A stretch of DNA of 64,000 nt from Chloroflexota bacterium. Its GTDB lineage: Bacteria > Chloroflexota > Limnocylindria > P2-11E. This document shows, piece by piece, positions 1-64,000 of the stretch; the first letter of the stretch is position 1; each line of letters starts with the position of its first letter. The stretch covers positions 51,611-115,610 of the forward strand of contig DAIDAP010000032.1 in the NCBI GenBank assembly GCA_027310565.1, in the 5' to 3' direction. Below the pieces are notes generated by a model. That model worked only from the letters and a program-made list of their open reading frames with translations. It searched no databases and had not been told where the DNA came from. The translations under genes were made by a program, and so were the position numbers.

Positions 1-101
1 TCCTCGGCCCGCGCGCGCTCGGCGAGCTTCGGCAGGGCCCGCGCCGCGGCCGGGGCCTTGAGCGCGCGGAAGAGGTGACCAAGCTCGGCCGTGGCGCTCA
101 C
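1..101 (-). CDS. istB: IS21-family IstB helper ATPase, 5' end only (continues past window start)
   Basis: GTG at 101-99 overlaps the istA stop (GTGA). Minus-strand translation VSATAELGHLFRALKAPAAARALPKLAERARAE resembles IstB N-termini. Confidence 0.65.
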   Translation of the reverse strand, partial: MSATAELGHLFRALKAPAAARALPKLAERARAE

Positions 102-805
102 GCCGGGATCACCCGGTCATACCGCTCGAGGGGCCGGCGCTCGACGGCGATCTCGCGCCGGCGGGCCGCACGCTGCTGCTCGAGCGCGCGCTTGTGCGTG
201 AGCGCCGTCACGGTGACGTGACGGGCGAACGTGCGCTCGTGAGCGGCCACGACCTCGCCCGTGTCGAGCGCGACCGCGCGTACTTCGGCCGGCGAGACGC
301 GCAGCTCGACGCGCCGACCGACGAAGGCGGGGTCGAGCGAGTAGTCGACGGTGTCGACGCGCGCGTACGGCTGCGGCGGCACGCGCAGGACCATGCGCCG
401 ATCGAGGTTTGGGAGCACCGCGGGGAGCGCTCGCAGGCCCTCCTGTGCGACGCGGTCGACCGGGCGCGCCCGCAGGGTCCGGTGGAAGCGGACGTTGGCC
501 GTGTCGTCGTACCAGCCGTCGAGCTGCTCCTGGAAGTTGGCCGGACCGGCGAAGAGCCGCGCCGGTTCGAAGCTCGTGCGCAGGTAACGATGACCCCGTT
601 CCTCGATCCCCTTCGCTTGCGGATCCCGAGGCGCCAGGAAGATGAAGCCGAGGGCGAGCTGCCCCAGGAAAGCGGTGAACGCTTCGGTGGGACGACCGCC
701 GCCGGCGTGGAGCGCGCCCTCGCGGTCCCAGACGAGCTTCTTTGGCAGACCGCCGATGCGCACAAGACAGCGCAGCAGACCGGCGATGGACTTGCCTCGA
801 TCTCG
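98..805 (-). pseudogene. istA: IS21-family transposase IstA, C-terminal ~235 aa only (copy A), 5' part displaced by the IS3 fragment
   Basis: ORF 98..949. IstA-like sequence (GGLPKKLVWDREGA...PRDPQAKGIEERGHRYLRTSF...) starts only around 800. Residues upstream of that read through the IS3 end and are not IstA-like. Confidence 0.75.
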
Positions 806-853
806 TGGACACCCTGATGCTTGGGCCCGAAGTGGCCCGGAAGGAGTGTTCGC

Positions 854-1153
854 ATGCCGAAGACGAGACCCGCCTATCCGGAGGAGTTCCGCGCCCGCGC
901 GGTCGACCTCGTGCGCAGCTCGGGCAAGAGCCAGAAGGAGGTCGCTCACGACCTCGGCGTCTCGGCGAACGCCTTGCGCGAGTGGGTAAAGCGCGCGGAC
1001 CTCGACGCCGGTCGTCGCACGGATGGTCTCACCACGAGCGAGCGTGAAGAGCTCGCGCGTCTGCGTCGCCAGGTCCGTGTGCTCACCGAAGAGCGCGAGA
1101 TCTTGGTAAAAGCGTCGGCCTTGTTCGTCGGGGAGACCGCACGGACCCGGTGA
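854..1153 (+). CDS. IS3-family transposase OrfA (HTH)
   Basis: MPKTRPAYPEEFRARAVDLVRSSGKSQKEVAHDLGVSANALREWVK...LRRQVRVLTEEREILVKA is a typical IS3 OrfA. RBS AAGGAG at 841-846. Confidence 0.8.
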   Translation: MPKTRPAYPEEFRARAVDLVRSSGKSQKEVAHDLGVSANALREWVKRADLDAGRRTDGLTTSEREELARLRRQVRVLTEEREILVKASALFVGETARTR

Positions 1154-1412
1154 CGATGTACGGGTTCGCGGAACGACAGAAGGCCCGCTTCCACATCGCC
1201 ACGATGGCCCGCGTCCTCGGCGTCAGCCGGAGCGGCCTCTACGCCCGTCGGACCCGGCCGAAGTCCCTGCGCGCGTTGGAGGACGAGGTCCTGGCCGACA
1301 TGATCAAGACCATCTACGCCGGAAGCCGCGGCACGTACGGCGCGCCGCGCATCCAGGCCGAGCTCGAGCTCGCCCACGGCATCAGCTGCAGCCGCCGGCG
1401 GATCGCTCGACT
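1150..1412 (+). pseudogene. IS3-family transposase OrfB, truncated after about 88 codons
   Basis: FAERQKARFHIATMARVLGVSRSGLYARR...GSRGTYGAPRIQAELELAHGISCSRRRIARL is an IS3 OrfB N-terminus. No DDE core follows. Confidence 0.7.
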
Positions 1413-1893
1413 CAATGATCCTCCCGACGCTGTTGTCGGCGAGTCCCCGGTACACCGTCTCGACGAGCTCGATCGCGCCGAAGTAGCGCACCCGCAGCCC
1501 CGCCTCGACCGCGGCGTGGCCGAGCGCGACGAGCAGATGGCTCTTGCCGGTGCCGGCCGGGCCGACGAGCACGAGGTTCTCCTTGGCCCGGATCCACTCC
1601 AGCGACGCCAGGTACTCGAAGGTCGCCCGGGGCACCGCGGACTCGGCGACCTTGAACTCGGCGAGGGTCTTGCGCACGGGGAAGGCGGCGCGCGCCAGGC
1701 GCGCGCGCTCGTTGGCCTCATCCCGCGAGCGCACCTCCGCCTCGACGAGCGTGCGCAGGAGCTCCTCCGGCGCCCAGCGCTGGACCTTCGCGATCTGCAG
1801 GACCTCCGGCGCCATCTTGCGTACGGCCCGCAGCTTGAGCCGTTTGAGCGCCTGCTCGAGATCCGGCGCGAGGGACGTCGCGGGCGTGCTCAT
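1412..1893 (-). pseudogene. istB: IS21-family IstB, N-terminal ~160 aa only
   Basis: Walker A GPAGTGKSHLLVALG is present. Homology ends at ...LADNSVGRIIE (about 1411), before the Walker B region. Confidence 0.75.
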
Positions 1894-3331
1894 GCGATGG
1901 CGTACTCGGCAAGCGAGCGCACCGGGACAGCCGGCAGCGTGTGCAGAAGCGGCGCGCCCGGTGCCGCCGGCTGCATCACGCCGCCCCCCGCGTCGAGGAT
2001 CGAGCGCACATCGGCCGCGCGATAGCGTCGGAAGGCGCTTGCGCGCTCGATCGCGGCCACGAGCGGGTCGCGTCCAAAGGCCGCCTCGAGCGAGGCGATC
2101 TCGGCGAGCTCGGCGGAAAGACGTGCGGTGCCGGCGGCCGCGGCGGCGCGCAGGAACGCTTCAGCCGCCGGGCCGAGCGCACAGAACGCGCGCTCCGCGG
2201 CGCTCTTGGGGCGCACCGCACGGGTCGGGGCTCTGCGCGCCCCGCCATAGTGCGCGTCGGCGATCGAGGCCTCCCCGGGGGCGACCGCGAGGTGCCGCGC
2301 CACCTCCTCGTCGCGGTAGCTGATGCAGATCTCGCCGTCGCGCGAGGCGACCGCGACCTTCTTGCCGACGAGGGCGTGCGGCACCGAATAGCGCGCCGAG
2401 CCGAAGCGGATCGTCGCCAGGCGGTCGACGGTGCGCAGCTCGCCAGAGCGGATCGTCACGCGCAGCGCGGGGAGCGGCCGCAGCGCCGCGCGCTCGACGA
2501 GGAGCCGCTCGGCCGGCACGGCAGAGATCTCGCTGTGCAGCGCGGCGTTCACCTCCGCGCACCACCGGAGCGCGTCGGCGTTGTGCTCGGCGAGCGACGC
2601 GGCGGGGTCGCCGGGGATGACCAGATCGTCCTTCGCGTACCCGACGAGGTTCTCGACGACACCCTTCGATTCGGGGTCGTGGCCCTCGCAGAAGTCCGGG
2701 CGGAAGCCGTAGTGGCTGGCGAAGCGCACGTACTCGGGGTGCGGCACGACGACGTTGGCGACGATGCCCGCGCGAAGACACCCCATGCGGTCGGCGAGCA
2801 CCACCGCCGGCACGCCGCCGAGGGTCTCGAAGCACTCGCCGAGCAGACGCAGCGTCGTGGCGCGGCGCTCGTCGAGGGCGAAGCGCACGAAGCGGACGCG
2901 GCTCCAGACGAGCACCGCGCTGAAGATGTGCAGCGGCCCGAGCTGGCCCCAGTCGATCGCGAGGTGCTCGCCGGGCGTCGGCAGCCAGGGTCGGTACACC
3001 CGCCGGCGCCGCTGCCACTCCGCCCGCTCGTCGTGCACGAGGCGCCGGAAGTTGCGCGCCGATCCGGCGTACCCCGCGGCGCGCGCCAGTGGCAGCAGGC
3101 GCTTGGCCAAGATGCGCCCGTCGGTCGCGGCGAGCTTCTCACGCACGAGGGCCCTGGCGACCGCGGTGTTGTGCGCCCGCGGCGGCCGGGGCGGCGGGGA
3201 GTCTTGGCGCACCCGCTCGATCACGCGCTTCACCGTCTTGTGCGTGGTGCCGCACAGCTCGGCGACAGCGCGCAGGCTGCCGAGGTCAGCGTACGCGGCG
3301 ACGATGTCCATGCGCTCTCTGGGAGACTTCA
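1890..3331 (-). CDS. istA: IS21-family transposase IstA (copy B, different sequence from copy A)
   Basis: HTH N-terminus (DIVAAYADLGSLRAVAELCGTTHKTVKR) and a DDE core. GTG at 3331 lies 8 nt after GGAGG. The longest ORF extends to 3380. Confidence 0.85.
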
Positions 3332-3427
3332 CTCTTGCGTCCTCCGGTGCGGTCGTGGTGTGCCTTGACAGCGACACCATCGCCCACCGGGGGACGCCCT
3401 GCGTTCAGGTGATCAGGTGCGGAAGGG

Positions 3428-3473
3428 TGGGGACTTCTCTTGGCCACGCATGGGGACTTTCACATGGCCACGC
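3428..3473. repeat. Two direct repeats TGGGGACTT-N4/5-TGGCCACGC at the istA-proximal end of IS21 copy B
   Basis: 3428-3449 TGGGGACTTCTCTTGGCCACGC and 3451-3473 TGGGGACTTTCACATGGCCACGC. IS21-family ends are known to carry multiple transposase-binding repeats. Confidence 0.55.
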
Positions 3474-3540
3474 GCACCGCCGAAGACGAAACACGACGAC
3501 ATTGATATGACGACGAACGACAGAAGGAGGAGGCGGCTTC

Positions 3541-3949
3541 TCATCTCGTATCGCTCACGCCGTATCGGTATGGACTAATCCACCCCGCTGGTACGGGGCC
3601 GGACCAGTCGAGTGGTAGGGCAGCTCGACGATTGGCGTCGCGTTCCATCGGGTGCGTCGCGTGCGTCGTCCCCGGCATCAACGAGAGGTAGCCGATGAGG
3701 CAAAGATTGCCCATTGCTGACGCTTGCACGGTATGCCCTAGCTCATGCGCAATATAGGGTCCCGTGGATCGATGGCCTGAGTAGAGACGGCGTTCCAGTT
3801 CCGAGGCGCGCGTGTTCACGAGCGAAAACAAGTCCTAAAACAACATGCTCTTCACGGCGCTCCGGGCCCGGACGCCTCTTTCGAGCGAGCCCACCGATTG
3901 CTTCTCGCTGCTCGTCTGTCAGCGGGATGCCTCGTCCTCGAACCTTCAT
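3541..3949 (-). pseudogene. Small HExxH (IAHELGHTVQ) protein, apparently split by a +1 frameshift in a T-run; DUF4157-like motif
   Basis: ORFs 3743..3949 and 3541..3831 overlap. Removing one T from GTTTTC near 3831 fuses them. The HELGHTVQ motif is present. The region is lower in GC. Confidence 0.3.
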
Positions 3950-4108
3950 ACCTATCGCACCTTGAACTTTGCCCTCGATCGACCGTCCTGCGGGACGCTC
4001 GCGGCGCGATCAGCGGCCGTCAATGACAATTCAGTGTCGCTTACGCTTGTCTGTCTGAAGCTGCACCGAGCGCGAGCCCCCGCGCCGCGTCGTCACTGAG
4101 CCACGCGG

Positions 4109-6244
4109 TCAGCTCGGGGTCTTCCCGGGGACCGCGCCCGTCTCCAGCGGCGCGGGGGCTTCGACCATGACGCGGTCCTTGCCCGCGCGCTTGGCGGCGT
4201 AGAGCATCGCGTCCGCGGCCTCGAGGACCTGCTCGGCGGTCCGGGTGTCGCGCCACGCGGCGACCCCGACGCTCACGGTGATCGCGGTGTGCGGCTCCGA
4301 GCGGCCCTGGAGCTCCACCGCTTCGCGCACGCGCTCGGCGAGGACCTTCGCCTCGTCGAGGCCGCCCCGCGGCACGACCACCAGGAACTCGTCGCCGCCG
4401 GTGCGGAAGGGGATGTCGGAGCCGCGGATCGTCTTCTTCAGCGTGTTGGCGAAGCCGCGCAGCGCGAGATCGCCCATCTCGTGGCCGAAGGTGTCGTTCA
4501 CCTGCTTGAGGCCGTCGACGTCCATCGCGACGACGGCGAATGGCTGCCGGTGCCGCTCGGCGAGCGACTGGAGCAGGCGCAGCTGCTCGCTCAGGAAGTG
4601 GCGGTTGTGGAGCCCGGTGAGGCCGTCCGTCGTCGCCTGGCGCTGCGCCGTCTCGAGGACCCGGCGGTTCGCGAGCGCGAGCGCGACGCGGTCCGCGGCG
4701 GCCCGCACGAAGGTGTCCTCGAGCACGCTCCCCTGGACGGGCTCCATGAAGAGCGCGCCGACGGGATCGCCGCCGGCCATGAGCGGCGCGCAGAGGTACC
4801 CCGAGCTGCCCTCCCTGAACGACACGTACGGGCACACGAGCGGATCGGTCGCCGAGGCGACGCGGAACGGGCGCCCGCTGCGGATCGCCGGGCAGCTCGT
4901 CGGCCCGTTCACCACGGGATGCTCGGTCGCGCCGCCGGCGGAGCCCGCGGGCTCGAGGAGCGCGACCGAGGGATCCACGAAGAGCGTCGTCGCGGCCATG
5001 AGCCGGAAGCCCTGCGCGACGCCGCGCGCGGCGACCTGCGCGGTCGAGCGCTCGTCGGTCGCGAGCGAGAGCGCCTCCACGAGCTGGTTCAGTCCCTCGA
5101 GCACCTTCATCCGGCCGGCGAGTTCCTCCCGCTCCCCGCGAACCTCCTCGAGCGCGAGGTACGAGGCGACCGCGGGCGCCATCGACTCGGCGATCACCTC
5201 ACCGAGGCGCTTCTCGCGCGCCGTCCACGCTCGCGGAGCGGTCGCGACGAGCGCGAGCATCCCGATCGTCTCGCCGCGGTGCACGAGCGGGATGAAGAGG
5301 CCCGCGGCGACGCGGTAGAGCGACCGGACGCGCTCCCCCACCATCGGCTCCGTGTCGAGGTCGTCCACGACGACGGTCTCGCGCAGCCGCATGGCGCGCT
5401 GCCGCGGGGAGTCGCGCAGCCCCGGGTCGGGCGTGAACGACTCGACGGTTCCACGTGCGGTGAGGGTGTAGCCGGGCTCGTCCGCCCGCGGCCCGGCGAA
5501 GAAGAAGACGCGCTCGACGGCGAGGGATGAGCCCGCCGCCTCGAGGACGGCGCGCAGCAGCTCGCCGAGATCGTGCGAGCGGGCGATCGCGAGCGCGGTG
5601 GAGCGCGAGATCTCGAGCTCCTGGTTCTGCAGCACGAGCTCGCTCGACCGCTGACGCAGCGCCGCGCGCGTCTCCTGCATCGTGCGCGATATGAGACCGG
5701 TCATCGCGATGATCGCGAAGAGCGCGGAGAACCGCACCGCACCGTTCTCCAGGACCGCGGCGGGCGCCATCCCGACGACGCTGTCGGTGACCAGGATCGT
5801 GGCGTACGTGATGAGGGCGACGACGCCGACGGCGATCGTGCCCGAGAGGCGCATCGCGAACGTCGTCGCGATGGTGGGGATGAGGAAGAAGACGAAGTAC
5901 TGCGACGCGCCGCCGCCCGTCAGCACCAGCAGGACGGCCGCGACGACCTGCGTGATGGCGGTGCCGACCGTGAAGCGCAGGCGCCCGAGGAAGCGGTCCG
6001 GGATGACGTGGAACCAGAGCGTCGCGAAGACCGCGAGGAGCACCGCACTGAAGAGCAGGCCGACGCGCGACACGGCGCCGGTCGTCGGCAGCGCCGCGGA
6101 CGCGACGAGGGTCGCGGCGATCCCCCACGTCGCGATCTCCGAGGCGATGCGGATACGGCGCTCGTATCCGCCCTCGGCTGCGCTCCGCTCCCTCAACTTC
6201 GGGGGTATGGTGCGGCACGGGGACGCGTCTGTCGCCCCCGTCAC
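4109..6244 (-). CDS. Membrane-anchored GAF-GAF-GGDEF diguanylate cyclase (start uncertain; longest ORF reaches 6364)
   Basis: Several N-terminal TM helices. GGDEF domain with RTGGDEF and an RGSD I-site 5 residues upstream. Confidence 0.85.
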   Translation of the reverse strand: MTGATDASPCRTIPPKLRERSAAEGGYERRIRIASEIATWGIAATLVASAALPTTGAVSRVGLLFSAVLLAVFATLWFHVIPDRFLGRLRFTVGTAITQVVAAVLLVLTGGGASQYFVFFLIPTIATTFAMRLSGTIAVGVVALITYATILVTDSVVGMAPAAVLENGAVRFSALFAIIAMTGLISRTMQETRAALRQRSSELVLQNQELEISRSTALAIARSHDLGELLRAVLEAAGSSLAVERVFFFAGPRADEPGYTLTARGTVESFTPDPGLRDSPRQRAMRLRETVVVDDLDTEPMVGERVRSLYRVAAGLFIPLVHRGETIGMLALVATAPRAWTAREKRLGEVIAESMAPAVASYLALEEVRGEREELAGRMKVLEGLNQLVEALSLATDERSTAQVAARGVAQGFRLMAATTLFVDPSVALLEPAGSAGGATEHPVVNGPTSCPAIRSGRPFRVASATDPLVCPYVSFREGSSGYLCAPLMAGGDPVGALFMEPVQGSVLEDTFVRAAADRVALALANRRVLETAQRQATTDGLTGLHNRHFLSEQLRLLQSLAERHRQPFAVVAMDVDGLKQVNDTFGHEMGDLALRGFANTLKKTIRGSDIPFRTGGDEFLVVVPRGGLDEAKVLAERVREAVELQGRSEPHTAITVSVGVAAWRDTRTAEQVLEAADAMLYAAKRAGKDRVMVEAPAPLETGAVPGKTPS

Positions 6245-6296
6245 GCGAGGGTAAGCGGAACTGAAGGGAAGGGCGCGGTGAGCCGACGGCCACGCC

Positions 6297-7012
6297 TTAC
6301 CGGATGAGCGAGAGCGGGTCGACGAGCACGCCGCCGACGTACGCGCTCCACTGCACGTGCGCACCGGTGACCAGCCCGGTCGCGCCGACGCTCCCGATCC
6401 GCTGTCCGCGCGTCACGCGGTCGCCGGCCGCGACGAGGGGCGCGTAGCCCGCGGCGTCCGCGAGGTGGGCGAACACGGACACGCGGCCGCCGGGGTGCGC
6501 GAGCACGACGACCTCCGCGCCGTCGCTCATGCGACCCACGAAGACGACGCGGCCGTCGGCGGGGGCGACGACCGGGGTCCCCCACGGCGCCGCGATGTCC
6601 ACGCCACTGTGGAAGTGCGCGTAGGCGACGCCGCGCCACACTGCGGCGGGCTCGAGCGCGAGATCGGTCGGGCCGAAGGGTTGGGTCAGCGCGCCGGCCG
6701 CCGGCATGCGCCAGGGGCCATCGGGGCGATCGAGCCGGGCGCCCGCGGTCACGAGGGCGCGCTCGTGCGCCGCGAGGTCGTCCAGGCGCGCGCGCAGGGC
6801 GTCGTCGGCGGCGCGGTCCGCCTTCACCTGCGCCTCGGCGCGCAGGATGCCGCCGCGGAACGGCACGAGCGGCGTGAGAGCGCCGACCGCGGCCCACGCA
6901 TCGGCGTACGTGCGCGCCAGTTCCTCGTCGAGCGCGGCTGGGGGACCACGCGGCCGCCGTCCGCACGCGCGGGCGCCGCGAGGGCGAGGAGCCCGACGAC
7001 GGACATGATCAC
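6297..7012 (-). CDS. Secreted M23 (LytM-type) metallopeptidase; signal peptide is in a different frame (apparent frameshift at 6940-6944)
   Basis: C-terminal HFHSGVDIAAPWGTPVVAPADGRVVFVG...GAHVQW M23 motifs. The signal peptide MIMSVVGLLALAAPARA is encoded at 7012-6960 in another frame. Confidence 0.75.
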
Positions 7013-7153
7013 GACGAGGAGCGTGCGCGTGTGTGTCGCGATCGGGCCCGACCCCTCCCACGGCGAAAGTGGCGGCCAGCGTCGCAGAGGGCGGAAGGTC
7101 AGCCGTCGCTTGCCGGCTGATGCGCGAGCGCGGAGCCGACCCCCGGTCCGCCC

Positions 7154-8281
7154 TCAGGACGAGCGAGCGCGCGACGATGCCGGGGGTGCGCGGCGGAGGC
7201 CGAGCTGATCGATCCAGGCGCGCGACCGCCCGGTGACGACGACCGGGACGCGACGGAGCTCCGACGCCCGCTCGATCCCCGTGAGGAAGACCGCGGTGCG
7301 CAGCTCGAGCTCGAACGATGCCAGCCACTCCATGCAGGCATCCTCTCCCGCGAGCGCGGCCTGCAGCAGCGGGCGCCCGACGCCGACGAGCGTCGCCCCG
7401 AGGGCGAGCGCCTTCGCCGCGTCGAGGCCGCTGCGCACGCCGCCGGTCGCGATGAGCGGGAGGCCGGCGCCCGCGGCGGCGCGCACCGCGACCGCGGTGG
7501 GCACGCCCCAGTCGCGGAACCGCTCGCCGAGGCTCATGCGCAGCGTGTCGCCGGCGGCGCGCGCGCGCTGCGCCTCGATCGCCGCGAACGACGTCCCGCC
7601 CACGCCGCCGACGTCCACCGCCCGCACGCCGAGGCGGCGCAGCCGGCGGGCGACCGGGAGCGAGATGCCCGCGCCGGTCTCCTTCGCGATCACCGGCACC
7701 GGGCAGGACCGCACGAGCGCTCGGACCGCGGCCTCTGAGCCGCGCGCCCGCGTCTGCCCCTCCGGCTGCACCGACTCCTCGAGGTAGTTGAGGTGCAGCG
7801 CGAGCGCGTCGGCGCGGACCATCCGCACGATGCGGTGGATGTCCTTCGCGACGAGCGCGGGCTCGCGGTCCTGCCGCACGAGCTGCGAGATGCCGACGTT
7901 CGCGATGACGAACGCGTGCGGCGCCGCCTCACGGACGACCGCGTACGTGGGCGCGAGCACCGGGTCGCGCAGGGCGGCGCGCTGGCTCCCGACGCCGATC
8001 GCGATGCCCGCCCGCTCGGCGACGCGGCCGAGCAGCTCGTTGATCGCGATGGCCCGGCCGTGCCCGCCGGTCATCCCGGAGATCACCAGCGGCAGCCGCA
8101 GCGTGCGCCCGAGGAAGCGCGCCGAGAGGTCGATCGCCGCGGCATCCACGGTCGGCAGCGCGTCGTGCAGCAGGTGGACGTCCTCCCACCCGGCCGTCAC
8201 GCGCGTCTCGACATCGCCCTCGGCAGCGAGCTGCAGATGCTCCCCCTTGCGCCGGGCGATCTGCTCCGCGTCCTTGCTCAA
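7154..8281 (-). CDS. fni: Type 2 (FMN-dependent) isopentenyl-diphosphate delta-isomerase
   Basis: RKGEHL...LPLVISGMTGG...IAKETGAGIS...VDVGGVGGTSFAAIE...IATGGVRSGLD motifs. Start is TTG 8281 or upstream (the ORF reaches 8374). Confidence 0.85.
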   Translation of the reverse strand: MSKDAEQIARRKGEHLQLAAEGDVETRVTAGWEDVHLLHDALPTVDAAAIDLSARFLGRTLRLPLVISGMTGGHGRAIAINELLGRVAERAGIAIGVGSQRAALRDPVLAPTYAVVREAAPHAFVIANVGISQLVRQDREPALVAKDIHRIVRMVRADALALHLNYLEESVQPEGQTRARGSEAAVRALVRSCPVPVIAKETGAGISLPVARRLRRLGVRAVDVGGVGGTSFAAIEAQRARAAGDTLRMSLGERFRDWGVPTAVAVRAAAGAGLPLIATGGVRSGLDAAKALALGATLVGVGRPLLQAALAGEDACMEWLASFELELRTAVFLTGIERASELRRVPVVVTGRSRAWIDQLGLRRAPPASSRARSS

Positions 8282-8309
8282 TCTCCGGAGCCGCTCCTCG
8301 CTCGTGCCC

Positions 8310-9536
8310 TCACCGAAAGACGCCCTGCGCCTCCAACGCCGCGTACTCTGCACCGTCCAGCCGCAGCACGTCACGCATGACCTCCGCGGTGTGCTGGCCG
8401 AGGAGCGGGCCGGCCCGCTGCGGGCCCTGCTCGTCCTCCGACAACACGAACGGCGCGGCCATGAGCCGGACGTCGCCGATGACCGGATGCGCCGCGGTGC
8501 GCCACGCGCGGCGGTGCAGGAGCTGCGGGTCGGCGAACAGCTCGCCGATGCTCGCGACCGGCGCCGCGCGCAGGCCGCGGGCGCGCAGCCGCGCGACGGC
8601 GTCCTCGCGGGTCAGCGTGCGGGTCCACTCGGAGATGCGCTCGTCGAGCCACGCCTCCCGCTCCCGGCGGCCGGCGGCCGCGGCGAGCGCCGGCTCGCGC
8701 GCCCACGGGGGATCCCCCATCGCCTCGCCGAGGCGCGGCCACTCCTCGTCGGACCACACCGAGAGCGCGACCCACGCGTCGGGCTGCGCCGCCGTGGCGC
8801 GCGAGGGATAGACGCCGTGCGGCACGGCGACCCGGTCGCGGTTCCCAGCGCGCGCCGGCGTCGCGCCGTTCGCGGCGCGCTCGAGGAGCGCGGGCGCGAC
8901 GAACTGCAGGCCCGCCTCGTACTGCGAGAGATCGATGTCGCACCCCCGTCCGGTGCGCGCGCGCCGCTCGAGCGCGGCGAGGATCGCGACGACGCCGTAC
9001 CCCACGGCGATGTAGTCGATGTACGGGCCGTAGAGGATCGCCGGCGTCGCGCCGGGCTCGCCGAGCAGCGCGGTGAACCCGGCGAGCGCGGTGAGCTGGC
9101 TGCCGTACCCGGGATGCTGCGCGTGCGGCCCGGTCTGGCCCTGGTTGCAGCTCGAGAGGATCACGAGATCGTCGCGCGCCGCGCGCAGCGCCTCGCGCGA
9201 CAACCCGCGCCGCGCCAGCGTGCCGGCGGGGAACGACTCGATGAGCACGTCGGATGCCGCGACCAGCCGCAGCACGAGCGCGACGGCGCGCGGGTTCTTG
9301 AGGTCGAGCGTGACCGAGCGCTTTCCCGCGTTGTAGAAGGAGAACATCGCCGCGCCGTCCGGCGACGGCCGGTTGTCCTTGAACGGCGGGTAGGTGGAGC
9401 GGAACGGGTCGAGCACCGTCGCCGACTCCACGTGGATGACGTCGGCGCCGTGCGCCGCGAGGTACGTCCCGACGAGAGGCCCGGCGGCGGCCCAGCCGAG
9501 CTCCACGACGCGGACCCCGGCGAGCGGCGCGGTCAC
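8310..9536 (-). CDS. Class III CoA-transferase (CaiB/BaiF family), subunit 2
   Basis: N-terminus VTAPLAGVRVVELGWAAAGPLVGTYLAAHGADVIHVE. GTG 9536 overlaps the upstream stop (GTGA). The ORF-track extension to 10523 is a shadow. Confidence 0.85.
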   Translation of the reverse strand: MTAPLAGVRVVELGWAAAGPLVGTYLAAHGADVIHVESATVLDPFRSTYPPFKDNRPSPDGAAMFSFYNAGKRSVTLDLKNPRAVALVLRLVAASDVLIESFPAGTLARRGLSREALRAARDDLVILSSCNQGQTGPHAQHPGYGSQLTALAGFTALLGEPGATPAILYGPYIDYIAVGYGVVAILAALERRARTGRGCDIDLSQYEAGLQFVAPALLERAANGATPARAGNRDRVAVPHGVYPSRATAAQPDAWVALSVWSDEEWPRLGEAMGDPPWAREPALAAAAGRREREAWLDERISEWTRTLTREDAVARLRARGLRAAPVASIGELFADPQLLHRRAWRTAAHPVIGDVRLMAAPFVLSEDEQGPQRAGPLLGQHTAEVMRDVLRLDGAEYAALEAQGVFR

Positions 9537-10711
9537 GCCGTCACCGCGCTGCGAAGCGTCTCGGCCCACACCTCGCGGTCGTGCTCGCCGAGACGCGGCG
9601 GCGGCCGGCGGACCGCCGGGCGCTCGCCGTCGAAGAGCGCGAAGCCGCCGGCGAACGTGAGCGTCCGCCCGTCGATCGCGACGTCCTGCCAGAACGAGCG
9701 CGCGCGCAGCTGCTCGTCGTCGAAGATGTCGCCGGCGTCGGCGACCGGGTACCCGAGCATGTTCCGCGCGATCACGCCGGCGAAGAACTCGCGCTTGGTG
9801 AGCGTGCTCAGGAACGCGCCGACCTCCCCCTCGAGCGCGTCCACCTCGGCCTGCGTCAGCGTGCGGTTGTCGAAGGCGTCCCAGTCGATCGCCCGGAAGA
9901 GCGGCGCCGCGTGGTCCCGCTCCGCCATCCACGCGCAGAGCATCCGGCCGGTGTGGCGTCCGATCGGTCCGCCCTGGATCGCGAACGACACGTGCCCGTC
10001 CGCGCAGGGCCAGACGTTGCGGAAGCGCGCGCCGACGATGCTGCGTCCGAGAAGGTACGGGCCGAGCCGGACGTGCTCCTCGCGCGCGACGTCGGCGAAC
10101 ACCGCGGCGGGCGGGTGGACGGTGATCATGCTCTGCTGCCCCGAGACGTCGACGTGCTGGGCGCGCCCGACGCGGTCGCGGCCGAGGATCGCGACGAGCG
10201 CGCCGGCCGCCGCGTACATGCCGGTCCAGAACGGCGACTGCGGCAGCGTCGTCCGGACCGGCGCGCGGCCTGGCTCGCCCGCGAGCCACAGGCTCCCGCC
10301 GGCGGCGGTGACCTCGAGGTCGGACGCGGGCACCCCCGCGAGCGGACCGGTCGTGCCGTACGGCGTGACGGTGACGACGACCTGACGCGCGCCGCACCCG
10401 AGCGGATCGACGATCGGCTCGGACTGCACGACGAGGTCGGCGCGACGGACGAGGGCGTCGCGGCGGGCCGCGTCGGCGGGGTCGAGCACGACGCCGCGCT
10501 TGTTCGCGTTCAGCGCCATCCACAGCAGGCCGCGGTCCGGATGCGCCGCGCCGCCGGCGAACGGCGGCGTGCGCCGCACGGGATCGCCCGCCGGCGGCTC
10601 ACACTTGACGACGTCGGCGCCGAGGTCCGCCAGCGTCCGCCCGCAGTGCGCGGCCGCGGCGGCGCCCCACGGGTCGTCCGAGGCGAGCTCGACGACGCGC
10701 AGATCGAGCAC
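9533..10711 (-). CDS. Class III CoA-transferase (CaiB/BaiF family), subunit 1
   Basis: MLDLRVVELASDDPWGAAAAAHCGRTLADLGADVVKCEPPAGDP... is family III-like. It starts 5 nt after the UbiD-like stop. Confidence 0.85.
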   Translation of the reverse strand: MLDLRVVELASDDPWGAAAAAHCGRTLADLGADVVKCEPPAGDPVRRTPPFAGGAAHPDRGLLWMALNANKRGVVLDPADAARRDALVRRADLVVQSEPIVDPLGCGARQVVVTVTPYGTTGPLAGVPASDLEVTAAGGSLWLAGEPGRAPVRTTLPQSPFWTGMYAAAGALVAILGRDRVGRAQHVDVSGQQSMITVHPPAAVFADVAREEHVRLGPYLLGRSIVGARFRNVWPCADGHVSFAIQGGPIGRHTGRMLCAWMAERDHAAPLFRAIDWDAFDNRTLTQAEVDALEGEVGAFLSTLTKREFFAGVIARNMLGYPVADAGDIFDDEQLRARSFWQDVAIDGRTLTFAGGFALFDGERPAVRRPPPRLGEHDREVWAETLRSAVTA

Positions 10712-10716
10712 CTGCC

Positions 10717-12333
10717 CTAGCGTCCGCTCTTGGCCAGCACCTCAGCCCACGACTGCGTCTTCATCAGGGCCTTGCCGCCGGCGATCTGGTCCGGGTCGAA
10801 CCACGCCGCGGGGTCGACCCGGTCGATCGGGTACACCGGCCGCATGAAGTCGTTCTCGAAGCCGTAGGGGACCGTGGCGTCGATGGCCATGCCGCCCTCG
10901 AAGCGCGTGTTCATCGCGGTCCACTGCGCGTTCCCGGCGCTGAGCCGCTGCTCCGGGATGAAGGTCTGGCCCGCGCCGCCGGGGGTCGGGCTCCACACGT
11001 CGTCGCGCGGGTTCACGCGCGTCGTGAGCGACCAGATGATGTCGTCCATCGAGTAGATGTCGACGTCGCTGTCGACCGCGATGCACAGACGCAGGCCCGA
11101 CGAGCAGCTCATCGCCGCCGCGAGGAAGTTGCGCACGAACCCGTCGTCGGTCTTGAGGCGCTTGCGCACCTGGAGGATCGCGCCGGCCCAGTCGGTCATC
11201 GGGAACGGGATGTTCACGTCCTGGATGAGCCCCGGCTGGATGCGCTCGCACAGCTCGAAGAACGCGGCCTCGCGCACCGTCGTGTCGATGTTGTTGCAGT
11301 CGTACATGTGCACGCCCATCGGGTAGATGAACGGCCGCTCGGCGCGCCTGCGCATGGTGATCGCGGTGACGTGGAAGGTCGGCGCCTTGTACGCCTTGCC
11401 CATGTACCCGGCCCACTCGGGATGGAAGTGAAAGCGTCCCTGGACGTCGGCCTTCTCCGCCTCCGCGGTCTCGTAGCGCTTGTCGCGCGGGTGCAGGTAG
11501 CCCTCGAGCGAATATTCCGCGTCCGCGACCGACCACGCGTCGACCGTCGCGGCCTTGGTGATCCGCACCGGGTAGCCCTGCACCGCGCCGGCCGCGCCGA
11601 GCTCGTCGCCGCCGCGCGGCAGGACGACGTAGTCGAACCCGCCGCCGGCGAGCAGCGTCGCCGCCGCCGGCAGCCCGAAGTTCACGGTGAGCGGCACCGG
11701 CTCGTCGCGGTAGTACTTCGTCATCACCTGCCACATGTGCGAGCCGGGCGAGATCTGGAACGTGCCGACGTTGCCCCAGCGGAAGTTCATGCGGTTGTAG
11801 CCGATGTGGCTCCCGCCCCAGAACCGATCGCCGACGACGACGCTGTTGCCCGAGCCGATCGTGATCTCGGACTCGAGATGGGTGTGGCGGATCGGGAGGA
11901 TGTACTTGTTCACGTCGAGGTCGTCGGTGACGACCTCCTGCATGACCGGGGCGTCGGACCGCGCGACCTCCTCGTTCGGGATCGGGTGCGTGAGCGCGTG
12001 CGCGAGCCTGCGCGTCCGCTCGGTCCGGTCCGCCCAGCCGAACATCCGGTCGACGATGTCCATGTTCGCGAAGAAGTTCGTGATCGCGCGGACGTGCGGG
12101 TAGCCCTTGACGTTGTTGAAGAGGATCGGGTAGCTGCCGTCGAAGTGCTTCTGGATCCCGGTGAGCTGCAGGTCGCCCGACACCATCGTGTCCGTCTCGA
12201 GGAGCAGACCCTCGGCGCGGAGCCACTCGACCGTCGCCGGAAGCGAGCGCAGCGCCTCCTTGGGCGCCGGCGGACCCTGCGGATCCTTCAGCCGCGTCCC
12301 TGCGCGCTTGAGCTCGGCCTGCGCCGTCGCCAT
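10717..12333 (-). CDS. UbiD-family (prFMN-dependent) decarboxylase/carboxylase, divergent member (UbiD-1, 538 aa)
   Basis: UbiD-like throughout (PILFNNVKGYP..., ...TVNFGLPAAATLLAGG...). The usual GPFGEfTGYY motif reads HPEWAGYMGKAY. ATG 12333 lies 6 nt after GGGAGG. Confidence 0.8.
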   Translation of the reverse strand: MATAQAELKRAGTRLKDPQGPPAPKEALRSLPATVEWLRAEGLLLETDTMVSGDLQLTGIQKHFDGSYPILFNNVKGYPHVRAITNFFANMDIVDRMFGWADRTERTRRLAHALTHPIPNEEVARSDAPVMQEVVTDDLDVNKYILPIRHTHLESEITIGSGNSVVVGDRFWGGSHIGYNRMNFRWGNVGTFQISPGSHMWQVMTKYYRDEPVPLTVNFGLPAAATLLAGGGFDYVVLPRGGDELGAAGAVQGYPVRITKAATVDAWSVADAEYSLEGYLHPRDKRYETAEAEKADVQGRFHFHPEWAGYMGKAYKAPTFHVTAITMRRRAERPFIYPMGVHMYDCNNIDTTVREAAFFELCERIQPGLIQDVNIPFPMTDWAGAILQVRKRLKTDDGFVRNFLAAAMSCSSGLRLCIAVDSDVDIYSMDDIIWSLTTRVNPRDDVWSPTPGGAGQTFIPEQRLSAGNAQWTAMNTRFEGGMAIDATVPYGFENDFMRPVYPIDRVDPAAWFDPDQIAGGKALMKTQSWAEVLAKSGR

Positions 12334-12367
12334 CTCATGCCTCCCGCGAGGAAGTCCCTCGACCGCG

Positions 12368-12396
12368 ATAATGGTATGACCATTCGTCCAGGTCAA
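12368..12396 (-). promoter_or_regulatory. Sigma-70-like promoter of the UbiD-1 operon: -35 TTGACC, 17-nt spacer, -10 CATTAT
   Basis: Minus strand reads TTGACC tggacgaatggtcatac CATTAT. The spacer and -10 are covered by the dyad at 12370-12384. Confidence 0.5.
12370..12384. promoter_or_regulatory. Predicted GntR/FadR-type operator, site 1: AATGGTATGACCATT
   Basis: Perfect 6-bp arms AATGGT/ACCATT with a 3-nt spacer, in the divergent UbiD-1/bicupin-1 gap. Confidence 0.6.
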
Positions 12397-12425
12397 CCGC
12401 GCACGGCAGCGCGGAGGCTGCCTAG

Positions 12426-12440
12426 AATGGTCAGACCATT
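12426..12440. promoter_or_regulatory. Predicted GntR/FadR-type operator, site 2: AATGGTCAGACCATT
   Basis: Perfect arms. Overlaps the bicupin-1 ATG (12427). Confidence 0.6.
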
Positions 12441-13509
12441 GGCCGACAAGCTCCTCCTCGACCCGTACCTCGACTGGGTGAAGGGCGAGGGGATCCCCGT
12501 GTACGAGGACTTCGGCTTCGACCTGCCGGCGCTCGAGGTACGGCCGTGGTCGCGCATGGACGCGCTCGGCGCGTACGTCCACTGCCTGGGACGCGGGGAC
12601 TGGGTGAACATGTACGTCTGCGAGATCCCGCCCGGCGGGCAGACGTCGCCCCAGCGGCACCTCTTCGAAGAGGTCGTGTACGTCCTCTCCGGACGGGGCA
12701 GCACCAGCGTCGAGACGCCGGGTGGTGAGCGCACGTTCGAGTGGCACACCGGGAGCCTGTTCGCGCTGCCGCTCAACGCGCGGTACCGGCACTTCAACGG
12801 GAGCGGGCGCGAGGCGGCGCGCATCGTGTCGACGACGGACCTACCGATGATGCTCGACGTCTTCCGCGACGACGACTTCATCTGGCGCAACGACGCGGTC
12901 TTCGCCGAGCGCTTCGGCGACGAGCGGCACTACCGCGGCGAGGGGACGTTCGTCCCGACGCGCCCGGGGCGCCACATGTGGGAGACGAACTTCGTTCCCG
13001 ACCTGCGCACGTTCGAGCTGCGGACGTGGAAGGAGCGCGGCGCGGGCGGCAGCAACATCATGTTCGTCCTCGCCGAGGGCACGATGCACGCGCACATGAG
13101 CGAGATGCCGGTCGGCACGTACAAGAAGGGCCATCGCCACGGCGCGGACTTCCACGTCATGACGGTCACCGGGACCGGGTACAGCCTGTACTGGTACGAA
13201 GGCGAGAACGAGCTGCGCCGCTTCGACTGGAAGCACGGCGCGGTATTCGCGCCGACCGACATGCTCTACCACCAGCACTTCAACACCGGCGCCGAGCCCG
13301 CGCGCTACCTCGCGACCGCGTTCGGCGGCCTGCGCTACCCGACGCTCGCCGACAAGCGCAAGACGTTCATGGGCATGGACGTGAGCGTGAAGGAGGGCGG
13401 CCGACAGATCGAGTACGAGGACGAGGACCCTCGGATCATCCGCATGTACGAGGAGGAGCTGCGGCGCAGCGGCGTGCCGTCGAAGATGCGGGAGCTCATC
13501 CGGACCTAA
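12427..13509 (+). CDS. Bicupin protein 1 (two cupin barrels; gentisate-dioxygenase-like architecture, function unknown)
   Basis: GGAGG lies 9 nt upstream. Cupin motifs PGGQTSPQRHLFEEVVYVLSGRG / RYRHFN and KKGHRHGADFHV / LYHQHFNTG. Confidence 0.75.
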   Translation: MVRPLADKLLLDPYLDWVKGEGIPVYEDFGFDLPALEVRPWSRMDALGAYVHCLGRGDWVNMYVCEIPPGGQTSPQRHLFEEVVYVLSGRGSTSVETPGGERTFEWHTGSLFALPLNARYRHFNGSGREAARIVSTTDLPMMLDVFRDDDFIWRNDAVFAERFGDERHYRGEGTFVPTRPGRHMWETNFVPDLRTFELRTWKERGAGGSNIMFVLAEGTMHAHMSEMPVGTYKKGHRHGADFHVMTVTGTGYSLYWYEGENELRRFDWKHGAVFAPTDMLYHQHFNTGAEPARYLATAFGGLRYPTLADKRKTFMGMDVSVKEGGRQIEYEDEDPRIIRMYEEELRRSGVPSKMRELIRT

Positions 13510-13549
13510 AGACGCGAGCTCTTCCGGCGGGGCCTGCGGGGCCGGCCCG

Positions 13550-13564
13550 AAATGTCATACCTTT
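13550..13564. promoter_or_regulatory. Weak operator-like site 3: AAATGTCATACCTTT
   Basis: Keeps the GT-N3-AC core and 9 of 12 arm positions. Lies 47 nt upstream of the bicupin-2 ATG. Confidence 0.3.
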
Positions 13565-13610
13565 TCCCCGGAGAGGACGGGCGGACGAAAGAGAGAGGAG
13601 CGATGGATCG

Positions 13611-14645
13611 ATGAGCGAGGATCAGCGCGTGTTCCTCCGCGGTCTCGACTCGGCGTCGTACGGACTGAAGGAGCAGCGCGCGAGACAGCGCGCCGCCCCG
13701 CGCGTCCGCCGCGCGGGCACCGTCGTGGACGACGCGCGCGTCGGCCACTCCGGCGACGACGATTCGGGACGCTCGAAGACGTACTGGATGCTCGGACCGG
13801 GCGACGACGACTTCCTCACCCAGACCCTCCAGGTCCACTTCGTCGAGCTCATGCCCGGCGGGACCAACCACGGGCACGGCCACCAGAACGAGGCGCACTT
13901 CTACATCCTCGAAGGCAAGGGGTACGAGATCCACGACGGAAAGCGCTACGAGTGGGAGAAGGACGACCTCGTCATCGTGCACACCGACAGCGTGCACAAG
14001 CACCACAACCTGTCGGCGACGGAGCGGGCGCTCGCGATCGTGCTCAAGGCGAAGGCGACGTGGATGATGCTCGGCCTGTGGCAGCAGGGACGGCCCGCGC
14101 CGTTCCCCGACGGCGACCGCTACGAGGCGCGGCGGGACTGGTCGGAGCTGTGGAGCCCCGGCTGGGAGGACAAGAAGAAGGTCATCCGGCGCGCCGACAC
14201 GACGTGGGAGACGACGCGCGACGGCCGGGTCCGGGTGATCCTCTCACCGGACCGCACCGACGCCCGGACACACAGCCTCGATGTGTACCAGCAGGAGATC
14301 GCGCCGGGCGGCCGCTCGGGGAGGCACTGGCACATGGCGGACGAGGCGGTGTACGTCCTCGCCGGCAGCGGCCACAGCCTGCACTGGGAGGTCGAGGCGG
14401 AGATCGCCGACCGGTACTACGCGCGGATCGCGAAGGAGCCGACACGCTGGGAGTTCTCCGCCGGCGACCTGCTCTACGTCCCACAGAACACGGTGCACCA
14501 GCACTTCAGCACCGGGACGGGGCCGCTCCTCCTCCTGTCGGCGCAGAACCGCCTGTTCAGGCACCTGGGCTACGACCGGGTCGTGCACCTCGAGGACGCG
14601 CCCGAGCACCGGGAGCGCGGCGCCGCGGCCGCCTCCACCCGGTAA
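13611..14645 (+). CDS. Bicupin protein 2 (both barrels with HxH...E / H metal motifs)
   Basis: GAGGAG RBS. GGTNHGHGHQNEAHFYILEG...VHKHHN and GGRSGRHWHMADEAVYVLAG...VHQHFSTG. Confidence 0.8.
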   Translation: MSEDQRVFLRGLDSASYGLKEQRARQRAAPRVRRAGTVVDDARVGHSGDDDSGRSKTYWMLGPGDDDFLTQTLQVHFVELMPGGTNHGHGHQNEAHFYILEGKGYEIHDGKRYEWEKDDLVIVHTDSVHKHHNLSATERALAIVLKAKATWMMLGLWQQGRPAPFPDGDRYEARRDWSELWSPGWEDKKKVIRRADTTWETTRDGRVRVILSPDRTDARTHSLDVYQQEIAPGGRSGRHWHMADEAVYVLAGSGHSLHWEVEAEIADRYYARIAKEPTRWEFSAGDLLYVPQNTVHQHFSTGTGPLLLLSAQNRLFRHLGYDRVVHLEDAPEHRERGAAAASTR

Positions 14646-14654
14646 CGCCGCCGC

Positions 14655-15245
14655 TCAGGACACGCGGGGCCGGTCGGGACCCGTCCAACGGCGGAAGAGC
14701 GCGTGCTCGACGCCGAGCTGGTCGAGCGCCTTCCCCACGCTGTGGTCGACGACGTCCATGAGCGTCTTCGGCTTCTGGTAGAAGCCCGGCACGGGCGGGA
14801 GGATCACCGCCCCCGCGAGGGTGAGCTCGCGCATGAGCCGCAGGTGCGTCGCGTTCAGCGGCGTCTCCCGGACCATGAGCACGAGCTTGCGCCGCTCCTT
14901 GAGGTGCACGTCCGCGGCACGGACGATGAGGTTGTCGTCCAGCGCGTTCGCGATCGCCGCCATCGTGCGGATGCTGCACGGCGCGACGAGCATCCCGCCG
15001 GTGAGGAACGTCCCGCTCGCGAGCGGCGCCGCGAGGTCCTTCTCGTCGTGCACCACGTCGGCGAGCGCGACGACGTCCTCGTACGAGCGATCGGTCTCGT
15101 ACGCGATCGTCGCCCTCGCGCCGCTCGACACGACGAGGTGCAGCTCGAGCTCGCGTCGCAGGCGGATCGTCTCGAGGGCGCGGATCCCGTAGATCGCGCC
15201 GGACGCGCCGGAGATCGCGACGACGATCCGCGAGGCCGCGGTCAC
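14655..15245 (-). CDS. ubiX: Flavin prenyltransferase UbiX
   Basis: RIVVAISGASGAIYGIRALE...MLVAPCSIRTMAAIANALDDNLIVRAADVHLKERRKLVLMVRETPL is typical UbiX/Pad1. Confidence 0.9.
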   Translation of the reverse strand: MTAASRIVVAISGASGAIYGIRALETIRLRRELELHLVVSSGARATIAYETDRSYEDVVALADVVHDEKDLAAPLASGTFLTGGMLVAPCSIRTMAAIANALDDNLIVRAADVHLKERRKLVLMVRETPLNATHLRLMRELTLAGAVILPPVPGFYQKPKTLMDVVDHSVGKALDQLGVEHALFRRWTGPDRPRVS

Positions 15246-16009
15246 GACGAGCGGCGGCGCGACCGGACGAGCCGCGGCAGCGCCGGCGTCGGGCGCTCGG
15301 CGGACTCCGCGCGCTCCGCCAGGCTGCGCCGCAGCCGCTTCTCGAAGTCCTCGAGGTGCGTGACCATGATCTCGCGCGCGCCCTCGCCGTCCCGCCGGCG
15401 CACCGCCTCCACCAGCTCCTCGTGCGCCTTCTGGGTGGCGCGGCCGGTCTTCTCGTCGCGCAGGTCGCGGATCGCCGGGACGAGCAGCTGGCGGTACGCG
15501 TCCACCGTGGCCTCGAGGACCTCGTTCCTCGCCGCGCGCGCGAGCACGACGTGGAAGTCCATGCTCGCGTCGGCGTGCGTGATCGGCTCGCGCAGCAGCG
15601 GACGCGAGGCCTCGACGCTCTGCACCAGGCGGCTGAGCGCGCCGGCGTCGGCGCGCTGTGCGGCGAGCTGCGCGGTGGCGGCCTCGACGATGGTGCGGGC
15701 CTCGGCCAGCTCGGAGAGCGTCATGCGCTTCAGCCGGATCATCGTGGAGATCGATTCGGCGACGCGGTCGGTGTTCGCGTCGGCGACGAACGCGCCGCCC
15801 ATCGCGCCCACCTTCACCCGGATGAGACCGCGCGCCTCGAGCACGCGCAGCGCGTCGCGCACCGTGATGCGCGAGACGCCGAACTGCTCGGCGAGCTCGC
15901 GCTCGGACTGGAGGCGATCACCCGCCGCCAGCTCGCCGCCGAAGATCGCGCGCTCGATCTGGGTGACGATCTCACCCGACGCGCGCGATTGCCGCACCGG
16001 TGTGAACAC
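15242..16009 (-). CDS. GntR-family transcriptional regulator, FadR subfamily (FCD C-terminal domain)
   Basis: wHTH motif LQSERELAEQFGVSRITVRDALRVLEARGLIRV plus an all-helical C-terminal domain. Confidence 0.85.
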   Translation of the reverse strand: MFTPVRQSRASGEIVTQIERAIFGGELAAGDRLQSERELAEQFGVSRITVRDALRVLEARGLIRVKVGAMGGAFVADANTDRVAESISTMIRLKRMTLSELAEARTIVEAATAQLAAQRADAGALSRLVQSVEASRPLLREPITHADASMDFHVVLARAARNEVLEATVDAYRQLLVPAIRDLRDEKTGRATQKAHEELVEAVRRRDGEGAREIMVTHLEDFEKRLRRSLAERAESAERPTPALPRLVRSRRRSS

Positions 16010-16029
16010 GGCCGAATCCTAATCCGCCG

Positions 16030-16731
16030 CTACCGCAGGTCCGCGAGGGCGCCCGCGACCCGCGCCTTCTCGAGCAGGTACGTCCAGGTCTTCTCGACGA
16101 CGAAGCGGCTCGCGAGCATCTCGCGCACGCGGCGGATCTCGTCGGGTGTGTACGGCCTGACCGCCCCGAGCTGAGCCGCGAGGTGGTTCCGCTGAGCGCT
16201 CTCCTCGAGGTAGAGCGCGGCGGTGACGCACTCCCGCACGTCGCCCCCGACGACGAGCGCGCCGTGCCCGCGCAGCAGCACCGCGCTCGCGGCGGCCATG
16301 TCGCGCGCGACGGGCAGGCCGAGCTCGTCGGTGCGGATGAGCTCGGGGTTGTCGTGCACGGGGATGGGCCCGCCGAAGAACGCGCCGGCGTTCGACGCGG
16401 GCTCGAGCGGCCTCCCGGCGACCGCGAAGGCCGTCGCGTACAGCGGATGGAAGTGCGCGACGCTGCGCACCTCCGGCTTCGCGCGGTACGCCGCGAGGTG
16501 GAGCGCCGTCTCGGACGGCGGCAGCGCCTCGGAGAGGCGCTGCCCGTCGGAGACGCGCACCGCGGCGATGAGCTCGGGCGTCACCGTGAGCCGGCTCGCG
16601 CCCCGGTCGCAGATGTGGACGACGTCGCCGTCGCGGATGGAGATGTGGCCGTGCATGTCGAACAGCCCCGCGACCGCGAGCACCCTCGTCGCGATCGCCG
16701 TCTCGACGCGGAGATCGGTGGCCACCTTCAT
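16030..16731 (-). CDS. Class II aldolase/adducin-domain protein
   Basis: LFDMHGHISIRD...ETALHLAAYRAKPEVRSVAHFHPLYATAF...LLRGHGALVVG. ATG 16731 follows GGAGGGG. Confidence 0.75.
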   Translation of the reverse strand: MKVATDLRVETAIATRVLAVAGLFDMHGHISIRDGDVVHICDRGASRLTVTPELIAAVRVSDGQRLSEALPPSETALHLAAYRAKPEVRSVAHFHPLYATAFAVAGRPLEPASNAGAFFGGPIPVHDNPELIRTDELGLPVARDMAAASAVLLRGHGALVVGGDVRECVTAALYLEESAQRNHLAAQLGAVRPYTPDEIRRVREMLASRFVVEKTWTYLLEKARVAGALADLR

Positions 16732-17282
16732 GTCGGGTACCCCTCCGGCGCTTCCTCGCTCGTCCAGTGCCCGATGCGCATGTAGCGGCGCCCGTACCGC
16801 AGGAGCGGGTCCCGGCGATGCTCGTCGACGCGGTCGGCGACCACCTCGCCGACGAAGAGCAGGTGGTCGCCGGTCGCGATCGTCTCGCGCACGCGGCACC
16901 ACAGGATCGCGACGCTCCCGGCGACGCCCGGCGCGACGAGGCCCTGCGGCGCCTCGACGGCCGGGATCCGCAGCGTCGCGAGCTTGTCCGGCCCCTCGGC
17001 GTGCTTCCCGGCGGCGACCGCGAGGTCCTGCTGGGAGTCGTGGAGCAGCGAGACGCTGAACTCGCCGCTCCCCTGGATGAGCCGCGTCGTGCGCGATCCG
17101 GTGTGCTCGGCGATCGCGATCATCGCGGGCGCGAGCGAGACGTACATCGTCGTCCCCGTCGCGCAGGAGCGCTCGCCACCGTGCGCCGCGCCGACGATCG
17201 CGACGGCGTGCGCGATGCGCGAGAGGACGCGCCGCGCGACGTCGTAGCGATGGCCCTCCGTCTCGCCGCCGGGATCCCTCAT
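16728..17282 (-). CDS. Flavin reductase (HpaC/split-barrel FMN-binding family), no partner monooxygenase nearby
   Basis: VAIVGAAHGGERSCATGTTMYVSLAPAMIAIAE...FSVSLL...HLLFVGEVV. 4-nt overlap with the aldolase-like gene. Confidence 0.7.
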   Translation of the reverse strand: MRDPGGETEGHRYDVARRVLSRIAHAVAIVGAAHGGERSCATGTTMYVSLAPAMIAIAEHTGSRTTRLIQGSGEFSVSLLHDSQQDLAVAAGKHAEGPDKLATLRIPAVEAPQGLVAPGVAGSVAILWCRVRETIATGDHLLFVGEVVADRVDEHRRDPLLRYGRRYMRIGHWTSEEAPEGYPT

Positions 17283-17291
17283 GCGTGGTCC

Positions 17292-17306
17292 AATGGTAAT
17301 AACATT
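17292..17306. promoter_or_regulatory. Predicted GntR/FadR-type operator, site 4: AATGGTAATAACATT
   Basis: 11 of 12 arm positions match. Lies in the 55-bp divergent gap between the flavin reductase operon and UbiD-2. Confidence 0.55.
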
Positions 17307-17337
17307 CGGTGCGCGGACGACCTCAGGAGGTGCGGCG

Positions 17338-18813
17338 ATGGCGACCACAGTGCGCACGGAGACCGCGGTCCCGACGGACCTGCGCGAATGGCTCCAGCGG
17401 GTCGACCGGCTCGGCGAGCTGCAGACGGTGACCGGCGCGACCGCCGAAGAGGACATCGGCATGGCGACCGAGCTCCTCGGGCGCACCCGCCCCTCCAAGG
17501 CGACGATCTTCGACGAGATCCCCGGCCACCGGAAGGGCTGGCGCGTGCTGTCGAACGCGCTCGGCTCGTTCGGGCGCGTCGCGGTGACGCTGGGGCTGCC
17601 GACGGACGCGTCGCCGCACGAGCTCGTCCGCCTCTGGCAGGAGCGCGTCCGGAAGGGCATCCCGACGATCGCGGCCGAGGTCGTGAAGGACGGCCCGGTC
17701 TTCGAGAACGTCATGCGCGGCGCCGAGGTCGACCTCCTGAAGTTCCCCGCGCCGAAGTGGCACGAGTTCGACGGCGGCCGGTATCTCGGCACCGGCAGCT
17801 TCGACGTGACCATGGACCCCGACGAGGGCTGGGTGAACCTCGGCACCTACCGGGTGATGGTCCAGAACAGGAACACGCTCGGCTTCTACATCTCGCCCGG
17901 CAAGCACGGGCGCCAGCACCGCGACAAGTGGTTCGCCAAGGGCGAGAAGATGCCGGTCGCGTTCGTCCCGGGCGGCGACCCGCTCCTGTTCCTCGCCGCG
18001 TGCACCGAGATCCCGTACGGGGTCAGCGAGTACGACTGGGCGGGCGGCGTGCGCGGCGTGCCGTACCGCGTGGTGAAGGGTCCGGTGACCGGCCTGCCCA
18101 TCCCCGCCGACGCGGAGATCGTCGTCGAGGGGTTCGCCGACGCGGCGGACAAGATGAGCGAGGGTCCCTTCGGCGAGTGGACCGGCTACTACGCCTCGGG
18201 CGAGCGCGAGGAGCCGGTCATGCGCGTCGAGGCGGTCTACCACCGCAACGACCCGATCGTCCTCGCGTCGCCGCCGAACGTGCCGCCCGACGAGCAGTCC
18301 TTCTACCGCGCGTTCATGCGCTCGGCGCGGCTGCGCGGCGACCTCGAGGCGGCGAGCATCCCCGGCATCGTCGGCGTGTGGTGCCACGAGGTCGGCGGTT
18401 CCCGCCTCTTCAACGCGATCTCCATCAGCCAGCGCTACGCGGGGCACGCGCGCCAGGTCGGACACGCCGCGGCGACCGTGCACACCGGGGCGTACCTCGG
18501 CCGCTACACGGTCGTCGTCGACGACGACATCGACGTGATGGACCTCGAGGAGGTCATGTGGGCGGTGTGCACGCGCTCGGACCCGGCCGAGTCGATCGAC
18601 ATCATCCCGCGCATGTGGTCGGGCCCCCTCGACCCGCGCATCCACCCCGACCGCAAGGGCCTCTCGTCGCGCGCGGTGATCGACGCGACACGGCCCTGGG
18701 AGTGGCGCGACCGCTTCCCGCGCTCGCAGCTGCCGACGCCGGAGACGAAGGCGAAGGCGCTCGCGAAGTGGGGCTGGCTCGTCGGCAAGGGAGAGCGTCC
18801 GAAGGGCCGCTAG
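17338..18813 (+). CDS. UbiD-family decarboxylase, canonical motifs (UbiD-2, 491 aa)
   Basis: AGGAGG RBS at 17325-17330. MSEGPFGEWTGYYAS motif. UbiD-like throughout. Confidence 0.85.
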   Translation: MATTVRTETAVPTDLREWLQRVDRLGELQTVTGATAEEDIGMATELLGRTRPSKATIFDEIPGHRKGWRVLSNALGSFGRVAVTLGLPTDASPHELVRLWQERVRKGIPTIAAEVVKDGPVFENVMRGAEVDLLKFPAPKWHEFDGGRYLGTGSFDVTMDPDEGWVNLGTYRVMVQNRNTLGFYISPGKHGRQHRDKWFAKGEKMPVAFVPGGDPLLFLAACTEIPYGVSEYDWAGGVRGVPYRVVKGPVTGLPIPADAEIVVEGFADAADKMSEGPFGEWTGYYASGEREEPVMRVEAVYHRNDPIVLASPPNVPPDEQSFYRAFMRSARLRGDLEAASIPGIVGVWCHEVGGSRLFNAISISQRYAGHARQVGHAAATVHTGAYLGRYTVVVDDDIDVMDLEEVMWAVCTRSDPAESIDIIPRMWSGPLDPRIHPDRKGLSSRAVIDATRPWEWRDRFPRSQLPTPETKAKALAKWGWLVGKGERPKGR

Positions 18814-19583
18814 GCCGAACCAGCTCCCGGGCGGCGGCGGGACGTGCGGCAGCCGGTCAAACACGCCCCACACCACTGCGAAGCAGAGAGCCGCGACACG
18901 CAGGTAGGCCACCGCCGCGAGCGGAATCGCGGCCTGGAAGCCGACCAGCCGCCCGCGACGTATCGACGTCGCGCGCGCCCGGACGCGGGGCGGGGCGTGC
19001 GGCCGCCCACGCCGCGTCGGTGATCGCGAAGGCCTGCTTGAGGACAGGCGATCTCGTCCACGGTCTTCGTCCTGGTCGCCTCGAGCATGAGCGACGCGCC
19101 ATCGACGGTCTTCAGGCCGGCGCCGGCGAGCGCCCGCTGCGCGCGCGCGTCGAACCCGGCGACGGCGAGCGGCTCCCCGCGCAGTCCGCGCGCGGCGAGC
19201 TGGTCGGCGATCCCCGTCGCGAAGAGCGCGGCCTCCGCGTCGCAGGCGTCGGGTCCCGCGCCGGGGAGCCACGCGCGCGCGAGGCGCCACTCACGGATCC
19301 AGGGGGCCTCCGCGGGGTAGTCGGCGAGCCACCCCGCGTGGTGGAACACGACCGGCTCGCCCTCGGCGAGGAAGAGCACGTACCAGAGCTGCGGCGCGAA
19401 CTCGGGTCCACGCAGCCCGGTGAGGTAGCGGGTGTTGTCCGCGCGCGCCGCCGGGAGCGCCGGGATGCCGCGCGCCCTCATGACCGCACGGGCCCTCTCG
19501 GCGCGCTCGCGGCGCAGGCGATCCACGTCGATGCGCCGCTGCCAGTCGGCCGTCGCGGTCCCGAAGGTGAGCCGCGGCGCCAT
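18814..19583 (-). pseudogene. M24-family (creatinase/Xaa-Pro peptidase-like) gene remnant: N-terminal domain, then a frameshift and truncation
   Basis: MAPRLTFGTATADWQRRIDVDRLRRERAERARAVMRARGIPAL...TKTVDEIA continues as LKQAFAITDAAWAA in another frame (ORF 18857..19102). There is no room for the catalytic pita-bread domain before the UbiD-2 stop. Confidence 0.55.
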
Positions 19584-19599
19584 CCTCACCACGCCGCGC

Positions 19600-20580
19600 T
19601 CACTCCGGGTAGACGACGGTGTCGTAGCCGAGGAGCTTGAACAGACGGTTCTGCCCGGAGAGCAGCCGCAGCGGCTCGCGGCCGGTGTTGACGTGCTGGT
19701 GCACGGTGTTCTGCGGGATGTAGACGACGTTCCCCTGCTCGAACTCCCAGGTCCCCGGCTCCTTCGCGACGTGCGCGTAGTAGCGGTCGGCGATCTCCGC
19801 GGCGACGTCCCACTGCCGGCTCTCGCCGCGGCCGGACTCGACGTACAGGACCTCGTCGGCCATGTGCCAGTGCTTGGCCGAGCGCGCGCCGGGCGCGATC
19901 TCCTGCTCGACGAGGTCGACGCTCGCGATGCGGATGTCCGGCTGCGCACCCGAGACGATGACGCGGACGCGCCCGTCGCGCGTGTCCTCCCACCTGGTCG
20001 CCGATCGCTTCACGACCTTGCGCTTCGCCGCGGCGCCGGGTGTCCAGAGCCGCGACCAGTCGGTGCGCGGCCCGTAGCGGTCGGCGTCCTCGAGCGGTCC
20101 GCTCCTCGCCTGCTGCCAGAGCCCGAGGAAGAGCCATAGCGCCTTGGCCTTGAAGATGATCCCGTGGACCTCGCGGGCCGCGTCGGTGTTGAAGTGCTGG
20201 TGCACGCTGTCGGCGTGCACGACCATCGCGTCGCCCGCCTCCCAGTCGTAGCGCTCGCCGTCGTGGATGTCGTAGCCCGTCCCGTCGAACACGTAGAAGA
20301 GCGCCTCGTTCTGGTGACCGTGCCCCTCGTTCTTGCCGCCGGGCGCGAGGTCGACGGTGTGGACCTGCAGGCTCTGCGTGTAGAAGGGGTCGTCCCCCGG
20401 ACCGACGAGCCACTCCGCCCACGACTCGGCGCCGATGCCCTCGTAGCCCGCGGTCGTCACGCCGTGTCCGACGACGAACCCCTCGCGCCTCACGCGCGGC
20501 GCGCCGTGCTGGAGCCTGCGCTGCTCCGCGAGGCCGTAGCGCTCGGACGTGAGGCCGCGCAGGAACACGCGCTCAGGCAT
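19600..20580 (-). CDS. Bicupin protein 3 (paralog of bicupin 2)
   Basis: Long runs shared with bicupin 2 (VFLRGL..YGL.EQR, GHGHQNEA.FY...GYxIHDGxRYxWE, HWHMADE..YV..G.G, IPQNTVHQH). Confidence 0.8.
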   Translation of the reverse strand: MPERVFLRGLTSERYGLAEQRRLQHGAPRVRREGFVVGHGVTTAGYEGIGAESWAEWLVGPGDDPFYTQSLQVHTVDLAPGGKNEGHGHQNEALFYVFDGTGYDIHDGERYDWEAGDAMVVHADSVHQHFNTDAAREVHGIIFKAKALWLFLGLWQQARSGPLEDADRYGPRTDWSRLWTPGAAAKRKVVKRSATRWEDTRDGRVRVIVSGAQPDIRIASVDLVEQEIAPGARSAKHWHMADEVLYVESGRGESRQWDVAAEIADRYYAHVAKEPGTWEFEQGNVVYIPQNTVHQHVNTGREPLRLLSGQNRLFKLLGYDTVVYPE

Positions 20581-20700
20581 GGATCACCCGCGCCGGATCG
20601 CCCGAGCGCTGCGGCGCAGGAAGACGCGGCCGTCGTCCGCCACTGCGCGAACCTCCCAGGGCCCCGCGGGCCCGGATCAGGGCCGGTGACAGCCCGGGCG

Positions 20701-20715
20701 AATGGTATAACAATT
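20701..20715. promoter_or_regulatory. Predicted GntR/FadR-type operator, site 5: AATGGTATAACAATT
   Basis: 11 of 12 arm positions match. Lies in the divergent gap between bicupin 3 and the ABC substrate-binding protein. Confidence 0.55.
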
Positions 20716-20762
20716 CGCGCATTCGTCCGTCCAGGGGCGACGGACGGGGATGGAGGCTACAG

Positions 20763-21872
20763 ATGAGCAGGGACCCACGCAAACTCGCCGTCGTGCTCGT
20801 CGCCATGGGCATCCTCGCGAGCGCCTGCGGCGGGGGCGCGGCGGCGCCGTCGGCGGCGCCGTCGGCCGCGCCGGCGACGAGCGCGGCTGCCACGACCGTC
20901 GCGCCGACCGCGAATCCGAACGAGCTCAGCGCGGACGTCATCAGCAAGGCCAAGGCCGAGGGCAAGGTCGTCCTCTACACCTCGCTGGAGACGACCGACG
21001 CCGAGACCGTCCTCAAAGACTTCGCGAAGGCGTACCCGGAGATCAAGGTCAACCTCAACCGCAAGTCGAGCTCGGCGATCCTCACGCAGTTCGCCACCGA
21101 GGCGAAGGCCGGCACGTACCTCGCCGACATCCTCGAGACCGGCGGGATCGATGTCGCGGGACCGATCAAGGACGGCTACACGCAGCCGTTCGCCGACAAG
21201 GTCCCCGCCGCGAAGGCGCTCCCCGCGGGCTTCGTCCAGCTGAACGGGCAGTTCGTGAACGCCCGCTCGGCGGTGGAGACTTTCGCCTGGAACACGACCC
21301 TGGTGAAGGCCGGCGAAGAACCGAAGAGCTGGCAGGACCTGCTCGACCCGAAGTGGAAAGGCCAGATCCTCGTCGAGGCGAGCGACTGGGACTTCATGCA
21401 GGGCCTCGCCAAGGGCCTCTTCAAGGGCGACGAGGCAAAGCTGCGCGACTACTTCACCAAGCTGGCGGCCAACAAGCCGTCGCTCATCGACGGACACAGC
21501 AACATGCTCGCCGCGCTCGAGGCCGGGCAAGCCAAGGTCGCGTTCGGCATCCGCGGCGACCAGGTGCAGGGCGACCTCGACGCGAAGAAGGTGCCGCTCG
21601 CCTGGAACAAGGACACCATCATGCTGCGGCTGCAGGGCCCGGTGATGGCCAAGGGCGCGCCGAACCCGAACGCGGCGCTCGTCTTCCTCCAGTGGTACCT
21701 GTCGAAGGACGGGGCCCAGAAGTCGCTCGCCGCCATCAAGCGCATCCCCGCGTACACGGCGCTCGCGGACCCGGTGTTCAAGTTCACCAACACGTTCACC
21801 TCGGGACCGGAAGACGCCCCGGAGCTGCCCAAGTACCAGGCGCTCTGGAACGAGCTCATCGCGAAGAAGTGA
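20763..21872 (+). CDS. ABC transporter substrate-binding lipoprotein (Fe3+/AfuA/PotD-type PBP2 fold)
   Basis: Lipobox LASAC and an Ala/Pro/Ser linker. GGAGG RBS. Confidence 0.8.
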   Translation: MSRDPRKLAVVLVAMGILASACGGGAAAPSAAPSAAPATSAAATTVAPTANPNELSADVISKAKAEGKVVLYTSLETTDAETVLKDFAKAYPEIKVNLNRKSSSAILTQFATEAKAGTYLADILETGGIDVAGPIKDGYTQPFADKVPAAKALPAGFVQLNGQFVNARSAVETFAWNTTLVKAGEEPKSWQDLLDPKWKGQILVEASDWDFMQGLAKGLFKGDEAKLRDYFTKLAANKPSLIDGHSNMLAALEAGQAKVAFGIRGDQVQGDLDAKKVPLAWNKDTIMLRLQGPVMAKGAPNPNAALVFLQWYLSKDGAQKSLAAIKRIPAYTALADPVFKFTNTFTSGPEDAPELPKYQALWNELIAKK

Positions 21873-21903
21873 TCGCGAGCCTGATCGCCCCGGCAGGGAC
21901 GAG

Positions 21904-23646
21904 GTGACGACGAAGGCGGTCGGTGTCGCCGCGGCGGGCGCGCGGGCGCGCGGCCTGCCGCGGCCCGACCGCGGCGTGCTCGTCGTCGTCGGGCTCGCGC
22001 TCGTCCTCCTCTACCTCATCGCCTACCCGTTGGCGATGCTCCTGCTCGGCAGCTTCGGCGTCGGCGGCGAGATCCTGAAGGGCTTCACGCTCCAGAACTA
22101 CGCCGACGCCTACGGCAACGCGCGCATCGTCCGGCTGTTCTTCAACTCCCTGGTCTACGCGCTCGGCGTCGCCCTCCTCGCGCTGACGCTGGGCACGGGC
22201 GCCGCCTGGATCGTCGAGCGCACCAACACGCCGTTCCGCAGGGTCTTCTTCGCGCTCGCGCTGGTGCCCATCATCCTGCCCGGCATCGTGAACACGATCG
22301 CCTGGGTGTTCCTGCTCAGCGGGCGCATCGGCCTACTGGCGCGCGGGATCGCGACGCTCTTCGGGCAGAGCGAGGCGCCCTTCACCGTGTTCTCGCTGTG
22401 GGGGATGATCTGGGTCGAGGGGCTCTACCTCTCGCCGCTCGTCTTCCTGCTCATGACCGCGGGCTTCAAGAGCATGGATCCGTCGCTCGAGGAGTCGGCG
22501 ATGACCAGCGGCAGCGGGACGCTCTCCACGCTGCGGCGAGTGACCCTGCCGCTGATGCTCCCGGCGCTGGCCTCGGTGACCCTCATCATCGCCGTGCGCG
22601 GCCTCGAGTCGTTCGAGGTCCCGCGGATCCTCGGCACCCCCGCCGGCATCCCCGTGTTCACCGGCGAGATCTACCGGGCGCTGCAGATCTACCCGCCGGA
22701 CTACGGGCTCTCCGGCGCGCTCTCGGTGACGCTCTTCCTGATCAGCGTCGCGGGCATCCTCTTCTACCAGCGGCTCACGCGGCAAGCTGAGCGCTTCGCG
22801 ACGGTGACCGGGAAGGCGTTCCGGCCGCGGCTCATCGACCTCGGCCGCTGGCGGTTCTTCACCGCCGGACTGCTGGTGGTCTACGTCCTGCTCATCGTCG
22901 TCCTGCCGTTCCTGGGGCTGCTCTTCGTCTCGGTGGTCCCCTACTACGCGCCGGACCTCACGCTGCTGAGCCAGGCGACGCTCGACAACTACCGTCAGGC
23001 GTTCGGCTGGACGGGGGTGCAGCGGAGCGCGACGAACAGCCTCATCCTCGCCACGATCTCGGCGACGCTGGTGACCGCCATCACCGCCGTCATCGCCTGG
23101 GTCATCACGCGCACGCGCATCCCGGGACGGCGCTTCCTCGACACCCTGGCGTTCATCCCGATCACCATCCCCGGCGTCGTGCTCGGCGTCGCGATGATCC
23201 TCCAGTACCTGTCGCCGGCGTTCCAGGTGATCCCGATCTACGGCACGCTCTGGATCCTCGTCATCGCCTACCTCATCCGGTACCTGCCCTACGGGATGCG
23301 CGCGAACAGCGCGTCGATCCTCCAGGTCCACCGGGAGCTCGAGGAGGCCGGACAGGCCGCGGGCGCGTCGTGGTGGACGACGTTCCGGCGGGTGACCATC
23401 CCGCTCCTCCGGCCGGCCCTCGTCGCGGCGTGGCTCTACGTCTTCATCGTGTCGGTCCGCGAGCTGGGCGCCTCCGTGCTGCTGGTGAATCAGGACACGA
23501 ACGTGCTCGCGGTCACCATCTTCGAGCAGTACGAGATCGGGCAGTTCAACCGGGTGGCGTCGATCTCGGTCATGCTCGTCGTCACGCTCGTCGTCGTCGT
23601 CACCATCGTGCAGCGCGTCTCCTCACGGTTCGGCGTCCGGGAGTAG
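21904..23646 (+). CDS. ABC transporter permease, duplicated (two MetI-like domains, FbpB/ThiP-type)
   Basis: 580 aa with about 12 TM segments and two EAA-like loops. Confidence 0.8.
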   Translation: MTTKAVGVAAAGARARGLPRPDRGVLVVVGLALVLLYLIAYPLAMLLLGSFGVGGEILKGFTLQNYADAYGNARIVRLFFNSLVYALGVALLALTLGTGAAWIVERTNTPFRRVFFALALVPIILPGIVNTIAWVFLLSGRIGLLARGIATLFGQSEAPFTVFSLWGMIWVEGLYLSPLVFLLMTAGFKSMDPSLEESAMTSGSGTLSTLRRVTLPLMLPALASVTLIIAVRGLESFEVPRILGTPAGIPVFTGEIYRALQIYPPDYGLSGALSVTLFLISVAGILFYQRLTRQAERFATVTGKAFRPRLIDLGRWRFFTAGLLVVYVLLIVVLPFLGLLFVSVVPYYAPDLTLLSQATLDNYRQAFGWTGVQRSATNSLILATISATLVTAITAVIAWVITRTRIPGRRFLDTLAFIPITIPGVVLGVAMILQYLSPAFQVIPIYGTLWILVIAYLIRYLPYGMRANSASILQVHRELEEAGQAAGASWWTTFRRVTIPLLRPALVAAWLYVFIVSVRELGASVLLVNQDTNVLAVTIFEQYEIGQFNRVASISVMLVVTLVVVVTIVQRVSSRFGVRE

Positions 23647-23655
23647 GAGGGAACC

Positions 23656-24771
23656 ATGCTCGTCGTCGAGGGCCTGCGCAAGAGCTACGAGAGCGGCCGC
23701 GGCAGCGTGAAGGCGGTGCAGGAGCTGTCGTTCACCGTGGAGGACGGCCGCTTCTACACCCTCCTCGGACCGTCCGGGTGCGGCAAGACGACGACGCTGC
23801 GCTGCATCGCCGGCCTCGAGCGCCCCGAGGGCGGGACGGTGAGGCTCGACGACACGGTGTTCTCGTCGAGCGGTCGCTTCATGCCGCCGCACCGGCGTGA
23901 CATCGGCATGGTCTTCCAGTCGTACGCGATCTGGCCGCACATGTCGGTGTTCCAGAACGTCGCGTTCCCGCTCGAGGTGGCCAGGCCGAAGCCGCCGCGC
24001 GAGCAGATCCGCAAGGCGGTGGAGGAGACGCTCGCGCTCGTCGGCCTCGAGGGGCTCGAGGATCGGCCCGCGCCGCAGCTCTCGGGCGGCCAGCAGCAGC
24101 GCCTGGCGCTCGCGCGCGCCCTGGTGCGGCGCCCCCGCCTGCTCCTGCTCGACGAGCCGCTCTCCAACCTCGACGCGAAGCTGCGCGAGCGGATGCGCAT
24201 CGAGCTGCGCGAGCTGCAGCGCCGCGTCGGCATCACCACCGTCTACGTCACCCACGACCAGGGCGAGGCGCTCTTCCTCTCCCACCGCATCGCGGTGATG
24301 CACGACGGACTGATCGCCCAGGAGGGCCCGCCGCGCGACATCTACGGCGCGCCTCGCTCCGGCTTCGTCGCCGACTTCGTCGGGACCGCGACCTTCATCG
24401 AGTGCGAGGTGGAGGCCGACGGCCTGCACACGCTCGGCGGCGTCGTGCGCTGCGGGCTTCCGGAGGACGTCCGCCAGGGCGACCGGGCGATCCTCGTGCT
24501 GCGCCCCGAGGACGTCATCGTGCGCGCCGAGCCGGCGCGCGCCGCCAACGAGTTCGCCGGCACCGTCCGGGTGGCCGCGTTCCTGGGCGACCACCTGGAC
24601 TGCGTCGTGGACGTCGCCGGCACCCGCATCCGCGCCCGCGCGCACCCGGCCACGCGGCTCGCCCGGGAGCAGCGCGTGTGGGCGGAGCTGCCCGCGGACC
24701 GCTGTGTCGTGATGCCGGACGACGGCTGGCGCCCGCGCGCGGCCGAGCACGACGACGACGGGGACGCCTGA
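23656..24771 (+). CDS. ABC transporter ATP-binding protein (PotA/FbpC-type with C-terminal TOBE-like domain)
   Basis: Walker A GPSGCGKTT, signature LSGGQQQR, Walker B LLLLDEP. AGGAGG RBS. Confidence 0.9.
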   Translation: MLVVEGLRKSYESGRGSVKAVQELSFTVEDGRFYTLLGPSGCGKTTTLRCIAGLERPEGGTVRLDDTVFSSSGRFMPPHRRDIGMVFQSYAIWPHMSVFQNVAFPLEVARPKPPREQIRKAVEETLALVGLEGLEDRPAPQLSGGQQQRLALARALVRRPRLLLLDEPLSNLDAKLRERMRIELRELQRRVGITTVYVTHDQGEALFLSHRIAVMHDGLIAQEGPPRDIYGAPRSGFVADFVGTATFIECEVEADGLHTLGGVVRCGLPEDVRQGDRAILVLRPEDVIVRAEPARAANEFAGTVRVAAFLGDHLDCVVDVAGTRIRARAHPATRLAREQRVWAELPADRCVVMPDDGWRPRAAEHDDDGDA

Positions 24772-24774
24772 GCG

Positions 24775-26532
24775 GTGACGAGGACGCAGCGGTACGGGTC
24801 CGACGTCATCGTCGACCTGCTCCAGGCGTTCGGCATCGAGTACGTCTCGCTCAACCCCGGCGCGACATACCGCGGGCTGCACGATTCGCTGGTGAACCAC
24901 GGAGGGGGCAGACCCGAGATCATCCTCTGCACGCACGAGAAGGTCGCCGTCTCGCTCGCGCACGGCTACGCGAAGACGACCGGCCGGCCGATGGGCACGA
25001 TCGTGCACGACGTCGTCGGGCTGCTCCACTCGAGCATGGGCATCTACTACGCGCATCTCGACCGCGTCCCGGTGATCGTCATGGGCGGCACCGGTCCGCT
25101 GGACCGCCGCCGCCGCCGTCCGGCGATCGACTGGATCCACACGGCGCAGGTGCAGGGCGAGGCCGTGCGCGACTACACGAAGTGGGACGACCAGCCCGCC
25201 ACGGCCGCGGACTTCCCCGCCTCGTTCGCGCGCGCGTACCGCATCGCGACGACCGAGCCCGCCGGCCCGGTCTACCTCTGCTACGACGCCGGCCTCCAGG
25301 AAGAAGAGCTGGCGGCGCCGGTCCCCATCGACGACGTCGTGGGCGGCGCCCGCCCGGCACCGGTCCAGGCCGATCCCCGCGCCCTCGCGCGCGCGGCCGA
25401 CCTCGTCGCGCGGGCGGAGCGGCCGGTCATCGTGACCGAGTTCACCGGCCGCCACCCGGAGGCCTTCGCCGAGCTCGTCGGTCTCGCCGAGGAGCTCGCC
25501 GCCGCGGTCGTCGACCTGCACGGGCGGGTGAACTTCCCCAGCCGGCACGAGCTGAACGTCTCGTTCGCTCAGAGCGAGACGCTCCGGGAGGCCGACCTCG
25601 TCCTCGCGGTCGACGTGGGCGACCTCCACCGCGCGCTGAACGAGCTGGACCGCGACAGCGCCGACCGCGCGAAGCGGCCGCGCATCGCGGCCGGGACGCC
25701 GATCGTGGACGTCGGGCTCTCGGAGCTGCGCATGAGCAGGTGGGCCGAGGACCTCGGCGACCTCCAGCCGGTCACGCTCTCGATCGTCGCCGACACGCGG
25801 CTCGCGCTGCCCGAGCTGCGCAAGCTCGTGCGCGAGCGCGCCGGCGGCCGCGACCGCTCGGCGCGGCGCCGGGAGGTGGCCGCGCGTCACGCCGAGATGG
25901 TCGCCGCCGCCGAGCGCGAGGCGCGCGCCGACTGGGGCGCGTCGCCGATGACCGCGCCGCGGCTCGCGTCGGAGATCTGGTCGGTGATCAGGAAGGACGA
26001 CTGGGTGCTCACCGCGAACACGCTGGAGGACTGGACGCTGCGGCTCTGGGACGTGGACGGGCCGAAGCGGCACCCCGGGCGCTCGTTCGGCACCGCGACG
26101 CAGATCGCGGTCTCGCTGGGCGTCGGGCTCGCGTACCGCGGCACCGACACGCTCGTGGTGGACGTGCAGCCCGACGGCGACCTCATGTACGACCCTGGCG
26201 CCCTGTGGACCGCCGCGTCGAGCCGCATCCCGCTCCTCGCCGTGATGTACAACAACCGCGCGTACTACAACGACTTCGAGCACCAGATCCGCGTCGCGCG
26301 GCACCGCGGCACGCCGGTGGAGAACGCGCGGGTCGGCCAGGAGATCGACGACCCCGCGCCCGACTTCGCCGCGATGGCCAGGAGCATGGGCTGGTACGCC
26401 GAGGGACCGATCACCGACCCCGACCAGGCCGGGCCGGCGATCGCGCGCGCCGCGGAGCACGTGCGCGAGAAGCGGATGCCGGCGCTGGTCGACACGATCG
26501 TGCGGCGCAGGACCCCGAGCCGCTTCCGGTAG
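24775..26532 (+). CDS. Thiamine-diphosphate-dependent enzyme (acetolactate synthase / benzoylformate decarboxylase superfamily)
   Basis: N-terminal PYR domain (GSDVIVDLLQAFGIEYVSLNPGA) and a C-terminal ThDP motif (QPDGDLMY...AVMYNNRAY). Confidence 0.8.
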   Translation: MTRTQRYGSDVIVDLLQAFGIEYVSLNPGATYRGLHDSLVNHGGGRPEIILCTHEKVAVSLAHGYAKTTGRPMGTIVHDVVGLLHSSMGIYYAHLDRVPVIVMGGTGPLDRRRRRPAIDWIHTAQVQGEAVRDYTKWDDQPATAADFPASFARAYRIATTEPAGPVYLCYDAGLQEEELAAPVPIDDVVGGARPAPVQADPRALARAADLVARAERPVIVTEFTGRHPEAFAELVGLAEELAAAVVDLHGRVNFPSRHELNVSFAQSETLREADLVLAVDVGDLHRALNELDRDSADRAKRPRIAAGTPIVDVGLSELRMSRWAEDLGDLQPVTLSIVADTRLALPELRKLVRERAGGRDRSARRREVAARHAEMVAAAEREARADWGASPMTAPRLASEIWSVIRKDDWVLTANTLEDWTLRLWDVDGPKRHPGRSFGTATQIAVSLGVGLAYRGTDTLVVDVQPDGDLMYDPGALWTAASSRIPLLAVMYNNRAYYNDFEHQIRVARHRGTPVENARVGQEIDDPAPDFAAMARSMGWYAEGPITDPDQAGPAIARAAEHVREKRMPALVDTIVRRRTPSRFR

Positions 26533-26562
26533 CTTCGCGAGGCGCCTGCCAGACTGACGCCG

Positions 26563-27174
26563 ATGCTGCGACGGCTGCGGTTCGCGCTGCTGTACCTCTT
26601 CGGACGGCCGCGCTGGGACACCGGGGTGAGCCCGCCCGAGCTCGTCGCGTACGTCGCGGCGACCCCGCCCGGCCGCGCGCTCGACCTCGGCTGCGGCACC
26701 GGCACGAACGTGGTCCATCTCGCCGAGCACGGCTGGGACGCGGTCGGCGTGGACTTCGTCCCGCGCGCCATCGCACGCGCGAAGCGGCGCGCGCGGGACG
26801 CGGCGGTCGCCGGTCGCGCGCGCTTCCTCGTCGCCGACGTGACGCGGCTGCCCGATCTCGGCGCGCCGTTCGACCTCGCGCTCGACATGGGCTGCCTGCA
26901 CTCCCTGCCGCGCGAGCGGCGTCCCGCGTACGCGCGCGGGCTCGTCGAGCGCCTGCGCCCCGGAGCGACGTACCTGCTCTACGCGTTCTGCCCGCCCGAC
27001 GCCTTCGGCGTCCCCCGGGAGGACGTGGAGCGGCTCTTCGCGCCGGCGCTGCGTCTCGAGTCGTTCGAGCCGGGAGCGGGCCGGCCTTCGGCCTGGTACC
27101 GCTTCCGGGTCCGAACGGCCCCTCCCCCGCCCAGCCCCGCACCGGCATCGGACCTCGCCGTCGACGGCGCGTGA
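26563..27174 (+). CDS. Class I SAM-dependent methyltransferase
   Basis: Motif I ALDLGCGTGTNVVHLAE. Confidence 0.75.
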   Translation: MLRRLRFALLYLFGRPRWDTGVSPPELVAYVAATPPGRALDLGCGTGTNVVHLAEHGWDAVGVDFVPRAIARAKRRARDAAVAGRARFLVADVTRLPDLGAPFDLALDMGCLHSLPRERRPAYARGLVERLRPGATYLLYAFCPPDAFGVPREDVERLFAPALRLESFEPGAGRPSAWYRFRVRTAPPPPSPAPASDLAVDGA

Positions 27175-27229
27175 TTCGTCGTCGACGGCCCGCCGGCGGT
27201 GGCGCCGCTCCGGCCGCCGCGGCTCCAGC

Positions 27230-28585
27230 TCAGAGCTGCCCGGTGGAGGTGCCCCAGCGCTCGATGCGCGCGAGGTACGCGGGATCGGCGTAGCGGCTGA
27301 GGAGGAACGCCGGCGCGTGATCCGGGAGCGGCACCCCGGTGAGGTGATCCGCGAGCAGCGACGCGGCCCCCGCCGCGGCCATGATCCCGAAGCCGCCGAA
27401 GGCGCAGTCGGCGTACAGCCCGCGCACCGGCAGCGGTCCGACGAGCGGCCGGTTCTCGCGCGTCTTGGTGTAGTAGCCGCCGTCGATGACCGGCTTCGGC
27501 GTGCGGCCGACGTAGCGCGACAGCGCCGGCACCATGCGCACGAGGCCGCGCAGGCAGATCTCCGCGTACGACGGGTCGAAGGCGGGCGGCCACACCGGCT
27601 CGGCGGTGCGGTCCTCGTACCCCCAGATGAGCAGGAGCGCGTCGCTCGCGGGCCCGCCCTCCGGCCGCAGGTGCGCGCCGGGCGGGAAGACGCGCTCGAG
27701 CCACTCGGCGCGCTCGCCACCCAGGCGGCGGCGCTCGTCGTCCGACAGGTAGAGCCGCTGCGGGTCGATCCAGATGAGGAACGGGGCACCGCGTGGCACC
27801 GCCTGCTCGGTGTCGCGGAACGCGACCTTGGCGTGCAGCTCGCTGTGCAGCGGCAGGTCGCAGCCCGCGGTGCGCGCAAGCTCGCCCGCGTACGGCCCGG
27901 CGGCGTCCACCACGCGCTCCGCCGCGACCGTGCCGGCCGACGTGCGCACGGAGCGGACGGCGCCGGCGGCGACCTCGATCTCCTCGGCGCGCGCGCGGAG
28001 GAAGCGCAGGCCCGCCGCGCGAGCGCGCTCGAGCAGGTACATCCCGAGCTGCTGCGCGCTCATCCACCCGCAGCGCCGCGCGTGGAGGACGGCCAGCGTG
28101 TCCGCGGCGAGGTACGGGAACCGGCGCCGGACGAGCGGACCGCCGAGCAGCAGGTCGGCGCCGGTGAGCGAGGCGTCCACGCCGTCGGGCGCGCTCGGCA
28201 CGTACGCCGCGTCGTCGCCCTGGTGGACCCGCAGCGGACCCGCGCCGAAGCCCGAGATCCCCTCCGACTCGCGCCGCAGCCCGTCGATCCTCGCGGGGTC
28301 CGCGGTGGCGAAGACGTAGCCGCGGCGCGTGAGGTGGAAGGCGTTCCCCGACTCCTCGGCGAGCGCCTCGAGCCGGTCGATGCTCGCGTTCATGAGCGCG
28401 ACCATCGCGCCGTCCGGCCCCGGCCACCAGTTGCGGTAGCACTCCGTCGACTTGTCGCTCGTCAGCGTGAGCGGCGCGCGCTCGTCCACGAGGACCACGT
28501 CGCGCAGGCCGCGCCGCACGACGAGCTCGTGCGCGGCCGCGACGCCGGCGATGCCCGCGCCGACGACGACGACCGACGCCGTCAG
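27230..28585 (-). CDS. FAD-dependent oxidoreductase (DAO family); probable CTG start
   Basis: Rossmann VVVVGAGIAGVAAAHEL lies 5 codons after CTG 28585. GGAGG lies 6 nt upstream. No ATG/GTG/TTG is positioned so that the Rossmann motif stays near the N-terminus. Confidence 0.75.
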   Translation of the reverse strand: MTASVVVVGAGIAGVAAAHELVVRRGLRDVVLVDERAPLTLTSDKSTECYRNWWPGPDGAMVALMNASIDRLEALAEESGNAFHLTRRGYVFATADPARIDGLRRESEGISGFGAGPLRVHQGDDAAYVPSAPDGVDASLTGADLLLGGPLVRRRFPYLAADTLAVLHARRCGWMSAQQLGMYLLERARAAGLRFLRARAEEIEVAAGAVRSVRTSAGTVAAERVVDAAGPYAGELARTAGCDLPLHSELHAKVAFRDTEQAVPRGAPFLIWIDPQRLYLSDDERRRLGGERAEWLERVFPPGAHLRPEGGPASDALLLIWGYEDRTAEPVWPPAFDPSYAEICLRGLVRMVPALSRYVGRTPKPVIDGGYYTKTRENRPLVGPLPVRGLYADCAFGGFGIMAAAGAASLLADHLTGVPLPDHAPAFLLSRYADPAYLARIERWGTSTGQL

Positions 28586-30693
28586 GCGGCGCCTCCACGC
28601 AACGCCGCGAGGACCTTCTCCGCGCTGATCGGCAGCGTGAGCACGCGCGCTCCGGCGTCGGCCACGGCGTTCGCGACGGCGCCGACGACCGCGGGGTTCG
28701 CCAGCTCGCCGACGGACTTCGCCCCGAACGGACCGGGGCCCGGCGCGTCGGTGAGCAGGACCAGACGCAGCGGCGGCACGTCGGCGATCGACGGGATCTT
28801 GTACTCCCCGAAGCTCGCGGTCACGACGCGCCCGCCCACGATGGCCAGCTCCTCCATGAGCGCCTGTCCGAGGCCGAAGGCGAACCCGCCCTCGAGCTGG
28901 CCGCGCACCGCCACCGGGTTGATGACCGTCCCCACGTCCGCGACGAGCGTCGCGTCGACGACGCGGAAGGCTCCGGTCTCGCGGTCGAGCTCGACCTCGA
29001 CGGCGTACGCGTAGCTCCCGAACATGTGCGCGGTCTGGTCCGCGCTGCCGACGACGCGGATCGGCGGCGCGGCACCGGCGTCCCGCGCGGCCGCGAGCTT
29101 CCGCGCCCCGTCGAGCGCGGCGTTCCCGTGCACCATCGTGACGCGGCTGCCGCCGACGCCCGGATCGACCGGCGAGCGCGCCGTGTCCACCTGCTCGACG
29201 CGGACCCGCTCCGGCGCGATCGCGAGCTCCCGCGCGACGACGCGCCCGATCATGGTGAGCGCGCCGCCGCCCTGGTCGGTCACGCCGCTGCGCACGACGA
29301 CGTCGCCGCGCTCGTCGAGCGTCAGCTCCAGCGAGGTCTTCCCCCGCCCGACGTGGCGCGCGCCGAGCGCGACGCCGCGCCCATGGCCGGGCGGGAGCGG
29401 TCGTCCCCAGCCCGACGCGCGCCGCAGCTCCGCCAGGACGCGCGGCATCTCGGACGCGTGCCACTCGTCGCCGTGCACGTCGACGTCGCCGGCGCGGATC
29501 GCGTTGCGCTCGCGCAGCTCGAGCGGGTCGACGCCCAGCTCGCGCGCGATGAGGTCCAGGTGAGACTCGGCCGCGAACGAGTTCTGCGGCTGGCCGGGCG
29601 CGCGGTCGTGCCCCGCGGGCAGGTGGTTCGTGTAGGCGCAGGTCGCCTCCACGCGCGCCGCCGGGACGCGGTAGCCGGCGAGCGTGGCCATCGCCTCGCC
29701 GGGCATGAGGAACGGGATCGGCTTGCCGGCCGCGTACGCGCCGCCGTCGAAGCGCACACGCGCCTCGTGCGCGGTGATGCGCCCGTCGCGGTCGACGCCG
29801 GTGCGCAGGCGGATGCGCGCGCCGTGTCGCGTGTTGGAGATCTGGAGCTCGTCGGCGTAGCGCAGCACCGAGCGCACCGGGCGGCCGGTCACGCGCGCGA
29901 GGAAGTACAGCGGCCACTCGTCGAGCGAGAGTCCCTTCCCGCCGAAATCGCCGCCGACGTGGGGCGTGTGGACGACGATGGCGTCCTCCGCGACGCCGGC
30001 GACCGCCGCGAGCTGCGCCCGCAGCGAGAACGGCGCCTTGTTCGTGGTGACGACGTGCACCGTGGCGCCGTCGATCCACACGAGCGCCGCGCGCGGCTCC
30101 AGATAGGCGTGGTGCACCGGAGGCAGCGCGAGCTCGTGCTCGAAGACGCGCGCCGCGGCGGCGAAGCCGGCGGCGGGGTCGCCGTGCTCGTGGACCTGGT
30201 GGCCCTGCGCGTTCGGGTGCGGCACCGGCGGCCTGGTCACGCCGAGCATGCGGTAGTCCGCCGCGTCGGGATGGATGAGCGGCGCGCCGGGCGCGAGCGC
30301 GGCGTCCATGTCGAACACCGCCGGCAGCTCCTCGTACGTCACGTCGACGAGCGCCGCGGCCCGCTCGGCGGCCTCCGGCGTGTCGGCCGCGACCGCCGCG
30401 ACGCGGTCGCCGATGAAGCGCACGCGGTCCCAGGCGAGCACGGGCCAGTCCAGGAGGCGGCGGCCGAAGCGCGCCGGGCGGACGTCCGCGCCGGTCAGCA
30501 CCGCGCGCACGCCGGGCACCGCGCGCGCCGCCGCCGTGTCCACCGCCAGGACCCGCGCGTGCGGGTACGGGCTGCCGGCGAACGCGGCGTGGAGCATCCC
30601 CTCGCGGGCGGCGTCGGCCGCGTAGCGCGCCGTCCCGGTGACCTTCTCGCGGCCCTCGACGCGGCGCTCGGGCGTCCGAAGCACGTCGGTCAT
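28582..30693 (-). CDS. Xanthine dehydrogenase/aldehyde oxidase-family molybdopterin-binding large subunit
   Basis: HVGGDFGGKG, AYTNHLPAGHDRAPGQPQ, GAKSVGELANP motifs. ATGA overlap with coxG. Confidence 0.85.
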   Translation of the reverse strand: MTDVLRTPERRVEGREKVTGTARYAADAAREGMLHAAFAGSPYPHARVLAVDTAAARAVPGVRAVLTGADVRPARFGRRLLDWPVLAWDRVRFIGDRVAAVAADTPEAAERAAALVDVTYEELPAVFDMDAALAPGAPLIHPDAADYRMLGVTRPPVPHPNAQGHQVHEHGDPAAGFAAAARVFEHELALPPVHHAYLEPRAALVWIDGATVHVVTTNKAPFSLRAQLAAVAGVAEDAIVVHTPHVGGDFGGKGLSLDEWPLYFLARVTGRPVRSVLRYADELQISNTRHGARIRLRTGVDRDGRITAHEARVRFDGGAYAAGKPIPFLMPGEAMATLAGYRVPAARVEATCAYTNHLPAGHDRAPGQPQNSFAAESHLDLIARELGVDPLELRERNAIRAGDVDVHGDEWHASEMPRVLAELRRASGWGRPLPPGHGRGVALGARHVGRGKTSLELTLDERGDVVVRSGVTDQGGGALTMIGRVVARELAIAPERVRVEQVDTARSPVDPGVGGSRVTMVHGNAALDGARKLAAARDAGAAPPIRVVGSADQTAHMFGSYAYAVEVELDRETGAFRVVDATLVADVGTVINPVAVRGQLEGGFAFGLGQALMEELAIVGGRVVTASFGEYKIPSIADVPPLRLVLLTDAPGPGPFGAKSVGELANPAVVGAVANAVADAGARVLTLPISAEKVLAALRGGAA

Positions 30694-31133
30694 GCCGCCG
30701 TCCTGGCCAGACACGCGCCGAACTCGCGCAGGAGCTGGTCGGCCTTGCGCTGGATCAGCGGCTGCCCGAGCTCGCCGATCCGCCCGGCGACCTGCAGGTC
30801 GCTCTCGATCCGCAGCGCACAGCCCTCGCCGGCGCGCGCGAGCGCGATCTCGACGCTGGCATGCACGGATCCCCCGAGGCGCGCCTCCTTCGCGTCGGCG
30901 CGCAGCGTCGCCCGGTGCGCGGCGTCGTCGCGCGCGACGATCGCGACCTCGCCGGAGAACGACAGGCGGACGGGTCCGACCTGCACCGCGAGGTCGCCAC
31001 GGAAGCGGTCCTCGCCGGCGCCGCTCACGCCGCTCACGCCGGGCACGCACGCGGCGGCGCGCGGCACGTCCATCACCACCGTCCAGACCCGCTCGACCGG
31101 TACGGGCACCGTCGACGAGTGCGCGAGCTTCAT
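30690..31133 (-). CDS. CoxG-like SRPBCC protein
   Basis: MKLAHSSTVPVPVERVWTVVMDVPRAAACVPG... ATGA overlaps at both ends. Confidence 0.7.
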   Translation of the reverse strand: MKLAHSSTVPVPVERVWTVVMDVPRAAACVPGVSGVSGAGEDRFRGDLAVQVGPVRLSFSGEVAIVARDDAAHRATLRADAKEARLGGSVHASVEIALARAGEGCALRIESDLQVAGRIGELGQPLIQRKADQLLREFGACLARTAA

Positions 31134-31981
31134 GCGACGAGCGACCGCAGCGCGCGCTCGGTCCACACACGCGCCATCTCGCGCTTGTACGCGGCGCTCC
31201 CGCGGACGTCGTCGATCGGATCGGCCGCGTCGCGCGCCAGCGCCGCCGCCTCCGCGATGCGCGCGGCGTCGGGGGCGGCGCCGCGCAGCGCGTCCTCGGC
31301 CGACGTGGCGCGGATGGGCGTCGGCCCGACGGCGCCGAGCACGACGCGGACGTCGGCCACGCGGCCGTCCTCGGACCGGCGGAGCGTCGCCGCGACCGAC
31401 ACGGTCGCGTAGTCGTCGGCGGTCCGCGGCAGGAACTTGACGTAGGCGGCGCGCGTCCCGGGCGCGAGCGCCGGCACCCGCACCGCGGTGATCAGCTCGC
31501 CGGGGGCGAGCGAGGTCGTGAGCACGTCGACGAAGAGCTCCGCGAGCGGGATCTCCCGCGTGCCGCCCGGCGACACGGCGGTCACGGCGGCGTCGAGCGC
31601 CAGGAGCATCGCGGGCGGATCCTGCGCGGGATCGGCGTGCGCGAGGTTGCCCCCGACGGTCGCCTGGTTGCGCACGCGGACCGTCGCGACCGACGCGAAC
31701 GCGCGCGCGAGCGCGGCGCAGTGCCGCGCGACGAGCGGCGAGCGCTCGGCCTCCCGGTGCGTCGCCGTCGCGCCGATGACGAGCGCTCCGCCGTCGTCGC
31801 GGATGCCGCCGAGCGACCGGACGCGCCGCAGCCCCACGACGTGCGACGGCCGCAGCAGGCCCTGCCGGTAGAGCAGCATGAAGGCCGTCGCGCCGGCGAC
31901 GGCGTGCGCGTCGTCGCCGTGGCGCGCGAGCAGGGCGAGCGCCTCGTCGAGCTCGCTCGGCTCGTGGTACGCGTAGCTCAC
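31130..31981 (-). CDS. FAD-binding medium subunit of the molybdoenzyme (CoxM/XdhB-like)
   Basis: AVAGATAFMLLYRQGLLRP...VRNQATVGGNLAHADPAQD...DDVRGSAAYKREM. GTGA overlap with the small subunit. Confidence 0.85.
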   Translation of the reverse strand: MSYAYHEPSELDEALALLARHGDDAHAVAGATAFMLLYRQGLLRPSHVVGLRRVRSLGGIRDDGGALVIGATATHREAERSPLVARHCAALARAFASVATVRVRNQATVGGNLAHADPAQDPPAMLLALDAAVTAVSPGGTREIPLAELFVDVLTTSLAPGELITAVRVPALAPGTRAAYVKFLPRTADDYATVSVAATLRRSEDGRVADVRVVLGAVGPTPIRATSAEDALRGAAPDAARIAEAAALARDAADPIDDVRGSAAYKREMARVWTERALRSLVA

Positions 31982-32442
31982 CCGCCCGCCGCCTTGCGGA
32001 TGGCGCGCCGGATGCCGGCGTAGCCCGTGCAGCGGCAGAGGCTGCCCGTCATCCACTCGTCGATCTCGGCGTCGGTCGGGCGCGGGCGCTCGGCGAGGAG
32101 GGCGGCGGCCGCGACGATCTGCCCGGGCGTGCAGATACCGCACTGGAAGCCGCCCTCGCTGATGAAGGCCTCCTGGAGCGGCGCGAGCGTACCGCCGCGC
32201 GCGATGCCCTCGATGGTCGTGATGGAGGCGCCGTCCGCGAAGACCGCCGGGTACAGGCAGGCCGAGACGAGCGCGCCGTCGACCAGCACGCCGCACACGC
32301 CGCACACGCCGACCGAGCAGCCCTCCTTCGTACCGGTGAGACGGAGGTCGTCGCGCAGCACGTCCACGAGCCGGCGGTCGTCGGCGACGCGCACCTCGCG
32401 CGGCTCGCCGTTCACGGTGAAGCGCAGCAGCCGCTCGGTCAC
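31978..32442 (-). CDS. (2Fe-2S)-binding small subunit of the molybdoenzyme
   Basis: GCSVGVCGVCGV... and CGICTPG...CRCTGY cluster motifs. Confidence 0.9.
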   Translation of the reverse strand: MTERLLRFTVNGEPREVRVADDRRLVDVLRDDLRLTGTKEGCSVGVCGVCGVLVDGALVSACLYPAVFADGASITTIEGIARGGTLAPLQEAFISEGGFQCGICTPGQIVAAAALLAERPRPTDAEIDEWMTGSLCRCTGYAGIRRAIRKAAGG

Positions 32443-32612
32443 GCGCGCAGCCGGTAGCGCGACAGCGCAGCCTCGACCTCGAGGGGCGAGACCCAGAGCC
32501 CGCTGACGCGGAGCATGTCGTCGGAGCGTCCCAGGTGGGTGAAGCGGCCCTCCCCGTCGTCACAGTAGCGGTCGCCGGTGACGGGCGCGTGGAGCCCTCG
32601 CTTCGCTGCGCG
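32440..32612 (-). pseudogene. Relic of a benzoate-CoA-ligase-family adenylating enzyme (57 codons, no start, premature end)
   Basis: Minus-strand frame reads ...PVTGDRYCDDGEGRFTHLGRSDDMLRVSGLWVSPLEVEAALSRYRLRA*, bounded upstream by an in-frame TAG. Confidence 0.6.
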
Positions 32613-32615
32613 GCG

Positions 32616-33104
32616 CTAGACCAGGCCCGCGAGCACCCGATCGAGAGCGGCGAAGCTCTCGTTCATCCCGGTCTCCATGCCCGACCGGAGCATCCCGTCA
32701 CGCTCCTCCTTCGTGTAGAAGAGGGACGTCTCGACCAGACGCGTGCGCCCGTCGTCCAGATCGTCGAGGGTCACGGTCGTCCGGCACGGGGACGCCGGCA
32801 TGCCGTCCCACTCGAAGGTGTGGACGATGCGCTCCCGCGGCGTGATCTCGCCGTAGCGCCCCTCGAATCCGTCGACTCCACCGTCGTGATGCTCGACGTA
32901 CCGCCAGTGGCCTCCCGGTCGAAGGTCCATCTCGACGTCGAGCTGATGTCCGCGGCCCCACCACCTCGCGACGAGGTCGGGCTCGGTGATCGCCCGCCAC
33001 ACCGTGCTCCGCGGTGCCGCGAACGTCCGCTCGACGCGCACCTCCCGCGCCGTCGGGGTCGTCACCGTCGCGCGTGTCGTCGATCCCGCCGTCCTGGCTG
33101 CCAT
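32616..33104 (-). CDS. SRPBCC/AHSA1 (Aha1-like) domain protein
   Basis: REVRVERTFAAPRSTVWRAITEPDLVARWWG...GGHWRY... Confidence 0.75.
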   Translation of the reverse strand: MAARTAGSTTRATVTTPTAREVRVERTFAAPRSTVWRAITEPDLVARWWGRGHQLDVEMDLRPGGHWRYVEHHDGGVDGFEGRYGEITPRERIVHTFEWDGMPASPCRTTVTLDDLDDGRTRLVETSLFYTKEERDGMLRSGMETGMNESFAALDRVLAGLV

Positions 33105-33304
33105 CAGCGGTCTCCCTTCTTTCCGTCACGTTCTACGAGCGCGGCGAGCCGGTCCAGACGGTCCTCCACCATCTGCGAGTAGCGGGCCAGCCACGCCGCC
33201 TCCTCGTCGAGGCGCCTCCGTCCGAGGCTGCAGCGGCGGACCCGCCCGACCTTGCGCGTCGCGACGAGCCCGGAGCGCTCGAGCAGGGCGACGTGCTTCT
33301 TCAT
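33104..33304 (-). CDS. ArsR/SmtB-type wHTH fragment (C-terminal two thirds; no canonical start for a full-length protein)
   Basis: KKHVALLERSGLVATRKVGRVRRCSL. The frame stays open upstream (…ASGDPRAS…) to an in-frame TGA near 33445-33447, without ATG/GTG/TTG, and overlaps the upstream gene end. Confidence 0.45.
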   Translation of the reverse strand: MKKHVALLERSGLVATRKVGRVRRCSLGRRRLDEEAAWLARYSQMVEDRLDRLAALVERDGKKGDR

Positions 33305-33395
33305 GAGGACCGCGAAGGACGAATCGATGCGCGCGGATCCGTCAAGCGTCGATCCGCCCTCGAAGGTGGATGCGCGTGGATCCCCGGACGCGACG

Positions 33396-34736
33396 CTAGG
33401 GGTTGACCCGCTCCCCGCCGCCGCTCGGACCCTCGGGCACGTCGATCACCCAGCGGACCGACTTGCTGCACGGGCAGGTGCCGCCGACGCGCGCGAGGCG
33501 CGGCATCGACGCGACCGCCTTCTTCAGCTCGATCGTCCCGCCCGCCACGCCGCGCTGCATCTCCATCCAATGCTTGGTGTCGATCGACGCGCGGTAGGCC
33601 TGCGGAAGGTGCTCCAGGCAATGCGCGATGTACTCCTCGACGTCGGTGAGCTCCTCACCGTCGAAGCCGATCATCTGGAACGCCGGCTCGCCGCGCCGGC
33701 GGAAGAAGCGGCGGTCCGGGAGGCGGAGCAGGTCGTCGCGCGTGATGCCCTCGACCGTGTCGCCCTTCGTGATGCGCTCGTACGCCGCGTCGGCCTCGTC
33801 GCGCGAGCGGTGCGGGAGCTTCGCGCGCACGTAGCGCGTGTTGATGTCGTCGAGCATCTTCACGCACTCAGCGACGTACAGGTCCTGGGCCTCGCGGTTC
33901 GCCATGTCCTTGAGGCCGAGCTTCACGTTCGTCTGGCCGCCGCGCTCGTCGCCGAACATCTCGAGGCCCCTGGCGAACCACTTGTTCACCATCTTCTGGA
34001 TGGTCGCGACGTCCATGGCGGCGTTGCGGTCCCTGGCCGCGGCCTCCATCCAGCGCCGCATCGGGATGACGCCGGCGGCGAGGTGGAAGGCCTCCTCGCG
34101 CAGCATCGGCGGCATCGAGGCGGCCATCGGCGCGTACGCGTTCACCTTCTGCATGGTGAGCTGGTACTTCCCCACTCGGTCGATGAACGCGGCGAACACG
34201 ATGCTGTCGCCGAAGGAGTCGTACTCGAGGTTGAACGCCGCGAGCACGTGCGAGCCGGTCTGCATCGAGAGGATGTCTTCGACCATGTCCGCCGGCTTCA
34301 CGTCGGTGACGCTCGACCAGTCGGCCGACGTGAGGAGGTGGATCATCTGGTAGCCGTGGCGCAGCTCCTCGGCCATGACCCGCAGCACCCAGGTCTGGTC
34401 CTGCGGGTCGTTCGCGCGCTCGAAGGTGCCGTGGTGCTGCTGGATCGACCCGAACTCGGTGGAGGCCTGCGCGCGGATGATCGCCAGGAGCTGCTCCGCC
34501 GCGGCGGGATCCAGCTCCGCCGGGACGAGCGCCTTCGGCTGGCCCCTGTGCTCTCCGACCTGGATCTCCGTCGGCATGTCCTTCTCGATGCGCGCGCAGA
34601 GGCAGAACTCGCGGTCCTTGGGGAAGTACCGCTCCCAGCGCTTCGCGAGCTCCGGGTACTCGGGGAAGTTGTGCCGCTGCCAGTGCTCCACGGCGTCGTG
34701 GTAGGCCCTGGGGAGCATGCGGATCTCGTCGGACAT
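33396..34736 (-). CDS. BoxB-like diiron oxygenase (benzoyl-CoA oxygenase component B / PaaA-PaaC ferritin-like family)
   Basis: GEHRGQ, QASTEFGSIQQH, VMAEELRHGYQMIHLL, FIDRVGKYQL and MLREEAFHL parallel the BoxB blocks GEHKGQ, TEPASVEQQRH, VEEGRHLW, ITDRDGKFQL and MLTEEAHHL (recalled from memory). Confidence 0.6.
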   Translation of the reverse strand: MSDEIRMLPRAYHDAVEHWQRHNFPEYPELAKRWERYFPKDREFCLCARIEKDMPTEIQVGEHRGQPKALVPAELDPAAAEQLLAIIRAQASTEFGSIQQHHGTFERANDPQDQTWVLRVMAEELRHGYQMIHLLTSADWSSVTDVKPADMVEDILSMQTGSHVLAAFNLEYDSFGDSIVFAAFIDRVGKYQLTMQKVNAYAPMAASMPPMLREEAFHLAAGVIPMRRWMEAAARDRNAAMDVATIQKMVNKWFARGLEMFGDERGGQTNVKLGLKDMANREAQDLYVAECVKMLDDINTRYVRAKLPHRSRDEADAAYERITKGDTVEGITRDDLLRLPDRRFFRRRGEPAFQMIGFDGEELTDVEEYIAHCLEHLPQAYRASIDTKHWMEMQRGVAGGTIELKKAVASMPRLARVGGTCPCSKSVRWVIDVPEGPSGGGERVNP

Positions 34737-34774
34737 GCGCCTTAGAGTACCCGCACGCGTTCGACCCGCACGCC

Positions 34775-34794
34775 CCGTTCGCCATGGCGAACGG
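34775..34794 (-). terminator. Perfect 20-bp palindrome CCGTTCGCCATGGCGAACGG (8-bp stem, 4-nt loop) after the GNAT genes
   Basis: Lies between the GNAT stop (34830) and the BoxB-like start (34736). No U-tract. Confidence 0.3.
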
Positions 34795-34829
34795 CCGAGG
34801 CGATCGCGCGCTACAGCGGACGGCGGGCC

Positions 34830-35261
34830 TTAGAGCCTGCGCTCGAGCGCGGTGACGGGCGCGGGCCCGAACCCCATGCGGCGCATGAACGCGTCGATGT
34901 CGGCGTCCTCGCCGCGGACCATCGTGCGCGCGACGTGCGCGCCCTTCGCCTTGAAGCGCGAGGCCAGCGCGTCTATGAGCGCGCGGCCCACGCCGCCGCC
35001 GCGCGCACCGGGGTCGACGCCGAGGAACTCGACCCAGCCGGTCGGCTCCTCCATGCCGAACTCGCCGCCGCGGACCTCCCCGAGCATGAACCCGACCACC
35101 CGCCCGTCGCGCTCCGCGACCTGCGAGGAGTCGGGATCGCGGCGGATGTAGTACGCGACGCGGTCCTCCCAGACCTCCGGGCGGTACCTTCCCGTGATCT
35201 GCTCGTCGATGCGGCAGATCGCCTCGATGTCGAGCTCGGTCACGGGGCGGATCCTCGTCAT
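34830..35261 (-). CDS. GNAT-family N-acetyltransferase
   Basis: LGVDPGARGGGVGRALIDAL acetyl-CoA-binding motif. 4-nt overlap with the upstream GNAT. Confidence 0.8.
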   Translation of the reverse strand: MTRIRPVTELDIEAICRIDEQITGRYRPEVWEDRVAYYIRRDPDSSQVAERDGRVVGFMLGEVRGGEFGMEEPTGWVEFLGVDPGARGGGVGRALIDALASRFKAKGAHVARTMVRGEDADIDAFMRRMGFGPAPVTALERRL

Positions 35262-36121
35262 GGACACGCCGCGAGTATGCCCGGGTCCTCCAGACGCCGC
35301 TCGAACACGAGGATCGCCTCGCGCCAGCGGCGGCGGTACCCGGCGGCGCGGACGGTGCGCCACAGCGGGGCCGGCGGAAGGACCGTGGCGCGCTCGACAC
35401 GCGACCGCCTGGCCTCGCCGCGCAGCGAGGACAGCAGCGCCCGCATCGCGCCGGCCGAGCCGGCGAGCAGCCGGACGCGCAGGCGCGACCTGTGGCCGTG
35501 CGCGCCGCGGGCCGCGCCCTGGACCTCGGCGATGGCGAGCGCGGCCGGGCCGGCGCGCCCGTCGAAGACGAAGCAGCGTCCCAGGCGGATCGCGCGCGCC
35601 ACGTCGGAGCGCGCGAGGCCGCGCCACGCGTAGTCCTCCTGGAGGAGGCGGCCGCGCCCGAGGCTCCAGAGGGCGTCGAGCTCGGCCATCCGCGCGCGGC
35701 GCGGCGGATCGACGGCGGCGGCCGTCGCGCCGTAGGAGGTGGCGCGCTCGACACGGCGGAAGCCGTAGCGGCGCATGAGCCGCAGGACCGCGACGTTGTC
35801 CTCGGAGGTGTCGAGCCGCGCCACACGCGCGCCGAGCCGCCGTGCCCGGGCGAGGCGATGCTCGAGCAGAGCGGTCGCGACGCCGCGGCGGCGGTACGCC
35901 GGATCGACGCGGAGCGCGTGCAGCCAGCACTCGCGGTCGCCCAGGAGCGTGAGCTTCGCGACGCCGACGACACGGCCGTCCTCGACCGCGACCCACAGAC
36001 GCCCGCGACGGTCCCGCACCCACGCGCCGAAGCACTCCGGGAGGTAGTCGTCCTTCCAGATGCGCGCGCAGAGGGCGCGCACGCGGCGCTCGTCGTCGTC
36101 GCGCGCCGCACGGATCCTCAC
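35258..36121 (-). CDS. GNAT-family N-acetyltransferase with a C-terminal extension
   Basis: LRVDPAYRRRGVATALLEHRL motif. Confidence 0.75.
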   Translation of the reverse strand: MRIRAARDDDERRVRALCARIWKDDYLPECFGAWVRDRRGRLWVAVEDGRVVGVAKLTLLGDRECWLHALRVDPAYRRRGVATALLEHRLARARRLGARVARLDTSEDNVAVLRLMRRYGFRRVERATSYGATAAAVDPPRRARMAELDALWSLGRGRLLQEDYAWRGLARSDVARAIRLGRCFVFDGRAGPAALAIAEVQGAARGAHGHRSRLRVRLLAGSAGAMRALLSSLRGEARRSRVERATVLPPAPLWRTVRAAGYRRRWREAILVFERRLEDPGILAACP

Positions 36122-36199
36122 GCGAGATCGCGCGCGGTCGCCGGGCGGGCCTTCGCGTCGGGCATCGCGGGTAGTATCGAGGCGATCCGGCGGACCGGG

Positions 36200-36484
36200 T
36201 CAGTCGGCCGCGAGGATGCGCTCCGCTTCGCTCGCGCGCTCGTCGGCCGTCACGATGACCTCGATGCCGCCGGGGACGAACACGCCGCTGTCGTCGGTGT
36301 GACCGCCGTGCGTGCTCATGGTGATCTGGTCGTCGCCGAACCCGCGAGCCTTGAGCCGCTCGACGGCGCCCTCCGCCTGCCGGCGATCGCGGTAGTCGCG
36401 CCTGACGCGCTCGCCCTGGGTGGCCTCGATGTGCTCCCTGTCGGTCGTCATGCCCGGCACGACAGCAAGCGGCGCGCCAGGCAT
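36200..36484 (-). CDS. Small hypothetical protein (possible YflT-like stress-protein fold)
   Basis: GC3-rich ORF. AEGAVERLKARGFGDDQITM. An internal ATG at 36451 is an alternative start. Confidence 0.45.
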   Translation of the reverse strand: MPGAPLAVVPGMTTDREHIEATQGERVRRDYRDRRQAEGAVERLKARGFGDDQITMSTHGGHTDDSGVFVPGGIEVIVTADERASEAERILAAD

Positions 36485-36500
36485 GACGACGAGCGGCGAC

Positions 36501-37376
36501 TCAGGCAGGCGCCGGTCTGCGGGCGCGCGTGGCGGCCAGGAGGAGGAGCAGCGCGATCAGCGGGATCCAGCCCAAGACGAGCGCCCAGATCGCGGCGTCG
36601 GCGACGACGCGGAAGAGCGCGCCGAGCGCGGCGATCGCCCGCGCGAACGTCACGGACGGGTCCCAGGTGCCCGAGGGGCCGGTCACCGGGACGAGCGGGC
36701 TCACCGAGAGCGTGATCGTCGAGTACTCGATGCGGCTCTTCATCGCGTTGATCTGACCCTGCAGCTGCTCGATCTGCGTGCGCACGTTGAACAGCGCGGT
36801 CTGCACCCTGAGGACCTCGTCGACCGTCGACGCTCGTGCGAGGAGCGCGAGGTAGCTCTGCTCCTCGGCCTGCCTCGCCGCCAGGCGCGCCTGGAGGTCG
36901 ACGAACTGATCGGTCACGTCCTTCGCGTCGACGTTCGAGGCGAGCACCTCGGCGTCGAGCTTCCTCAGCTGCGCGATCGCGTCGTCGAAGCGATCGGACG
37001 GGACGCGCACCGTCAGCACGGCGTTGCGCTGGTCCCCGGAGCCGGTCTCCGACAGGCCGAGCAGGTCGCCGCCGAGGCCCGCCGCGATCGCCCGCGCCTG
37101 ATCCGCGGTCGCCCACGGGTCGCGCGAGCGCATCGAGACGTTCGCGGTGACGATGAGGTCGCGGCCCACGGCGACCACGGTCGGGATGCCCTGATCCGGC
37201 TTGGTCGCGCCGAAATCGCCGGTCTCGGGCGCGTTGGGTGCGGGCGCAGGGGCGCCGACCACGCCTCGGCCGGCGGCGCCCGTGGCGGACGGCCCGGCCG
37301 TCCCGGTAGCGCAGGCCGTCCCCAGGACGGCGGCGAGGATCGCGAGCACGACGAGCGCGCGGCGCATGTGGCTCAC
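36501..37376 (-). CDS. DUF4349-like lipoprotein
   Basis: Lipobox LGTAC, a coiled-coil middle section and a C-terminal TM helix. Confidence 0.7.
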   Translation of the reverse strand: MSHMRRALVVLAILAAVLGTACATGTAGPSATGAAGRGVVGAPAPAPNAPETGDFGATKPDQGIPTVVAVGRDLIVTANVSMRSRDPWATADQARAIAAGLGGDLLGLSETGSGDQRNAVLTVRVPSDRFDDAIAQLRKLDAEVLASNVDAKDVTDQFVDLQARLAARQAEEQSYLALLARASTVDEVLRVQTALFNVRTQIEQLQGQINAMKSRIEYSTITLSVSPLVPVTGPSGTWDPSVTFARAIAALGALFRVVADAAIWALVLGWIPLIALLLLLAATRARRPAPA

Positions 37377-38194
37377 CTGCTTTCAGTGCTGTCCGCAGGT
37401 ACGACGCCGGAGCCGGCCGCGCGGTTCCCCTGGTCCCAGCGCGGCCCGAACAGCCGTCGGGCATTCGCCGACACGGCGGCGCCGAGAGCGTCCGGCGCCA
37501 TGCCCCGCGCCGTCGCGAGCGCCGCCGCGCTCTCGACCGCGAACGCCGGCTCGTTGCGGCGCCCGCGGCGGGTCAGCGGCGCGAGGTACGGCGCGTCGGT
37601 CTCGACGAGGATGCGGTCGAGCGGGACGACCCCCGCCGCGGCGCGGAGCGCCTCGTTCTTCGCGTAGGTCACCGTCCCCGCGAACGAGACGTACAGCCCC
37701 CGGCGCACCCACTCCGCGGCATCGGCGGGCCCCTCGCTGAAGCAGTGGACCATCCCGCGGACGCCCGGCACGCGGTCGACGAGGGCTCGCGCGAGCGGTC
37801 CCGCGTCGCGCACGTGGATCACCGCCGGAAGGTCGAGCGCTCGCGCGAGCTCGAGCTGCGCGACGAACGCGCGCTCCTGCGCCGCGCGCGGTCCGCTGCG
37901 CCCGGACAGGTCCACGCCGATCTCGCCGATCGCGACGACGCGCGCGTCGCGCGCGAGCGCGCGCAGCGTCCGCGCGGCCGCGTCGCTCCACGACGCCGCG
38001 TGATGGGGATGGACGCCGACGGCCGCGCGTACCGCGGCGTGCCGCGCCGCGAGCGCGATCGTCGCGGCGCTCGACGGCACGTCCTCGCCGCAGGAGAGGA
38101 TGCGCTCGACGCCGGCGGCCGCGGCCCGCGCGAGCACCTCGTCGAGGTCGTCGGCGAAGCGGCCGTCGACGAGGTGCGCGTGTGCGTCGATCAC
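37373..38194 (-). CDS. tatD: TatD-family metal-dependent hydrolase (start GTG 38194 preferred; ATG 38218 or GTG 38260 possible)
   Basis: VIDAHAHLVDG N-terminus, HPHHA, and AIGEIGVD... motifs. Confidence 0.85.
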   Translation of the reverse strand: MIDAHAHLVDGRFADDLDEVLARAAAAGVERILSCGEDVPSSAATIALAARHAAVRAAVGVHPHHAASWSDAAARTLRALARDARVVAIGEIGVDLSGRSGPRAAQERAFVAQLELARALDLPAVIHVRDAGPLARALVDRVPGVRGMVHCFSEGPADAAEWVRRGLYVSFAGTVTYAKNEALRAAAGVVPLDRILVETDAPYLAPLTRRGRRNEPAFAVESAAALATARGMAPDALGAAVSANARRLFGPRWDQGNRAAGSGVVPADSTESR

Positions 38195-38200
38195 GGTCAC

Positions 38201-38210
38201 AGGGTAGGGT
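38201..38210. promoter_or_regulatory. Overlapping divergent -10 hexamers AGGGTAGGGT (TACCCT for tatD, TAGGGT for metG), each 6 nt from a start codon
   Basis: TAGGGT at 38205-38210, then 6 nt, then ATG 38217. TACCCT (reverse complement of 38201-38206), then 6 nt, then GTG 38194. Confidence 0.45.
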
Positions 38211-38216
38211 TTGCCC

Positions 38217-40013
38217 ATGTCGGGCCGGCGCGTCCTGGTGGCGGTGGCGTGGCCGTACACGAACGGTCCGCGTCACCTCGGACACGTCGCCGGGTTCGGC
38301 ATCCCGTCGGACATCTTCGCCCGCTACCACCGGCTCGCCGGCGACGACGTCCTCATGGTGAGCGGCACCGACGAGCACGGCACGCCGAACCTCATCATCG
38401 CGGACCGCGAGGGCCTCACGCCGCGCCAGGCGGTGGACAAGTACAGCCGCATCATCGCGACGGACCTGCGCGATCTCGGTCTGACGTACGACTGCTTCAC
38501 GCGCACGACGACGAGCAATCACTACCGCGTCGCCCAGGACGTCTTCAAGACCCTCTACGAGAAGGGCTACCTGTTCGAGCGCAGCGCCATGGGCGCCTTC
38601 CAGGCGTCGACCGGCCGGACGCTCCCCGATCGCTACATCGAGGGCACCTGCCCGTACTGCGGGTTCCCCGACGCGCGCGGCGATCAGTGCGACAACTGCC
38701 TGCGGCAGCTCGACCCCGACCAGCTCATCGACCCGCGCTCGCGGATCGACGGCACGGCACCGGTCTTCAAGGAGAGCGAGCACTTCTACCTCGACCTTCC
38801 CGCGTTCGCGGAGCAGCTCGCCGCCTGGATCGGGAAGCAGGAGCACTGGCGGCCCAACGTCCGCAACTTCTCGCTCAACTACGTGCGGGACCTGAGGCCT
38901 CGCGCGGTGACGCGCGACATCGACTGGGGGGTCCCGATCCCGCTCCCCGGGTGGGAGGACCGGCCCGACAAGCGGATGTACGTGTGGTTCGATGCCGTCA
39001 TCGGATACCTCTCCGCGGCGGTCGAATGGGCGATCGACGTCGGCCGCCCCGAGGCGTGGCGCGACTGGTGGCAGAACGAGGAGGCGCGGCACTTCTACTT
39101 CATGGGCAAGGACAACATCGTCTTCCATACGACGATCTGGCCCGCGATCCTGCTCGGGTACGGCAACGGGGGCGCGGTGGCCGGCGGTCGCGGCCGGCCG
39201 CTCGACCTTCCGTACAACGTCGTGTCGAGCGAGTTCCTCACGATGGAGGGGAGGAAGTTCTCGTCCAGCCGCGGCGTCGCGATCTACGTGAACGACTTCC
39301 TGACGCGCTACGACGCCGACGCCCTCCGCTACTACCTCACCGTCGGCGGCCCGGAGGTCCAGGACACCGACTTCACCTGGGCCGACTTCGTGCGGCGCAA
39401 CAACGACGAGCTCGTCGCGACGTGGGGCAACCTCGTGCACCGCACGCTGACCACGACGCACCGCCGCTTCGGCGCCGTCCCTGCCCCGGCGCGGCTGCTG
39501 GAGCCGGACCGCGTCCTCATCGACCAAGTCGCGCTCGGCTACGCGACCGTCGGCGAGGCGATCGAGCACACCCGCTTCCGCGCCGGGCTCCTCGAGGCGA
39601 TGCGCCTCGCGACACTCGTGAACCAGTACCTCACCCAGACCGAGCCGTGGAAGCTCATGAGCACCGACCGCGAGCGCGCCGGCACCGTCCTCTACACCGC
39701 GCTGCGCTGCATCGACGACCTCAAGGTCCTCATGACGCCCTACCTGCCCTTCGCGAGCCAGCGGCTGCACGAGAGCCTCGGCTACGCCGGGACGATCGCG
39801 GGCGGTCCGGTCTTCCGGACGGTCACCGAGGCGGACGGCTCGCGGCACGACATCCTGACCGGCGCCTACGGCACGTGGACGGGACGCTGGCGGCCCACCG
39901 AGCTTCCCGTCGGGCAGCCGATCCCGGAGCCGAAGGCGCTCTTCAAGAAGCTGGACGAATCGGTCGTCGCGGACGAGCTCGCGCGGATGGAGCGTCGAGC
40001 CTCGGAGGCGTGA
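38217..40013 (+). CDS. metG: Methionine--tRNA ligase
   Basis: [12 protein letters not shown] (HIGH), CPYCG...CDNC zinc knuckle, KFSSSRG (KMSKS). Confidence 0.95.
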
Positions 40014-40034
40014 CCGCCTCCGTGACCCTGACGG

Positions 40035-41159
40035 TCACAGCGGGACCTGCGGAACCTCCGCGATGGTCTCGCCGGCGACGTGGTCCACGACCGCGTGGAG
40101 ATGGCCGGTCCGCGCGAAGACCGCGAGCTGGCGGTCCGCGCTCGTCCCCTCACGCGCGATCGTCTCCAGGTACTCGACCTCGCGGCGCGACCCCAGCGCG
40201 TCGACCACGTCGTCCACGAACTCCAGCAGCTCGACGGCGAGGTCGCGCATCGGCTTCTCGACCTCCTGCCCGAAGTCGATGAGCTTCGCGTCCATCCCGC
40301 CGCGCACCGCGCGCCACTTGTTCTCCTGGATGAGAGTCGGGAGGTAGCGCCGAAAGCCGAGGTTGCGCTCGCGCAGCACGAGGAGCTTCGCGCAGATCGC
40401 CTGCGTGAGGGCGGCGATGCAGAGCGTCTCCTCGACCCGCGTCGCCGCGTCGCAGATGCGGAACTCGATCGTCGGGTAGAAGGCGTGCGGGCGCAGGTCC
40501 CACCAGATCTTCTTCCCGTCGTCGATGCAGTTCGTGCGCACGAGCAGCTCGACGTAGTTCTCGAACTCGTCGTACGAGGCGAACTCGGGCGGGATGCCCG
40601 TGCGCGGGAAGCGCTGCCAGACGATCTGCCGGTACGACTTCAGGCCGGTCGTGCGCGTGAGCCAGAACGGGCTCGACGTGGAGATGGCCAGCAGGTGCGG
40701 CAGGAAGTAGCGCGCCTCGTTCATCACCTCGATGCGCCGCTCGCGGTCGGGGATGCCGACGTGGACGTGCAGCCCGAAGATGAGCAGCTCGCGGATGACG
40801 TCCTGGAGCTCCTCCTCGAGGACCTTGTAGCGCTCGTGCTCGGTGACCTGCTGGTCCTGCCAGTGCGAGAAGGGATGGGTGCCGGCGGACGCGATGCGCA
40901 GCCCGGCCGGGCGCAGCAGCGCCGCCAGCGTGCCGCGCAGGCGCAGCACCTCCTCGCGCATCTCGCTCACGTCGGCGCAGATCTTCGTCCCGACCTCGAC
41001 GACCGACTGGAGCATCTCGGGCTTCACCTGCTCGCCCAGGTGCGGCCGCGCCGCGGTGAGCAGCGTGTCGATGTGGCTCCGCAGCTGCCCCTCGGCGTCG
41101 ACGATCTGGAACTCCTCCTCGACGCCGATCGTGAGCCGCGGGACGTCGGCGGTCCTCAT
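40035..41159 (-). CDS. Carboxylate-amine ligase, YbdK/GCS2 family
   Basis: LTIGVEEEFQIVD...GLHVHVGIPD...WWDLRPH..PTIEFRICD. Confidence 0.85.
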   Translation of the reverse strand: MRTADVPRLTIGVEEEFQIVDAEGQLRSHIDTLLTAARPHLGEQVKPEMLQSVVEVGTKICADVSEMREEVLRLRGTLAALLRPAGLRIASAGTHPFSHWQDQQVTEHERYKVLEEELQDVIRELLIFGLHVHVGIPDRERRIEVMNEARYFLPHLLAISTSSPFWLTRTTGLKSYRQIVWQRFPRTGIPPEFASYDEFENYVELLVRTNCIDDGKKIWWDLRPHAFYPTIEFRICDAATRVEETLCIAALTQAICAKLLVLRERNLGFRRYLPTLIQENKWRAVRGGMDAKLIDFGQEVEKPMRDLAVELLEFVDDVVDALGSRREVEYLETIAREGTSADRQLAVFARTGHLHAVVDHVAGETIAEVPQVPL

Positions 41160-42490
41160 GCGACGCCCTCCACCACGTACGTCGGCACGACGCTCCCGGC
41201 GCCGGCGGTGACGTTGAGCAGGGCGCTCGACGAGAGGCGCGTGAGGACGCCGCCGACCTTCCCCCAGAACAGGTACGGGTCGCAGTCGACGGCGAGGTCG
41301 AGGAAGTGCGTCCGGTCGAGGAGCACGGGGAACGGCTCGCGCGGCACCCCGACGCGCTCCTGCACCACGTACGACGACGTGAGCGCGGCGAGCAGCGCCT
41401 GCTCCCACTCATGGCCGTCGACGGTCCAGCCCAGGACGACGCCCTTGCCGCCGTACTCGTCGTTCGGCTTCAGCACGAGCCCGTCCTTCGCGCCCAGGAC
41501 GTGCTCGGCGAGGTCCACGACCCGGCCGCGGTACGTCGTGTGGCCCTCGCGCACCTTGCGCGTCCACGGGACGTGCCGCGCGATGATGCGCCGCTGCGCC
41601 GGTGTGTAGAGCGCGGCGTAGCGGTCGTCCGACAGCAGCGCGAGGCTCATCTTCTTGTGCAGCAGCTTCGCGCGGAACGAGTTCACGACCGTGACGTCGC
41701 CGGCCAGGTACGCCCGCAGCAGGGGCCGCGCGAGCGCCGGCCGCGCGAGGAGCTCCGACAGCAGCACGCGGCGGTACACGACGTCCACGTCGACGCCGGC
41801 CGCGCGGAGCCGGCCGGCCCGGTAGCGCAGGTCCTCCGGCGCGCAGATCACCGTGCGCGCGCCGGCATCGGTGAACAGGCGCTGGAACATCTCGAACTCG
41901 GTGAGCGTCGGCAGGTCGCGCCAGTCGACGATCGCGATCGACCGGATGCGCCGGCCGCGTGCGCGGCGCAGCACGGTGAGCTGCCGCCGCGCGACGCGCA
42001 GCGGACGGGCGCGGTAGCGGCGCCGGAAGGCGCGCAGCGCGGGCATCCGCTCGAAGACGGACACGAGCACGTCGTTGTACGCCATGCCGGCCGGCGACTC
42101 GGCGTTGTACTCGACGTAGCGGATGACGCCGCCCGACACGAACCCGTCGAGCCGGGCCGACGGCGAGGCCGCGCGGTAGCCGGGATCGGCGAGCGCCAGC
42201 CGCTCCTCCTCGGGCGAGAGGTCGAGCTCGCGGCGCAGGTCCTCGTCCCGGAGCAGCGCGCGCTCGAGCCGCTGGAGGGCCGCGTACAGCGCCTCGGACG
42301 CGCCGGCGTTCGCCGTGAGCTGCCGGCGGTCGACGAGGTTCGGCCGCAGCGAGACGCACAGCGGCCGCTCGCCGAACATGGCGCGCGCGGCACGCTGGCC
42401 GTCGGTGAGCACCTCCGCGCTCGCGGCGGCGACGGCGGCGTCGTCGAACGCGGCGTGGTACGCGGCGATGACCCGTGCGAGCCGGCTCAC
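41156..42490 (-). CDS. Circularly permuted type-2 ATP-grasp protein
   Basis: VEYNAESPAGMAYND...LVLKPNDEYGGKGVVLGW...YVVQERV. GTGA overlap upstream and ATGA overlap downstream. Confidence 0.65.
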   Translation of the reverse strand: MSRLARVIAAYHAAFDDAAVAAASAEVLTDGQRAARAMFGERPLCVSLRPNLVDRRQLTANAGASEALYAALQRLERALLRDEDLRRELDLSPEEERLALADPGYRAASPSARLDGFVSGGVIRYVEYNAESPAGMAYNDVLVSVFERMPALRAFRRRYRARPLRVARRQLTVLRRARGRRIRSIAIVDWRDLPTLTEFEMFQRLFTDAGARTVICAPEDLRYRAGRLRAAGVDVDVVYRRVLLSELLARPALARPLLRAYLAGDVTVVNSFRAKLLHKKMSLALLSDDRYAALYTPAQRRIIARHVPWTRKVREGHTTYRGRVVDLAEHVLGAKDGLVLKPNDEYGGKGVVLGWTVDGHEWEQALLAALTSSYVVQERVGVPREPFPVLLDRTHFLDLAVDCDPYLFWGKVGGVLTRLSSSALLNVTAGAGSVVPTYVVEGVA

Positions 42491-43449
42491 CGCGGGATGA
42501 GACGCGCCCAGCGCCACTCGTCGCGCCACGGCGGCCGAGCCGCGCCGGCCGCATAGCCGAGGACGAGGTCGCTCATCCGGTCGACCGCCCACCCGAACGC
42601 CGCCTCCTTCACCGAGAACGAGTCGAGGTCCGGCGCCGGGTTCAGGAAGTCGATCGCGTAGAGCACGCCGTCGCGCACCGCGAACTCCACCGTGTCCATG
42701 TCGTAGCCGAGCGCGTCGACGAGCAGCGTCGCGTCGTGGATCGCGCGCTCGCGCAGGTCGTCCTCCAGCGGGCGATCGACGACGTAGCGCTCGTGGAACG
42801 GCGCGGTGGGGTCGTACCGGATCGGGAGGACGTCCTTGCGGCCGATGCAGATGCAGCGCACGTAGTCCTGCCAGCGGATGAACTCCTGCAGGATCATCGT
42901 CTTCGGCCGGTGCCCGGGCACGAGCGTGCCGGACTGGTCGAACGCCCAGAGCAGCTCGTCCTTCGAGTCGACCTTGTACACGTCCTTCCAGCCGCCGCCG
43001 GTGTTCGGCTTGAGGATCGCCGGCAGCCCGACGTAGTCGAGCATCCCGTCCCAATCGAGCGGGTACTCCAGGTTCCGCAGCGAGCCCTCGCTGATGTCGG
43101 GGATGTACGACTTGTTCGGCAGCACCACGGTCTTCGGCACGGCGACGCCGAGGCGCCGCGCGAGCGTGCATTCGAGGAACTTCTCGTCCGCCTCCCACCA
43201 GAACGGGTCGTTCACGACGATCGTGCCCTGGAGCACCGCGCTCTTGAGGTGCGCGCGGTAGTACGGCACCTCGTGGCTGATGCGATCGACGATCACGGCG
43301 TAGCGCGGCTCCTCGAGCTCGCGGGCGCCGCCGAGCATGGCCATCTCCGCACGCACGTCGTGAGCGGCCCCCTTGCGGTTGACCGCGTCGATGAACGCGG
43401 GCGGGAACGTGTTCTCACGGCCGACGATGATCCCCACGAGCTTCGTCAC
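42487..43449 (-). CDS. ATP-grasp domain protein (RimK-like topology)
   Basis: GLPAILKPNTGGGWKDVYKV...MILQEFI...YAIDFLN. Confidence 0.7.
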   Translation of the reverse strand: MTKLVGIIVGRENTFPPAFIDAVNRKGAAHDVRAEMAMLGGARELEEPRYAVIVDRISHEVPYYRAHLKSAVLQGTIVVNDPFWWEADEKFLECTLARRLGVAVPKTVVLPNKSYIPDISEGSLRNLEYPLDWDGMLDYVGLPAILKPNTGGGWKDVYKVDSKDELLWAFDQSGTLVPGHRPKTMILQEFIRWQDYVRCICIGRKDVLPIRYDPTAPFHERYVVDRPLEDDLRERAIHDATLLVDALGYDMDTVEFAVRDGVLYAIDFLNPAPDLDSFSVKEAAFGWAVDRMSDLVLGYAAGAARPPWRDEWRWARLIPR

Positions 43450-44153
43450 AGCAGCGCGTCCACCATCTCCTTCCAGTAGGGCCAGTCGTGCGCCCAGCCG
43501 TCCCAGAGGTGCAGCGTCGCGGGCACGGACTTGCCCCGCAACAGGCCCGCGATCCGCCGCGACTCCTCGACGTTCGGGTCGTCGCGCCCCGTCGCGATCA
43601 CCACCTCGGTCGCGCGCAGCGGCGCGAGGTAGCGCTCGTCCGTGAGCCCGGGCAGGAACGCGAGCGGGTTCACGAAGTACGCGTCGCCCTCAGCGCAACC
43701 GTCGAGCCAGCGCGCGGCGTCGTAGGCGCCGGAGAGCCCCACCGCCTTCCGTGCGATCCCGGGCCGGCGTGTCACGAACGCGAGCGCGTGGAACGCCCCC
43801 AGCGATGCGCCGAGCGCCGTCAGGTGGTCGGCCCCCTTCGCGGCACCGAGCGCCGGCAGCACCTCGTCCACGATGTAGCGCTCGTAGGCGAGATGCCGGC
43901 GGGCGCGCTCCTGCGGGCCCTTCCCCCGGTCGTAGAACGACTCGGCGTCGACGCTGTCCACGCACCAGAGGTGCAGCAGGCCCTCCTCGATGCGGCGCTC
44001 CAGGTGCGCGACCATCCCGAAGTCCTCCCACTGGTAGAAGCGGCCCATCGAGGTCGGGAAGACGAGCACCGGCACGCCGCTCGAGCCGAACACGAGCAGC
44101 TCCATCTCGCGCTCGAGCGCCGGGCTCCACCACGTGCGGTACTCGCGGTTCAC
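43446..44153 (-). CDS. Esterase-family alpha/beta hydrolase
   Basis: Nucleophile elbow GASLGAF. Esterase-D-like N-terminus WWSPALEREMELLVFG. Confidence 0.7.
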   Translation of the reverse strand: MNREYRTWWSPALEREMELLVFGSSGVPVLVFPTSMGRFYQWEDFGMVAHLERRIEEGLLHLWCVDSVDAESFYDRGKGPQERARRHLAYERYIVDEVLPALGAAKGADHLTALGASLGAFHALAFVTRRPGIARKAVGLSGAYDAARWLDGCAEGDAYFVNPLAFLPGLTDERYLAPLRATEVVIATGRDDPNVEESRRIAGLLRGKSVPATLHLWDGWAHDWPYWKEMVDALL

Positions 44154-44674
44154 CCGGCTGCGCCCCTGCGCCGGAAGCGCTGGATGAGCGCCCAGGCCGT
44201 GCGCGAGCCGCGCCAGCCGGAGAGCTGGACCGGCGACCCTTCGAGCTCCTTGTACGACGCGAAGAACATCTCGATCTCGCGCAGCCAGTGCGGCGCGAGG
44301 TCCCTCAGCTCGCGGACCTCGTCGAAACGCGGGTCGCCGAGCGGGACGGCGAGGATCTTCTGGTCCGTCCCCTTCTCGTCGTGCATGAGCAGCGTGCCGA
44401 TCGGCCGCGCCGGGAGCACGCAGCCGGGGAACGTCGGCTCCTCGACCACGACGAGCGCGTCGAGCGGATCGCCGTCGTCCGCGAGCGTGTCGGGGATGAA
44501 GCCGTAGTCCGCGGGGTAGTGCACCGACGAGTAGAGCACGCGGTCGACGCGGATCCGCCCGGTCGCCTTGTCGAGCTCGTATTTCGTCCGTGACCCCTTC
44601 GGGATCTCGACGAACACGTCGACCGACCGGCGCGCGCGCCCCGCGGGCTCCCCCTTTGCCACTCCCGCGAGCAT
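44150..44674 (-). CDS. ppa: Inorganic pyrophosphatase (family I)
   Basis: VEIPKGSRTKYELD...YPADYGFIPDTLADDGDPLDALV. Confidence 0.9.
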   Translation of the reverse strand: MLAGVAKGEPAGRARRSVDVFVEIPKGSRTKYELDKATGRIRVDRVLYSSVHYPADYGFIPDTLADDGDPLDALVVVEEPTFPGCVLPARPIGTLLMHDEKGTDQKILAVPLGDPRFDEVRELRDLAPHWLREIEMFFASYKELEGSPVQLSGWRGSRTAWALIQRFRRRGAAG

Positions 44675-44720
44675 ACGAGCGACGCGCCCTGACGGCGCGG
44701 CCGCTCGGGCTCGCGGCGGA

Positions 44721-46739
44721 TCACGCGCGCAGCCAGCGGAGCGCGTCGGCTGCCGCGAGCGGGCGGGCGATGTGATAGCCCTGGGCCTGGTCGCAGCCGA
44801 GGTCCCGGACGACGTCGAGCGTGCCGGCGTCCTCGATGCCCTCGGCGACGACGGTGAAGTCGAGCGCGTGCGCCAGCTCGACGGTCGCGCGCACGATCGC
44901 GCGCGCGTTCTCGTCCGTCGGGAGCGTCCGGATGAAGGCGCGATCGATCTTCACGGTCGAGATCGGCAGGCGGTGGAGGTACGCGAGCGAGGAGTAGCCG
45001 GTGCCGAAGTCGTCGATCGCGATCGACAGACCGAGCTCGCGCAGCTCCGCGATCGTGCGCGCGGCGCGCTCCGGATCGGCCATGAGCGTCGTCTCGGTCA
45101 CCTCGATGCCGAACCGGGCGCCCGGGACGCCGGATGCCTGGAGCGCGGCCGCGATGCGCCTGGGCAGGTCGGGCTCGAGCAGGTTGCGCGGCGAGAGGTT
45201 CACCGCAAGACGCGCGTCGAGCCCCCCGGCGAGCCACAGGTGCAGCTGCCGGACGGCGGCCGCGACGACCCAGTCGGTGAGCGACGTGAGGAGGCCCACT
45301 CGATCGGCGAGCGGGACGAACTCGGCGGGGGCGACGTCGCGATCGCGCCGCGGCCACCGCGCGAGCGCCTCGAACCGCTCGAGCCGGCCGCTGTCGCAGC
45401 CGACGATCGGCTGGAACGCGAGGGCGAGCTCGTCGCGCTCGATCGCGTGCCGCAGGTCGGCGGTGAGCGAGAGGAGCGCAGGGCTCGGCTCGTCGGGCGC
45501 CGGGGCGTACGCGGTCCACCCGACGTGACCGCGCTTCGCCGCGTACATCGCGATCTCGGCCTTGCGCATGAGCGTCGTGGAGTCGTGGCCGTCGCGCGGT
45601 GCGAGCGAGATGCCGATGCTCGCGCCGACGAACAGCTCGTGCGTCCTGATCGTGAACGGCGCGCGGATCGCGTCTGACAGGCGCCGCGCGAGGACGGTCG
45701 CGCCGCGCTCGTCCGTGTCCGGCATCACCACGGCGAACTCGTCGCCGCCGAGGCGCGCCGCCTGGCCGGTGACGCCGAGGTGCTCGAAGATCCGCTCCCC
45801 GACCGCGCGCAGGAGCTCGTCGCCGGCCGCGTGGCCGATCGACTCGTTCACCTCCTTGAACCGGTCGAGGTCGAGCGTCAGCAGCGCGGTCTCGCCGCGC
45901 GCCCGCGCCAACGCCGCGTCCAGCCGGTGGAGGAGCCCGACCCGGTTGGGCAGGCCGGTGAGCGTGTCGCGCTGCGTCGCATCCTCCATGTCGCGCCGCG
46001 CCCGGCGCCGCTCGGTGACGTCGACGCCCACCCCGAGGACGCCGTCCACCAGCCCCGCGGGGTTGCGGAGCGGCGCGAACGTCGTCTCGAACGACGCCTC
46101 CGCCACGTCGACAGTGGCCGTGACGACCTCGCCCGCGAGCGCGCGGCGCACGTGCTCGTGGATGTCCGGACGCCCGGCGTAGCGCTCGAAGATCGAGGCC
46201 CCGACCGCCGCGCCGGGCCGCCGCCCGATCCGCTCGAGGCCGCGGCCCTCCGCGAGCGTGAAGGTGCCGCTCCGGTCGAGCGTGAAGAGGACGACGGGAA
46301 GCCGCGACGTCGCCGTGCGCAGCTGCGCGGGCTCGAGCGCGAGACGGTCGTGCGCGAGCGCACGGGACCGCCAGTCGCTCATGAGACCGAAGCCGACGCC
46401 GGACGCGAGGATCGCCAGCGCGTAGGTCACCGCGGCGATCGGCGTGAAGAGCGTCGGGTCGACGTCCACCAGGACGCCGAACGGCAGCGCCTGGATGAGC
46501 AGGCCGACGAGCGCCACGAACAGGCCGCCGCGCACGCCCATGAGCCCGCCCGCGATCGCCGTGACGAGCGAGAACACGTTGAGCGCGGCGTTCCCCGCGA
46601 CGTCGTACAGCGGCACGAACGTGGCCGCGTAGACCTCGACGACGAACAGCAGGACGAGCAGGCGCAGCCGCCGCGGGAGCGCCCCGCCGACCAGCGCTCC
46701 CCGTGCCGCCTCGCGGATCGCGATGCTGCTCGCACCCAC
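44721..46739 (-). CDS. Membrane-PAS-GGDEF-EAL c-di-GMP signalling protein
   Basis: RLGGDEF, FEALARW, DDFGTGYSSL and QGY motifs are all intact. Confidence 0.9.
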   Translation of the reverse strand: MGASSIAIREAARGALVGGALPRRLRLLVLLFVVEVYAATFVPLYDVAGNAALNVFSLVTAIAGGLMGVRGGLFVALVGLLIQALPFGVLVDVDPTLFTPIAAVTYALAILASGVGFGLMSDWRSRALAHDRLALEPAQLRTATSRLPVVLFTLDRSGTFTLAEGRGLERIGRRPGAAVGASIFERYAGRPDIHEHVRRALAGEVVTATVDVAEASFETTFAPLRNPAGLVDGVLGVGVDVTERRRARRDMEDATQRDTLTGLPNRVGLLHRLDAALARARGETALLTLDLDRFKEVNESIGHAAGDELLRAVGERIFEHLGVTGQAARLGGDEFAVVMPDTDERGATVLARRLSDAIRAPFTIRTHELFVGASIGISLAPRDGHDSTTLMRKAEIAMYAAKRGHVGWTAYAPAPDEPSPALLSLTADLRHAIERDELALAFQPIVGCDSGRLERFEALARWPRRDRDVAPAEFVPLADRVGLLTSLTDWVVAAAVRQLHLWLAGGLDARLAVNLSPRNLLEPDLPRRIAAALQASGVPGARFGIEVTETTLMADPERAARTIAELRELGLSIAIDDFGTGYSSLAYLHRLPISTVKIDRAFIRTLPTDENARAIVRATVELAHALDFTVVAEGIEDAGTLDVVRDLGCDQAQGYHIARPLAAADALRWLRA

Positions 46740-46747
46740 CGCAGTGA

Positions 46748-46764
46748 GATAAGCATTGCTTATC
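46748..46764. promoter_or_regulatory. AT-rich perfect 8-1-8 palindrome GATAAGCATTGCTTATC, 8 nt upstream of the GGDEF-EAL GTG
   Basis: Arms GATAAGCA/TGCTTATC around a central T. A 1-nt centre excludes an RNA hairpin. Confidence 0.4.
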
Positions 46765-46790
46765 GACTCCGCACAAGAGCAGAACGGTCT

Positions 46791-47471
46791 CTATCCGGTC
46801 GCCGAGGACCGAAGTACCACCGTCACCTCCCCCCTCGCGGCGTGCTCGGCGTAGTGCGCCGCCAGCTCAGCCGCGCTGCCGCGCCGCAGCTCCTCGTGGG
46901 CCTTGGTGAGCTCTCGGGCGACGACGACCCGCGCGCCGGGCGCGACGGCCGCCAGGTCCGCGAGGAGCGCCGCCAGGCGGTAGGGGCTCTCGTAGAGGAC
47001 GGCCGTCCGGCCCTCCGCGAGGAGCCGCTCGAGCAGGCGCCGGCGCGGACCGCTGCGCCGATCGACGAAGCCGACGAAGGTGAATTCGCGCGTCGGAAGC
47101 CCCGACGCGACGAGCGCCGCGAGCGCGGCGGACGGGCCGGGGACGGGCACGACCTCGTGGCCGGCGTCGATCGCCGCGCGCACCAGCTGCTCCCCCGGAT
47201 CGGATAGGCCGGGGGTGCCCGCGTCGGTGACCAGCGCGACGTCCCAGCCGCGTTCGAGCTGCCCCACCAGCTCGGCGGCCTTCCGGCGATGGTTGAACTC
47301 GGTGTAGGAGGTCAGATGCTTCGTGCGGATGCCGAAGTGCCGCAACAGGATCTGGGTATGGCGCGTGTCCTCGCACGCGACCATGTGCGCCTCCTGCAGG
47401 ATGCGCAGCGCGCGCTGCGTCGTGTCCTCGAGGTTGCCGATCGGCGTCGCGACGAGGTAGAGCTTCCCCAC
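46791..47471 (-). CDS. rsmI: 16S rRNA (cytidine1402-2'-O)-methyltransferase
   Basis: LYLVATPIGNLEDTTQRAL..L....VACEDTRHT...DAGTPGLSDPG. Confidence 0.9.
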   Translation of the reverse strand: MGKLYLVATPIGNLEDTTQRALRILQEAHMVACEDTRHTQILLRHFGIRTKHLTSYTEFNHRRKAAELVGQLERGWDVALVTDAGTPGLSDPGEQLVRAAIDAGHEVVPVPGPSAALAALVASGLPTREFTFVGFVDRRSGPRRRLLERLLAEGRTAVLYESPYRLAALLADLAAVAPGARVVVARELTKAHEELRRGSAAELAAHYAEHAARGEVTVVLRSSATG

Positions 47472-47516
47472 TACGCGCCGGCCGGCCGGATCATCGAGCC
47501 ACCTCCCCCGCGACGC

Positions 47517-48425
47517 TCAGACGGCGCCCGCGGCCGGGCGGACGCTCTGCGCGAGCACGATACCGGCGAGGACGAGCGCGCCCCCCGCGATCTGCGGGGC
47601 CTCGAGCGACTGGCCGAGCACGGCCCAGGCGATGACCGCCGCGATGAAGGGCTCGGAGGTGGCGACGATCGAGACGCGCGCCGCGGGTAGGAGACGGAGC
47701 GCGACGAAGCCGAGCGCGAACGGGATCACCGCCGCCAGCGTCACCACGCCGGCGACACGGAGCCAGACGTCTCCGGCGGTCGTCGTCCACGGGAGGGTCC
47801 AGACGGGCTGGAGCGCCTGCCACCCCAGCAGCGCGAAGCCGAAGCCGTAGACCGCCATCGTCCACGCGGAGTACCTGGCGGCGAGCCGTTCGCCGAACAC
47901 GAAGTACGACGTGAAGAGCAGCGCGTCGAGCGCCGCGATGAGGACGCCAGCGGTGTTCACCTCGCGCAGCGCCGCGTCGTACGCGCCGGCGGCGAAAAAG
48001 GAGCCCGCGAGGGCAAGGAGGCCGGCGTACCAGAGCGCGCGTCCCACGCGCCGTCCGCGCAGGCGCGCGTAGAGGAGCACGAGGATGACCGCCGTGTACT
48101 CGACGACGAGCGCGACCGCGATCGGGATGCGCTGGATCGCCTCGTAGTACAGCCACTGCACGCCGCCCATCCCGAAGAGGCCGAAGGCGACGAAGAGCGG
48201 CAGGTCCTCGCGGCGGACGCGGAGCTCGCGGGGCCGCCACACGGCGACGAAGGTGACGAAGGCGAGGAAGGCGAACAGCACGCGCCACTCGGCGAGCACG
48301 CGCGGGGGCACCCCGAGGTCGAACGCCGACTTCGCGATCACCCCGCCGAGGGCGAAGAACGCGGCGGAGCCGAGCGCCGCGGCGTAGCCCAGGCCCCACC
48401 GGCGGGATGTCTCGCCGATCGGCAC
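47517..48425 (-). CDS. EamA/DMT-family transporter
   Basis: About 10 TM helices in two EamA repeats. Confidence 0.8.
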   Translation of the reverse strand: MPIGETSRRWGLGYAAALGSAAFFALGGVIAKSAFDLGVPPRVLAEWRVLFAFLAFVTFVAVWRPRELRVRREDLPLFVAFGLFGMGGVQWLYYEAIQRIPIAVALVVEYTAVILVLLYARLRGRRVGRALWYAGLLALAGSFFAAGAYDAALREVNTAGVLIAALDALLFTSYFVFGERLAARYSAWTMAVYGFGFALLGWQALQPVWTLPWTTTAGDVWLRVAGVVTLAAVIPFALGFVALRLLPAARVSIVATSEPFIAAVIAWAVLGQSLEAPQIAGGALVLAGIVLAQSVRPAAGAV

Positions 48426-48460
48426 GGCGGCGGCGGCGGAGGCGGCGCTCCCGTCGCCGC

Positions 48461-49327
48461 TCAGTCCGCCTCCCAGTCGCGCGGGTAGAGGAAGTCGTGG
48501 CCGATCGTGCGGAGCGAGACCTTGGCGATGAGCGGCATGAGGCGCTTGAAGTGATTACGGCGCACGCGCTCCCGGATACCCGCGACGAGCGCCGCGTCGA
48601 AGCCCGCCGCGATGAGCTCCGCGGGCCGCATGCGCCGATCGACGAGGTGATAGAGGAGCAGGTCGGCCTGGGCGTAGGTGAAGCCGAGCTCGCCCTCGTC
48701 GGTCTGTCCGACCCAGAGGTCCGCCGAGGGCGCCTTGCGCACGATGACGTCGGGAACGCCGAGGAGGACCGCGAGCTCGCGGAGCTGCGTCTTGTAGAGG
48801 TCACCGACGGGGTTGAGGTCGCTCGCCATGTCGCCCCAGCGCGTCCCGTATCCGAGCAGCAGCTCCGTCTTGTTGCTCGTGCCGACGACGAGCCCGTCGG
48901 GCCAGGCACGGTCGTACTCGATGGCCTTGCGCTCGCGGGCCATCTTGTTCCCGCGGCGAACGCGGTCGACCTCGCCCAGCCGCGCGAAGTACGCATCGAC
49001 CTGCGGCGAGATGTCGACCTCCTCCAGAGCCAGGCCGAACGTCCTCGCCACGAGGCGCGCATGCTCGGCCGACTCCGCGGCGGAGGTGCGGTACGGCATG
49101 AAGAGCGCCGTGACGCGCTCCGGGCCGAAGGTCTCCGCGGCGAGCGCCGCGACGGCGGCGCTGTCGACCCCGCCGGAGACCGCGACGACCACGCGCCGGT
49201 GCCCCGACTTCGCGGCCTCCTCGCGCAGGAAGGCGACGAGCATCCGGCGCACGAGCACCTCGTCGATCCGCAGCGGCGAGGCGTCGCGCGGGTCGGGGCG
49301 GATCGCGCCGAGACGCTCGGTGACCAT
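48461..49327 (-). CDS. nadE: NAD+ synthetase (synthetase domain only)
   Basis: VVAVSGGVDSA PP-loop, plus GTSNKTELLLGYGTRWGD. Confidence 0.9.
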   Translation of the reverse strand: MVTERLGAIRPDPRDASPLRIDEVLVRRMLVAFLREEAAKSGHRRVVVAVSGGVDSAAVAALAAETFGPERVTALFMPYRTSAAESAEHARLVARTFGLALEEVDISPQVDAYFARLGEVDRVRRGNKMARERKAIEYDRAWPDGLVVGTSNKTELLLGYGTRWGDMASDLNPVGDLYKTQLRELAVLLGVPDVIVRKAPSADLWVGQTDEGELGFTYAQADLLLYHLVDRRMRPAELIAAGFDAALVAGIRERVRRNHFKRLMPLIAKVSLRTIGHDFLYPRDWEAD

Positions 49328-50175
49328 CAGTCCGGCCCGCCCGCCGCCCGGCCGAGCTGCGCGTGGACGACGTCGCGGCGCTCGTCGCGAACGAGCGGGT
49401 TGCGGTCGCGCTCGCGAGCGACCAGATGGGTGTCGATCTCGGCCACCAGCAGGTGCTCGTCGAAGTCCGGCGCTCGGGCGACGACGCTGCCGTCGGGCGC
49501 GACGACCTCGGAGCCGCCCCAGAAGGCGATGCCGTCCTCGGTGCCGACGCGGTTGGCGAAGACGACGTAGAGCGTGAGGTACTGCGCGTAGAAGCGATCC
49601 ATGAGCCGGCACGACTCCGCGGTGCCCAGGTCGCCGCCTTCGGCGACGCCGCGGCCGGGGCTGTCCGACGGCGAGAGCACCACCGTCGCTCCGGCCGCCG
49701 CGTAGAGGTACGGCGTCGACACGTGCCACAGGTCCTCGCAGATGGCGATCCCGGTCGTCCCGAGCGCGCTCGAGAACGTCTCGAAGCGATCGCCCGGTCC
49801 GAAGTAGCGTCCGTCGTCGAAGATCCCGTACGTCGGCAGGTAGACCTTGCGGTGGACGTGCACGAGCGAGCCGCCGGACCAGTACCCCTGAGCGATGCGC
49901 AGCACCGCGTCCGGACCGCGCTCGACGAAGCCGGCGCACACGTCGATGCCCTTCGACGCCGCGGCGATCCTCTCCAGACGCTCGCCCGTCGCGGGCGTCG
50001 CCACGTCGGCGGCCAGGTCCTTCAGGTAGTACCCGGTGAGCGACAGCTCCGGGAAGACGACGACCCGCGCGCCGGCCGCCTTCGCCCGCGCGATCCACGA
50101 ATCGTGCATCGCGAGGTTGCGCTCGAAGGCGCCGAGCGCCGGCGCGCACTGGGCGATCGCGATGCGGATGCTCAT
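49327..50175 (-). CDS. Carbon-nitrogen hydrolase (nitrilase superfamily), probable glutaminase partner of NadE
   Basis: VVFPEL (Glu), HRKVYLP (Lys), IAICEDLW (Cys). Its TGA shares one nucleotide with the nadE ATG. Confidence 0.8.
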   Translation of the reverse strand: MSIRIAIAQCAPALGAFERNLAMHDSWIARAKAAGARVVVFPELSLTGYYLKDLAADVATPATGERLERIAAASKGIDVCAGFVERGPDAVLRIAQGYWSGGSLVHVHRKVYLPTYGIFDDGRYFGPGDRFETFSSALGTTGIAICEDLWHVSTPYLYAAAGATVVLSPSDSPGRGVAEGGDLGTAESCRLMDRFYAQYLTLYVVFANRVGTEDGIAFWGGSEVVAPDGSVVARAPDFDEHLLVAEIDTHLVARERDRNPLVRDERRDVVHAQLGRAAGGPD

Positions 50176-50194
50176 GTCGGCTTCGCCGGAGGTC

Positions 50195-52693
50195 TCACGT
50201 CTCCGCCTGGAGGTGCTCGACGCGGTCCGCGTACTCCTGGGCCAGCGTCCACGCGCGGCCCTCGTCACCCGCCTCGGCGTACACGTTGAAGAGCGGGCGG
50301 TCGGCGTCCGGGAGCACGAGCACCCACTCGCCGTCTTCCTGATGCTTCACGCCGTCGATCTGGCGCGTCCGCTCGGTCCGGGGATCCTGCGCGAGCACGC
50401 GGAGGACACGCCCCTTCCGCTCCCAGGGGCAGGCGACCTGCAGGCGCGCCAGCTTCGCCGCGGGCGTCTCGTCCATGACGTCGGCGAGCGTGTGCCCGGT
50501 GACGGCGAGCAGCTCGAGGAGCCGCACCGTGGCGAAGAGGCCGTCGAACGACGGATGGAAGCGCGGGAAGATGAAGCCGCCGACGCCGTCGGCCACGATC
50601 AGCGGGTGCTCGCGCGCCGCGAGGTCCATCTGCGCGTTCCCGCTGGCGCGCACGCGCTGCACGCGGCCGCCGGCCTCGCCGACGATCCGCTCGATCATCG
50701 AGGGGGCGAACACCGGCACCGCGACGACCCCGGGCGTGACGCGCGCCGACAGCGCCGCGAAGGCGACGAGGAAATGCATGTCGTTCGTCGGCCGGCCGCG
50801 GTCGTCGACGACGAAGATCTTCTCGCCGCCGGCATCGAGGATGAGCCCCGCGGAGGCGTTCAGCGCGGCGACGATCGTGCCGAGCTCGCGGCGCTCCTCC
50901 TGGAACTGCTCGAAGGTGCGGGAGCCGACGTTCTCCGACACGACGCCGTTGATCGAAACGAGGTCGACGCCGAGCTCGTTCAGCAGCTGCGGGAGGAACT
51001 GCGCCCCGGTGCCGTGCGAGAAGTTCACGACGACCTTGAACTTCCGTTCGGCGACCTGGTGCCGGTGGACGATCTCAGCGAGGAACGCCTCGCTGTACGC
51101 CTCGCCGACGCGCGCCGACTGGTAGATCGCGCCGACGTCCTCGTACGACACGCGCCGGACGTCCTCGCGGAAGAAGGCGGTCTCGACCTTGCGCTCCTGC
51201 GTCTTGTCCATGTCCAGCGCCTGGCGGTCGAAGAACTTGAGATCGCACACGCGCACGTCGAACGGCGACACGCGCACGTGGACGCCGCCGGCCGCGCCGA
51301 GCCGGCGGGTGTGGAACCGCCCGATGGGCAGCGGGGTCTGGAGGAGATCGGCGACGTGGATCCCGGCCGACACGATGCCGCCCATGAGCGCCCGCTTCAG
51401 CATGCGGCTCGAGCGGTGCTGGTCGCGGTTCATCGTCACCGTCGCGCCCTTCGGGAGCGTCGACGCGTACGCCGCGCCGAGCCTCGCCGCGAACTCCGGG
51501 GTGAGGTCGATGTTCACGACGCCGGTGACGCCGAAGCGGCCGAACAGCGTGCGGCGCCCCTGCGACCCCCAGACGAGGCTCGCGTTCACGACGGCGCCGC
51601 TCTCGATCTGCTTGTCCGGCCAGATCTTCACCTGGCTGCGCACGCGTGCGCCGTCGTTCACGACACAGTGGTCGCCGACGACGCTCCCCTCCTCGAGGAC
51701 GACGCGCGACTTCAGCGCGCACTGACGGCCGACGAGCGCGCCGTGGATCTCCGCGCGCTCGCCGATGTACGAGTTCCGCCAGACGATCGCGCGGTCGAGG
51801 ACGGCGCCGCCCTCGATCGCGACGTAGTCGCGGATGACGGTCGGCCCGACGATCTCGGCGGCCGCCCCGATCTTCACGCCGTTCCCCAGGTAGATCGGAC
51901 CGACGAGGTGGGCCTGCGGGTCGATCTCGACCTCGCCGCTCGCGAAGACGCCGGGGCGCACCTCGTCGCCGATCGGCCCCGTCTTCACACGACCGTAGAG
52001 CACGTCGGCATTCGCGCGCGCGTACTCGGGGATGGAGCCGACGTCGGTCCAGTACCCCGACGCGACGTACCCGTAGAGCGGCTCGCCCGCCTCGAGCAGC
52101 TTCGGGAAGAGGTCCTTGCTGAAGTCGAAGGCCTCGCCGACGGCGTAGCGCTCCAGGACCCGAGGCTCGATGACGTAGATCCCGGTGTTGATGGTGTCGG
52201 AGAACACCTCGCCCCACGACGGCTTCTCGAGGAACTTCGTGATGCGTCCGTCGCCGTTGGTGATGACGACGCCGTACTCCAGCGGATTCGGCACGTGGTA
52301 CAGCGTGAGCGTGACCGCCGCCCCGCGCTCGCGGTGGTACGCCACGACGGCCGAGAGGTCGATGTCCGTGAGCGCGTCCCCGGAGATCACGACGAACGTG
52401 TCGTCGAGCGCCGAGCCGATCTGGCGCACCGAGCCGCCGGTCCCGAGCGGGGTCTCCTCGACGCTGTAGCGCAGCTTCATGCCGACGCCGCCGCCGTCGC
52501 CGAAGCTGTCCTGGATCTGCGAGGCGAGGTACTGGAGCGTGACCCACGCATCGGTCAGCCCGTGGCGCCCGAGCAGATCGAAGATGTGACCGAGGCAGGG
52601 CTTGTTCACGATCGACACCATCGGCTTCGGACGGTTGATCGTGAGCGGACGGAGGCGGCTCCCCTCGCCGCCAGCCATCACGACCGCCTGCAT
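50195..52693 (-). CDS. Fusion protein: sugar-1-phosphate nucleotidyltransferase (ManC-like) + LbH + phosphomannomutase-like domains
   Basis: [14 protein letters not shown]-terminus, hexapeptide repeats, and a C-terminal PGM/PMM fold with non-canonical motifs. Confidence 0.85.
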
Positions 52694-52703
52694 GCTCCGC
52701 AGT

Positions 52704-52973
52704 CTACGGGGCGAACAGAGACTCGAGGTCGTGCCGCGAGTAGGCCTTGAACGCGACGTGCGTCTGGGTGCGCAGGACGCCGGTCACCCCCGCGATGCGG
52801 CGCGTCACGATGTCGGCGAGCTCCTCGTGCTCGCGAGCGCGCACCATCGCGATGAGGTCGAACTCGCCGGTGACCGAGTACACCTCGGACACCCCGGGGA
52901 CCGCCGCGAGCGCCTCCCCGAGCCTCGGCACCGAGCCGCGCTCGGCGGTGATGAGCACGACGGCGGTGATCAC
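52704..52973 (-). CDS. Stand-alone Lrp/AsnC ligand-binding (RAM) domain protein
   Basis: 89 aa. [19 protein letters not shown]... Confidence 0.7.
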
Positions 52974-53015
52974 GCCGGTGTCGCGCGCCGGAGATACCGC
53001 GACGTGCGCGGCACG

Positions 53016-53219
53016 CTACAGGCTCTTCACGTCGACGTCGTGGAGGGCGGCCTTCACCAGGTGAGCGGCCTCCTGGAAGCCCATCGCCTTCCCGCGGTTG
53101 AGCGCGGCACCGTACGAGTTGTTCACGTCGGAGTTGGCCTGCTCGTCGTAGCGGTGGAACTCCTCCTCGAGCTGGTCGATGGCGAGCTTGATCCGGTCAC
53201 GCGCGGCGCTGCTGATCAC
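53016..53219 (-). CDS. Hypothetical 67-aa helical protein
   Basis: GGAGG lies 6 nt upstream of GTG 53219. GC3-rich codons. Confidence 0.5.
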   Translation of the reverse strand: MISSAARDRIKLAIDQLEEEFHRYDEQANSDVNNSYGAALNRGKAMGFQEAAHLVKAALHDVDVKSL

Positions 53220-53319
53220 TCACTGCCTCCGAGGGCGCGATTCGTTCGGAGGATACCGCCGGCGCGCGACGGGGGAGCCGGGTCCCATCCCGGGCCGGCC
53301 GGGGACTAGAGTTGCCGGG

Positions 53320-53697
53320 ATGCCGGTCGAGATCGTCGTCGAGACGAAGGACCGGCCGGGGATCATCGCCGCCATCGGGGAACTCCTCGGCCGCGTGGGC
53401 GTGAACATCGCCGCGGCGGCGGCCTTCGCCCACGAGGGGCGCGGCTACCTGCACTTCGTCGTCGACGACCCCGAGCGTGCCCTCGCCGCGCTCAAGTCCG
53501 GCGGCTGGGCGGTGACGCGAACGCGCGAGGTGCTGGTGGTGTCCCTCGACGACCGCCCCGGCGAGCTCGGGCGGTACGCGCGGCGCCTCGCCGACGCGGG
53601 CGTGAACATCAGCACCTGCTACATGGCGGGGGCCGACGCCGGCGAGCGCGAGCTCATCGTCGCGGTGGACGACCTCGAGGCGGCCCGGCGCGTCTGA
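53320..53697 (+). CDS. Tandem ACT-domain protein
   Basis: Two DRPG(I/E)... ACT openings (TKDRPGIIAAIGELL and LDDRPGELGRYARRL). Confidence 0.7.
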   Translation: MPVEIVVETKDRPGIIAAIGELLGRVGVNIAAAAAFAHEGRGYLHFVVDDPERALAALKSGGWAVTRTREVLVVSLDDRPGELGRYARRLADAGVNISTCYMAGADAGERELIVAVDDLEAARRV

Positions 53698-53703
53698 GCC
53701 CGC

Positions 53704-54045
53704 TCACCCGATCTCCAGCTCCTTCGTGGGCACGCCGACGTCGACCTCGACGTCGCCGTCCACGACGCGGACGGGGTAGGCGTTCACCGGGAACACCGCG
53801 GGGAGCGCGGTGACCCGGCCGGTCAGGAGGTCGAAGCGGGCGCCGTGGCGCGGGCACTCCACCTGACAGGACTCCAGCTCGCCCTCGCCGAGGATGCCGC
53901 CGTCGTGGGTGCAGACGTTGTCGATCGCGCCCCACGACCCGTCCTCGCAGTGGCCGAGGCAGAGGCTCCGGCCGCCGGCCTCCACGACGCGGACCTCGCC
54001 GGCCGGGACGTCCTCCGCACGCCCGACGCGGACGAACCCGCTCAT
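53704..54045 (-). CDS. Rieske (2Fe-2S) ferredoxin-like protein at the end of the suf operon
   Basis: CTHDG...CPRHG motifs. Confidence 0.85.
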   Translation of the reverse strand: MSGFVRVGRAEDVPAGEVRVVEAGGRSLCLGHCEDGSWGAIDNVCTHDGGILGEGELESCQVECPRHGARFDLLTGRVTALPAVFPVNAYPVRVVDGDVEVDVGVPTKELEIG

Positions 54046-54055
54046 TGGTGCACCC

Positions 54056-55330
54056 TCACGCCGCCTCGAGCTCGGCCACCCGGCCGATCCGAGGCGCGAG
54101 CGCCGCGAGCACGCGCGCGCGCACCTGCGGCTCGGGGATCGCCGCGACGACGCGCTGGAAGAAGCCGCGCACGAGCAGCTGCTCCGACTCGATGCGCCCG
54201 AGGCCGCGCGACATCACGTAGAAGAGCTCGTCCTCCTCGAGCGCGCCGGCGGTCGCGCCGTGGCCGCACCGCGCGACGTCGTTCGTGAGGATCTCCAGCG
54301 CCGGGATCGGGTCGGCGCCGGCTTTGTCGGACAGCAGGATGTTCCGGCACTCCTGGTACGACCCGGTGCCGCTCGAGGTGGGCTCGACGCGGATCACGCC
54401 GTAGTAGATCGCCTTCGCCGCGTCGTACAGCGCCGAGAGGTAGAGGAGGTCGGAGGTCGAGCCCTTTCCATCGAGGCGCTGGTGGGAGTTCACGTCGATC
54501 CGCTGCGAGTCCGCGCCCGCGACGAGGCCGTACAGCTTCACCTCGGCGCCGTCGCCGCGGATGTCCGAGCCGACGCCGAGCTTCGTGCGCGCGCCGCCGA
54601 TGAGCACGTTGAAGCCGTGCACGGCGCTGTCGCGGGCCGAGACGAAGCGCTGCTGCCCGATCTCCCACACGTCGTCGGCGAAACGGTGGATCCCGACGTA
54701 GCGGACGGACGCGCCGGGACCGGCGTGCACCTCGAGCGAGGGCACCGCGAGCCGCGGCCCGCCGCGGGCCGACGAGAGCTCCTCGACGAGCGTCACCGAC
54801 GAGCCGGCCTCCGCGACGACGATCGTGCGGAACACCATCGGCTCGCTCCCCGCGGACCAGTGCTTGTGGACCTCGAGCGGGAGCTCGACCTGGAGGCCGG
54901 CCGGCACGTAGAGGAACGCCGACCCGTGCGCGAAGAGCGCTCCGGCGAGCGCACGGAACGCCTCGTGGCTGTGTATCCCGTCGCCGTCGGGCAGCCAGCG
55001 TCGCACGAGGTCCGGGTGCTCCCGCGCCACGTTGATCATGCGGTCGAAGATGAGCCCCCGGCGCGCCGCGTCGAGCGGGACGGCGCCGTACTCGCTCGGC
55101 GGGTGCTCCGTGTCCACGACGCGGGCGAGCTCGGCGGTGGGCAGGTCGCGAAGCGGGAACCGCCGCCATTCCTCCTCCTGCCCCGTCGGCCACGTGGCGC
55201 GCTCGTAGCGGTCGAGCGCCCCCAGGCGCGCGGCGAGGAGCCAGTCCGGCTCGCCGCGGCCGACGCTGAGCCGCTCGACCGTCGCGCGGTCGAGCGGCAG
55301 CGGGATCCTCGTCGCGAACGCGAGGCTCAC
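54056..55330 (-). CDS. sufD: Fe-S cluster assembly protein SufD
   Basis: SufD-like throughout. 4-nt overlap with sufB. Confidence 0.85.
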
Positions 55331-57894
55331 CCGATGGCGCCCTGCATCTGCAGCGTGATGAGGCGGTTCATCTCGATCGCGTAATCCATGGGGAGCGTCT
55401 TCACGATCGGCTCGATGAAGCCGTTCACGACCATCGCCGTCGCTTCGGCCTCGGAGAGGCCGCGGCTCATGAGGTAGAAGAGCTGCTCCTCACCCACCTT
55501 CGAGACCGTCGCCTCGTGGCCGATGGTGACGTCCTCCTCGTCGATCTCCATGTACGGGTAGGTGTCGCTCCGTGCGGTCGCGTCGAGCATGAGCGCGTCG
55601 CAGCGCACCGTGCTCTTGGCCTTCTTCATGCCCGGGTAGATCCGCACCAGGCCCCGGTAGGAGGTGCGCCCGGTGCCCTTGCTGATGGACTTGCTCGTGA
55701 TGATGCTGGTGGTGTTCGGCGCGGCGTGCACCATCTTCGCGCCCGCGTCCTGGTGCTGGTCGTCCGCGGCGAACGCGACCGAGAGGACCTCGCCGTGGGC
55801 GCGCTCACCGACCAGGTACACGCTCGGGTACTTCATCGTCACCTTGCTCCCGAGGTTCGCGTCGATCCACTCCATGACGCCGTCCTCCTGGACGACGGCG
55901 CGCTTGGTCACGAGGTTGTAGACGTTGTGGCTCCAGTTCTGGATCGTCGTGTAGCGGACGCGCGCGCCCTTCTTCACGATGATCTCGACGACGGCGCTGT
56001 GGAGCGTCGCCGTGGAGAAGACCGGCGCGGTGCAACCCTCGACGTAGTGCACCTGCGCGCCCTCTTCCGCGATGATCAGCGTGCGCTCGAACTGCCCCGC
56101 GTTCTCGCTGTTGATGCGGAAGTACGCCTGCAGCGGGATGTCCACCTTCACGCCCGCCGGCACCCACACGAACGAGCCGCCCGACCACACCGCGGTGTTG
56201 AGCGCGGCGAGCTTGTTGTCGTTCGCCGGGACCACCGTGCCGAAGTACTGCTTGACGACGTCCTCGTGCTGCTTCAGCGCGGTGTCGGTGTCCATGAAGA
56301 CGACGCCCTTCGCCTCGAGGTCCTTGCGGATGTTGTGGTACACCGCCTCGGAGTTATGGACGACGAGCCCCTCGGCGACGAAGTTGTGCGGACCGTCGAC
56401 GGTGATGTCGTAGGTCTCGGCGATGCCGACAGGCGTGATGGACTGGATGCGGGCATATCCCAAGAACTCGTTCGTGTGGCTGCTGATCGTCGTGCCACCA
56501 GCCCTGCTCGCGTTGTGGGAACATTTGCGCTTGAACATTCGGTCGCGACGGCGAAGGGAGCGGCAAGAGATCCGGTCGAACGACCCAGAGAGCTGCATGC
56601 GGTAGCCGGTGACCGTGCGCTCCCGATCGAATGGATGCCGCGACGTGAACGTGTGGATGCTGGAGGTCGTCACACCGCAGGCGACAGCAAGGCGGCGAGC
56701 GTCCTCCAAGAGGAGCGCGTTACCACTCGTCAGGCTCATGTCCTTGCTGCCGCGGCCGGTGCGTACCATGCCATCGGCGTCGACATAGCCTCCGAGGAAC
56801 GCCAACCGCTCAGCCTCGCGCGACGCAGACACCCAGATCGGGATCCGCTTCTCCAGGGCGGTCCCACCGAAACCGTTCGCCTCGACGAATGCGGCGAGCG
56901 GCTCCGAGTAGACGCGCAGCCGCCGCTCGTCAACAGCGATCGCATCTGCACCGAACAGGCGCTTCGTCACCGCCGTGACCTCTTCGCGGAGGTCGGGCTG
57001 GGTCGCGGGGATCGCGAACTCGACGTTCTTCTTTCCCGGACCAACGTTGTGGATGTAGCCGTCGCCCGTGTAGACACCTGCCCACCACATGAAATCGGCT
57101 GAGGTTTCGCTCGGGAACATCACCGCGCTCGTCTTCCGTCGAGACGTGGCTGGTGCGGTCCGCATCTGATTCACGCCACCATCGGGTGTCCTCTTCGCCA
57201 CGGCCACAAGGTCCCCGACCTTCAGGTCGCTCAGGTAGCGCCACTCCCTGCGGTAGCGGCGGCGGATGCGGCCCGGCTTGCGTGCATCGACAAGTGCGAG
57301 GAAGGGATGGTTCTCGGTGACGCGAACCCTCCGCGTTCCGACCTTCACCTCGAAGACGGGCTTCGGCCCCTTCGCGACCCGCGCGAGGACACGGGCTGCC
57401 CGGATCTCCTCGATCGAGTCATCCCACGAGTAGACGACGTCGCCGGGTTCGACCGTCTTGATCGGCTTCAGCCCCTCGCCGGTGTGGACGAGCGCGTCCT
57501 CATGCAGGCAGTCGTACTGCGCGCCGACGCCCGCGAGGTATTTCTGCTCCGCCTCGGGGATGCCGAGCTTGTCGAACGTGCGCTTGACGTAGTCGGGGAC
57601 GTCGTTCCAGCTCTTCTCGGTCTTCCCCGACGTGCGCAGGTAGTAGTAGATCTCGTCGAAGTCCATGCCCGAGAGGTCCGCGCCCCACGCGGGCATGGCG
57701 CGCTTGGTGAAGTGCCGCAGCGCCTTCAGGCGCCGCTCGAGCATCCACTGCGGTTCCTGCTTGTATCTCTGGCTGATCTCGCGGACGACGTCCTCCGTGA
57801 GGCCCTTCTTCTTGACGTTGACGTACTTCGCGTCGGCGTCGTACCAGCCGTACTTGTAGCTGTCGGGGATGTCCTTGCGGACTTCGGTGGTCAT
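55327..57894 (-). CDS. sufB: Fe-S cluster assembly protein SufB, interrupted by a 386-aa intein
   Basis: 855 aa. The exteins total 469 aa and read as a contiguous SufB (…AGVGAQYD / [13 protein letters not shown]…). Confidence 0.9.
56353..57510 (-). mobile_element. SufB intein with a LAGLIDADG homing-endonuclease domain
   Basis: Cys1 (CLHEDALV), C-terminal VVHN followed by +1 Ser. LAGLIDADG-like blocks [11 protein letters not shown] and [12 protein letters not shown]. Visibly lower GC than the exteins. Confidence 0.85.
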
Positions 57895-57898
57895 CCGG

Positions 57899-58321
57899 CT
57901 ACTCCGTTCCCGTGCGCTTCGCGGCTCCGGCGGGCTCCTCCTCGCCGGGCCAGGTGCTGAGCCCCCACGCCGCGCCCTTCAGCGCCTTGAGGCCGAGGAG
58001 CGCGCACTTCACGCGCGCGGGGCTGATGGGGATTCCGAGGTTCTCGAAGATCCGCTGCCTGTCGATGACGCGCACCTCCTCGAGCGTCTTGCCCTTCACG
58101 TCCTCGGTGAGGATGGAGGCCGACGCCTGCGAGATCGCGCAGCCCTTCCCCTCGAAGCGGACGTCCGCGACCCTGCCGTCCTCGATCCGCAGTGCCATGG
58201 TGATCTCGTCGCCGCACAGCGGGTTCGTGTCGTGATAGGTGTGCGTCGCGCCCGGCAGATCGCCGGTGTTCCGCGGGTTGCGGTAGTGGTCGAGGATGTA
58301 GTCGCGGTACATGTCGTCCAT
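57899..58321 (-). CDS. sufU: SufU-type sulfur-transfer/scaffold protein
   Basis: NPLCGDE...GKGCAIS...VKCALL cysteine motifs. Confidence 0.85.
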
Positions 58322-58324
58322 GCG

Positions 58325-59581
58325 CTAGATCCGGAACACTTTCTTCGCCGCATGGATCGCGCCGACGAGCGCGTCGCACTCGGCGGTCGTGTTGTACAGG
58401 TAGAACGAGGCGCGCGTGGTCGCGGGGACGCCGAGCTTCGCCATGAGGAGCTGATTGCAGTGATGCCCCGCTCGCACGCACACGCCCTGCGCGTCGAAGA
58501 TCGTCGCGACGTCGTGCGGGTGGATGCCGTCGATGTTGAACGACACGACGCCGACCCGGTCCTCCAGGGTCTTCGGGCCGTAGATCGTGAGCCCCGGGAT
58601 CTCGCGCATCCGGTCGAGCAGGTACCCGGTGAGGCGCAGCTCGTGCTCGTGGATCGCGTCGAGGCCGACGGTCTCGAGGTAGTCCACGGCGGCGCCGAGG
58701 CCGATCGCGTCGACGTACGAGGACGTGCCGGCCTCGAACTTCCACGGCAGCTCGTTCCACTCGGTCCGCTCGACCGTGACGCGGCTGATCATGTCGCCGC
58801 CGAAGAGGAAGGGACGCATCCGCTCGAGCAGCTCGGCGCGCCCCCACACCGCGCCCGAGCCCGGAGGGGCGAGCATCTTGTGCCCGGAGAAGACCAGGAA
58901 GTCCGCACCGAGGTCGCGGACGTCCACCTTCTGGTGGGGCACGGCCTGCGCCCCGTCCACGAGCACGGTGGCGCCGGCGGCCTTCGCCTCGGCCACGAGC
59001 TCCTTCGCCGGGAGCACGGTGCCGAGACCGTTCGACGTGTACGTGATCGCGACGAGCCTGGGCCCGCGCTTCATCGCGGCGGCGTACTGGTCGCGCCGCA
59101 GCCGGCCCTCGTCGTCGACGTCGATCACGGCGATCTGGGCGCCGACGTCCCTCGCGAGCTGCTGCCAGGGGACGAAATTCGAGTGGTGCTCCAGGACCGT
59201 GCTCACGATCAGGTCGCCGCTCCGGATGTGCTCGCGGCCCCAGGCGTACGCGACGAGGTTCACGCCCTCCGTCGCGTTCCGCACGAAGATCACCTCGCGC
59301 GTGGCCGCCGCGTTCAGGAGGCGCGCGACCTTCTCGCGCGCCCCCTCGAAGGCGGCGGTGGTGCGCTCGCTGAACTCGTACACGCCGCGGTGGATGTTCG
59401 CGTTGTACTCCTCGAAGACCTCGCGCGTCGCGTCGATGACCTGCCGCGGCTTCTGGCTCGTCGCCGCGTTGTCCAGGTACACGAGCGGCTTACCGTGCAC
59501 CGTCCGCGAGAGGACCGGGAAGTCCGCACGGATGCGCGTGACGTCGATCGGCAAGGTGGACCGAGCGGAGACGACGGCCAT
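58325..59581 (-). CDS. sufS: Cysteine desulfurase SufS
   Basis: SGHKMLAPPG (PLP-binding Lys) and RAGHHCNQ (active-site Cys). Confidence 0.9.
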   Translation of the reverse strand: MAVVSARSTLPIDVTRIRADFPVLSRTVHGKPLVYLDNAATSQKPRQVIDATREVFEEYNANIHRGVYEFSERTTAAFEGAREKVARLLNAAATREVIFVRNATEGVNLVAYAWGREHIRSGDLIVSTVLEHHSNFVPWQQLARDVGAQIAVIDVDDEGRLRRDQYAAAMKRGPRLVAITYTSNGLGTVLPAKELVAEAKAAGATVLVDGAQAVPHQKVDVRDLGADFLVFSGHKMLAPPGSGAVWGRAELLERMRPFLFGGDMISRVTVERTEWNELPWKFEAGTSSYVDAIGLGAAVDYLETVGLDAIHEHELRLTGYLLDRMREIPGLTIYGPKTLEDRVGVVSFNIDGIHPHDVATIFDAQGVCVRAGHHCNQLLMAKLGVPATTRASFYLYNTTAECDALVGAIHAAKKVFRI

Positions 59582-59583
59582 GG

Positions 59584-60378
59584 CTACACCCTCCCCGCGT
59601 AGAGCTCTTCGCGCACGAAGTCGTAGCCCTTCGCCTCGAGCTCCGCCGCGAGCTCGCGCCCCCCGGTCCGCACCACGCGGCCGTCCACGAGGACGTGCAC
59701 GCGGTCGGGCTGGACGTAGCGGAGGATGCGCTCGTAGTGCGTGATGAGCACGATGCCGACCTGCGGCGACCGCAGCGCCTCGATGCCCTGTGCGACGATC
59801 TTCAGCGCGTCGATGTCGAGCCCCGAGTCGGTCTCGTCGAGGAGCGCGAGCGTCGGCGCGAACATGTGCATCTGGAGCGTCTCCAGTCGCTTCTTCTCGC
59901 CGCCCGAGAAGCCGTCGTTCACCGAGCGCGTGATGAAGGATTCGTCCACCTCGAGGAGCTTCATCTTCTCCTGGAGGAGCCTGCGGAACTGCGGGATCGG
60001 CATGTCGTTGCGCTTCGGCTCGTTCGCCGATGCCGTCGCGCCGCGCTCGGCGCGCCGCGCGTTGATCGCCGTGCGCAGGAAGTTCGCGACGGACACGCCC
60101 GGGATCGCCGACGGGTACTGGAACGCGAGGAACACGCCCAGACGCGCACGCTCGTCCACCGGCATGCCGACGAGGTCGTGCCCGCCGAAACGGATCGCGC
60201 CCTGCGTCACCCGGTAGCGGGGATGACCCATGACCGTGAGCGCGAGCGTGCTCTTCCCGGAGCCGTTCGGTCCCATGATCGCGTGCACCTCGCCGCCGCG
60301 GACGGTGAGATCGATCCCCTTGAGGATCTCCTTGCCGTCGACGGTGACGTGCAGGTCGCCGATCTCGAGGTCAGGCAC
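59584..60378 (-). CDS. sufC: Fe-S cluster assembly ATPase SufC
   Basis: GPNGSGKST, FSGGEKKR, LALLDETDSGLD. Confidence 0.95.
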   Translation of the reverse strand: MPDLEIGDLHVTVDGKEILKGIDLTVRGGEVHAIMGPNGSGKSTLALTVMGHPRYRVTQGAIRFGGHDLVGMPVDERARLGVFLAFQYPSAIPGVSVANFLRTAINARRAERGATASANEPKRNDMPIPQFRRLLQEKMKLLEVDESFITRSVNDGFSGGEKKRLETLQMHMFAPTLALLDETDSGLDIDALKIVAQGIEALRSPQVGIVLITHYERILRYVQPDRVHVLVDGRVVRTGGRELAAELEAKGYDFVREELYAGRV

Positions 60379-60844
60379 GGGCGGTCTCCTTCGTCGTGCT
60401 CGGGGCGTCGGACGCCGCGAGCTGCGCGAGCGTCATGCCGTCGAGGGCTTTCGCGATCGTCGATTGAAGCGTCATCCACACGTGGTGCGTCGCGCAGCCG
60501 GGCTGGAGCACGCAGTTCACGATGGCGTCGCCCTCCGCCGTGCAGATCTGCGGCTCGATCGGCCCCTCGAGCGCCCGCACGATGTCCCCGGCGGTGATCT
60601 GCGACGGATCGCGCGCGAGCATGTAGCCGCCGCCGGCACCGCGCTTGCCCCGCACCAGCCCGGCCTTGCGCAGCGAGGCTACGAGCTGCTCGAGGTACGC
60701 CTCGGGAAGATCCTCGCGCGTCGCGACCGCGTGCAGGCTCACCGTGCCTTCGCTCCAGTGCCGGGCGAGGTCGACCATGAGACGCATGCCGTACTCGCCG
60801 CGTGTCGAGACGTGGAAGGCGGCCTGTGGGGCAATTCCGAGCAT
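60371..60844 (-). CDS. Rrf2-family (IscR-like) transcriptional regulator heading the suf operon
   Basis: STRGEYGMRLMVDLA wHTH and three Cys (C-x9-C-x5-C). The longest ORF extends to 60976. Confidence 0.8.
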   Translation of the reverse strand: MLGIAPQAAFHVSTRGEYGMRLMVDLARHWSEGTVSLHAVATREDLPEAYLEQLVASLRKAGLVRGKRGAGGGYMLARDPSQITAGDIVRALEGPIEPQICTAEGDAIVNCVLQPGCATHHVWMTLQSTIAKALDGMTLAQLAASDAPSTTKETARA

Positions 60845-60860
60845 TTCACTCGGTATTCTA
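60835..60860 (-). promoter_or_regulatory. TAGAAT -10 box 10 nt upstream of the Rrf2 ATG, plus the inverted repeat CCGAG-N7-CTCGG spanning the start codon
   Basis: Minus strand reads gcgcTAGAATACCGAGTGAAATGCTCGGAA. Confidence 0.35.
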
Positions 60861-60927
60861 GCGCCCGCGCGAGAGCAACGCGAGCGCGAGGACCCGGCAG
60901 GCGAGCGGACAGACAATAGGCCGACCA

Positions 60928-61470
60928 GTGCCGCTCCCCTACCGGCATGCCGCCGTCGGTTCGACCAACCCCGCAAAGCTCGAGGCCGTCGGCCGCGCGC
61001 TCGCGCGGCTCGCGCCCGCCTGCAGCGTCCAGGCCGTGCTCGTCCCCATCGCGCTCGCCGCGCAGCCCATCGGCGACCGCCAGACGCGCGAGGGAGCCAT
61101 CGCGCGCGCCGGCGCCGCGCTCGCGGCGAGCGGGGCCGAGGTCGCGTTCGGGCTCGAGGGTGGGGTCATCTTCGAGGCCGACGCGCCGTGGCTGGTCTCC
61201 TGGGTCGCCGTCGTCGATCGGGACGGCCGCCGGGGCGAGGCGAGCGGGCTGCGCATGCCGCTCCCGGCGTCGGCAACGACGCGGCTGCGCTCGGGCGTCG
61301 AGCTCGGCGACATCATCGACACCCTCTTCGACACGACCGCGTCGAAGCGGCAGACCGGCGCGATCGGGCTGCTCACCGAGGGGTTCGTGTCGCGCGCCGA
61401 CGCCTTCGCGGACCTCGTCGCGATGGCCTGCGCGCCGCTCCTGCGCCCCGATCTCTACCCGCCAGGCTAG
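60928..61470 (+). CDS. Non-canonical purine NTP phosphatase (YjjX/DUF84 family)
   Basis: AVGSTNPAKLEAV...AQPIGDRQTREGAIARA. Confidence 0.75.
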   Translation: MPLPYRHAAVGSTNPAKLEAVGRALARLAPACSVQAVLVPIALAAQPIGDRQTREGAIARAGAALAASGAEVAFGLEGGVIFEADAPWLVSWVAVVDRDGRRGEASGLRMPLPASATTRLRSGVELGDIIDTLFDTTASKRQTGAIGLLTEGFVSRADAFADLVAMACAPLLRPDLYPPG

Positions 61471-61502
61471 TGTCGAGCCGGCGCGAGCGGGACGACGCGG
61501 CG

Positions 61503-62165
61503 CTACGCGCCGTTCCGGCGACGCCGCGGCGTGCTGAGGTAGTGGTGCCAGAGGATGCGCGCGGCGACGGCGCGGTACGGGCGCCAGCGCTCGCCGAGCC
61601 GGTCGAGCGCGGCGGCGCCGGGGAGGGCGCGCAGCCGCAGCGCTTCGCGCGCGGCGGTCGCGAGGGCGAGGTCGCCCGACGGCCACACGTCGGGGCGGCG
61701 CAGCGCCATGAGGAGGTACACGTCGGCGGTCCAGCGGCCGACGCCGTGGAGCGCCATGAGCGCGCCGCGCGCCTCGTCGTCCGTCATCCGGGCGAGCGCG
61801 GCCGGATCGAAGGCGCCGCGCGCGACCGCGAGGGCGAGCCCGCGGACGTAGGCGGCCTTCTGCCGCGTCAGGCCGGCGGACCGCAGGCGAGCGGGGCCGG
61901 CGGCCGCGACGCGCTCGGGCGTCACGGCGCCGACGGCCGCCTCGAGGCGCGCGAAGGCGGCCCGCCCGGACGCGAGCGAGACCTGCTGCTCGAGGATGAC
62001 CCGCACGAGCGTGGGGAAGCCGGGGCGGCGGGCCCACAGCGGGGGGATCCCGTGGCGCTCGACGATCGCGCCGAGGCGGTCGTCACGGCGCGTGAGCTCG
62101 GCGCTCGCGAGCGCGAGCGACTCCGTGTCCAGCCGCGGCCGCATGTCGATGGAACGCGTCCCCAT
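61503..62165 (-). CDS. DNA-3-methyladenine glycosylase II (AlkA-type HhH-GPD)
   Basis: ILEQQVSLASGRAAF...LHGVGRWTADVYLL...PSGDLAL. Confidence 0.8.
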   Translation of the reverse strand: MGTRSIDMRPRLDTESLALASAELTRRDDRLGAIVERHGIPPLWARRPGFPTLVRVILEQQVSLASGRAAFARLEAAVGAVTPERVAAAGPARLRSAGLTRQKAAYVRGLALAVARGAFDPAALARMTDDEARGALMALHGVGRWTADVYLLMALRRPDVWPSGDLALATAAREALRLRALPGAAALDRLGERWRPYRAVAARILWHHYLSTPRRRRNGA

Positions 62166-62182
62166 CCGCCGTCGTGAGATCG

Positions 62183-64000
62183 CTAGTGTCGCGGCGCGCC
62201 GCCGCGAGCGCGGACGAGCGGCGTCCCCAGGGGGACGAGCACCGGCGGCGGCGGCTCGACCGCGACCGTCGCCTCGTCGACGAAGCGCCGGGTGTAGAGG
62301 CGGTGGTACAGCCCGCCGCGGACGAGGAGCTCCTGGTGCGTCCCCTCCTCGACGATCCGGCCCCGGTCGAGGACGAGGATGCGGTCCGCGCGCTCGACCG
62401 TGGAGAGCCGGTGGGCGACGACGATCGTCGTGCGGCCGCGCATGAGCCGGCCGAGGGCCTGCTGCACGAGGAACTCGCTCTCGTTGTCGAGCGAGCTGGT
62501 CGCCTCGTCGAGCAGGAGGATCGGCGCGTCGCGGAGGAGCGCGCGCGCGATCGCGACACGCTGGCGCTGGCCGACGGAGAGCCGCACCCCGCGTTCGCCC
62601 ACGATCGTGTCCATCCCGCCCGGAAGGCGCGACACGAACTCGGCCGCGTTCGCCGCGGCCGCGGCGGCCGCGACCTCGTCGTCGCTCGCGTCCAGGCGCC
62701 CGTAGCGGATGTTCTCGCGGATCGTGTCGGCGAACAGGATCGGCTCCTGCGGCACGACCGCGATCTGCTCGCGGAGCGAGCGCACCGTCACGGCCCGCAG
62801 GTCGTGGCCGTCGACGATCACGGAGCCGGCGACGGGATCGTAGAAGCGCCCCACCAGGTTCACGAGCGTCGTCTTCCCCGCGCCCGAGGGGCCGACGAGC
62901 GCGGTCGTCTGCCCGGGCAGGAACACGGTGCTCACGCCGTCGAGCACGAGCGGGCCGCCGCCGTAGCGGAACGCGACGCCATCGAAGCGGATCTCGCCCC
63001 GGACCGGCGGCAGGGCGACCGCGTCGGGCGCGTCGCGCACCTCGGGCTGCGTGTCGAGCAGCGCGAAGATGCGGTCGGCAGCGCCGAACGCGCCCTGGAT
63101 ACCCGCCCACTGCCCCGCCAGACCGCCGATCGGACCGGAGACCTGACCGAGGTAGAGGAGGAAGGCCACGAGCTCGCCGGTCGTGAGCTCGCCGCTCGCG
63201 ACCTGGCGGCCGCCGTACCACAGGACGACGACGGACGACGCGAAGCCGAGGAATCCGATGAGCGGGAACATGATGGCGCCGAGCCGGGCGCGCTCCAGCG
63301 ACTTCCGGAAGGTGAAGAACAGCTTGCCGCGGAAGCGCTCGGCCTCGTACTCCTCACGCGTGAACGCCTGGACGACGCGCACCTCCGCGATCGCCTCCTG
63401 CAGCACGCCGACCGCCTCGGCCTGCGCGTCCTGGGCCGCGCGCGAGATGTCGCGGATGCGCCGGCCCAGACGCTGCCCGAGGAGCCCGATCGGCGGCGCG
63501 ACGACCAGCGTGAGCAGCGCGAGCTTCCAGTTCATGAGGAAGATCACCGCGACGCCGCCGACGAGCGTCAGCACCTGCCCCAGCACCTGCAGGATCGTCT
63601 GCGTGATGACCCCGTGGACGAGCGTCACGTCGCTCGTCACGTGGGACATGAGCTCCCCGGTCTTGCGGACGTTGAAGAACGAGAGCGAGAGCGACTGCAG
63701 GTGCCGGACGATCGCCATCCGCAGGTCGAAGATCACCCGCTCGCCGGTGTACGCCATGACGTACTGGCGCGCGCCGTCGACGACCGCGCGGACGAGCAGC
63801 ACCGCCACGAGGAAGACGACGAGGACGTCGAGGAACGACGCGTCGCGCAGCCCCACGTCCAGCACCGTGCGCACGACCTGCGGCCACACCAGGCCGAGGC
63901 CGGTCGAGACGACGAGCAGGACGGCGGCGAGGAGCAGGAGGCGCCGGTACGGCGCGACGAACCGCAGCAGGCGGCGGTAGACGGCGAGCGAGGGCCGCTT
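62183..64000 (-). CDS. ABC exporter, fused TMD-NBD (MsbA-like); N-terminus lies beyond the window end
   Basis: GPSGAGKTT, LSVGQRQR, ILLLDEATSSLD. The reading frame is still open at 64000. Confidence 0.9.
   Translation of the reverse strand, partial: KRPSLAVYRRLLRFVAPYRRLLLLAAVLLVVSTGLGLVWPQVVRTVLDVGLRDASFLDVLVVFLVAVLLVRAVVDGARQYVMAYTGERVIFDLRMAIVRHLQSLSLSFFNVRKTGELMSHVTSDVTLVHGVITQTILQVLGQVLTLVGGVAVIFLMNWKLALLTLVVAPPIGLLGQRLGRRIRDISRAAQDAQAEAVGVLQEAIAEVRVVQAFTREEYEAERFRGKLFFTFRKSLERARLGAIMFPLIGFLGFASSVVVLWYGGRQVASGELTTGELVAFLLYLGQVSGPIGGLAGQWAGIQGAFGAADRIFALLDTQPEVRDAPDAVALPPVRGEIRFDGVAFRYGGGPLVLDGVSTVFLPGQTTALVGPSGAGKTTLVNLVGRFYDPVAGSVIVDGHDLRAVTVRSLREQIAVVPQEPILFADTIRENIRYGRLDASDDEVAAAAAAANAAEFVSRLPGGMDTIVGERGVRLSVGQRQRVAIARALLRDAPILLLDEATSSLDNESEFLVQQALGRLMRGRTTIVVAHRLSTVERADRILVLDRGRIVEEGTHQELLVRGGLYHRLYTRRFVDEATVAVEPPPPVLVPLGTPLVRARGGAPRH

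Follow-up and report, generated by a model that had tools for sequence, protein, structure and literature searches.

The 64-kb window (the whole stretch of 64,000 nucleotides analyzed here) probably harbors an aromatic-dicarboxylate catabolic cluster that has the phthaloyl-CoA pathway at its core and includes an fni gene, coding for a Glu160-type type-2 IPP isomerase (IDI-2), dedicated to UbiX/UbiD systems. The host, a soil bacterium, probably belongs to a Limnocylindria-like, high-GC lineage of Chloroflexota. An earlier note on this DNA had described a 'prFMN supply island'. Comparative genomics supports its proposal regarding fni, while the region as a whole is more than a cofactor island. 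The five prFMN-related genes that it placed within 12 kb were all recovered by family models at the positions it gave, give or take a few codons, and their reading frames are backed by a third-position GC (GC3) of 0.9-0.97. Within the 64 kb, ORFs with GC3 support were compared with Pfam and NCBIfam; four of them had no family match. No isoprenoid gene other than fni is present among the matched ones, in agreement with the earlier note. The features considered are as follows.

7154..8281, minus strand: fni, a Glu160 ('E-type') member of the type-2 IPP isomerases (TIGR02151)
7775..7795, minus strand: active-site motif HLNYLEE in the fni translation, with Glu168 at codon 7778-7780
8310..9530, minus strand: family III CoA-transferase subunit B (PF02515, 323.5 bits)
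9533..10711, minus strand: family III CoA-transferase subunit A (PF02515, 179.7 bits)
10717..12333, minus strand: pcd, predicted phthaloyl-CoA decarboxylase orthologue, 'UbiD-1' of the earlier note (phmmer; Pfam UbiD_N, UbiD, UbiD_C)
12368..12396, minus strand: sigma-70-like promoter motif TTGACC-17-CATTAT, a motif match from a consensus scan only, in the divergent gap 5' of pcd
12391..13509, plus strand: cupin1, divergent from pcd (PF07883)
13506..14645, plus strand: cupin2, a gentisate-dioxygenase-like bicupin (PF07883 in three stretches, PF00190)
14655..15245, minus strand: ubiX, flavin prenyltransferase of prFMN synthesis (NF004685, TIGR00421)
15242..16009, minus strand: GntR/FCD-family regulator (PF00392, PF07729)
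16030..16752, minus strand: class II aldolase-fold protein (PF00596, 116 bits)
16728..17282, minus strand: HpaC-type NAD(P)H:flavin reductase (PF01613)
17338..18813, plus strand: UbiD-2, second prFMN-dependent decarboxylase, start at 17281 or 17338 (TIGR00148)
19600..20580, minus strand: cupin3, bicupin (PF07883, PF00190)

The phthaloyl-CoA pathway was recognized through the first of the two UbiD-family proteins. This protein matches PDB 8PMK/8OZ5 over its full length (phmmer, 770 bits, E 1e-230), with 62% identity across the 512 positions aligned to this Thauera enzyme of known structure; all other solved UbiD enzymes score at most 127 bits. Judged by sequence similarity, it is orthologous to phthaloyl-CoA decarboxylase (Pcd), a prFMN-dependent member of the UbiD family that converts phthaloyl-CoA to benzoyl-CoA and needs prFMN, K+ and Fe2+. 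Two genes of the CoA_transf_3 family lie directly 3' of pcd. Subunit A, which begins 5 nt past the pcd stop, is likely a succinyl-CoA:phthalate CoA-transferase subunit, and among solved proteins subunit B comes closest to a subunit of benzylsuccinate CoA-transferase, at 224 bits. Both are 40-52% identical to pcd-adjacent pairs in Betaproteobacteria MAGs. The same synteny of pcd with two CoA_transf_3 genes was observed in Chloroflexota, Dormibacterota, Actinomycetota, Acidobacteriota and Proteobacteria (80 loci), and homologs of subunit A (40-77% identity, several phyla) adjoin pcd in most of these loci. Thus, the 'UbiD-1/CoA-transferase genes' of the earlier note are present as described, but their identity had been overlooked: as predicted from sequence, the two CoA-transferases and Pcd make up the complete known phthaloyl-CoA route.

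The closest known counterparts come from Betaproteobacteria that denitrify (Thauera chlorobenzoica, Aromatoleum aromaticum and Azoarcus sp. PA01): their clusters for the anaerobic/hybrid phthalate pathway encode succinyl-CoA:phthalate CoA-transferase, UbiD-like Pcd and a UbiX-like protein. A 2026 review likewise lists CoA-transferase, Pcd and UbiX for the clusters of denitrifiers; the terms 'isomerase', 'dimethylallyl' and 'Chloroflex' do not occur in it (PMC13040137). The window shares with these clusters the highly similar Pcd (62% identity), the two adjacent family III CoA-transferase genes and the presence of ubiX. However, here ubiX is separated from pcd by 2.3 kb and paired with gntR, the last operon gene codes for a type-2 IPP isomerase, and the host is probably a high-GC member of Chloroflexota. 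Also associated with the cluster are a second UbiD, three cupins and the putative aldolase-fold decarboxylase. One of the additional genes, cupin1, is kept beside pcd across many phyla; no close relative of its product was found among solved structures. UbiD-2 exceeds the TIGR00148 cut-off (276.5 versus 244.85 bits), and its top solved relative is the phenazine-1-carboxylate decarboxylase PhdA (7PDA, 364 bits). Its orthologues (47-61% identity) occur near pcd in about 40 loci from several phyla.

The ubiX gene itself is well supported, exceeding the cut-offs of both NF004685 (253 versus 188 bits) and TIGR00421 (229 versus 108.9 bits). It closes a packed, uniformly oriented string headed by the flavin reductase gene and continuing with the aldolase-fold gene and gntR. 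The stop overlap of ubiX and gntR is 4 nt, and this pair is preserved in five other loci (L003, L010, L013, L014 and L018). The aldolase-fold protein shows a weak match to the 3,4-dihydroxyphthalate decarboxylase PhtC (78 bits), its top PDB match is 2Z7B (Mlr6791, 75 bits), and elsewhere its gene is frequently found directly 3' of fni or ubiX. The protein is a probable metal-dependent decarboxylase acting on a hydroxy-aromatic ortho-dicarboxylate.

The link of the flavin reductase to the prFMN system is weaker than that of fni. The protein scores 101.3 bits against PF01613 (cut-off 27), and its PDB matches are 3NFW and 2ECR. In its Flavin_Reduct domain and size it resembles HpaC/StyB-type reductases, and it is HpaC-like, although its weak matches to HpaC, HsaB and StyB stay under the equivalog cut-offs. 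Unlike those reductases, it is packed and co-oriented with ubiX and has, as the earlier note had stated, no oxygenase partner in the window: among the family-matched GC3-supported ORFs of the 64 kb, none codes for a two-component monooxygenase of the luciferase-like or HpaB-like kind. Reductase homologs adjoin ubiX or fni in five loci, namely the window, L007, L156, L168 and L170. The gene is directly 5' of ubiX in L007 and directly 5' of fni in L156, a locus without a monooxygenase. This recurrence weakly supports the proposed role in FMNH2 supply. It is quite possible, though, that the reductase is unconnected to prFMN supply and serves a monooxygenase encoded elsewhere, or just reduces the FMN of IDI-2. 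Consistent with this alternative, the protein is of the HpaC/StyB type, most pcd and fni loci have no homolog, and in L168 a luciferase-like monooxygenase gene, an ordinary partner for the reductase of that locus, directly precedes reductase-ubiX. The lack of a partner among the family-matched ORFs of the window, the position at the head of the string ending with ubiX and the arrangements in L007 and L156 all speak against it.

The isomerase gene is directly downstream of the UbiD-1/CoA-transferase genes, just as the earlier note had said. In pcd-A-B-fni the genes are separated by 5, about 2 and 28 nt, the last of these gaps lying between the CoA-transferase B stop and the likely TTG start of fni at 8281. 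No terminator-like site was found within this packing, including the junction between CoA-transferase B and fni. On the grounds of packing and junction sequence, fni is predicted to be the last gene of the pcd operon. Its product scores 355.9 bits against TIGR02151 (cut-off 281.3), and residues 8-363 align with residues 4-357 of 2ZRU (230 bits); it was also aligned to 1VCF. Full-length homology, TIGR02151 membership and conserved residues for phosphate, Mg and FMN thus connect it with the IDI-2 enzymes of Sulfolobus shibatae (2ZRU), Thermus thermophilus (1VCF) and Bacillus subtilis (1P0K). The equivalents of R7, K8, H11, R98, H155, E161 and K193 (S. shibatae numbering), which form the (di)phosphate, Mg and FMN sites, all occur in the window protein and do not vary across the alignment of Glu-type sequences. 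By contrast, the near-universal active-site Gln160 is replaced: Glu168 of the window protein stands at this position. The genomic context, UbiD/UbiX catabolic operons and not isoprenoid or housekeeping genes, is also atypical of IDI-2.

Glu160 turned out to be a signature of a subgroup. It is present in every pcd-linked fni whose alignment spans the motif and in 120/120 nearest homologs. Among diverse IDI-2 representatives Gln predominates (131/150), and the six sequences with Glu are all nearest relatives. Comparison with 128 other IDI-2 sequences leaves residue 160 as the sole position distinguishing the UbiD/UbiX-linked subgroup; the neighbor-joining tree, with internal branches of 0.006-0.027, does not settle whether Glu-type sequences are monophyletic. 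IDI-2 works solely with reduced FMN, its substrate-contacting residues include His155 and 'Gln161', and N5-alkyl flavin adducts are known from the enzyme with substrate analogues (PMC3509576). Residue 160 is substrate-proximal, beside FMN N5. Taken together with the singularity of this position and the lack of an obvious DMAPP phosphatase gene in the window, these data might indicate that the IDI-2 scaffold has here given rise to a new enzyme of prFMN biogenesis, no longer an ordinary IPP:DMAPP isomerase. Such an enzyme might convert isopentenyl phosphate to DMAP, the preferred substrate of UbiX, or act on the flavin-prenyl adduct itself via proton shifts beside N5. We consider this unlikely, as the protein keeps every diphosphate, Mg and FMN ligand, the score is well over the IDI-2 equivalog cut-off, flavin prenylation is already covered by the UbiX that the clusters retain, and a lone Gln-to-Glu change may matter little kinetically.

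We next consider isomerase function dedicated to UbiX/UbiD systems, which is argued for primarily by gene neighborhoods. Loci were picked via fni itself and not via its neighbors, and were counted as linked if UbiD, UbiX or a pcd-type transferase was encoded within 5 kb. Linkage was observed in 52/59 Glu-type loci and 1/19 Gln-type loci (Fisher p = 4e-11), the Gln-type control coming mostly from one clade that adjoins nrtR-nad genes. Because many Glu-type loci share descent, these counts overstate independence; grouping at 70% identity gives 16/19 and 1/7 clusters (p = 0.002). Co-location of fni with UbiD/UbiX genes, raised in the earlier note, is thus above chance for the Glu-type, whereas that of flavin reductases is confined to the five loci mentioned. 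In every Limnocylindria-type pcd locus that reaches far enough, fni (57-83% identity) follows CoA-transferase B, and three long metagenome contigs found through fni have the same pcd-operon arrangement. In total, there are at least eight arrangements. They include pcd-A-B-fni-UbiD2 (L019), fni-pcd (L039) and fni-aldolaseII, with a 4-nt overlap in L083/L084 and about 30 nt between the genes in L010. More distant Glu-type genes occur directly after ubiX (L144, L157, L159), directly before it (L087, L152, L158, L160, L161), after a reductase gene (L156), in the order reductase-ubiX-UbiD2-fni-aldolaseII (L168, L170) or next to distant UbiD genes (L137, L145, L165). Three Glu-type loci with adequate flanks have no UbiD/UbiX gene (L142, L149, L166). 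In other phyla, about 55 pcd loci lack fni within 10 kb; therefore, Pcd has no general need of a linked isomerase. Nevertheless, the position in the pcd operon, the variety of arrangements and UbiD partners, and the specificity for the Glu160 subgroup support a functional tie of Glu-type fni to the prFMN system.

It is very unlikely that fni is simply the housekeeping IPP isomerase of the lineage, adjacent to the pcd operon through inherited synteny without functional meaning: although the protein passes the IDI-2 equivalog model, the genes 3' of fni (M23 peptidase, NUDIX, GAF-GGDEF, GroES/EL) represent conserved core synteny of the clade, and IDI-2 proteins labeled Limnocylindria in the match lists are all Glu-type with no Gln-type paralogue so labeled (so that this could also be the only IDI of the lineage), the linkage survives changes of gene order (at least eight orders), is found on contigs whose GC content is 61-72%, extends to three kinds of UbiD partner and to direct ubiX adjacency both ways round, at some loci places fni inside operons (as in L083, where it overlaps the following gene), contrasts with the unrelated contexts of the nearest Gln-type genes (e.g. 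nrtR-nadABC) and persists at the cluster level.

With fni as a dedicated isomerase, the cluster would most likely operate as follows. The two-subunit family III CoA-transferase would form phthaloyl-CoA, which prFMN-requiring Pcd would decarboxylate to benzoyl-CoA. Since phthaloyl-CoA is labile, high cellular levels of Pcd would be needed; such levels are thought to trap the unstable intermediate (PMC13040137). The Glu-type isomerase would first turn IPP into DMAPP, securing the dimethylallyl donor for UbiX, to be used as such or after removal of one phosphate. Bacterial UbiX is said, in work by White et al. from 2015, to favor the monophosphate DMAP. UbiX would then prenylate FMNH2, and the resulting prFMN would be loaded into Pcd and UbiD-2. 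Reduced FMN, required as both the UbiX substrate and the IDI-2 cofactor, may be supplied by the flavin reductase, which is presumably co-transcribed with ubiX.

In having a prenyltransferase gene near the decarboxylases it serves, the cluster resembles the two-gene UbiX/UbiD systems (E. coli ubiX/ubiD, vdcBCD/bsdBCD, Pad1/Fdc1). To our knowledge, those systems encode no dedicated source of prenyl donor or FMNH2, nor did we find one in the literature; here, unlike in them, the isomerase is co-encoded, at times with a flavin reductase. Our literature search also returned no published description of a link between fni and UbiD/UbiX genes. The archaeal modified mevalonate pathway also links a UbiD enzyme functionally to UbiX and IDI-2: in it, a UbiD-type anhydromevalonate-phosphate decarboxylase acts with UbiX and IDI-2 follows. 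However, the archaeal UbiD makes an isoprenoid precursor, whereas here the UbiD enzymes would be aromatic-acid/aryl-CoA decarboxylases and the isomerase an accessory. As the Glu-type isomerase is encoded almost exclusively beside enzymes that need prFMN, it probably feeds prFMN synthesis.

The window has a GC content of 72%, and its genuine genes are marked by a third-position GC (GC3) of 0.9-0.97. All five elements placed here by the earlier note (fni, ubiX, a flavin reductase and two UbiD genes) were recovered in position. Each of the two UbiD genes contains three UbiD domains. The other three genes were identified as follows:

7154-8281, minus strand: fni, type-2 IPP isomerase (IDI-2; TIGR02151 equivalog, 355.9 bits versus a cut-off of 281.3; end-to-end alignment with solved IDI-2 structures)
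14655-15245, minus strand: ubiX (NF004685, 253 bits versus 188)
16728-17282, minus strand: flavin reductase (Flavin_Reduct domain)

The same note had reported neither further isoprenoid genes nearby nor a monooxygenase partner for the reductase. Indeed, no further isoprenoid gene and no two-component monooxygenase occur among the GC3-supported, family-matching ORFs of the 64-kb window; a few ORFs had no family match. Elsewhere in the window, an intein bearing a LAGLIDADG homing-endonuclease domain splits the SufB gene (55327-57978, minus strand).

The first UbiD gene (UbiD-1) is predicted to encode phthaloyl-CoA decarboxylase (Pcd) rather than an anonymous UbiD protein. Its product aligns over the whole length with the solved Thauera Pcd (62% identity, 770 bits, E 1e-230), and every other solved UbiD scores at most 127 bits. 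The two genes after pcd, with gaps of 5 and ~2 nt, encode family III CoA-transferases, whose best solved relative is benzylsuccinate CoA-transferase. Together with ubiX, these three genes have the same architecture as the phthaloyl-CoA route of denitrifiers, in which succinyl-CoA:phthalate CoA-transferase is followed by Pcd, with a UbiX-like protein, and high cellular Pcd levels are thought to trap the labile thioester (PMC13040137). The nearest homologues of Pcd (88-92% identity) and of fni (reaching 85%) are found in MAGs that bear the name Candidatus Limnocylindria or Chloroflexi; therefore, the window most likely belongs to a Limnocylindria-like Chloroflexota genome. An actinomycete origin, considered at first on account of the 72% GC, was rejected, as the nearest homologues (83-92% identity) belong to Limnocylindria/Chloroflexi MAGs. 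Pcd-type operons (62-92% identity) are present in many soil MAGs of Chloroflexota, Dormibacterota, Acidobacteriota and Actinomycetota.

In a search for a box (benzoyl-CoA) pathway continuing after Pcd, the gene at 33396-34829 (minus strand) proved to encode only a distantly BoxB-like di-iron protein (54 bits versus a cut-off of 499). This 477-aa protein could be an aryl-CoA oxygenase acting on Pcd-made benzoyl-CoA. A three-subunit molybdenum hydroxylase is encoded at 28582-32442 (minus strand), its large subunit being closest to 4-hydroxybenzoyl-CoA reductase alpha (418 bits, below the cut-off). In L083 (L-numbers denote genome or metagenome loci fetched for comparison), a similar enzyme lies a short way upstream of the pcd genes.

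Judged by gene packing, fni is the last gene of the pcd operon. Its probable start codon (TTG, 8281) lies 28 nt past the stop codon of the second transferase gene, no terminator-like site was found at this junction, and a promoter-like motif is present upstream of pcd. To examine the conservation of this arrangement, 80 genome loci around Pcd homologues were fetched and the window proteins were mapped onto them. In every Limnocylindria-type locus that is long enough (~20), fni (57-83% identity) follows pcd and both transferase genes; no fni was found within 10 kb in ~55 pcd loci of Dormibacterota, Actinomycetota, Acidobacteriota and Proteobacteria. The same operon is present on three long metagenome contigs reached via fni rather than pcd. 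There are also variations of the arrangement: fni overlaps the downstream aldolase-fold decarboxylase gene by 4 nt in L083 and L084 and is separated from it by ~30 nt in L010, lies between a transferase gene and UbiD-2 in L019, and precedes pcd in L039. At the edge of the window (98-3380, minus strand), IS21-type element(s), consisting of an IstA-like transposase (1890-3380), an IstB ATPase (946-1893) and another, partial transposase of the Mu type (98-949), occupy the place that GroES/GroEL take after a GAF-GGDEF gene in related genomes, so that the conserved synteny is broken here by an insertion.

Further aromatic-acid genes surround the pcd core; they encode three cupin/bicupin proteins and a class II aldolase-fold protein. 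The surroundings also include UbiD-2, a GntR regulator, an ABC transporter and a ThDP enzyme. A 372-aa cupin (12391-13509, plus strand), without a close solved relative, is encoded divergently from pcd, a pairing that recurs across many phyla. The ThDP-dependent enzyme (24775-26532, plus strand) is similar to benzoylformate decarboxylase and acetolactate synthase; it is found again near the clusters of L005, L014, L019, L046 and L156, and an aldehyde dehydrogenase is additionally present in L156 and L168. UbiD-2 (17338-18813, plus strand), a relative of phenazine-1-carboxylate decarboxylase (7PDA, 364 bits), is predicted to be a conserved prFMN decarboxylase in addition to Pcd. Its orthologues (47-61% identity) occur near pcd in ~40 related loci of Chloroflexota, Dormibacterota, Actinomycetota, Acidobacteriota and Proteobacteria, often accompanied by an NMT1-type binding protein and an ABC transporter. 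The nearest relatives of the class II aldolase-fold protein decarboxylate hydroxy-aromatic ortho-dicarboxylates (a weak PhtC match, and 2Z7B, which is Mlr6791). Because of these relatives, the protein is more likely catabolic, and we did not retain it as a candidate for cofactor supply.

The isomerase itself carries a distinctive signature. The S. shibatae IDI-2 motif H155-L-N-x-x-Q160-E161 aligns with HLNYLEE in the window (7775-7795), which places Glu at position 160. Glu160 is present in all 120 of the 120 nearest homologues and in every pcd-linked fni with the motif covered by the alignment, including the distant ones of L019 and L039. Among 150 diverse IDI-2 representatives, 131 have Gln at this position and only six have Glu, all six being the nearest relatives of the window fni; His and Met were observed six times each. 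The phosphate-, Mg- and FMN-binding residues are kept in Glu-type sequences, and position 160 is the sole column that passed our thresholds for separating them from the Gln-type. His155 and the adjacent Gln (there 'Gln161') are among the substrate-contacting residues beside flavin N5, and IDI-2 is functional only with reduced FMN (PMC3509576). In a neighbor-joining tree, most Glu-type sequences fall into one clade of 61, and small Glu and Gln groups are interleaved on very short branches, leaving the monophyly of the Glu-type undecided.

The earlier note had called for a survey of fni near ubiX/ubiD. We analyzed 90 loci chosen blind to their neighbours by a metagenome-contig scan with the fni alignment and by ten fni-based look-ups; one scan pattern enriched the Glu-type, so that the neighbourhoods are meaningful and the Glu:Gln ratio is not. 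Glu-type fni turned out to be strongly linked to prFMN-dependent systems: a gene for UbiD, UbiX or a pcd-type transferase lies within 5 kb in 52 of 59 evaluable loci (within 500 nt in 48), and four of the seven negatives lack any upstream flank. By comparison, only 1 of 19 Gln-type loci has such a neighbour (Fisher p = 4e-11). Since many of the loci are related, we repeated the count on 70%-identity clusters, obtaining 16/19 for the Glu-type versus 1/7 for the Gln-type (p = 0.002).

Most telling are the distant Glu-type genes (55-61% identity). Among them, ubiX directly precedes fni in L144, L157 and L159, and fni directly precedes ubiX in L087, L152, L158, L160 and L161. L168 and L170 contain the string flavin reductase-ubiX-UbiD2-fni-aldolase-fold protein, L156 has a flavin reductase followed by fni, and in L137, L145 and L165 fni adjoins UbiD genes just 27-32% identical to UbiD-2. 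The nearest Gln-type clade adjoins nrtR and NAD-biosynthesis genes; the other Gln-type genes have neighbours of unrelated kinds, in one case a nearby UbiA prenyltransferase gene. The position beside the NrtR regulator is conserved in L090, L127, L130 and relatives, with nadA/B/C beyond NrtR in L090 and a squalene-hopene-cyclase-like gene following in L127. One Glu-type fni without detectable UbiD/UbiX (L142, 3-896, plus strand, at the contig edge) directly follows a PEP-utilising (PPDK_N) gene. This neighbour recalls phenylphosphate synthase, which operates with UbiD-type carboxylases.

How might the isomerase serve these systems? The simplest mechanism, also inferred in the earlier note, is that it would raise the level of DMAPP, which UbiX would then use for the prenylation of FMNH2. 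Such a supply would suit Pcd, since this enzyme has to be abundant and would need much cofactor. The monophosphate DMAP is the preferred substrate of bacterial UbiX, and the window shows no evident gene for a DMAPP phosphatase. A bolder possibility, which we regard as unlikely, is that the Glu160 subgroup is a dedicated component of prFMN biogenesis with chemistry unlike ordinary IPP isomerisation, either making DMAP or processing the prenyl-flavin. The Gln-to-Glu change adjoins flavin N5, leaving room for altered chemistry; if this were true, UbiX would not be the sole specialised enzyme of the prFMN pathway. In L005, L007, L012, L081 and L082, a small NUDIX hydrolase gene, possibly a DMAPP-to-DMAP phosphohydrolase, lies a few kb downstream of fni; we rejected it for this step, as it is on the opposite strand, belongs to the conserved flank of these five loci only and is absent from the window.

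DMAPP supply by the isomerase would be complemented by the reductase, which the earlier note had proposed as the source of FMNH2. UbiX requires FMNH2 as its substrate and IDI-2 requires it as a cofactor, so that this role is reasonable, if weakly supported. In the window, the reductase is the first gene of a closely spaced string on the minus strand (reductase-aldolase-fold protein-gntR-ubiX, with a 4-nt overlap between the gntR stop and the ubiX start), and its homologues directly precede ubiX in L007, L168 and L170 and fni in L156. Against this role, homologues are absent from most loci, and in L168 a luciferase-like monooxygenase, encoded immediately upstream, could be the true partner of the reductase.

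The Pcd/CoA-transferase/UbiX system, IDI-2 and HpaC-type reductases are already known. As far as we could find, the joining of IDI-2 by operon to Pcd/UbiX systems, the Glu160 subgroup marking this link, and the wide spread of Pcd operons among Chloroflexota of soils and in other uncultured phyla are new. No relevant paper turned up in literature searches that combined IDI, isopentenyl or isomerase terms with UbiX, prFMN or Pcd, and one on Limnocylindria and mevalonate came back empty. The distribution of Pcd operons suggests that soils harbour the 'anaerobic' phthaloyl-CoA route for plasticiser-derived phthalate far more widely than one would expect from the handful of denitrifiers and sulfate reducers studied. 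The cellular sourcing of the dimethylallyl donor and reduced FMN for prFMN is poorly defined, and their supply limits heterologous use of UbiD decarboxylases/carboxylases in biocatalysis. The IDI-2 subgroup with the motif HLNxLEE may offer a simple co-expression strategy toward holo-UbiD enzymes. Travelling with ubiX/ubiD, it would offer a candidate enzyme on which a dedicated supply step can be tested, and its motif would give a one-residue annotation marker for such genes.

Follow-up and report, generated by a model that had tools for sequence, protein, structure and literature searches.

A predicted CoA-dependent phthalate-type decarboxylation operon with an added isopentenyl-diphosphate isomerase gene in a Limnocylindria-type Chloroflexota bacterium

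A four-gene operon from a Limnocylindria-type Chloroflexota bacterium likely encodes a CoA-dependent route whose starting compound would be o-phthalate or a closely related ortho-dicarboxylate and whose product would be benzoyl-CoA. Judged by sequence, it is a new member, in a new lineage, of a known system, supplemented with a gene for cofactor supply; the substrate is what we infer. The genes are located on the minus strand of the window (the whole 64-kb stretch of DNA analyzed), in the order pcd (UbiD-1), T1, T2, and idi2:

10717-12333, minus strand: pcd (UbiD-1), phthaloyl-CoA decarboxylase-type UbiD enzyme, 538 aa (PDB match, Pfam, signature)
9533-10711, minus strand: T1, SptA-like class III CoA-transferase subunit, 392 aa (CoA_transf_3, 180 bits)
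8310-9536, minus strand: T2, SptB-like class III CoA-transferase subunit, 408 aa (CoA_transf_3, 323 bits)
7154-8281, minus strand: idi2, type-2 (FMN-dependent) isopentenyl-diphosphate isomerase, last operon gene (TIGR02151)

The gene layout given in the original prediction, with a UbiD gene followed by two CoA-transferase genes, was confirmed directly in the sequence: 5 nt (ggcag) separate the TAG stop codon of pcd from the GTG start codon of T1 at 10711, and the TGA stop codon of T1 overlaps the GTG start codon of T2 by 4 nt (GTGA). The fourth gene, idi2, located 28 nt past T2, had been overlooked. The pcd start codon is the ATG at 12333, preceded by GGGAGG, and M1 is invariant among 13 homologs. 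In pcd, T1, and T2, the G+C content of the third codon position reaches 0.96-0.97 on the minus strand; the long plus-strand open reading frames over the module (7788-10385 and 11308-13509) are shadows, as is usual in DNA with 72% G+C.

UbiD-1, which contains the Pfam domains UbiD_N, UbiD, and UbiD_C, aligns over its full length with the phthaloyl-CoA decarboxylase (Pcd) of Thauera, whose structure has been solved (PDB 8PMK, 8OZ5, 8P02). The score is 770 bits (E = 1e-230), about six times that against any free-acid UbiD decarboxylase, the next UbiD enzyme being AroY at 127 bits. It is 62.5% identical to the Thauera Pcd and 62% identical to that of Aromatoleum aromaticum EbN1. Phylogenetic analysis placed it within the Pcd clade, with a long branch separating it from UbiD-2, a canonical UbiD enzyme encoded in the same window, and we accordingly assign UbiD-1, on sequence grounds, to the clade of the solved enzyme. 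The alignment of 82 family members contains 146 invariant columns out of 509, and the signature FHPEWAGYMGKAY (residues 303-315; residues 302-315 read HFHPEWAGYMGKAY) is almost invariant across all of them, including the Thauera Pcd. The motif of UbiD-1 had been regarded as divergent; it does differ from the EGPFGEWTGYY of UbiD-2, but it is the signature of the Pcd family and not a peculiarity of this gene. Like the canonical free-acid enzymes UbiD, Fdc1, AroY, VdcC, HmfF, and PhdA, UbiD-1 belongs to the three-domain fold family and retains the catalytic Glu of the GEW.GY motif (E306); unlike these enzymes, it lacks the first Glu of the E-x4-E motif, with F301 in FHFHPE standing in the place of the first residue of EGPFGE in UbiD-2 (aligned by eye). 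Isophthaloyl-CoA decarboxylase groups in a different clade of the UbiD family, close to subunit C of phenolic acid decarboxylase (PMC8269228).

The two transferases, T1 and T2, are 44% and 46% identical, respectively, to the first and second transferases encoded beside Pcd on plasmid 2 of A. aromaticum EbN1, matching them one-to-one in gene order and sharing their 4-nt overlap. For EbN1, experiments have demonstrated succinyl-CoA:phthalate CoA-transferase activity (review PMC13040137), and the enzyme has been named SptAB (PMC11659651). Since identity to this characterized pair is only 44-46%, neither acceptor nor donor specificity is secured. Among solved structures, the closest relative is the benzylsuccinate CoA-transferase BbsEF (PDB 9FN0), with BbsE (chain A, 129 bits) as the best match of T1 and BbsF (chain B, 225 bits) as that of T2. 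BbsEF is far less similar to T1 and T2 than is the EbN1 pair, and it serves anaerobic toluene catabolism with no link to a UbiD decarboxylase. The catalytic Asp is present in T2 (D174) and in all 61 T2 homologs, whereas T1 has Pro160 at the position of Frc D169, with Asp found in none of 57 T1 homologs; the same split exists between BbsF, which has the residue, and BbsE, which lacks it. T1 is thus probably a noncatalytic subunit, and, judged by sequence, the two proteins together form one heteromeric enzyme, a class III CoA-transferase of the SptAB/BbsEF type.

The association of the three genes goes beyond coincidence: of 80 related loci in other genomes, 70 encode a homolog of T1 and/or T2 within 3.5 kb of the Pcd-like gene, and seven of the 10 exceptions are contig ends. 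This conservation of the trio, along with the translational coupling of its genes (5-nt spacing, 4-nt overlap), argues against the very improbable alternative that UbiD-1 is an ordinary free-acid decarboxylase of the AroY, VdcC, or gallate decarboxylase type, and that the transferases are unrelated neighbors acting on aliphatic acids (oxalate, formate, succinate, or glutarate). Databases do label close homologs "4-hydroxy-3-polyprenylbenzoate decarboxylase" or "gallate decarboxylase subunit C," and among NCBIfam families T1 and T2 score best against the succinate-glutarate, mesaconate, and formyl-CoA transferases; however, these scores are far below the cut-offs (126 vs. 650 bits for VdcC, 196 vs. 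750 bits for the transferase), and the best solved relative of the transferases acts on an aromatic acid. The free-acid assignment of UbiD-1 is contradicted by the Pcd score, the tree, and the conservation of the trio.

The proposal of an aryl-dicarboxyl-CoA decarboxylase module resembling the anaerobic o-phthalate system is instead borne out by the agreement of the Pcd match, the tree, the EbN1 transferase pair, and UbiX. In the preferred reading, the T1/T2 enzyme, with T1 as the structural partner, would move CoA from succinyl-CoA to phthalate, and the unstable phthaloyl-CoA would be taken at once by Pcd for prenylated FMN-dependent decarboxylation to benzoyl-CoA. The module has the same parts as the Thauera and EbN1 systems, in the same order, with Pcd ahead of a pair of class III transferase genes that overlap by 4 nt. 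Also shared are the full-length similarity and signature motif of Pcd, the presence of the catalytic Asp in one transferase subunit but not in the other, and a nearby UbiX. The known hosts are proteobacterial, whereas the genome analyzed here is that of a soil-type Chloroflexota, recovered from a mine-drainage metagenome. Further differences are that ubiX belongs to another operon, which it shares with a GntR regulator gene, and does not directly precede pcd, that the neighboring transporter is an ABC importer rather than a TRAP system, and that the module lies on the chromosome and shows synteny across the lineage, whereas that of EbN1 resides on a conjugative plasmid and is flanked by IS elements.

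The cofactor would be made by the product of ubiX, located 2.3 kb from the module in an operon with two other genes:

16030-16731, minus strand: class II aldolase-fold protein, first gene of the AldII-GntR-UbiX operon (Aldolase_II, 117 bits)
15242-15997, minus strand: GntR/FCD (FadR-subfamily) regulator, candidate palindrome binder (Pfam GntR and FCD)
14655-15245, minus strand: ubiX, flavin prenyltransferase (makes prFMN) (NF004685, 253 bits, cut-off 188)

A true UbiX, scoring above the curated cut-off, is therefore present, as the phthalate-type parts list had anticipated. There is a 4-nt overlap between its gene and the GntR gene upstream, and the adjacency of the two is retained in five related loci (L003, L008, L012, L013, and L017). 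The product of idi2 (356 bits against TIGR02151, cut-off 281) may boost the supply of dimethylallyl (di)phosphate for UbiX. In 14 related loci, the distance between T2 and idi2 is between -20 and +41 nt, and L018, L040, and L084 show three other placements of idi2. In EbN1, a nonhomologous type-1 idi lies nearby but unlinked, beside the IclR-UbiX-Pcd cluster. Counting against the cofactor-supply idea, the product of IDI2 is the diphosphate, whereas the monophosphate was supplied in an Azoarcus study. The location of idi2 within the operon could also be taken to mean that, together with UbiX, it marks a prenylation or isoprenoid pathway, or that Pcd works as a carboxylase, UbiD enzymes being reversible in principle. 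We consider such a biosynthetic role most unlikely: the region encodes no terpene synthase, mevalonate pathway enzymes, or prenyltransferase besides UbiX, the neighbors are catabolic in type (importer, GntR regulator, dioxygenase-like cupins), and in EbN1 an idi gene likewise lies beside a cluster of the same type with Pcd and UbiX.

The control region of pcd contains a promoter-like site and two copies of a palindrome, AATGGT-N3-ACCATT, of which two degenerate copies lie elsewhere in the window:

12368-12396, minus strand: promoter-like site of the pcd operon, -35 TTGACC, 17-nt spacer, -10 CATTAT (consensus match only)
12370-12384, no strand: operator-like palindrome O1, AATGGTCATACCATT, overlapping the -10 element (palindrome search, 0.1 expected by chance)
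12426-12440, no strand: operator-like palindrome O2, AATGGTCTGACCATT, at the start of the divergent cupA (palindrome search)
17292-17306, no strand: degenerate operator copy before UbiD-2 (palindrome search)
20701-20715, no strand: degenerate operator copy, AATGGTATAACAATT, between cupC and the ABC transporter operon (palindrome search)

Two promoter-like sites were found compared with 0.1 expected in shuffled sequences, and four operator copies in the window compared with 0.1 expected, the third and fourth with two mismatches each. The same palindrome precedes the Pcd gene in the related loci L001-L017 and L025. It fits the neighboring GntR regulator and is a candidate operator, at which this protein would repress the operon until the substrate appears; the same regulator might also control UbiD-2, three bicupins, and the ABC importer, encoded as follows:

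12439-13509, plus strand: cupA, bicupin, divergent from pcd and sharing its control region (Cupin_2)
13611-14645, plus strand: cupB, bicupin with HxH..E motifs in both domains (domain and motif search)
17338-18813, plus strand: UbiD-2, canonical UbiD-family decarboxylase (best PDB match PhdA 7PDA, 364 bits)
19600-20568, minus strand: cupC, bicupin, cupB paralog (domain and motif search)
20763-26532, plus strand: ABC importer (binding protein, fused permease, ATPase), then a ThDP-dependent enzyme (candidate member of the same regulon)

The apparently coregulated UbiD-2, three dioxygenase-like bicupins, aldolase-fold protein, and ThDP enzyme would be superfluous for the conversion of phthalate to benzoyl-CoA and hint at a wider or different substrate. 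An alternative that we regard as possible but distinctly less probable than o-phthalate itself is that the same chemistry acts on a natural relative, such as a phthalate carrying a hydroxy or methyl group, a benzene tricarboxylate that UbiD-2 has first decarboxylated, or a pyridine ortho-dicarboxylate, with the module as the last step of a larger aerobic funnel comprising UbiD-2, the aldolase-fold protein, the bicupins, and the ThDP enzyme. The operator copies before UbiD-2 and the cupC/ABC-ThDP genes, as well as before pcd and cupA, are in line with this possibility, even if the mismatches in the two degenerate copies count against it. UbiD-2, which starts at an ATG (17338) preceded by a ribosome-binding site and shares 54% identity with the third UbiD enzyme of EbN1 plasmid 2, has orthologs beside Pcd in 39 of the 80 loci, across five phyla, as well as in EbN1. 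In one locus (L084), four UbiD-family genes surround Pcd, and the same transporter type and ThDP enzyme adjoin Pcd and UbiD-2. CupA is found in 26 of the 80 loci, including those of Alphaproteobacteria (58-63% identity), and shows a remote profile match to gentisate 1,2-dioxygenase 3BU7 (E = 1e-11); its model matches generic bicupins only. The aldolase-fold protein weakly matches the 3,4-dihydroxyphthalate decarboxylase PhtC (79 bits, cut-off 200). The accessory proteins all score below curated family cut-offs, so any role given to them is a guess, which also weighs against this alternative. The modest identity of the transferases to SptAB also leaves room for a relative of phthalate, but the active-site motifs of Pcd are invariant from Thauera to UbiD-1, and high specificity for o-phthalate has been reported for the characterized transferases (PMC13040137).

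The age of the family counts in favor of such a naturally occurring relative. The same module was detected at 587 places in at least five phyla among one-genome-per-species representatives, and the Pcd tree tracks phylum boundaries at 62-70% identity, which suggests that the family is far older than industrial phthalates. Phthalate is a plasticizer breakdown product.

As to the fate of benzoyl-CoA, genes of its pathways (box, bcr, bam) were found neither in the 64-kb window nor, in the 80 related loci, at distances of up to 10 kb from the module, which counts against the preferred reading. The proposed link to a "BoxB-like" gene (33396-34736) is unsupported, this protein scoring 54 bits against a BoxB cut-off of 499. 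Sulfate reducers and fermenters, such as Desulfosarcina cetonica and Syntrophorhabdus aromaticivorans, degrade phthalate or isophthalate with an ATP-dependent CoA ligase and a UbiD-type decarboxylase (PMC13040137, PMC9516798). As in the route proposed here, CoA activation is followed by prFMN-dependent decarboxylation to benzoyl-CoA, but activation relies on an AMP-forming ligase rather than a transferase. The benzoate-CoA-ligase relic noted earlier about 20 kb from the module does exist, as a 40-aa aryl-CoA-ligase fragment at 32463-32582.

The UbiD-family gene and the two class III CoA-transferase genes follow one another, all transcribed from the minus strand, in a predicted four-gene operon, the fourth gene of which, encoding a type-2 isopentenyl-diphosphate isomerase (IDI2), is absent from the original prediction. 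These genes and the ubiX gene of the same window are as follows:

10717-12333, minus strand: pcd, UbiD-family gene encoding UbiD-1 (538 aa; three UbiD Pfam domains)
9533-10711, minus strand: T1, class III CoA-transferase (392 aa; Pfam CoA_transf_3)
8310-9536, minus strand: T2, class III CoA-transferase (408 aa; Pfam CoA_transf_3)
7154-8281, minus strand: idi2, type-2 isopentenyl-diphosphate isomerase
14655-15245: ubiX (NF004685, 253 bits, cut-off 188; TIGR00421, 229 bits, cut-off 109)

The G+C content of the window is 72%, which results in long spurious open reading frames in every region, and coding frames were chosen by the G+C content of the third codon position. The ATG start of pcd at 12333 is preceded by a GGGAGG ribosome-binding site, and residue 1 of UbiD-1 is unchanged among homologs. 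Exactly as originally noted, the TAG stop of pcd is separated by 5 nt from the GTG start of T1, which overlaps T2 by GTGA; the two transferase genes are thus adjacent, directly 3' of pcd and translationally coupled, and the isomerase gene starts 28 nt downstream of T2. A terminator-like hairpin within T2 (9345-9367) was taken as a chance occurrence, two being seen against 0.7 expected, and a search for structured RNAs and tRNAs returned none. No RNA run was found to contain the window's own operon sequence; relatives of pcd, T1, T2, and idi2, 80-95% alike, occur in metatranscriptome contigs from soil, sediment, and groundwater, only as fragments of 100-500 nt.

In a search of all solved structures, UbiD-1 matched phthaloyl-CoA decarboxylase (Pcd; 8PMK, 8OZ5, and 8P02) along its full length with 770 bits (E = 1e-230, residues 28-538), the next best enzymes being AroY protocatechuate decarboxylases, with 127 bits, followed at lower scores by Fdc1, HudA, HmfF, UbiD, and PhdA. 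UbiD-1 is 62.5% identical to the Thauera Pcd and 62% identical to that of Aromatoleum aromaticum EbN1. Around the catalytic glutamate, where canonical UbiD has EGPFGEW.GY, all three proteins share the Pcd signature FHPEWAGYMGKAY, which is kept in 82 of 82 family members but for two single conservative changes; 146 of the 509 columns in the alignment of these 82 members are invariant. The stretch HFHPEWAGYMGKAY, which the original prediction had read as a mark of UbiD-1 divergence, loses that meaning, being the same in the Thauera and EbN1 enzymes and near-invariant across the family. In a neighbor-joining tree rooted with UbiD-2 (17338-18813, plus strand), the second, canonical UbiD-family protein of the window, the Pcd family forms a compact group on a long branch, with the characterized enzymes falling within Betaproteobacteria; UbiD-1 lies in a Limnocylindria clade nested inside the Pcd clade. 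Both overall similarity and signature thus assign UbiD-1, as far as sequence can tell, to the Pcd clade of the UbiD family. Characterized Pcd converts phthaloyl-CoA to benzoyl-CoA and requires prenylated FMN (prFMN), K+, and Fe2+. No NCBIfam model matched UbiD-1 above its cut-off, and close homologs are publicly named "UbiD family decarboxylase," "4-hydroxy-3-polyprenylbenzoate decarboxylase," or "gallate decarboxylase subunit C"; with such generic or wrong names, annotation-based surveys would miss Pcd homologs.

The order of genes on plasmid 2 of EbN1 is UbiX, Pcd, and two CoA-transferases that overlap by 4 nt, followed by a TRAP transporter, so that the Pcd-T1-T2 layout of the window is identical to that of EbN1. 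The transferases correspond one-to-one to the two EbN1 genes (T1 to the first, 44% identity, E = 8e-85; T2 to the second, 46% identity, E = 2e-116), and the agreement in order, overlap, and identity supports the proposal that the two paralogs beside UbiD-1 represent a phthalate-type system. Succinyl-CoA:phthalate CoA-transferase activity has been demonstrated experimentally in EbN1, among other strains (PMC13040137), and the enzyme is named SptAB (PMC11659651). The closest solved relatives of T1 and T2 are the subunits of benzylsuccinate CoA-transferase, BbsEF (9FN0, chain A for T1 and chain B for T2). When the two proteins were aligned with Escherichia coli Frc and YfdE, the position of the family III nucleophile, D169 of Frc, was found to be occupied by D174 in T2 and by Pro160 in T1. 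An aspartate is present at this position in 61 of 61 T2 homologs and in 0 of 57 T1 homologs, the split being repeated in the EbN1 pair as well as in BbsEF, where BbsF has the aspartate and BbsE lacks it. Such a systematic division argues for a pair composed of one catalytic and one structural subunit, with T2 probably being the former and T1 the latter. By homology, succinyl-CoA would be the CoA donor and o-phthalate the acceptor, specificity not being readable from sequence at 44-46% identity.

In the literature consulted, Pcd is described only in Beta-, Gamma-, and Deltaproteobacteria (PMC8269228; PMC13040137), and the oxygen-independent CoA route for phthalate only in a few denitrifying, sulfate-reducing, and gammaproteobacterial degraders. 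The complete module was found here in Limnocylindria-type Chloroflexota, and our literature search retrieved no report of Pcd in Chloroflexota. The Pcd/SptAB-type module of the window is a further member of an established system, from a lineage new to it; the original observation is confirmed and its interpretation supported, with the substrate and all activities of the module assigned through homology. The window sequence is present in runs of a mine-drainage metagenome, the nearest proteins (88-92% identity) come from metagenome-assembled genomes of Chloroflexi and Candidatus Limnocylindria, and a look-up in public assemblies returned no record of the exact UbiD-1 protein.

To assess the wider distribution of the family, one genome per species was scanned with two Pcd-specific peptides, yielding at least 587 confirmed places. 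The best 80 of these at least 587, which are 62-91% identical, belong to Chloroflexota, Dormibacterota, Actinomycetota, Acidobacteriota, and Alpha-, Beta-, and Gammaproteobacteria. In 70 of these 80 best loci, Pcd is accompanied by T1 and/or T2 at a distance of no more than 3.5 kb, with 7 of the 10 exceptions being contig ends; 57 loci have both transferase genes. Other neighbors of Pcd, counted by tblastn in the same loci, are the UbiD-2 ortholog (39/80), UbiX (33/80), the bicupin gene cupA (26/80), GntR (23/80), and IDI2 (16/80); unbiased neighbor clustering detected, in addition, a EutA-like protein (13 loci) and, in proteobacterial loci, a PNPOx-like protein (11 loci). Few man-made pollutants are as abundant as phthalates, and many more organisms of soil and sediment should now be counted as potential phthalate degraders. 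The depth of the Pcd family argues that the enzyme pair predates industrial phthalates by far, and this age bears on the origin of "xenobiotic" pathways.

The UbiX homolog expected from the phthalate parts list is present as a true UbiX, scoring above curated cut-offs. The isomerase encoded at the end of the operon matches TIGR02151 with 356 bits (cut-off 281) over profile positions 1-337 of 338. Its gene follows T2 at a distance of -20 to +41 nt in 14 related loci, whereas elsewhere it is placed between T2 and UbiD-2 (L018), upstream of Pcd (L040), or, at 59% identity, between a UbiD-2 paralog and Pcd (L084, GCA_040961205.1). On the EbN1 plasmid, a type-1 idi, non-homologous to IDI2, adjoins an IclR-UbiX-Pcd cluster. 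In the simplest reading, the isomerase would enlarge the pool of dimethylallyl donor available for prFMN synthesis. The literature search found no report of a link between idi and Pcd, and the repeated recruitment of an isopentenyl-diphosphate isomerase beside Pcd/UbiX offers a testable lead on the source of the prenyl donor for prFMN in bacteria. The presence of this gene inside the operon and the systematic split between putatively active and inactive transferase subunits are, in our view, additions worth recording. Synteny within Limnocylindria also extends past the isomerase gene, to genes for an M23 peptidase and a GGDEF protein, so that the linkage of T2 to the isomerase in this lineage may partly reflect inherited gene order.

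At 946-3311 on the minus strand, ~4 kb past the end of the operon, lies an IS21-family transposase gene, istA (188 bits, cut-off 160), together with an unannotated open reading frame (946-1893) in the position expected for the istB helper. The genes separating it from the operon are the same M23 peptidase and GGDEF genes, and given their synteny in related Limnocylindria loci, the Pcd module does not appear to have been mobilized recently. The record of EbN1 plasmid 2 (L081, 74091-83182) contains a second Pcd copy, 99% identical. Grouped with this copy are a separate UbiX, an IclR regulator, an ABC transporter, a UbiD-2 ortholog, and the type-1 idi; this cluster adjoins the canonical UbiX-Pcd-SptAB-TRAP cluster.

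There is a 4-nt overlap between ubiX and a GntR/FCD regulator gene, and the regulator gene is itself preceded by a class II aldolase-fold gene. Two perfect copies of the palindrome AATGGT-N3-ACCATT are present in the 105-nt intergenic region between pcd and the divergent cupA, one of them overlapping the -10 element of a promoter-like site at pcd. Copies with two mismatches each are located 32 nt ahead of ATG 17338, the likely start codon of UbiD-2, and between cupC, another bicupin gene, and an ABC-transporter operon, the chance expectation for such sites being 0.1. In L001-L017 and L025, the same palindrome precedes the Pcd gene, and several loci also have it ahead of UbiD-2 or the GntR gene. 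It looks like a candidate operator of the FadR subfamily of GntR regulators, the consensus of which we take to be TGGT-N3-ACCA, and the distribution of its copies suggests a single candidate regulon spanning ~20 kb (7.1-26.5 kb). This conserved candidate operator, likewise worth recording, would link the Pcd module with the second UbiD decarboxylase and the bicupins.

UbiD-2 shares 54% identity with the product of the third UbiD gene on the EbN1 plasmid, and its closest solved relative is PhdA, a phenazine-1-carboxylate decarboxylase. In profile comparison, the bicupin CupA is remotely similar to gentisate 1,2-dioxygenase; its AlphaFold2 model (mean pLDDT 70) retrieved in Foldseek only generic bicupins (vicilins, oxalate decarboxylase, and MncA; TM ~0.45), so that the fold search would add nothing beyond the bicupin assignment. 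The accessory genes are not needed for the known two-step phthalate route and, together with the age of the Pcd family apparent from the tree, they leave room for a less likely alternative to o-phthalate itself, the substrate expected from homology to Pcd and SptAB: in nature, the module may act on a compound related to phthalate, or on phthalate derived from more complex natural aromatics. A still broader reading, which we regard as unlikely in its entirety, would hold that Pcd/SptAB is an ancient module which soil bacteria of at least five phyla have inherited vertically, and not one through which a few anaerobic Proteobacteria adapted recently to man-made phthalate. The module would then perform the last step of an oxygen-tolerant, multi-decarboxylase funnel for natural aromatic polycarboxylates, the other steps being carried out by UbiD-2 paralogs, an aldolase-fold decarboxylase, a ThDP enzyme, and dioxygenase-like bicupins under one GntR regulon, with its own supply of prenyl donor for prFMN through independently recruited isomerases, type-2 here and type-1 in Aromatoleum.

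Several further neighbors were observed. The class II aldolase-fold gene (16030-16731, minus strand) adjoins UbiX in several phyla (L007, L023, L041, and L069), and its product resembles PhtC, the 3,4-dihydroxyphthalate decarboxylase, weakly (79 bits, cut-off 200). In L084, Pcd-T1-T2 is found amid four UbiD-family genes, the IDI2 gene, and an ABC transporter of the window's type, and a ThDP enzyme gene overlaps the UbiD-2 ortholog (61% identity). The 156-aa PNPOx-like protein, with an FMN-binding fold, is encoded directly 3' of T2 in proteobacterial loci (L056, L057, L059, L068, L072, L074, and L076; also L029, L035, L053, and L058) and could have a flavin-related role. The EutA-like protein, a reactivase-type ASKHA ATPase (Pfam EutA, 273 bits) absent from the window, is encoded near Pcd in L003, L008, L013-L017, L021-L024, L030, L043, and L084.

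The supposed BoxB-like homolog (33396-34736) scores 54 bits with the BoxB model, whose cut-off is 499, and no more than 33 bits with Pfam PaaA_PaaC, is unaccompanied by BoxA or BoxC, and has acetyltransferases and a molybdenum hydroxylase as neighbors, with no operator copy nearby; we therefore rejected its link to the Pcd module. This minus-strand gene encodes a 446-aa diiron protein distant from both BoxB and PaaA. The ligase remnant, by contrast, is a gene relic as originally described: a 40-aa fragment (32463-32582, minus strand) is 72% identical to the C-terminal part of the aryl-CoA ligase encoded beside Pcd in L014. No box, bcr, or bam genes were found in the window, nor near Pcd by unbiased neighbor clustering in the 80 loci.

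The molybdenum hydroxylase, of the xanthine dehydrogenase family (28582-32442, minus strand; large, FAD, and 2Fe-2S subunits), adjoins an FAD oxidase and is encoded just outside the operator-marked island; similar 2Fe-2S subunits are encoded near Pcd in L014, L016, L053, and L058. Beyond 28 kb, the window contains housekeeping genes, including those for MetRS, the SUF system, and NAD synthase. Three consecutive, strongly coding open reading frames of 444, 320, and 235 aa without a Pfam match (41156-44153, minus strand) are flanked by genes for a GCS2-family ligase and an inorganic pyrophosphatase. Finally, in the operon for SUF iron-sulfur assembly, the SufB gene (55327-57894, minus strand) is split by an intein that includes a homing-endonuclease domain of the LAGLIDADG type (Pfam Intein_splicing and LAGLIDADG_3).

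Follow-up and report, generated by a model that had tools for sequence, protein, structure and literature searches.

What is made by a group of genes that places several ATP-dependent ligases beside a serine hydrolase in a Chloroflexota genome? The group lies in a 64,000-nucleotide stretch of DNA that was analysed as a whole (the window), where five minus-strand genes span positions 40035-44674 in the order ppa, PF00756 esterase, classical ATP-grasp, permuted ATP-grasp and YbdK-type GCS2 ligase (genes 1 to 5; Table 1). An earlier note, made from the sequence alone, had identified these genes, described them as translationally coupled with 4-nt overlaps at every junction, and suggested either stepwise assembly of a peptide-like metabolite or modification of a protein tail. 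The gene identities and the coupling held up: the five ORFs lie at the coordinates first given, each is a whole number of codons long with its only stop at the end, and the GC content at third (GC3, 0.95-0.98) and second codon positions (GC2, 0.40-0.49) is a coding signature in this 72% GC genome. The overlaps read GTGA at 44150-53, 43446-49 and 42487-90 and ATGA at 41156-59, with start codons backed by N-terminal alignment with orthologues. All four junctions of the unit overlap in this way, against 2 of ~30 other adjacent same-strand pairs on a rough gene list of the window; one strand, 4-nt overlaps and a conserved order mark the genes as a candidate operon. No sigma-70-like or terminator-like site was found at the locus, nor a riboswitch, and Rfam returned no match. 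A same-strand PAS-GGDEF-EAL gene lies only 46 nt upstream, so transcription of the unit may begin further 5' than ppa. A convergent MetRS gene ends 21 nt from the GCS2 gene, the surroundings are housekeeping genes that are kept in relatives (rsmI, ppa, metG, NAD synthase), and the base composition of the cassette is that of its flanks.

Table 1. Features of the ligase locus, in the direction of transcription
Feature	Position	Strand	Length	Basis and remarks
Spacer, PAS-GGDEF-EAL gene to ppa	44675..44720	-	46 nt	ORF coordinates; possible promoter region (candidate)
ppa, family I inorganic pyrophosphatase (gene 1)	44150..44674	-	174 aa	PF00719 5e-57
Esterase-D/feruloyl-esterase-family serine hydrolase (gene 2)	43446..44153	-	235 aa	PF00756 28.9 bits, gathering score 22
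Classical ATP-grasp ligase (gene 3)	42487..43449	-	320 aa	Profile and fold; family without Pfam model
Circularly permuted type-2 ATP-grasp (gene 4)	41156..42490	-	444 aa	PF14403 3e-6; eukaryotic-glutathione-synthetase/GspS-like fold
YbdK-type GCS2 carboxylate-amine ligase (gene 5)	40035..41159	-	374 aa	PF04107 1.8e-61; glutamine-synthetase-like fold; last gene of unit

Gene 5 belongs to the GCS2/YbdK family, scoring 208.5 bits against a threshold of 21 for PF04107 and 517.4 against a cut-off of 371 for NF010039, and the YbdK entries 1tt4 and 1r8g of the PDB match it at ~1e-42 over about 340 residues. An assignment as bona fide glutamate-cysteine ligase was rejected (NF010043, 361.6 against 409; TIGR02048, 59.9 against 249; EgtA, 23.4 against 371). 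Gene 4 reaches 26.9 bits against PF14403 (CP_ATPgrasp_2), just under the gathering score of 32, and a precomputed match to that model is present in an identical protein and in most close orthologues. Its family profile matches 3n6x (5e-14), the fungal ligase Cp1B (3e-9) and YgiC (1e-4), and the top 50 PDB matches of its AF2 model (pLDDT 95.3) in Foldseek are all eukaryotic-type glutathione or homoglutathione synthetases, GspS, TryS, YgiC/YjfC, Cp1B or 3n6x. The model fits the GS/GspS structural group (TM 0.61-0.70 over ~480 alignment columns, E 1e-17 to 1e-13), with human GS at E 1e-17 and TM 0.66 and soybean hGS at TM 0.70; at the level of sequence families, gene 4 has no match to PF03917, PF03199, PF03738 or GSP_synth and stands outside them. 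Cp1B and YgiC/YjfC work on small molecules (PMC12568646). Fusions with NRPS modules and with an AMP-binding enzyme occur among distant homologues of gene 4. The lack of alpha-E and transglutaminase partners, which had first seemed unusual, is no anomaly: according to Pfam and Iyer et al. 2009, these are reportedly partners of type-1 permuted ATP-grasps, and type 2 is said normally to pair with a GCS2 ligase and an alpha/beta hydrolase.

Gene 3 found no match in Pfam. Its family profile matches the ATP-grasp cores of carboxylases, Ddl, ArgX and RimK, and Foldseek places its AF2 model (pLDDT 86.4) with ArgX, RimK and Ddl at E 6e-12 to 1e-10 and probability 1.0. The residues K147, G151-153, Q188-E189, E255 and N270 (motifs K, GGG, QE and E/N) are invariant, giving the protein the fold, conserved Lys, Gly-rich loop and Mg-binding Glu/Asn of the ATP-grasp superfamily. 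Since classical and permuted ATP-grasps form one superfamily, the unit holds two ligase folds, and the 'three unrelated folds' originally described were an overstatement. Narrower assignments failed for the RimK family and LysX (TIGR00768, 31.5 bits and 1e-7 against a cut-off of 143.4; TIGR02144, 22.9 against 275.6) and for the prokaryotic glutathione synthetase GshB, no model of which matched and which is absent from the top 50 Foldseek matches. Gene 3 brings to notice a large classical ATP-grasp family that lacks a Pfam model.

The predicted catalytic triad of the esterase, Ser117 (in GxSxG), Asp192 and His222, is invariant across 20 orthologues, and its family profile matches esterases, feruloyl esterases, FphF and S-formylglutathione hydrolases in the PDB. 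The last of these was discarded as an identity, the profile matches being weak (3e-4 to 3e-3) and ranking behind feruloyl and generic esterases; no NCBIfam model matched, so FrmB, YeiG or esterase D specificity is not assigned. Peptide trimming, the role first suggested for this hydrolase, is not an obvious one, as PF00756 comprises esterases, thioesterases or acyltransferases. Gene 1 is a member of PF00719 (192.4 bits, gathering score 23.5), and all PPase equivalogs fall below cut-off (NF002317, 165.7 against 200).

Gene order was compared across 82 loci in all, the genome loci being the best-scoring 80 of at least 597 and hence skewed to close relatives. Where esterase, ATP-grasp, permuted ATP-grasp and GCS2 genes all occur (48 loci), they are collinear on one strand in 41, drawn from Chloroflexota, Dormibacterota, Actinomycetota and Gemmatimonadota, with gaps mostly under 100 nt. 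Among the informative loci of the 82, the permuted ATP-grasp is immediately preceded by the ATP-grasp gene in 62 of 75, has the GCS2 gene downstream in 47 of 58 and has the esterase gene upstream in 47 of 70, and the identities of the four proteins to those of the window co-vary over loci (Spearman 0.62-0.93). The arrangement conserved across phyla comprises these four genes, not five: ppa adjoins the cassette in 11 of the 67 informative loci, and these are all of Limnocylindria type. ATP-grasp and GCS2 enzymes give off ADP and Pi, not PPi, and ppa is probably a lineage-specific first gene, a housekeeping passenger in Limnocylindria-type genomes only. At least 597 species-level genomes hold a relative of the permuted ATP-grasp, the family comprises 494 clusters at 50% identity (E below 1e-30) with metagenomic members in the thousands, and the distribution, broad and with co-varying identities, looks vertical. 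The small precursor ORF that had been proposed as worth seeking finds no room in the gaps, and no conserved small ORF cluster appeared outside the shadows of the four genes; a RiPP/graspetide system was rejected, there being no precursor peptide gene and the junctions in the window overlapping.

A ligase of the GCS2 superfamily accompanies the permuted ATP-grasp throughout its family. The two are fused in one protein, and in gut Clostridiales distant members directly follow a plant-type glutamate-cysteine-ligase-like gene. Of 19 informative clusters (70% identity) from gut, termite and fermentation metagenomes, 16 have such a gene immediately upstream (TIGR01436 6.5e-58 to 1.7e-105, below cut-off), and the source records name it glutamate--cysteine ligase. 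In one locus with this arrangement a CPYC glutaredoxin 3 gene comes next, its start overlapping the stop of the permuted ATP-grasp gene. Other neighbours are in keeping with gamma-glutamyl or thiol chemistry: a PuuD-like Peptidase_C26 in nine Gemmatimonadota and two Actinomycetota loci, DinB_2 immediately downstream of GCS2 in 11 Limnocylindria-type loci, and a metallo-beta-lactamase inserted in one locus.

The reading with most support is that a peptide-like metabolite is put together step by step at the expense of ATP. We propose, with a probability of roughly 60%, that the four-gene unit encodes a cytoplasmic, ribosome-independent pathway to a small gamma-glutamyl, glutathione-like peptide or amide, on the principle by which glutathione and glutathionylspermidine are made. 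We infer an order of steps, their substrates and, more tentatively, the thiol nature of the product. The YbdK-type ligase would first phosphorylate a carboxylate, the likeliest being that at the gamma position of glutamate, and couple an amino acid, for which cysteine is the leading candidate. The glutathione-synthetase-like permuted ATP-grasp would then activate the free C-terminal carboxylate of the dipeptide and join a third residue or an amine, and the RimK/LysX-like classical ATP-grasp may add one more unit or a branch. The esterase-D-family hydrolase may split an ester, thioester or amide of the product, in turnover or S-acyl recycling, and ppa, in Limnocylindria only, would be co-transcribed as a housekeeping gene. 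Several observations count against a gamma-glutamyl small molecule: gene 5 is of YbdK type, not plant-GCL type; gene 4 resembles glutathione synthetase in fold alone (11-18% identity); the fold neighbours of gene 3, RimK and LysX/ArgX, act on protein C-termini; the window is without DinB_2, C26 or glutaredoxin, these links being lineage-specific; and the glutaredoxin link is confined to one locus, where the glutaredoxin gene is frameshifted.

The second role first suggested was tail modification. On this reading the RimK/LysX-like ligase and its partners would attach amino acids to the C-terminal carboxylate of a protein or carrier peptide whose gene lies elsewhere, and the hydrolase would undo the modification. 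In fold, gene 3 comes closest to ArgX-LysW, RimK-RpsF and LysX, and ATP-grasp identities of ~50-80% between phyla would suit a macromolecular partner. However, the 82 loci held no conserved small or acidic-tail ORF nor any other conserved gene, whether target protein, carrier or transporter, and the characterised relatives of the permuted ATP-grasp all act on small molecules, while its distant homologues are joined to NRPS and AMP-binding modules. With no conserved target or carrier gene, and with intergenic gaps that leave no room for a precursor ORF, tail modification is weak as an explanation and we consider it unlikely.

Somewhat less likely still is a Puu-like gamma-glutamylation, in which ligases tag an amine and hydrolases release the products in catabolism or detoxification. 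It draws on the PuuD-like Peptidase_C26 in or beside the cassette of Gemmatimonadota and some Actinomycetota (NF008471 1.6e-27 to 6.3e-34, below cut-off) and on the glutamine-synthetase-like fold that GCS2 shares with PuuA, but three ligases occur here with no conserved oxidase, dehydrogenase or aminotransferase among the loci, and neither the window nor most Chloroflexota loci have C26. We give just as little credence to the idea that stand-alone ligases, as in the E-64 pathway, produce a secondary metabolite here, for instance an antibiotic, an inhibitor or a compound resembling a siderophore. Cp1B of that pathway is a sequence and structural relative (PMC12568646), Fes-like esterases adjoin the Actinomycetota variant and homologues fused to NRPS exist; yet the loci share no conserved exporter, regulator or tailoring enzyme, and the conserved housekeeping context, the flank-like base composition and the broad, vertical-looking distribution all argue the other way. 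Chance juxtaposition of unrelated enzymes with no common pathway, for which two other 4-nt overlaps in this high-GC window might speak, is contradicted by collinearity across at least four phyla and by fusion proteins, and is highly improbable.

Returning to assembly of a glutathione-like peptide, we regard a cysteine or thiol compound as a tentative suggestion for its product. Slightly bolder, and held with a little less assurance, is the proposal that the cassette makes an undescribed low-molecular-weight thiol, a gamma-Glu-Cys-based tri- or tetrapeptide or amide acting as glutathione equivalent in Chloroflexota (Limnocylindria, Chloroflexia, Anaerolineae), Dormibacterota, Gemmatimonadota and some Actinomycetota, with the esterase as S-acyl-thiol hydrolase and the permuted ATP-grasp as bacterial counterpart of eukaryotic glutathione synthetase. 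Because the cassette sits among housekeeping genes of abundant, poorly cultured soil phyla, its product is likely a core metabolite, not a rare antibiotic. If that product were a redox buffer or cofactor, it would supply part of what is missing from the known range of bacterial low-molecular-weight thiols, and modelled structure and genome context together offer a reason to see CP_ATPgrasp_2 enzymes as probable bacterial relatives of eukaryotic glutathione synthetase.

Among known systems, the synthesis of glutathione, glutathionylspermidine and trypanothione (GCL/GshA, glutathione synthetase, GspS/TryS) likewise sets a GCS-type ligase beside a GS/GspS-fold ATP-grasp, whereas our cassette has a YbdK-type GCS2 enzyme and an extra RimK/LysX-like ligase. 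As with the GspS amidase, a hydrolase is encoded with the ligases, but this one is a serine esterase in place of a CHAP amidase. E. coli YbdK (1r8g, 1tt4) has only weak gamma-Glu-Cys ligase activity and, to our knowledge, is not within any multi-ligase operon; gene 5 is of the same GCS2 family but of a different NCBIfam equivalog (NF010039). Gene 3 has the three-domain ATP-grasp fold and ATP/Mg motifs of RimK, LysX/ArgX and Ddl, but its N-terminal domain motif VDRISHE is family-specific, and the cassette is without a LysW-like or RpsF-like partner gene. The fungal E-64 ligase Cp1B (PDB 9cjn) is related to gene 4 by sequence profile and by fold. It works as a stand-alone ATP-grasp, linking an amino acid with a carboxylic acid in a pathway that is not of NRPS type (PMC12568646). 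Its partners, in contrast, are an Fe/2OG oxygenase, an ANL amide-bond synthetase and a decarboxylase, in a eukaryotic secondary-metabolite cluster.

Closest is the CP_ATPgrasp_2/GCS2/alpha-beta-hydrolase peptide-synthesis neighbourhood that Iyer, Abhiman, Burroughs and Aravind reportedly predicted in 2009 (Mol Biosyst 5:1636), with Roseiflexus RoseRS_2616 as the PF14403 prototype. We know of no product for it, and the literature searched yielded none for the present combination, in agreement with the earlier note. Here too a permuted type-2 ATP-grasp, a GCS2-like ligase and an alpha/beta hydrolase occur together, and the same cassette is found in three Roseiflexaceae and Chloroflexia loci. The GAT-II and M20 partners reported for the predicted neighbourhood were not seen in the loci compared, which instead carry a class-I C26, DinB_2 or PilZ gene by lineage; our cassette adds a classical ATP-grasp, which is not known to have been described there, and ppa in Limnocylindria. 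The locus is a further member of this predicted class.

On the minus strand of the window, five head-to-tail open reading frames run from position 44674 down to 40035, each with one terminal stop codon and a length that is a multiple of three. The window has a GC content of ~72%, and the codon-position GC of the five frames (GC3 0.95–0.98, GC2 0.40–0.49) is typical of genuine genes in a GC-rich genome. Intact frames and a coding GC pattern bear out the five genes placed here by an earlier note made from the sequence alone, and all four of the 4-nt overlaps that it described (GTGA, GTGA, GTGA and ATGA in transcript order) fall exactly where it put them. The chosen start codons agree with the N-termini of aligned orthologues, and called genes in related contigs show the same overlaps. 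Four consecutive overlaps are distinctive, since a rough gene list of the remainder of the window yields just 2 among ~30 adjacent same-strand pairs. We infer that the five genes are co-transcribed.

Downstream, a gap of 21 nt separates the GCS2 stop from the end of a convergent methionyl-tRNA synthetase gene; upstream of ppa, RsmI-like and EamA genes precede a PAS-GGDEF-EAL gene that was not called at this place between rsmI and ppa in related contigs L001 and L002. Scans for promoter-like and terminator-like sites in the window, and for Rfam families in the window and nine loci, found none, and so gave no riboswitch clue to a ligand. The sequence originates from a mine-drainage metagenome. 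Recent horizontal transfer into this genome is not supported, as the GC content is like that of the flanks and the neighbouring backbone is common to relatives.

Coordinates of features in the window and, where a contig is named, in related loci
Feature	Position (nt)	Strand	Remark
Mu-type transposase with rve integrase core	1890–3404	−	near window start
Cluster of two UbiD-family decarboxylases, family III CoA-transferase and GntR/FCD regulator	9533–18813		
Bicupin and PotABCD-like ABC importer	19600–24771		adjoins UbiD cluster
GCS2 ligase (gene 5)	40035–41159	−	
Permuted ATP-grasp (gene 4)	41156–42490	−	
Classical ATP-grasp (gene 3)	42487–43449	−	
Esterase (gene 2)	43446–44153	−	
Pyrophosphatase, ppa (gene 1)	44150–44674	−	
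PAS-GGDEF-EAL gene	44721–46739	−	same strand as ppa, ending 46 nt before it
832-aa fusion of nucleotidyl-transferase (GDP-mannose pyrophosphorylase-like) and phosphomannomutase	50195–52693	−	kept in related contig L002
L004, metallo-beta-lactamase-fold gene	10204–11037		
L084, locus of a distant permuted ATP-grasp	1702–6061		
L089, glutaredoxin 3	8353–8556		

Beyond the window, the permuted ATP-grasp family comprises 494 clusters at 50% identity (E < 1e-30), with at least 597 relatives confirmed when a single genome from each species was scanned. Synteny was counted in the best 80 of these loci and two metagenomic loci, a set biased towards the query's closest relatives. Of 75 informative loci, 62 have the classical ATP-grasp directly upstream of the permuted one; GCS2 lies downstream of the latter in 47 of 58. 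The esterase is upstream in 47 of 70, and another 8 have it at a different place in the locus. Where all four genes are present, they are mostly collinear on one strand (41/48 loci), with gaps mostly below 100 nt. Carriers within Chloroflexota include Limnocylindria, Chloroflexia (among them Roseiflexaceae and Kouleothrix), Anaerolineae and Ardenticatenaceae; others are Dormibacterota, Actinomycetota and Gemmatimonadota, and in Acidobacteriota only the permuted ATP-grasp and GCS2 are retained. Identities of the four proteins to those of the window co-vary across loci (Spearman 0.62–0.93), as expected of a co-inherited unit. The window locus is a real and typical member of a widespread cassette, predicted but never characterised. 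Some permuted ATP-grasps 58–81% identical to that of the window (L002, L025, L031; P0018, P0047) are on contigs labelled Gaiellaceae, Acidoferrum/Acidiferrales, Acidoferrales or Verrucomicrobiae; some of these contigs have the Limnocylindria-type gene order, and they are possibly mis-binned.

The five-gene order proposed earlier holds across phyla for four of its members, with ppa, a family I pyrophosphatase (PF00719, 5e-57), beside the cassette in only 11 loci, all Limnocylindria-type. ATP-grasp and GCS2 enzymes liberate phosphate rather than pyrophosphate. Given this distribution and chemistry we reject ppa as a mechanistic partner of the ligases, and it is best seen as a housekeeping passenger, a lineage-specific addition to the cassette.

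Gene 2 matches PF00756 above threshold, and its GxSxG serine, aspartate and histidine are invariant in 20 orthologues. Its family profile matches feruloyl esterases, generic esterases, FphF and Ag85 proteins, and S-formylglutathione hydrolases more weakly; we assign it as a predicted serine hydrolase of the esterase/thioesterase type, and no more closely. Gene 3 had no Pfam-A match at E < 0.01 and only sub-threshold RimK/LysX matches, but belongs to a large, highly conserved family (8000 of 8000 scored candidates significant; motifs VDRISHE, LKPNTGGGW and NPAPD). Its family profile matches the ATP-binding cores of biotin carboxylases, Ddl, ArgX and RimK, and the fold of its AlphaFold model (pLDDT 86.4) matches ArgX, RimK, Ddl, LysX and graspetide cyclases, making it a classical ATP-grasp whose large family has no Pfam model.

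Gene 4 matches CP_ATPgrasp_2 just under the gathering score, and its family profile matches 3n6x, Cp1B, YgiC/YjfC and glutathionylspermidine synthetase (GspS). The best 50 PDB matches of its very confident model (pLDDT 95.3; TM-scores up to 0.70) all fall in one structural group, made up of human, yeast, plant and trypanosome glutathione or homoglutathione synthetases, nematode glutathione-synthetase-like effectors, E. coli GspS, trypanothione synthetase, YgiC/YjfC, Cp1B and 3n6x. Gene 5 (PF04107, 2e-61) exceeds the NF010039 cut-off, while all models named glutamate-cysteine ligase (GCL) score under theirs; it is a YbdK-type GCS2 ligase. The three unrelated ligase folds of the earlier note therefore reduce to two, ATP-grasp in two topologies and a glutamine-synthetase-like fold.

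Accessory genes differ between lineages. A DinB_2 protein directly follows GCS2 in 11 Limnocylindria-type loci, and a PuuD-like class-I Peptidase_C26 lies inside or after the cassette in nine Gemmatimonadota loci and upstream of it in two from Actinomycetota. In Pyrinomonadaceae (L051, L061, L066, L078) a PilZ gene and a 186-aa unknown protein separate the permuted ATP-grasp from GCS2. PilZ is a c-di-GMP receptor; this gene, with the PAS-GGDEF-EAL gene next to ppa, may be a c-di-GMP link or coincidence. A small membrane protein occurs in a few Limnocylindria loci, and Fes-like esterases are convergent to the cassette in an Actinomycetota/Dormibacterota variant. Homologues of DinB_2, C26, PilZ, glutaredoxin and plant-type GCL were searched for in the window and are absent. 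Contig L004, from a Chloroflexi MAG, is alone in placing a metallo-beta-lactamase-fold gene, whose product has an N-terminal Cys-rich motif, between the permuted ATP-grasp and GCS2. Fusions also occur: permuted ATP-grasp to GCS2 (P0230), AMP-binding enzyme to permuted ATP-grasp (P0253), and a 3684-aa NRPS-like protein (C-PCP-TE) with several permuted ATP-grasp-like stretches (P0212). The distant permuted ATP-grasp of L084 (31% identity) has as neighbours, in place of GCS2, a proline-iminopeptidase-like Abhydrolase_1 and a 618-aa membrane protein, and appears to represent a further variant of the system.

Of the distant relatives, P0235 (31% identity) is the most informative: it is encoded between a plant-type GCL-like gene (TIGR01436, 1.7e-105) and one for a CPYC glutaredoxin 3, whose start overlaps the ATP-grasp stop. 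This glutaredoxin 3 gene, on metagenomic contig L089, is interrupted by a frameshift or stop and may be a pseudogene or reflect a sequencing error. Seeding a metagenome scan with P0235 recovered 80 low-GC loci, which come from gut, termite and fermentation samples. A GCL-like gene (TIGR01436, 6.5e-58) lies immediately upstream in 44 of them, representing 16 of the 19 informative clusters formed at 70% identity; the source annotation of these proteins, from Clostridiales and Acetatifactor MAGs, is glutamate--cysteine ligase. Together with GCS2 in the cassette, these neighbours identify a GCS2-superfamily ligase as the only partner that the permuted ATP-grasp keeps throughout the family.

We put at roughly 60% the probability that the cassette encodes a cytoplasmic, ribosome-independent pathway joining up to four building blocks into a small peptide. 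GCS2 would form a gamma-glutamyl dipeptide, the glutathione-synthetase-like permuted ATP-grasp would extend its C-terminal carboxylate, the RimK/LysX-like classical ATP-grasp would add a further unit, and the serine esterase would hydrolyse a derivative of the product. The GCS2 family and the C26 gamma-glutamyl hydrolase-like partner suggest a gamma-glutamyl product. That it is a cysteine-containing thiol is a more tentative and rather doubtful extension, suggested, each time indirectly, by the gene 4 fold, the GCL and glutaredoxin links of distant members, the DinB_2 partner and the esterase-D family of the hydrolase. The DinB_2 superfamily includes thiol S-transferases; beyond the four core genes, the window itself holds no thiol cues. 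A peptide-like metabolite, one of two products proposed earlier, is the best-supported reading, and the other, modification of a protein tail by the ligases, is disfavoured by the lack of a conserved target or of room for a precursor. Puu-like catabolism of amines is disfavoured by the lack of a conserved oxidoreductase, and a secreted secondary metabolite by the want of a conserved exporter and by the housekeeping gene context. A RiPP or graspetide is rejected, the small precursor ORF that the earlier note had thought worth seeking nearby having been looked for and not found.

Iyer et al. (2009) and Pfam entry PF14403 reportedly describe type-2 permuted ATP-grasps in neighbourhoods with a GCS2-like ligase plus an alpha/beta hydrolase, for which they are said to predict small-peptide synthesis. 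The absence of alpha-E and transglutaminase genes here, remarked on earlier, stands but is not unusual, these being partners of the type-1 family. Our literature search found nothing on the cassette and, in agreement with the earlier note, no characterised product for this gene combination. Two points go beyond the earlier prediction: the full-length match of the modelled permuted ATP-grasp to eukaryotic glutathione synthetase, and its pairing, throughout the family, with genes resembling those for glutamate-cysteine ligase. With both, 'some peptide' becomes a glutathione-like hypothesis that can be tested. Of the enzymes characterised so far, those nearest to the cassette's are Cp1B, from the E-64 pathway, and YgiC/YjfC, which are peptidyl-polyamine synthetases (PMC12568646). 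Glutathione synthetases, GspS and YbdK also belong to this nearest set, and the pairing of a permuted ATP-grasp with a GCS2-superfamily ligase is the arrangement of gshA with glutathione synthetase.
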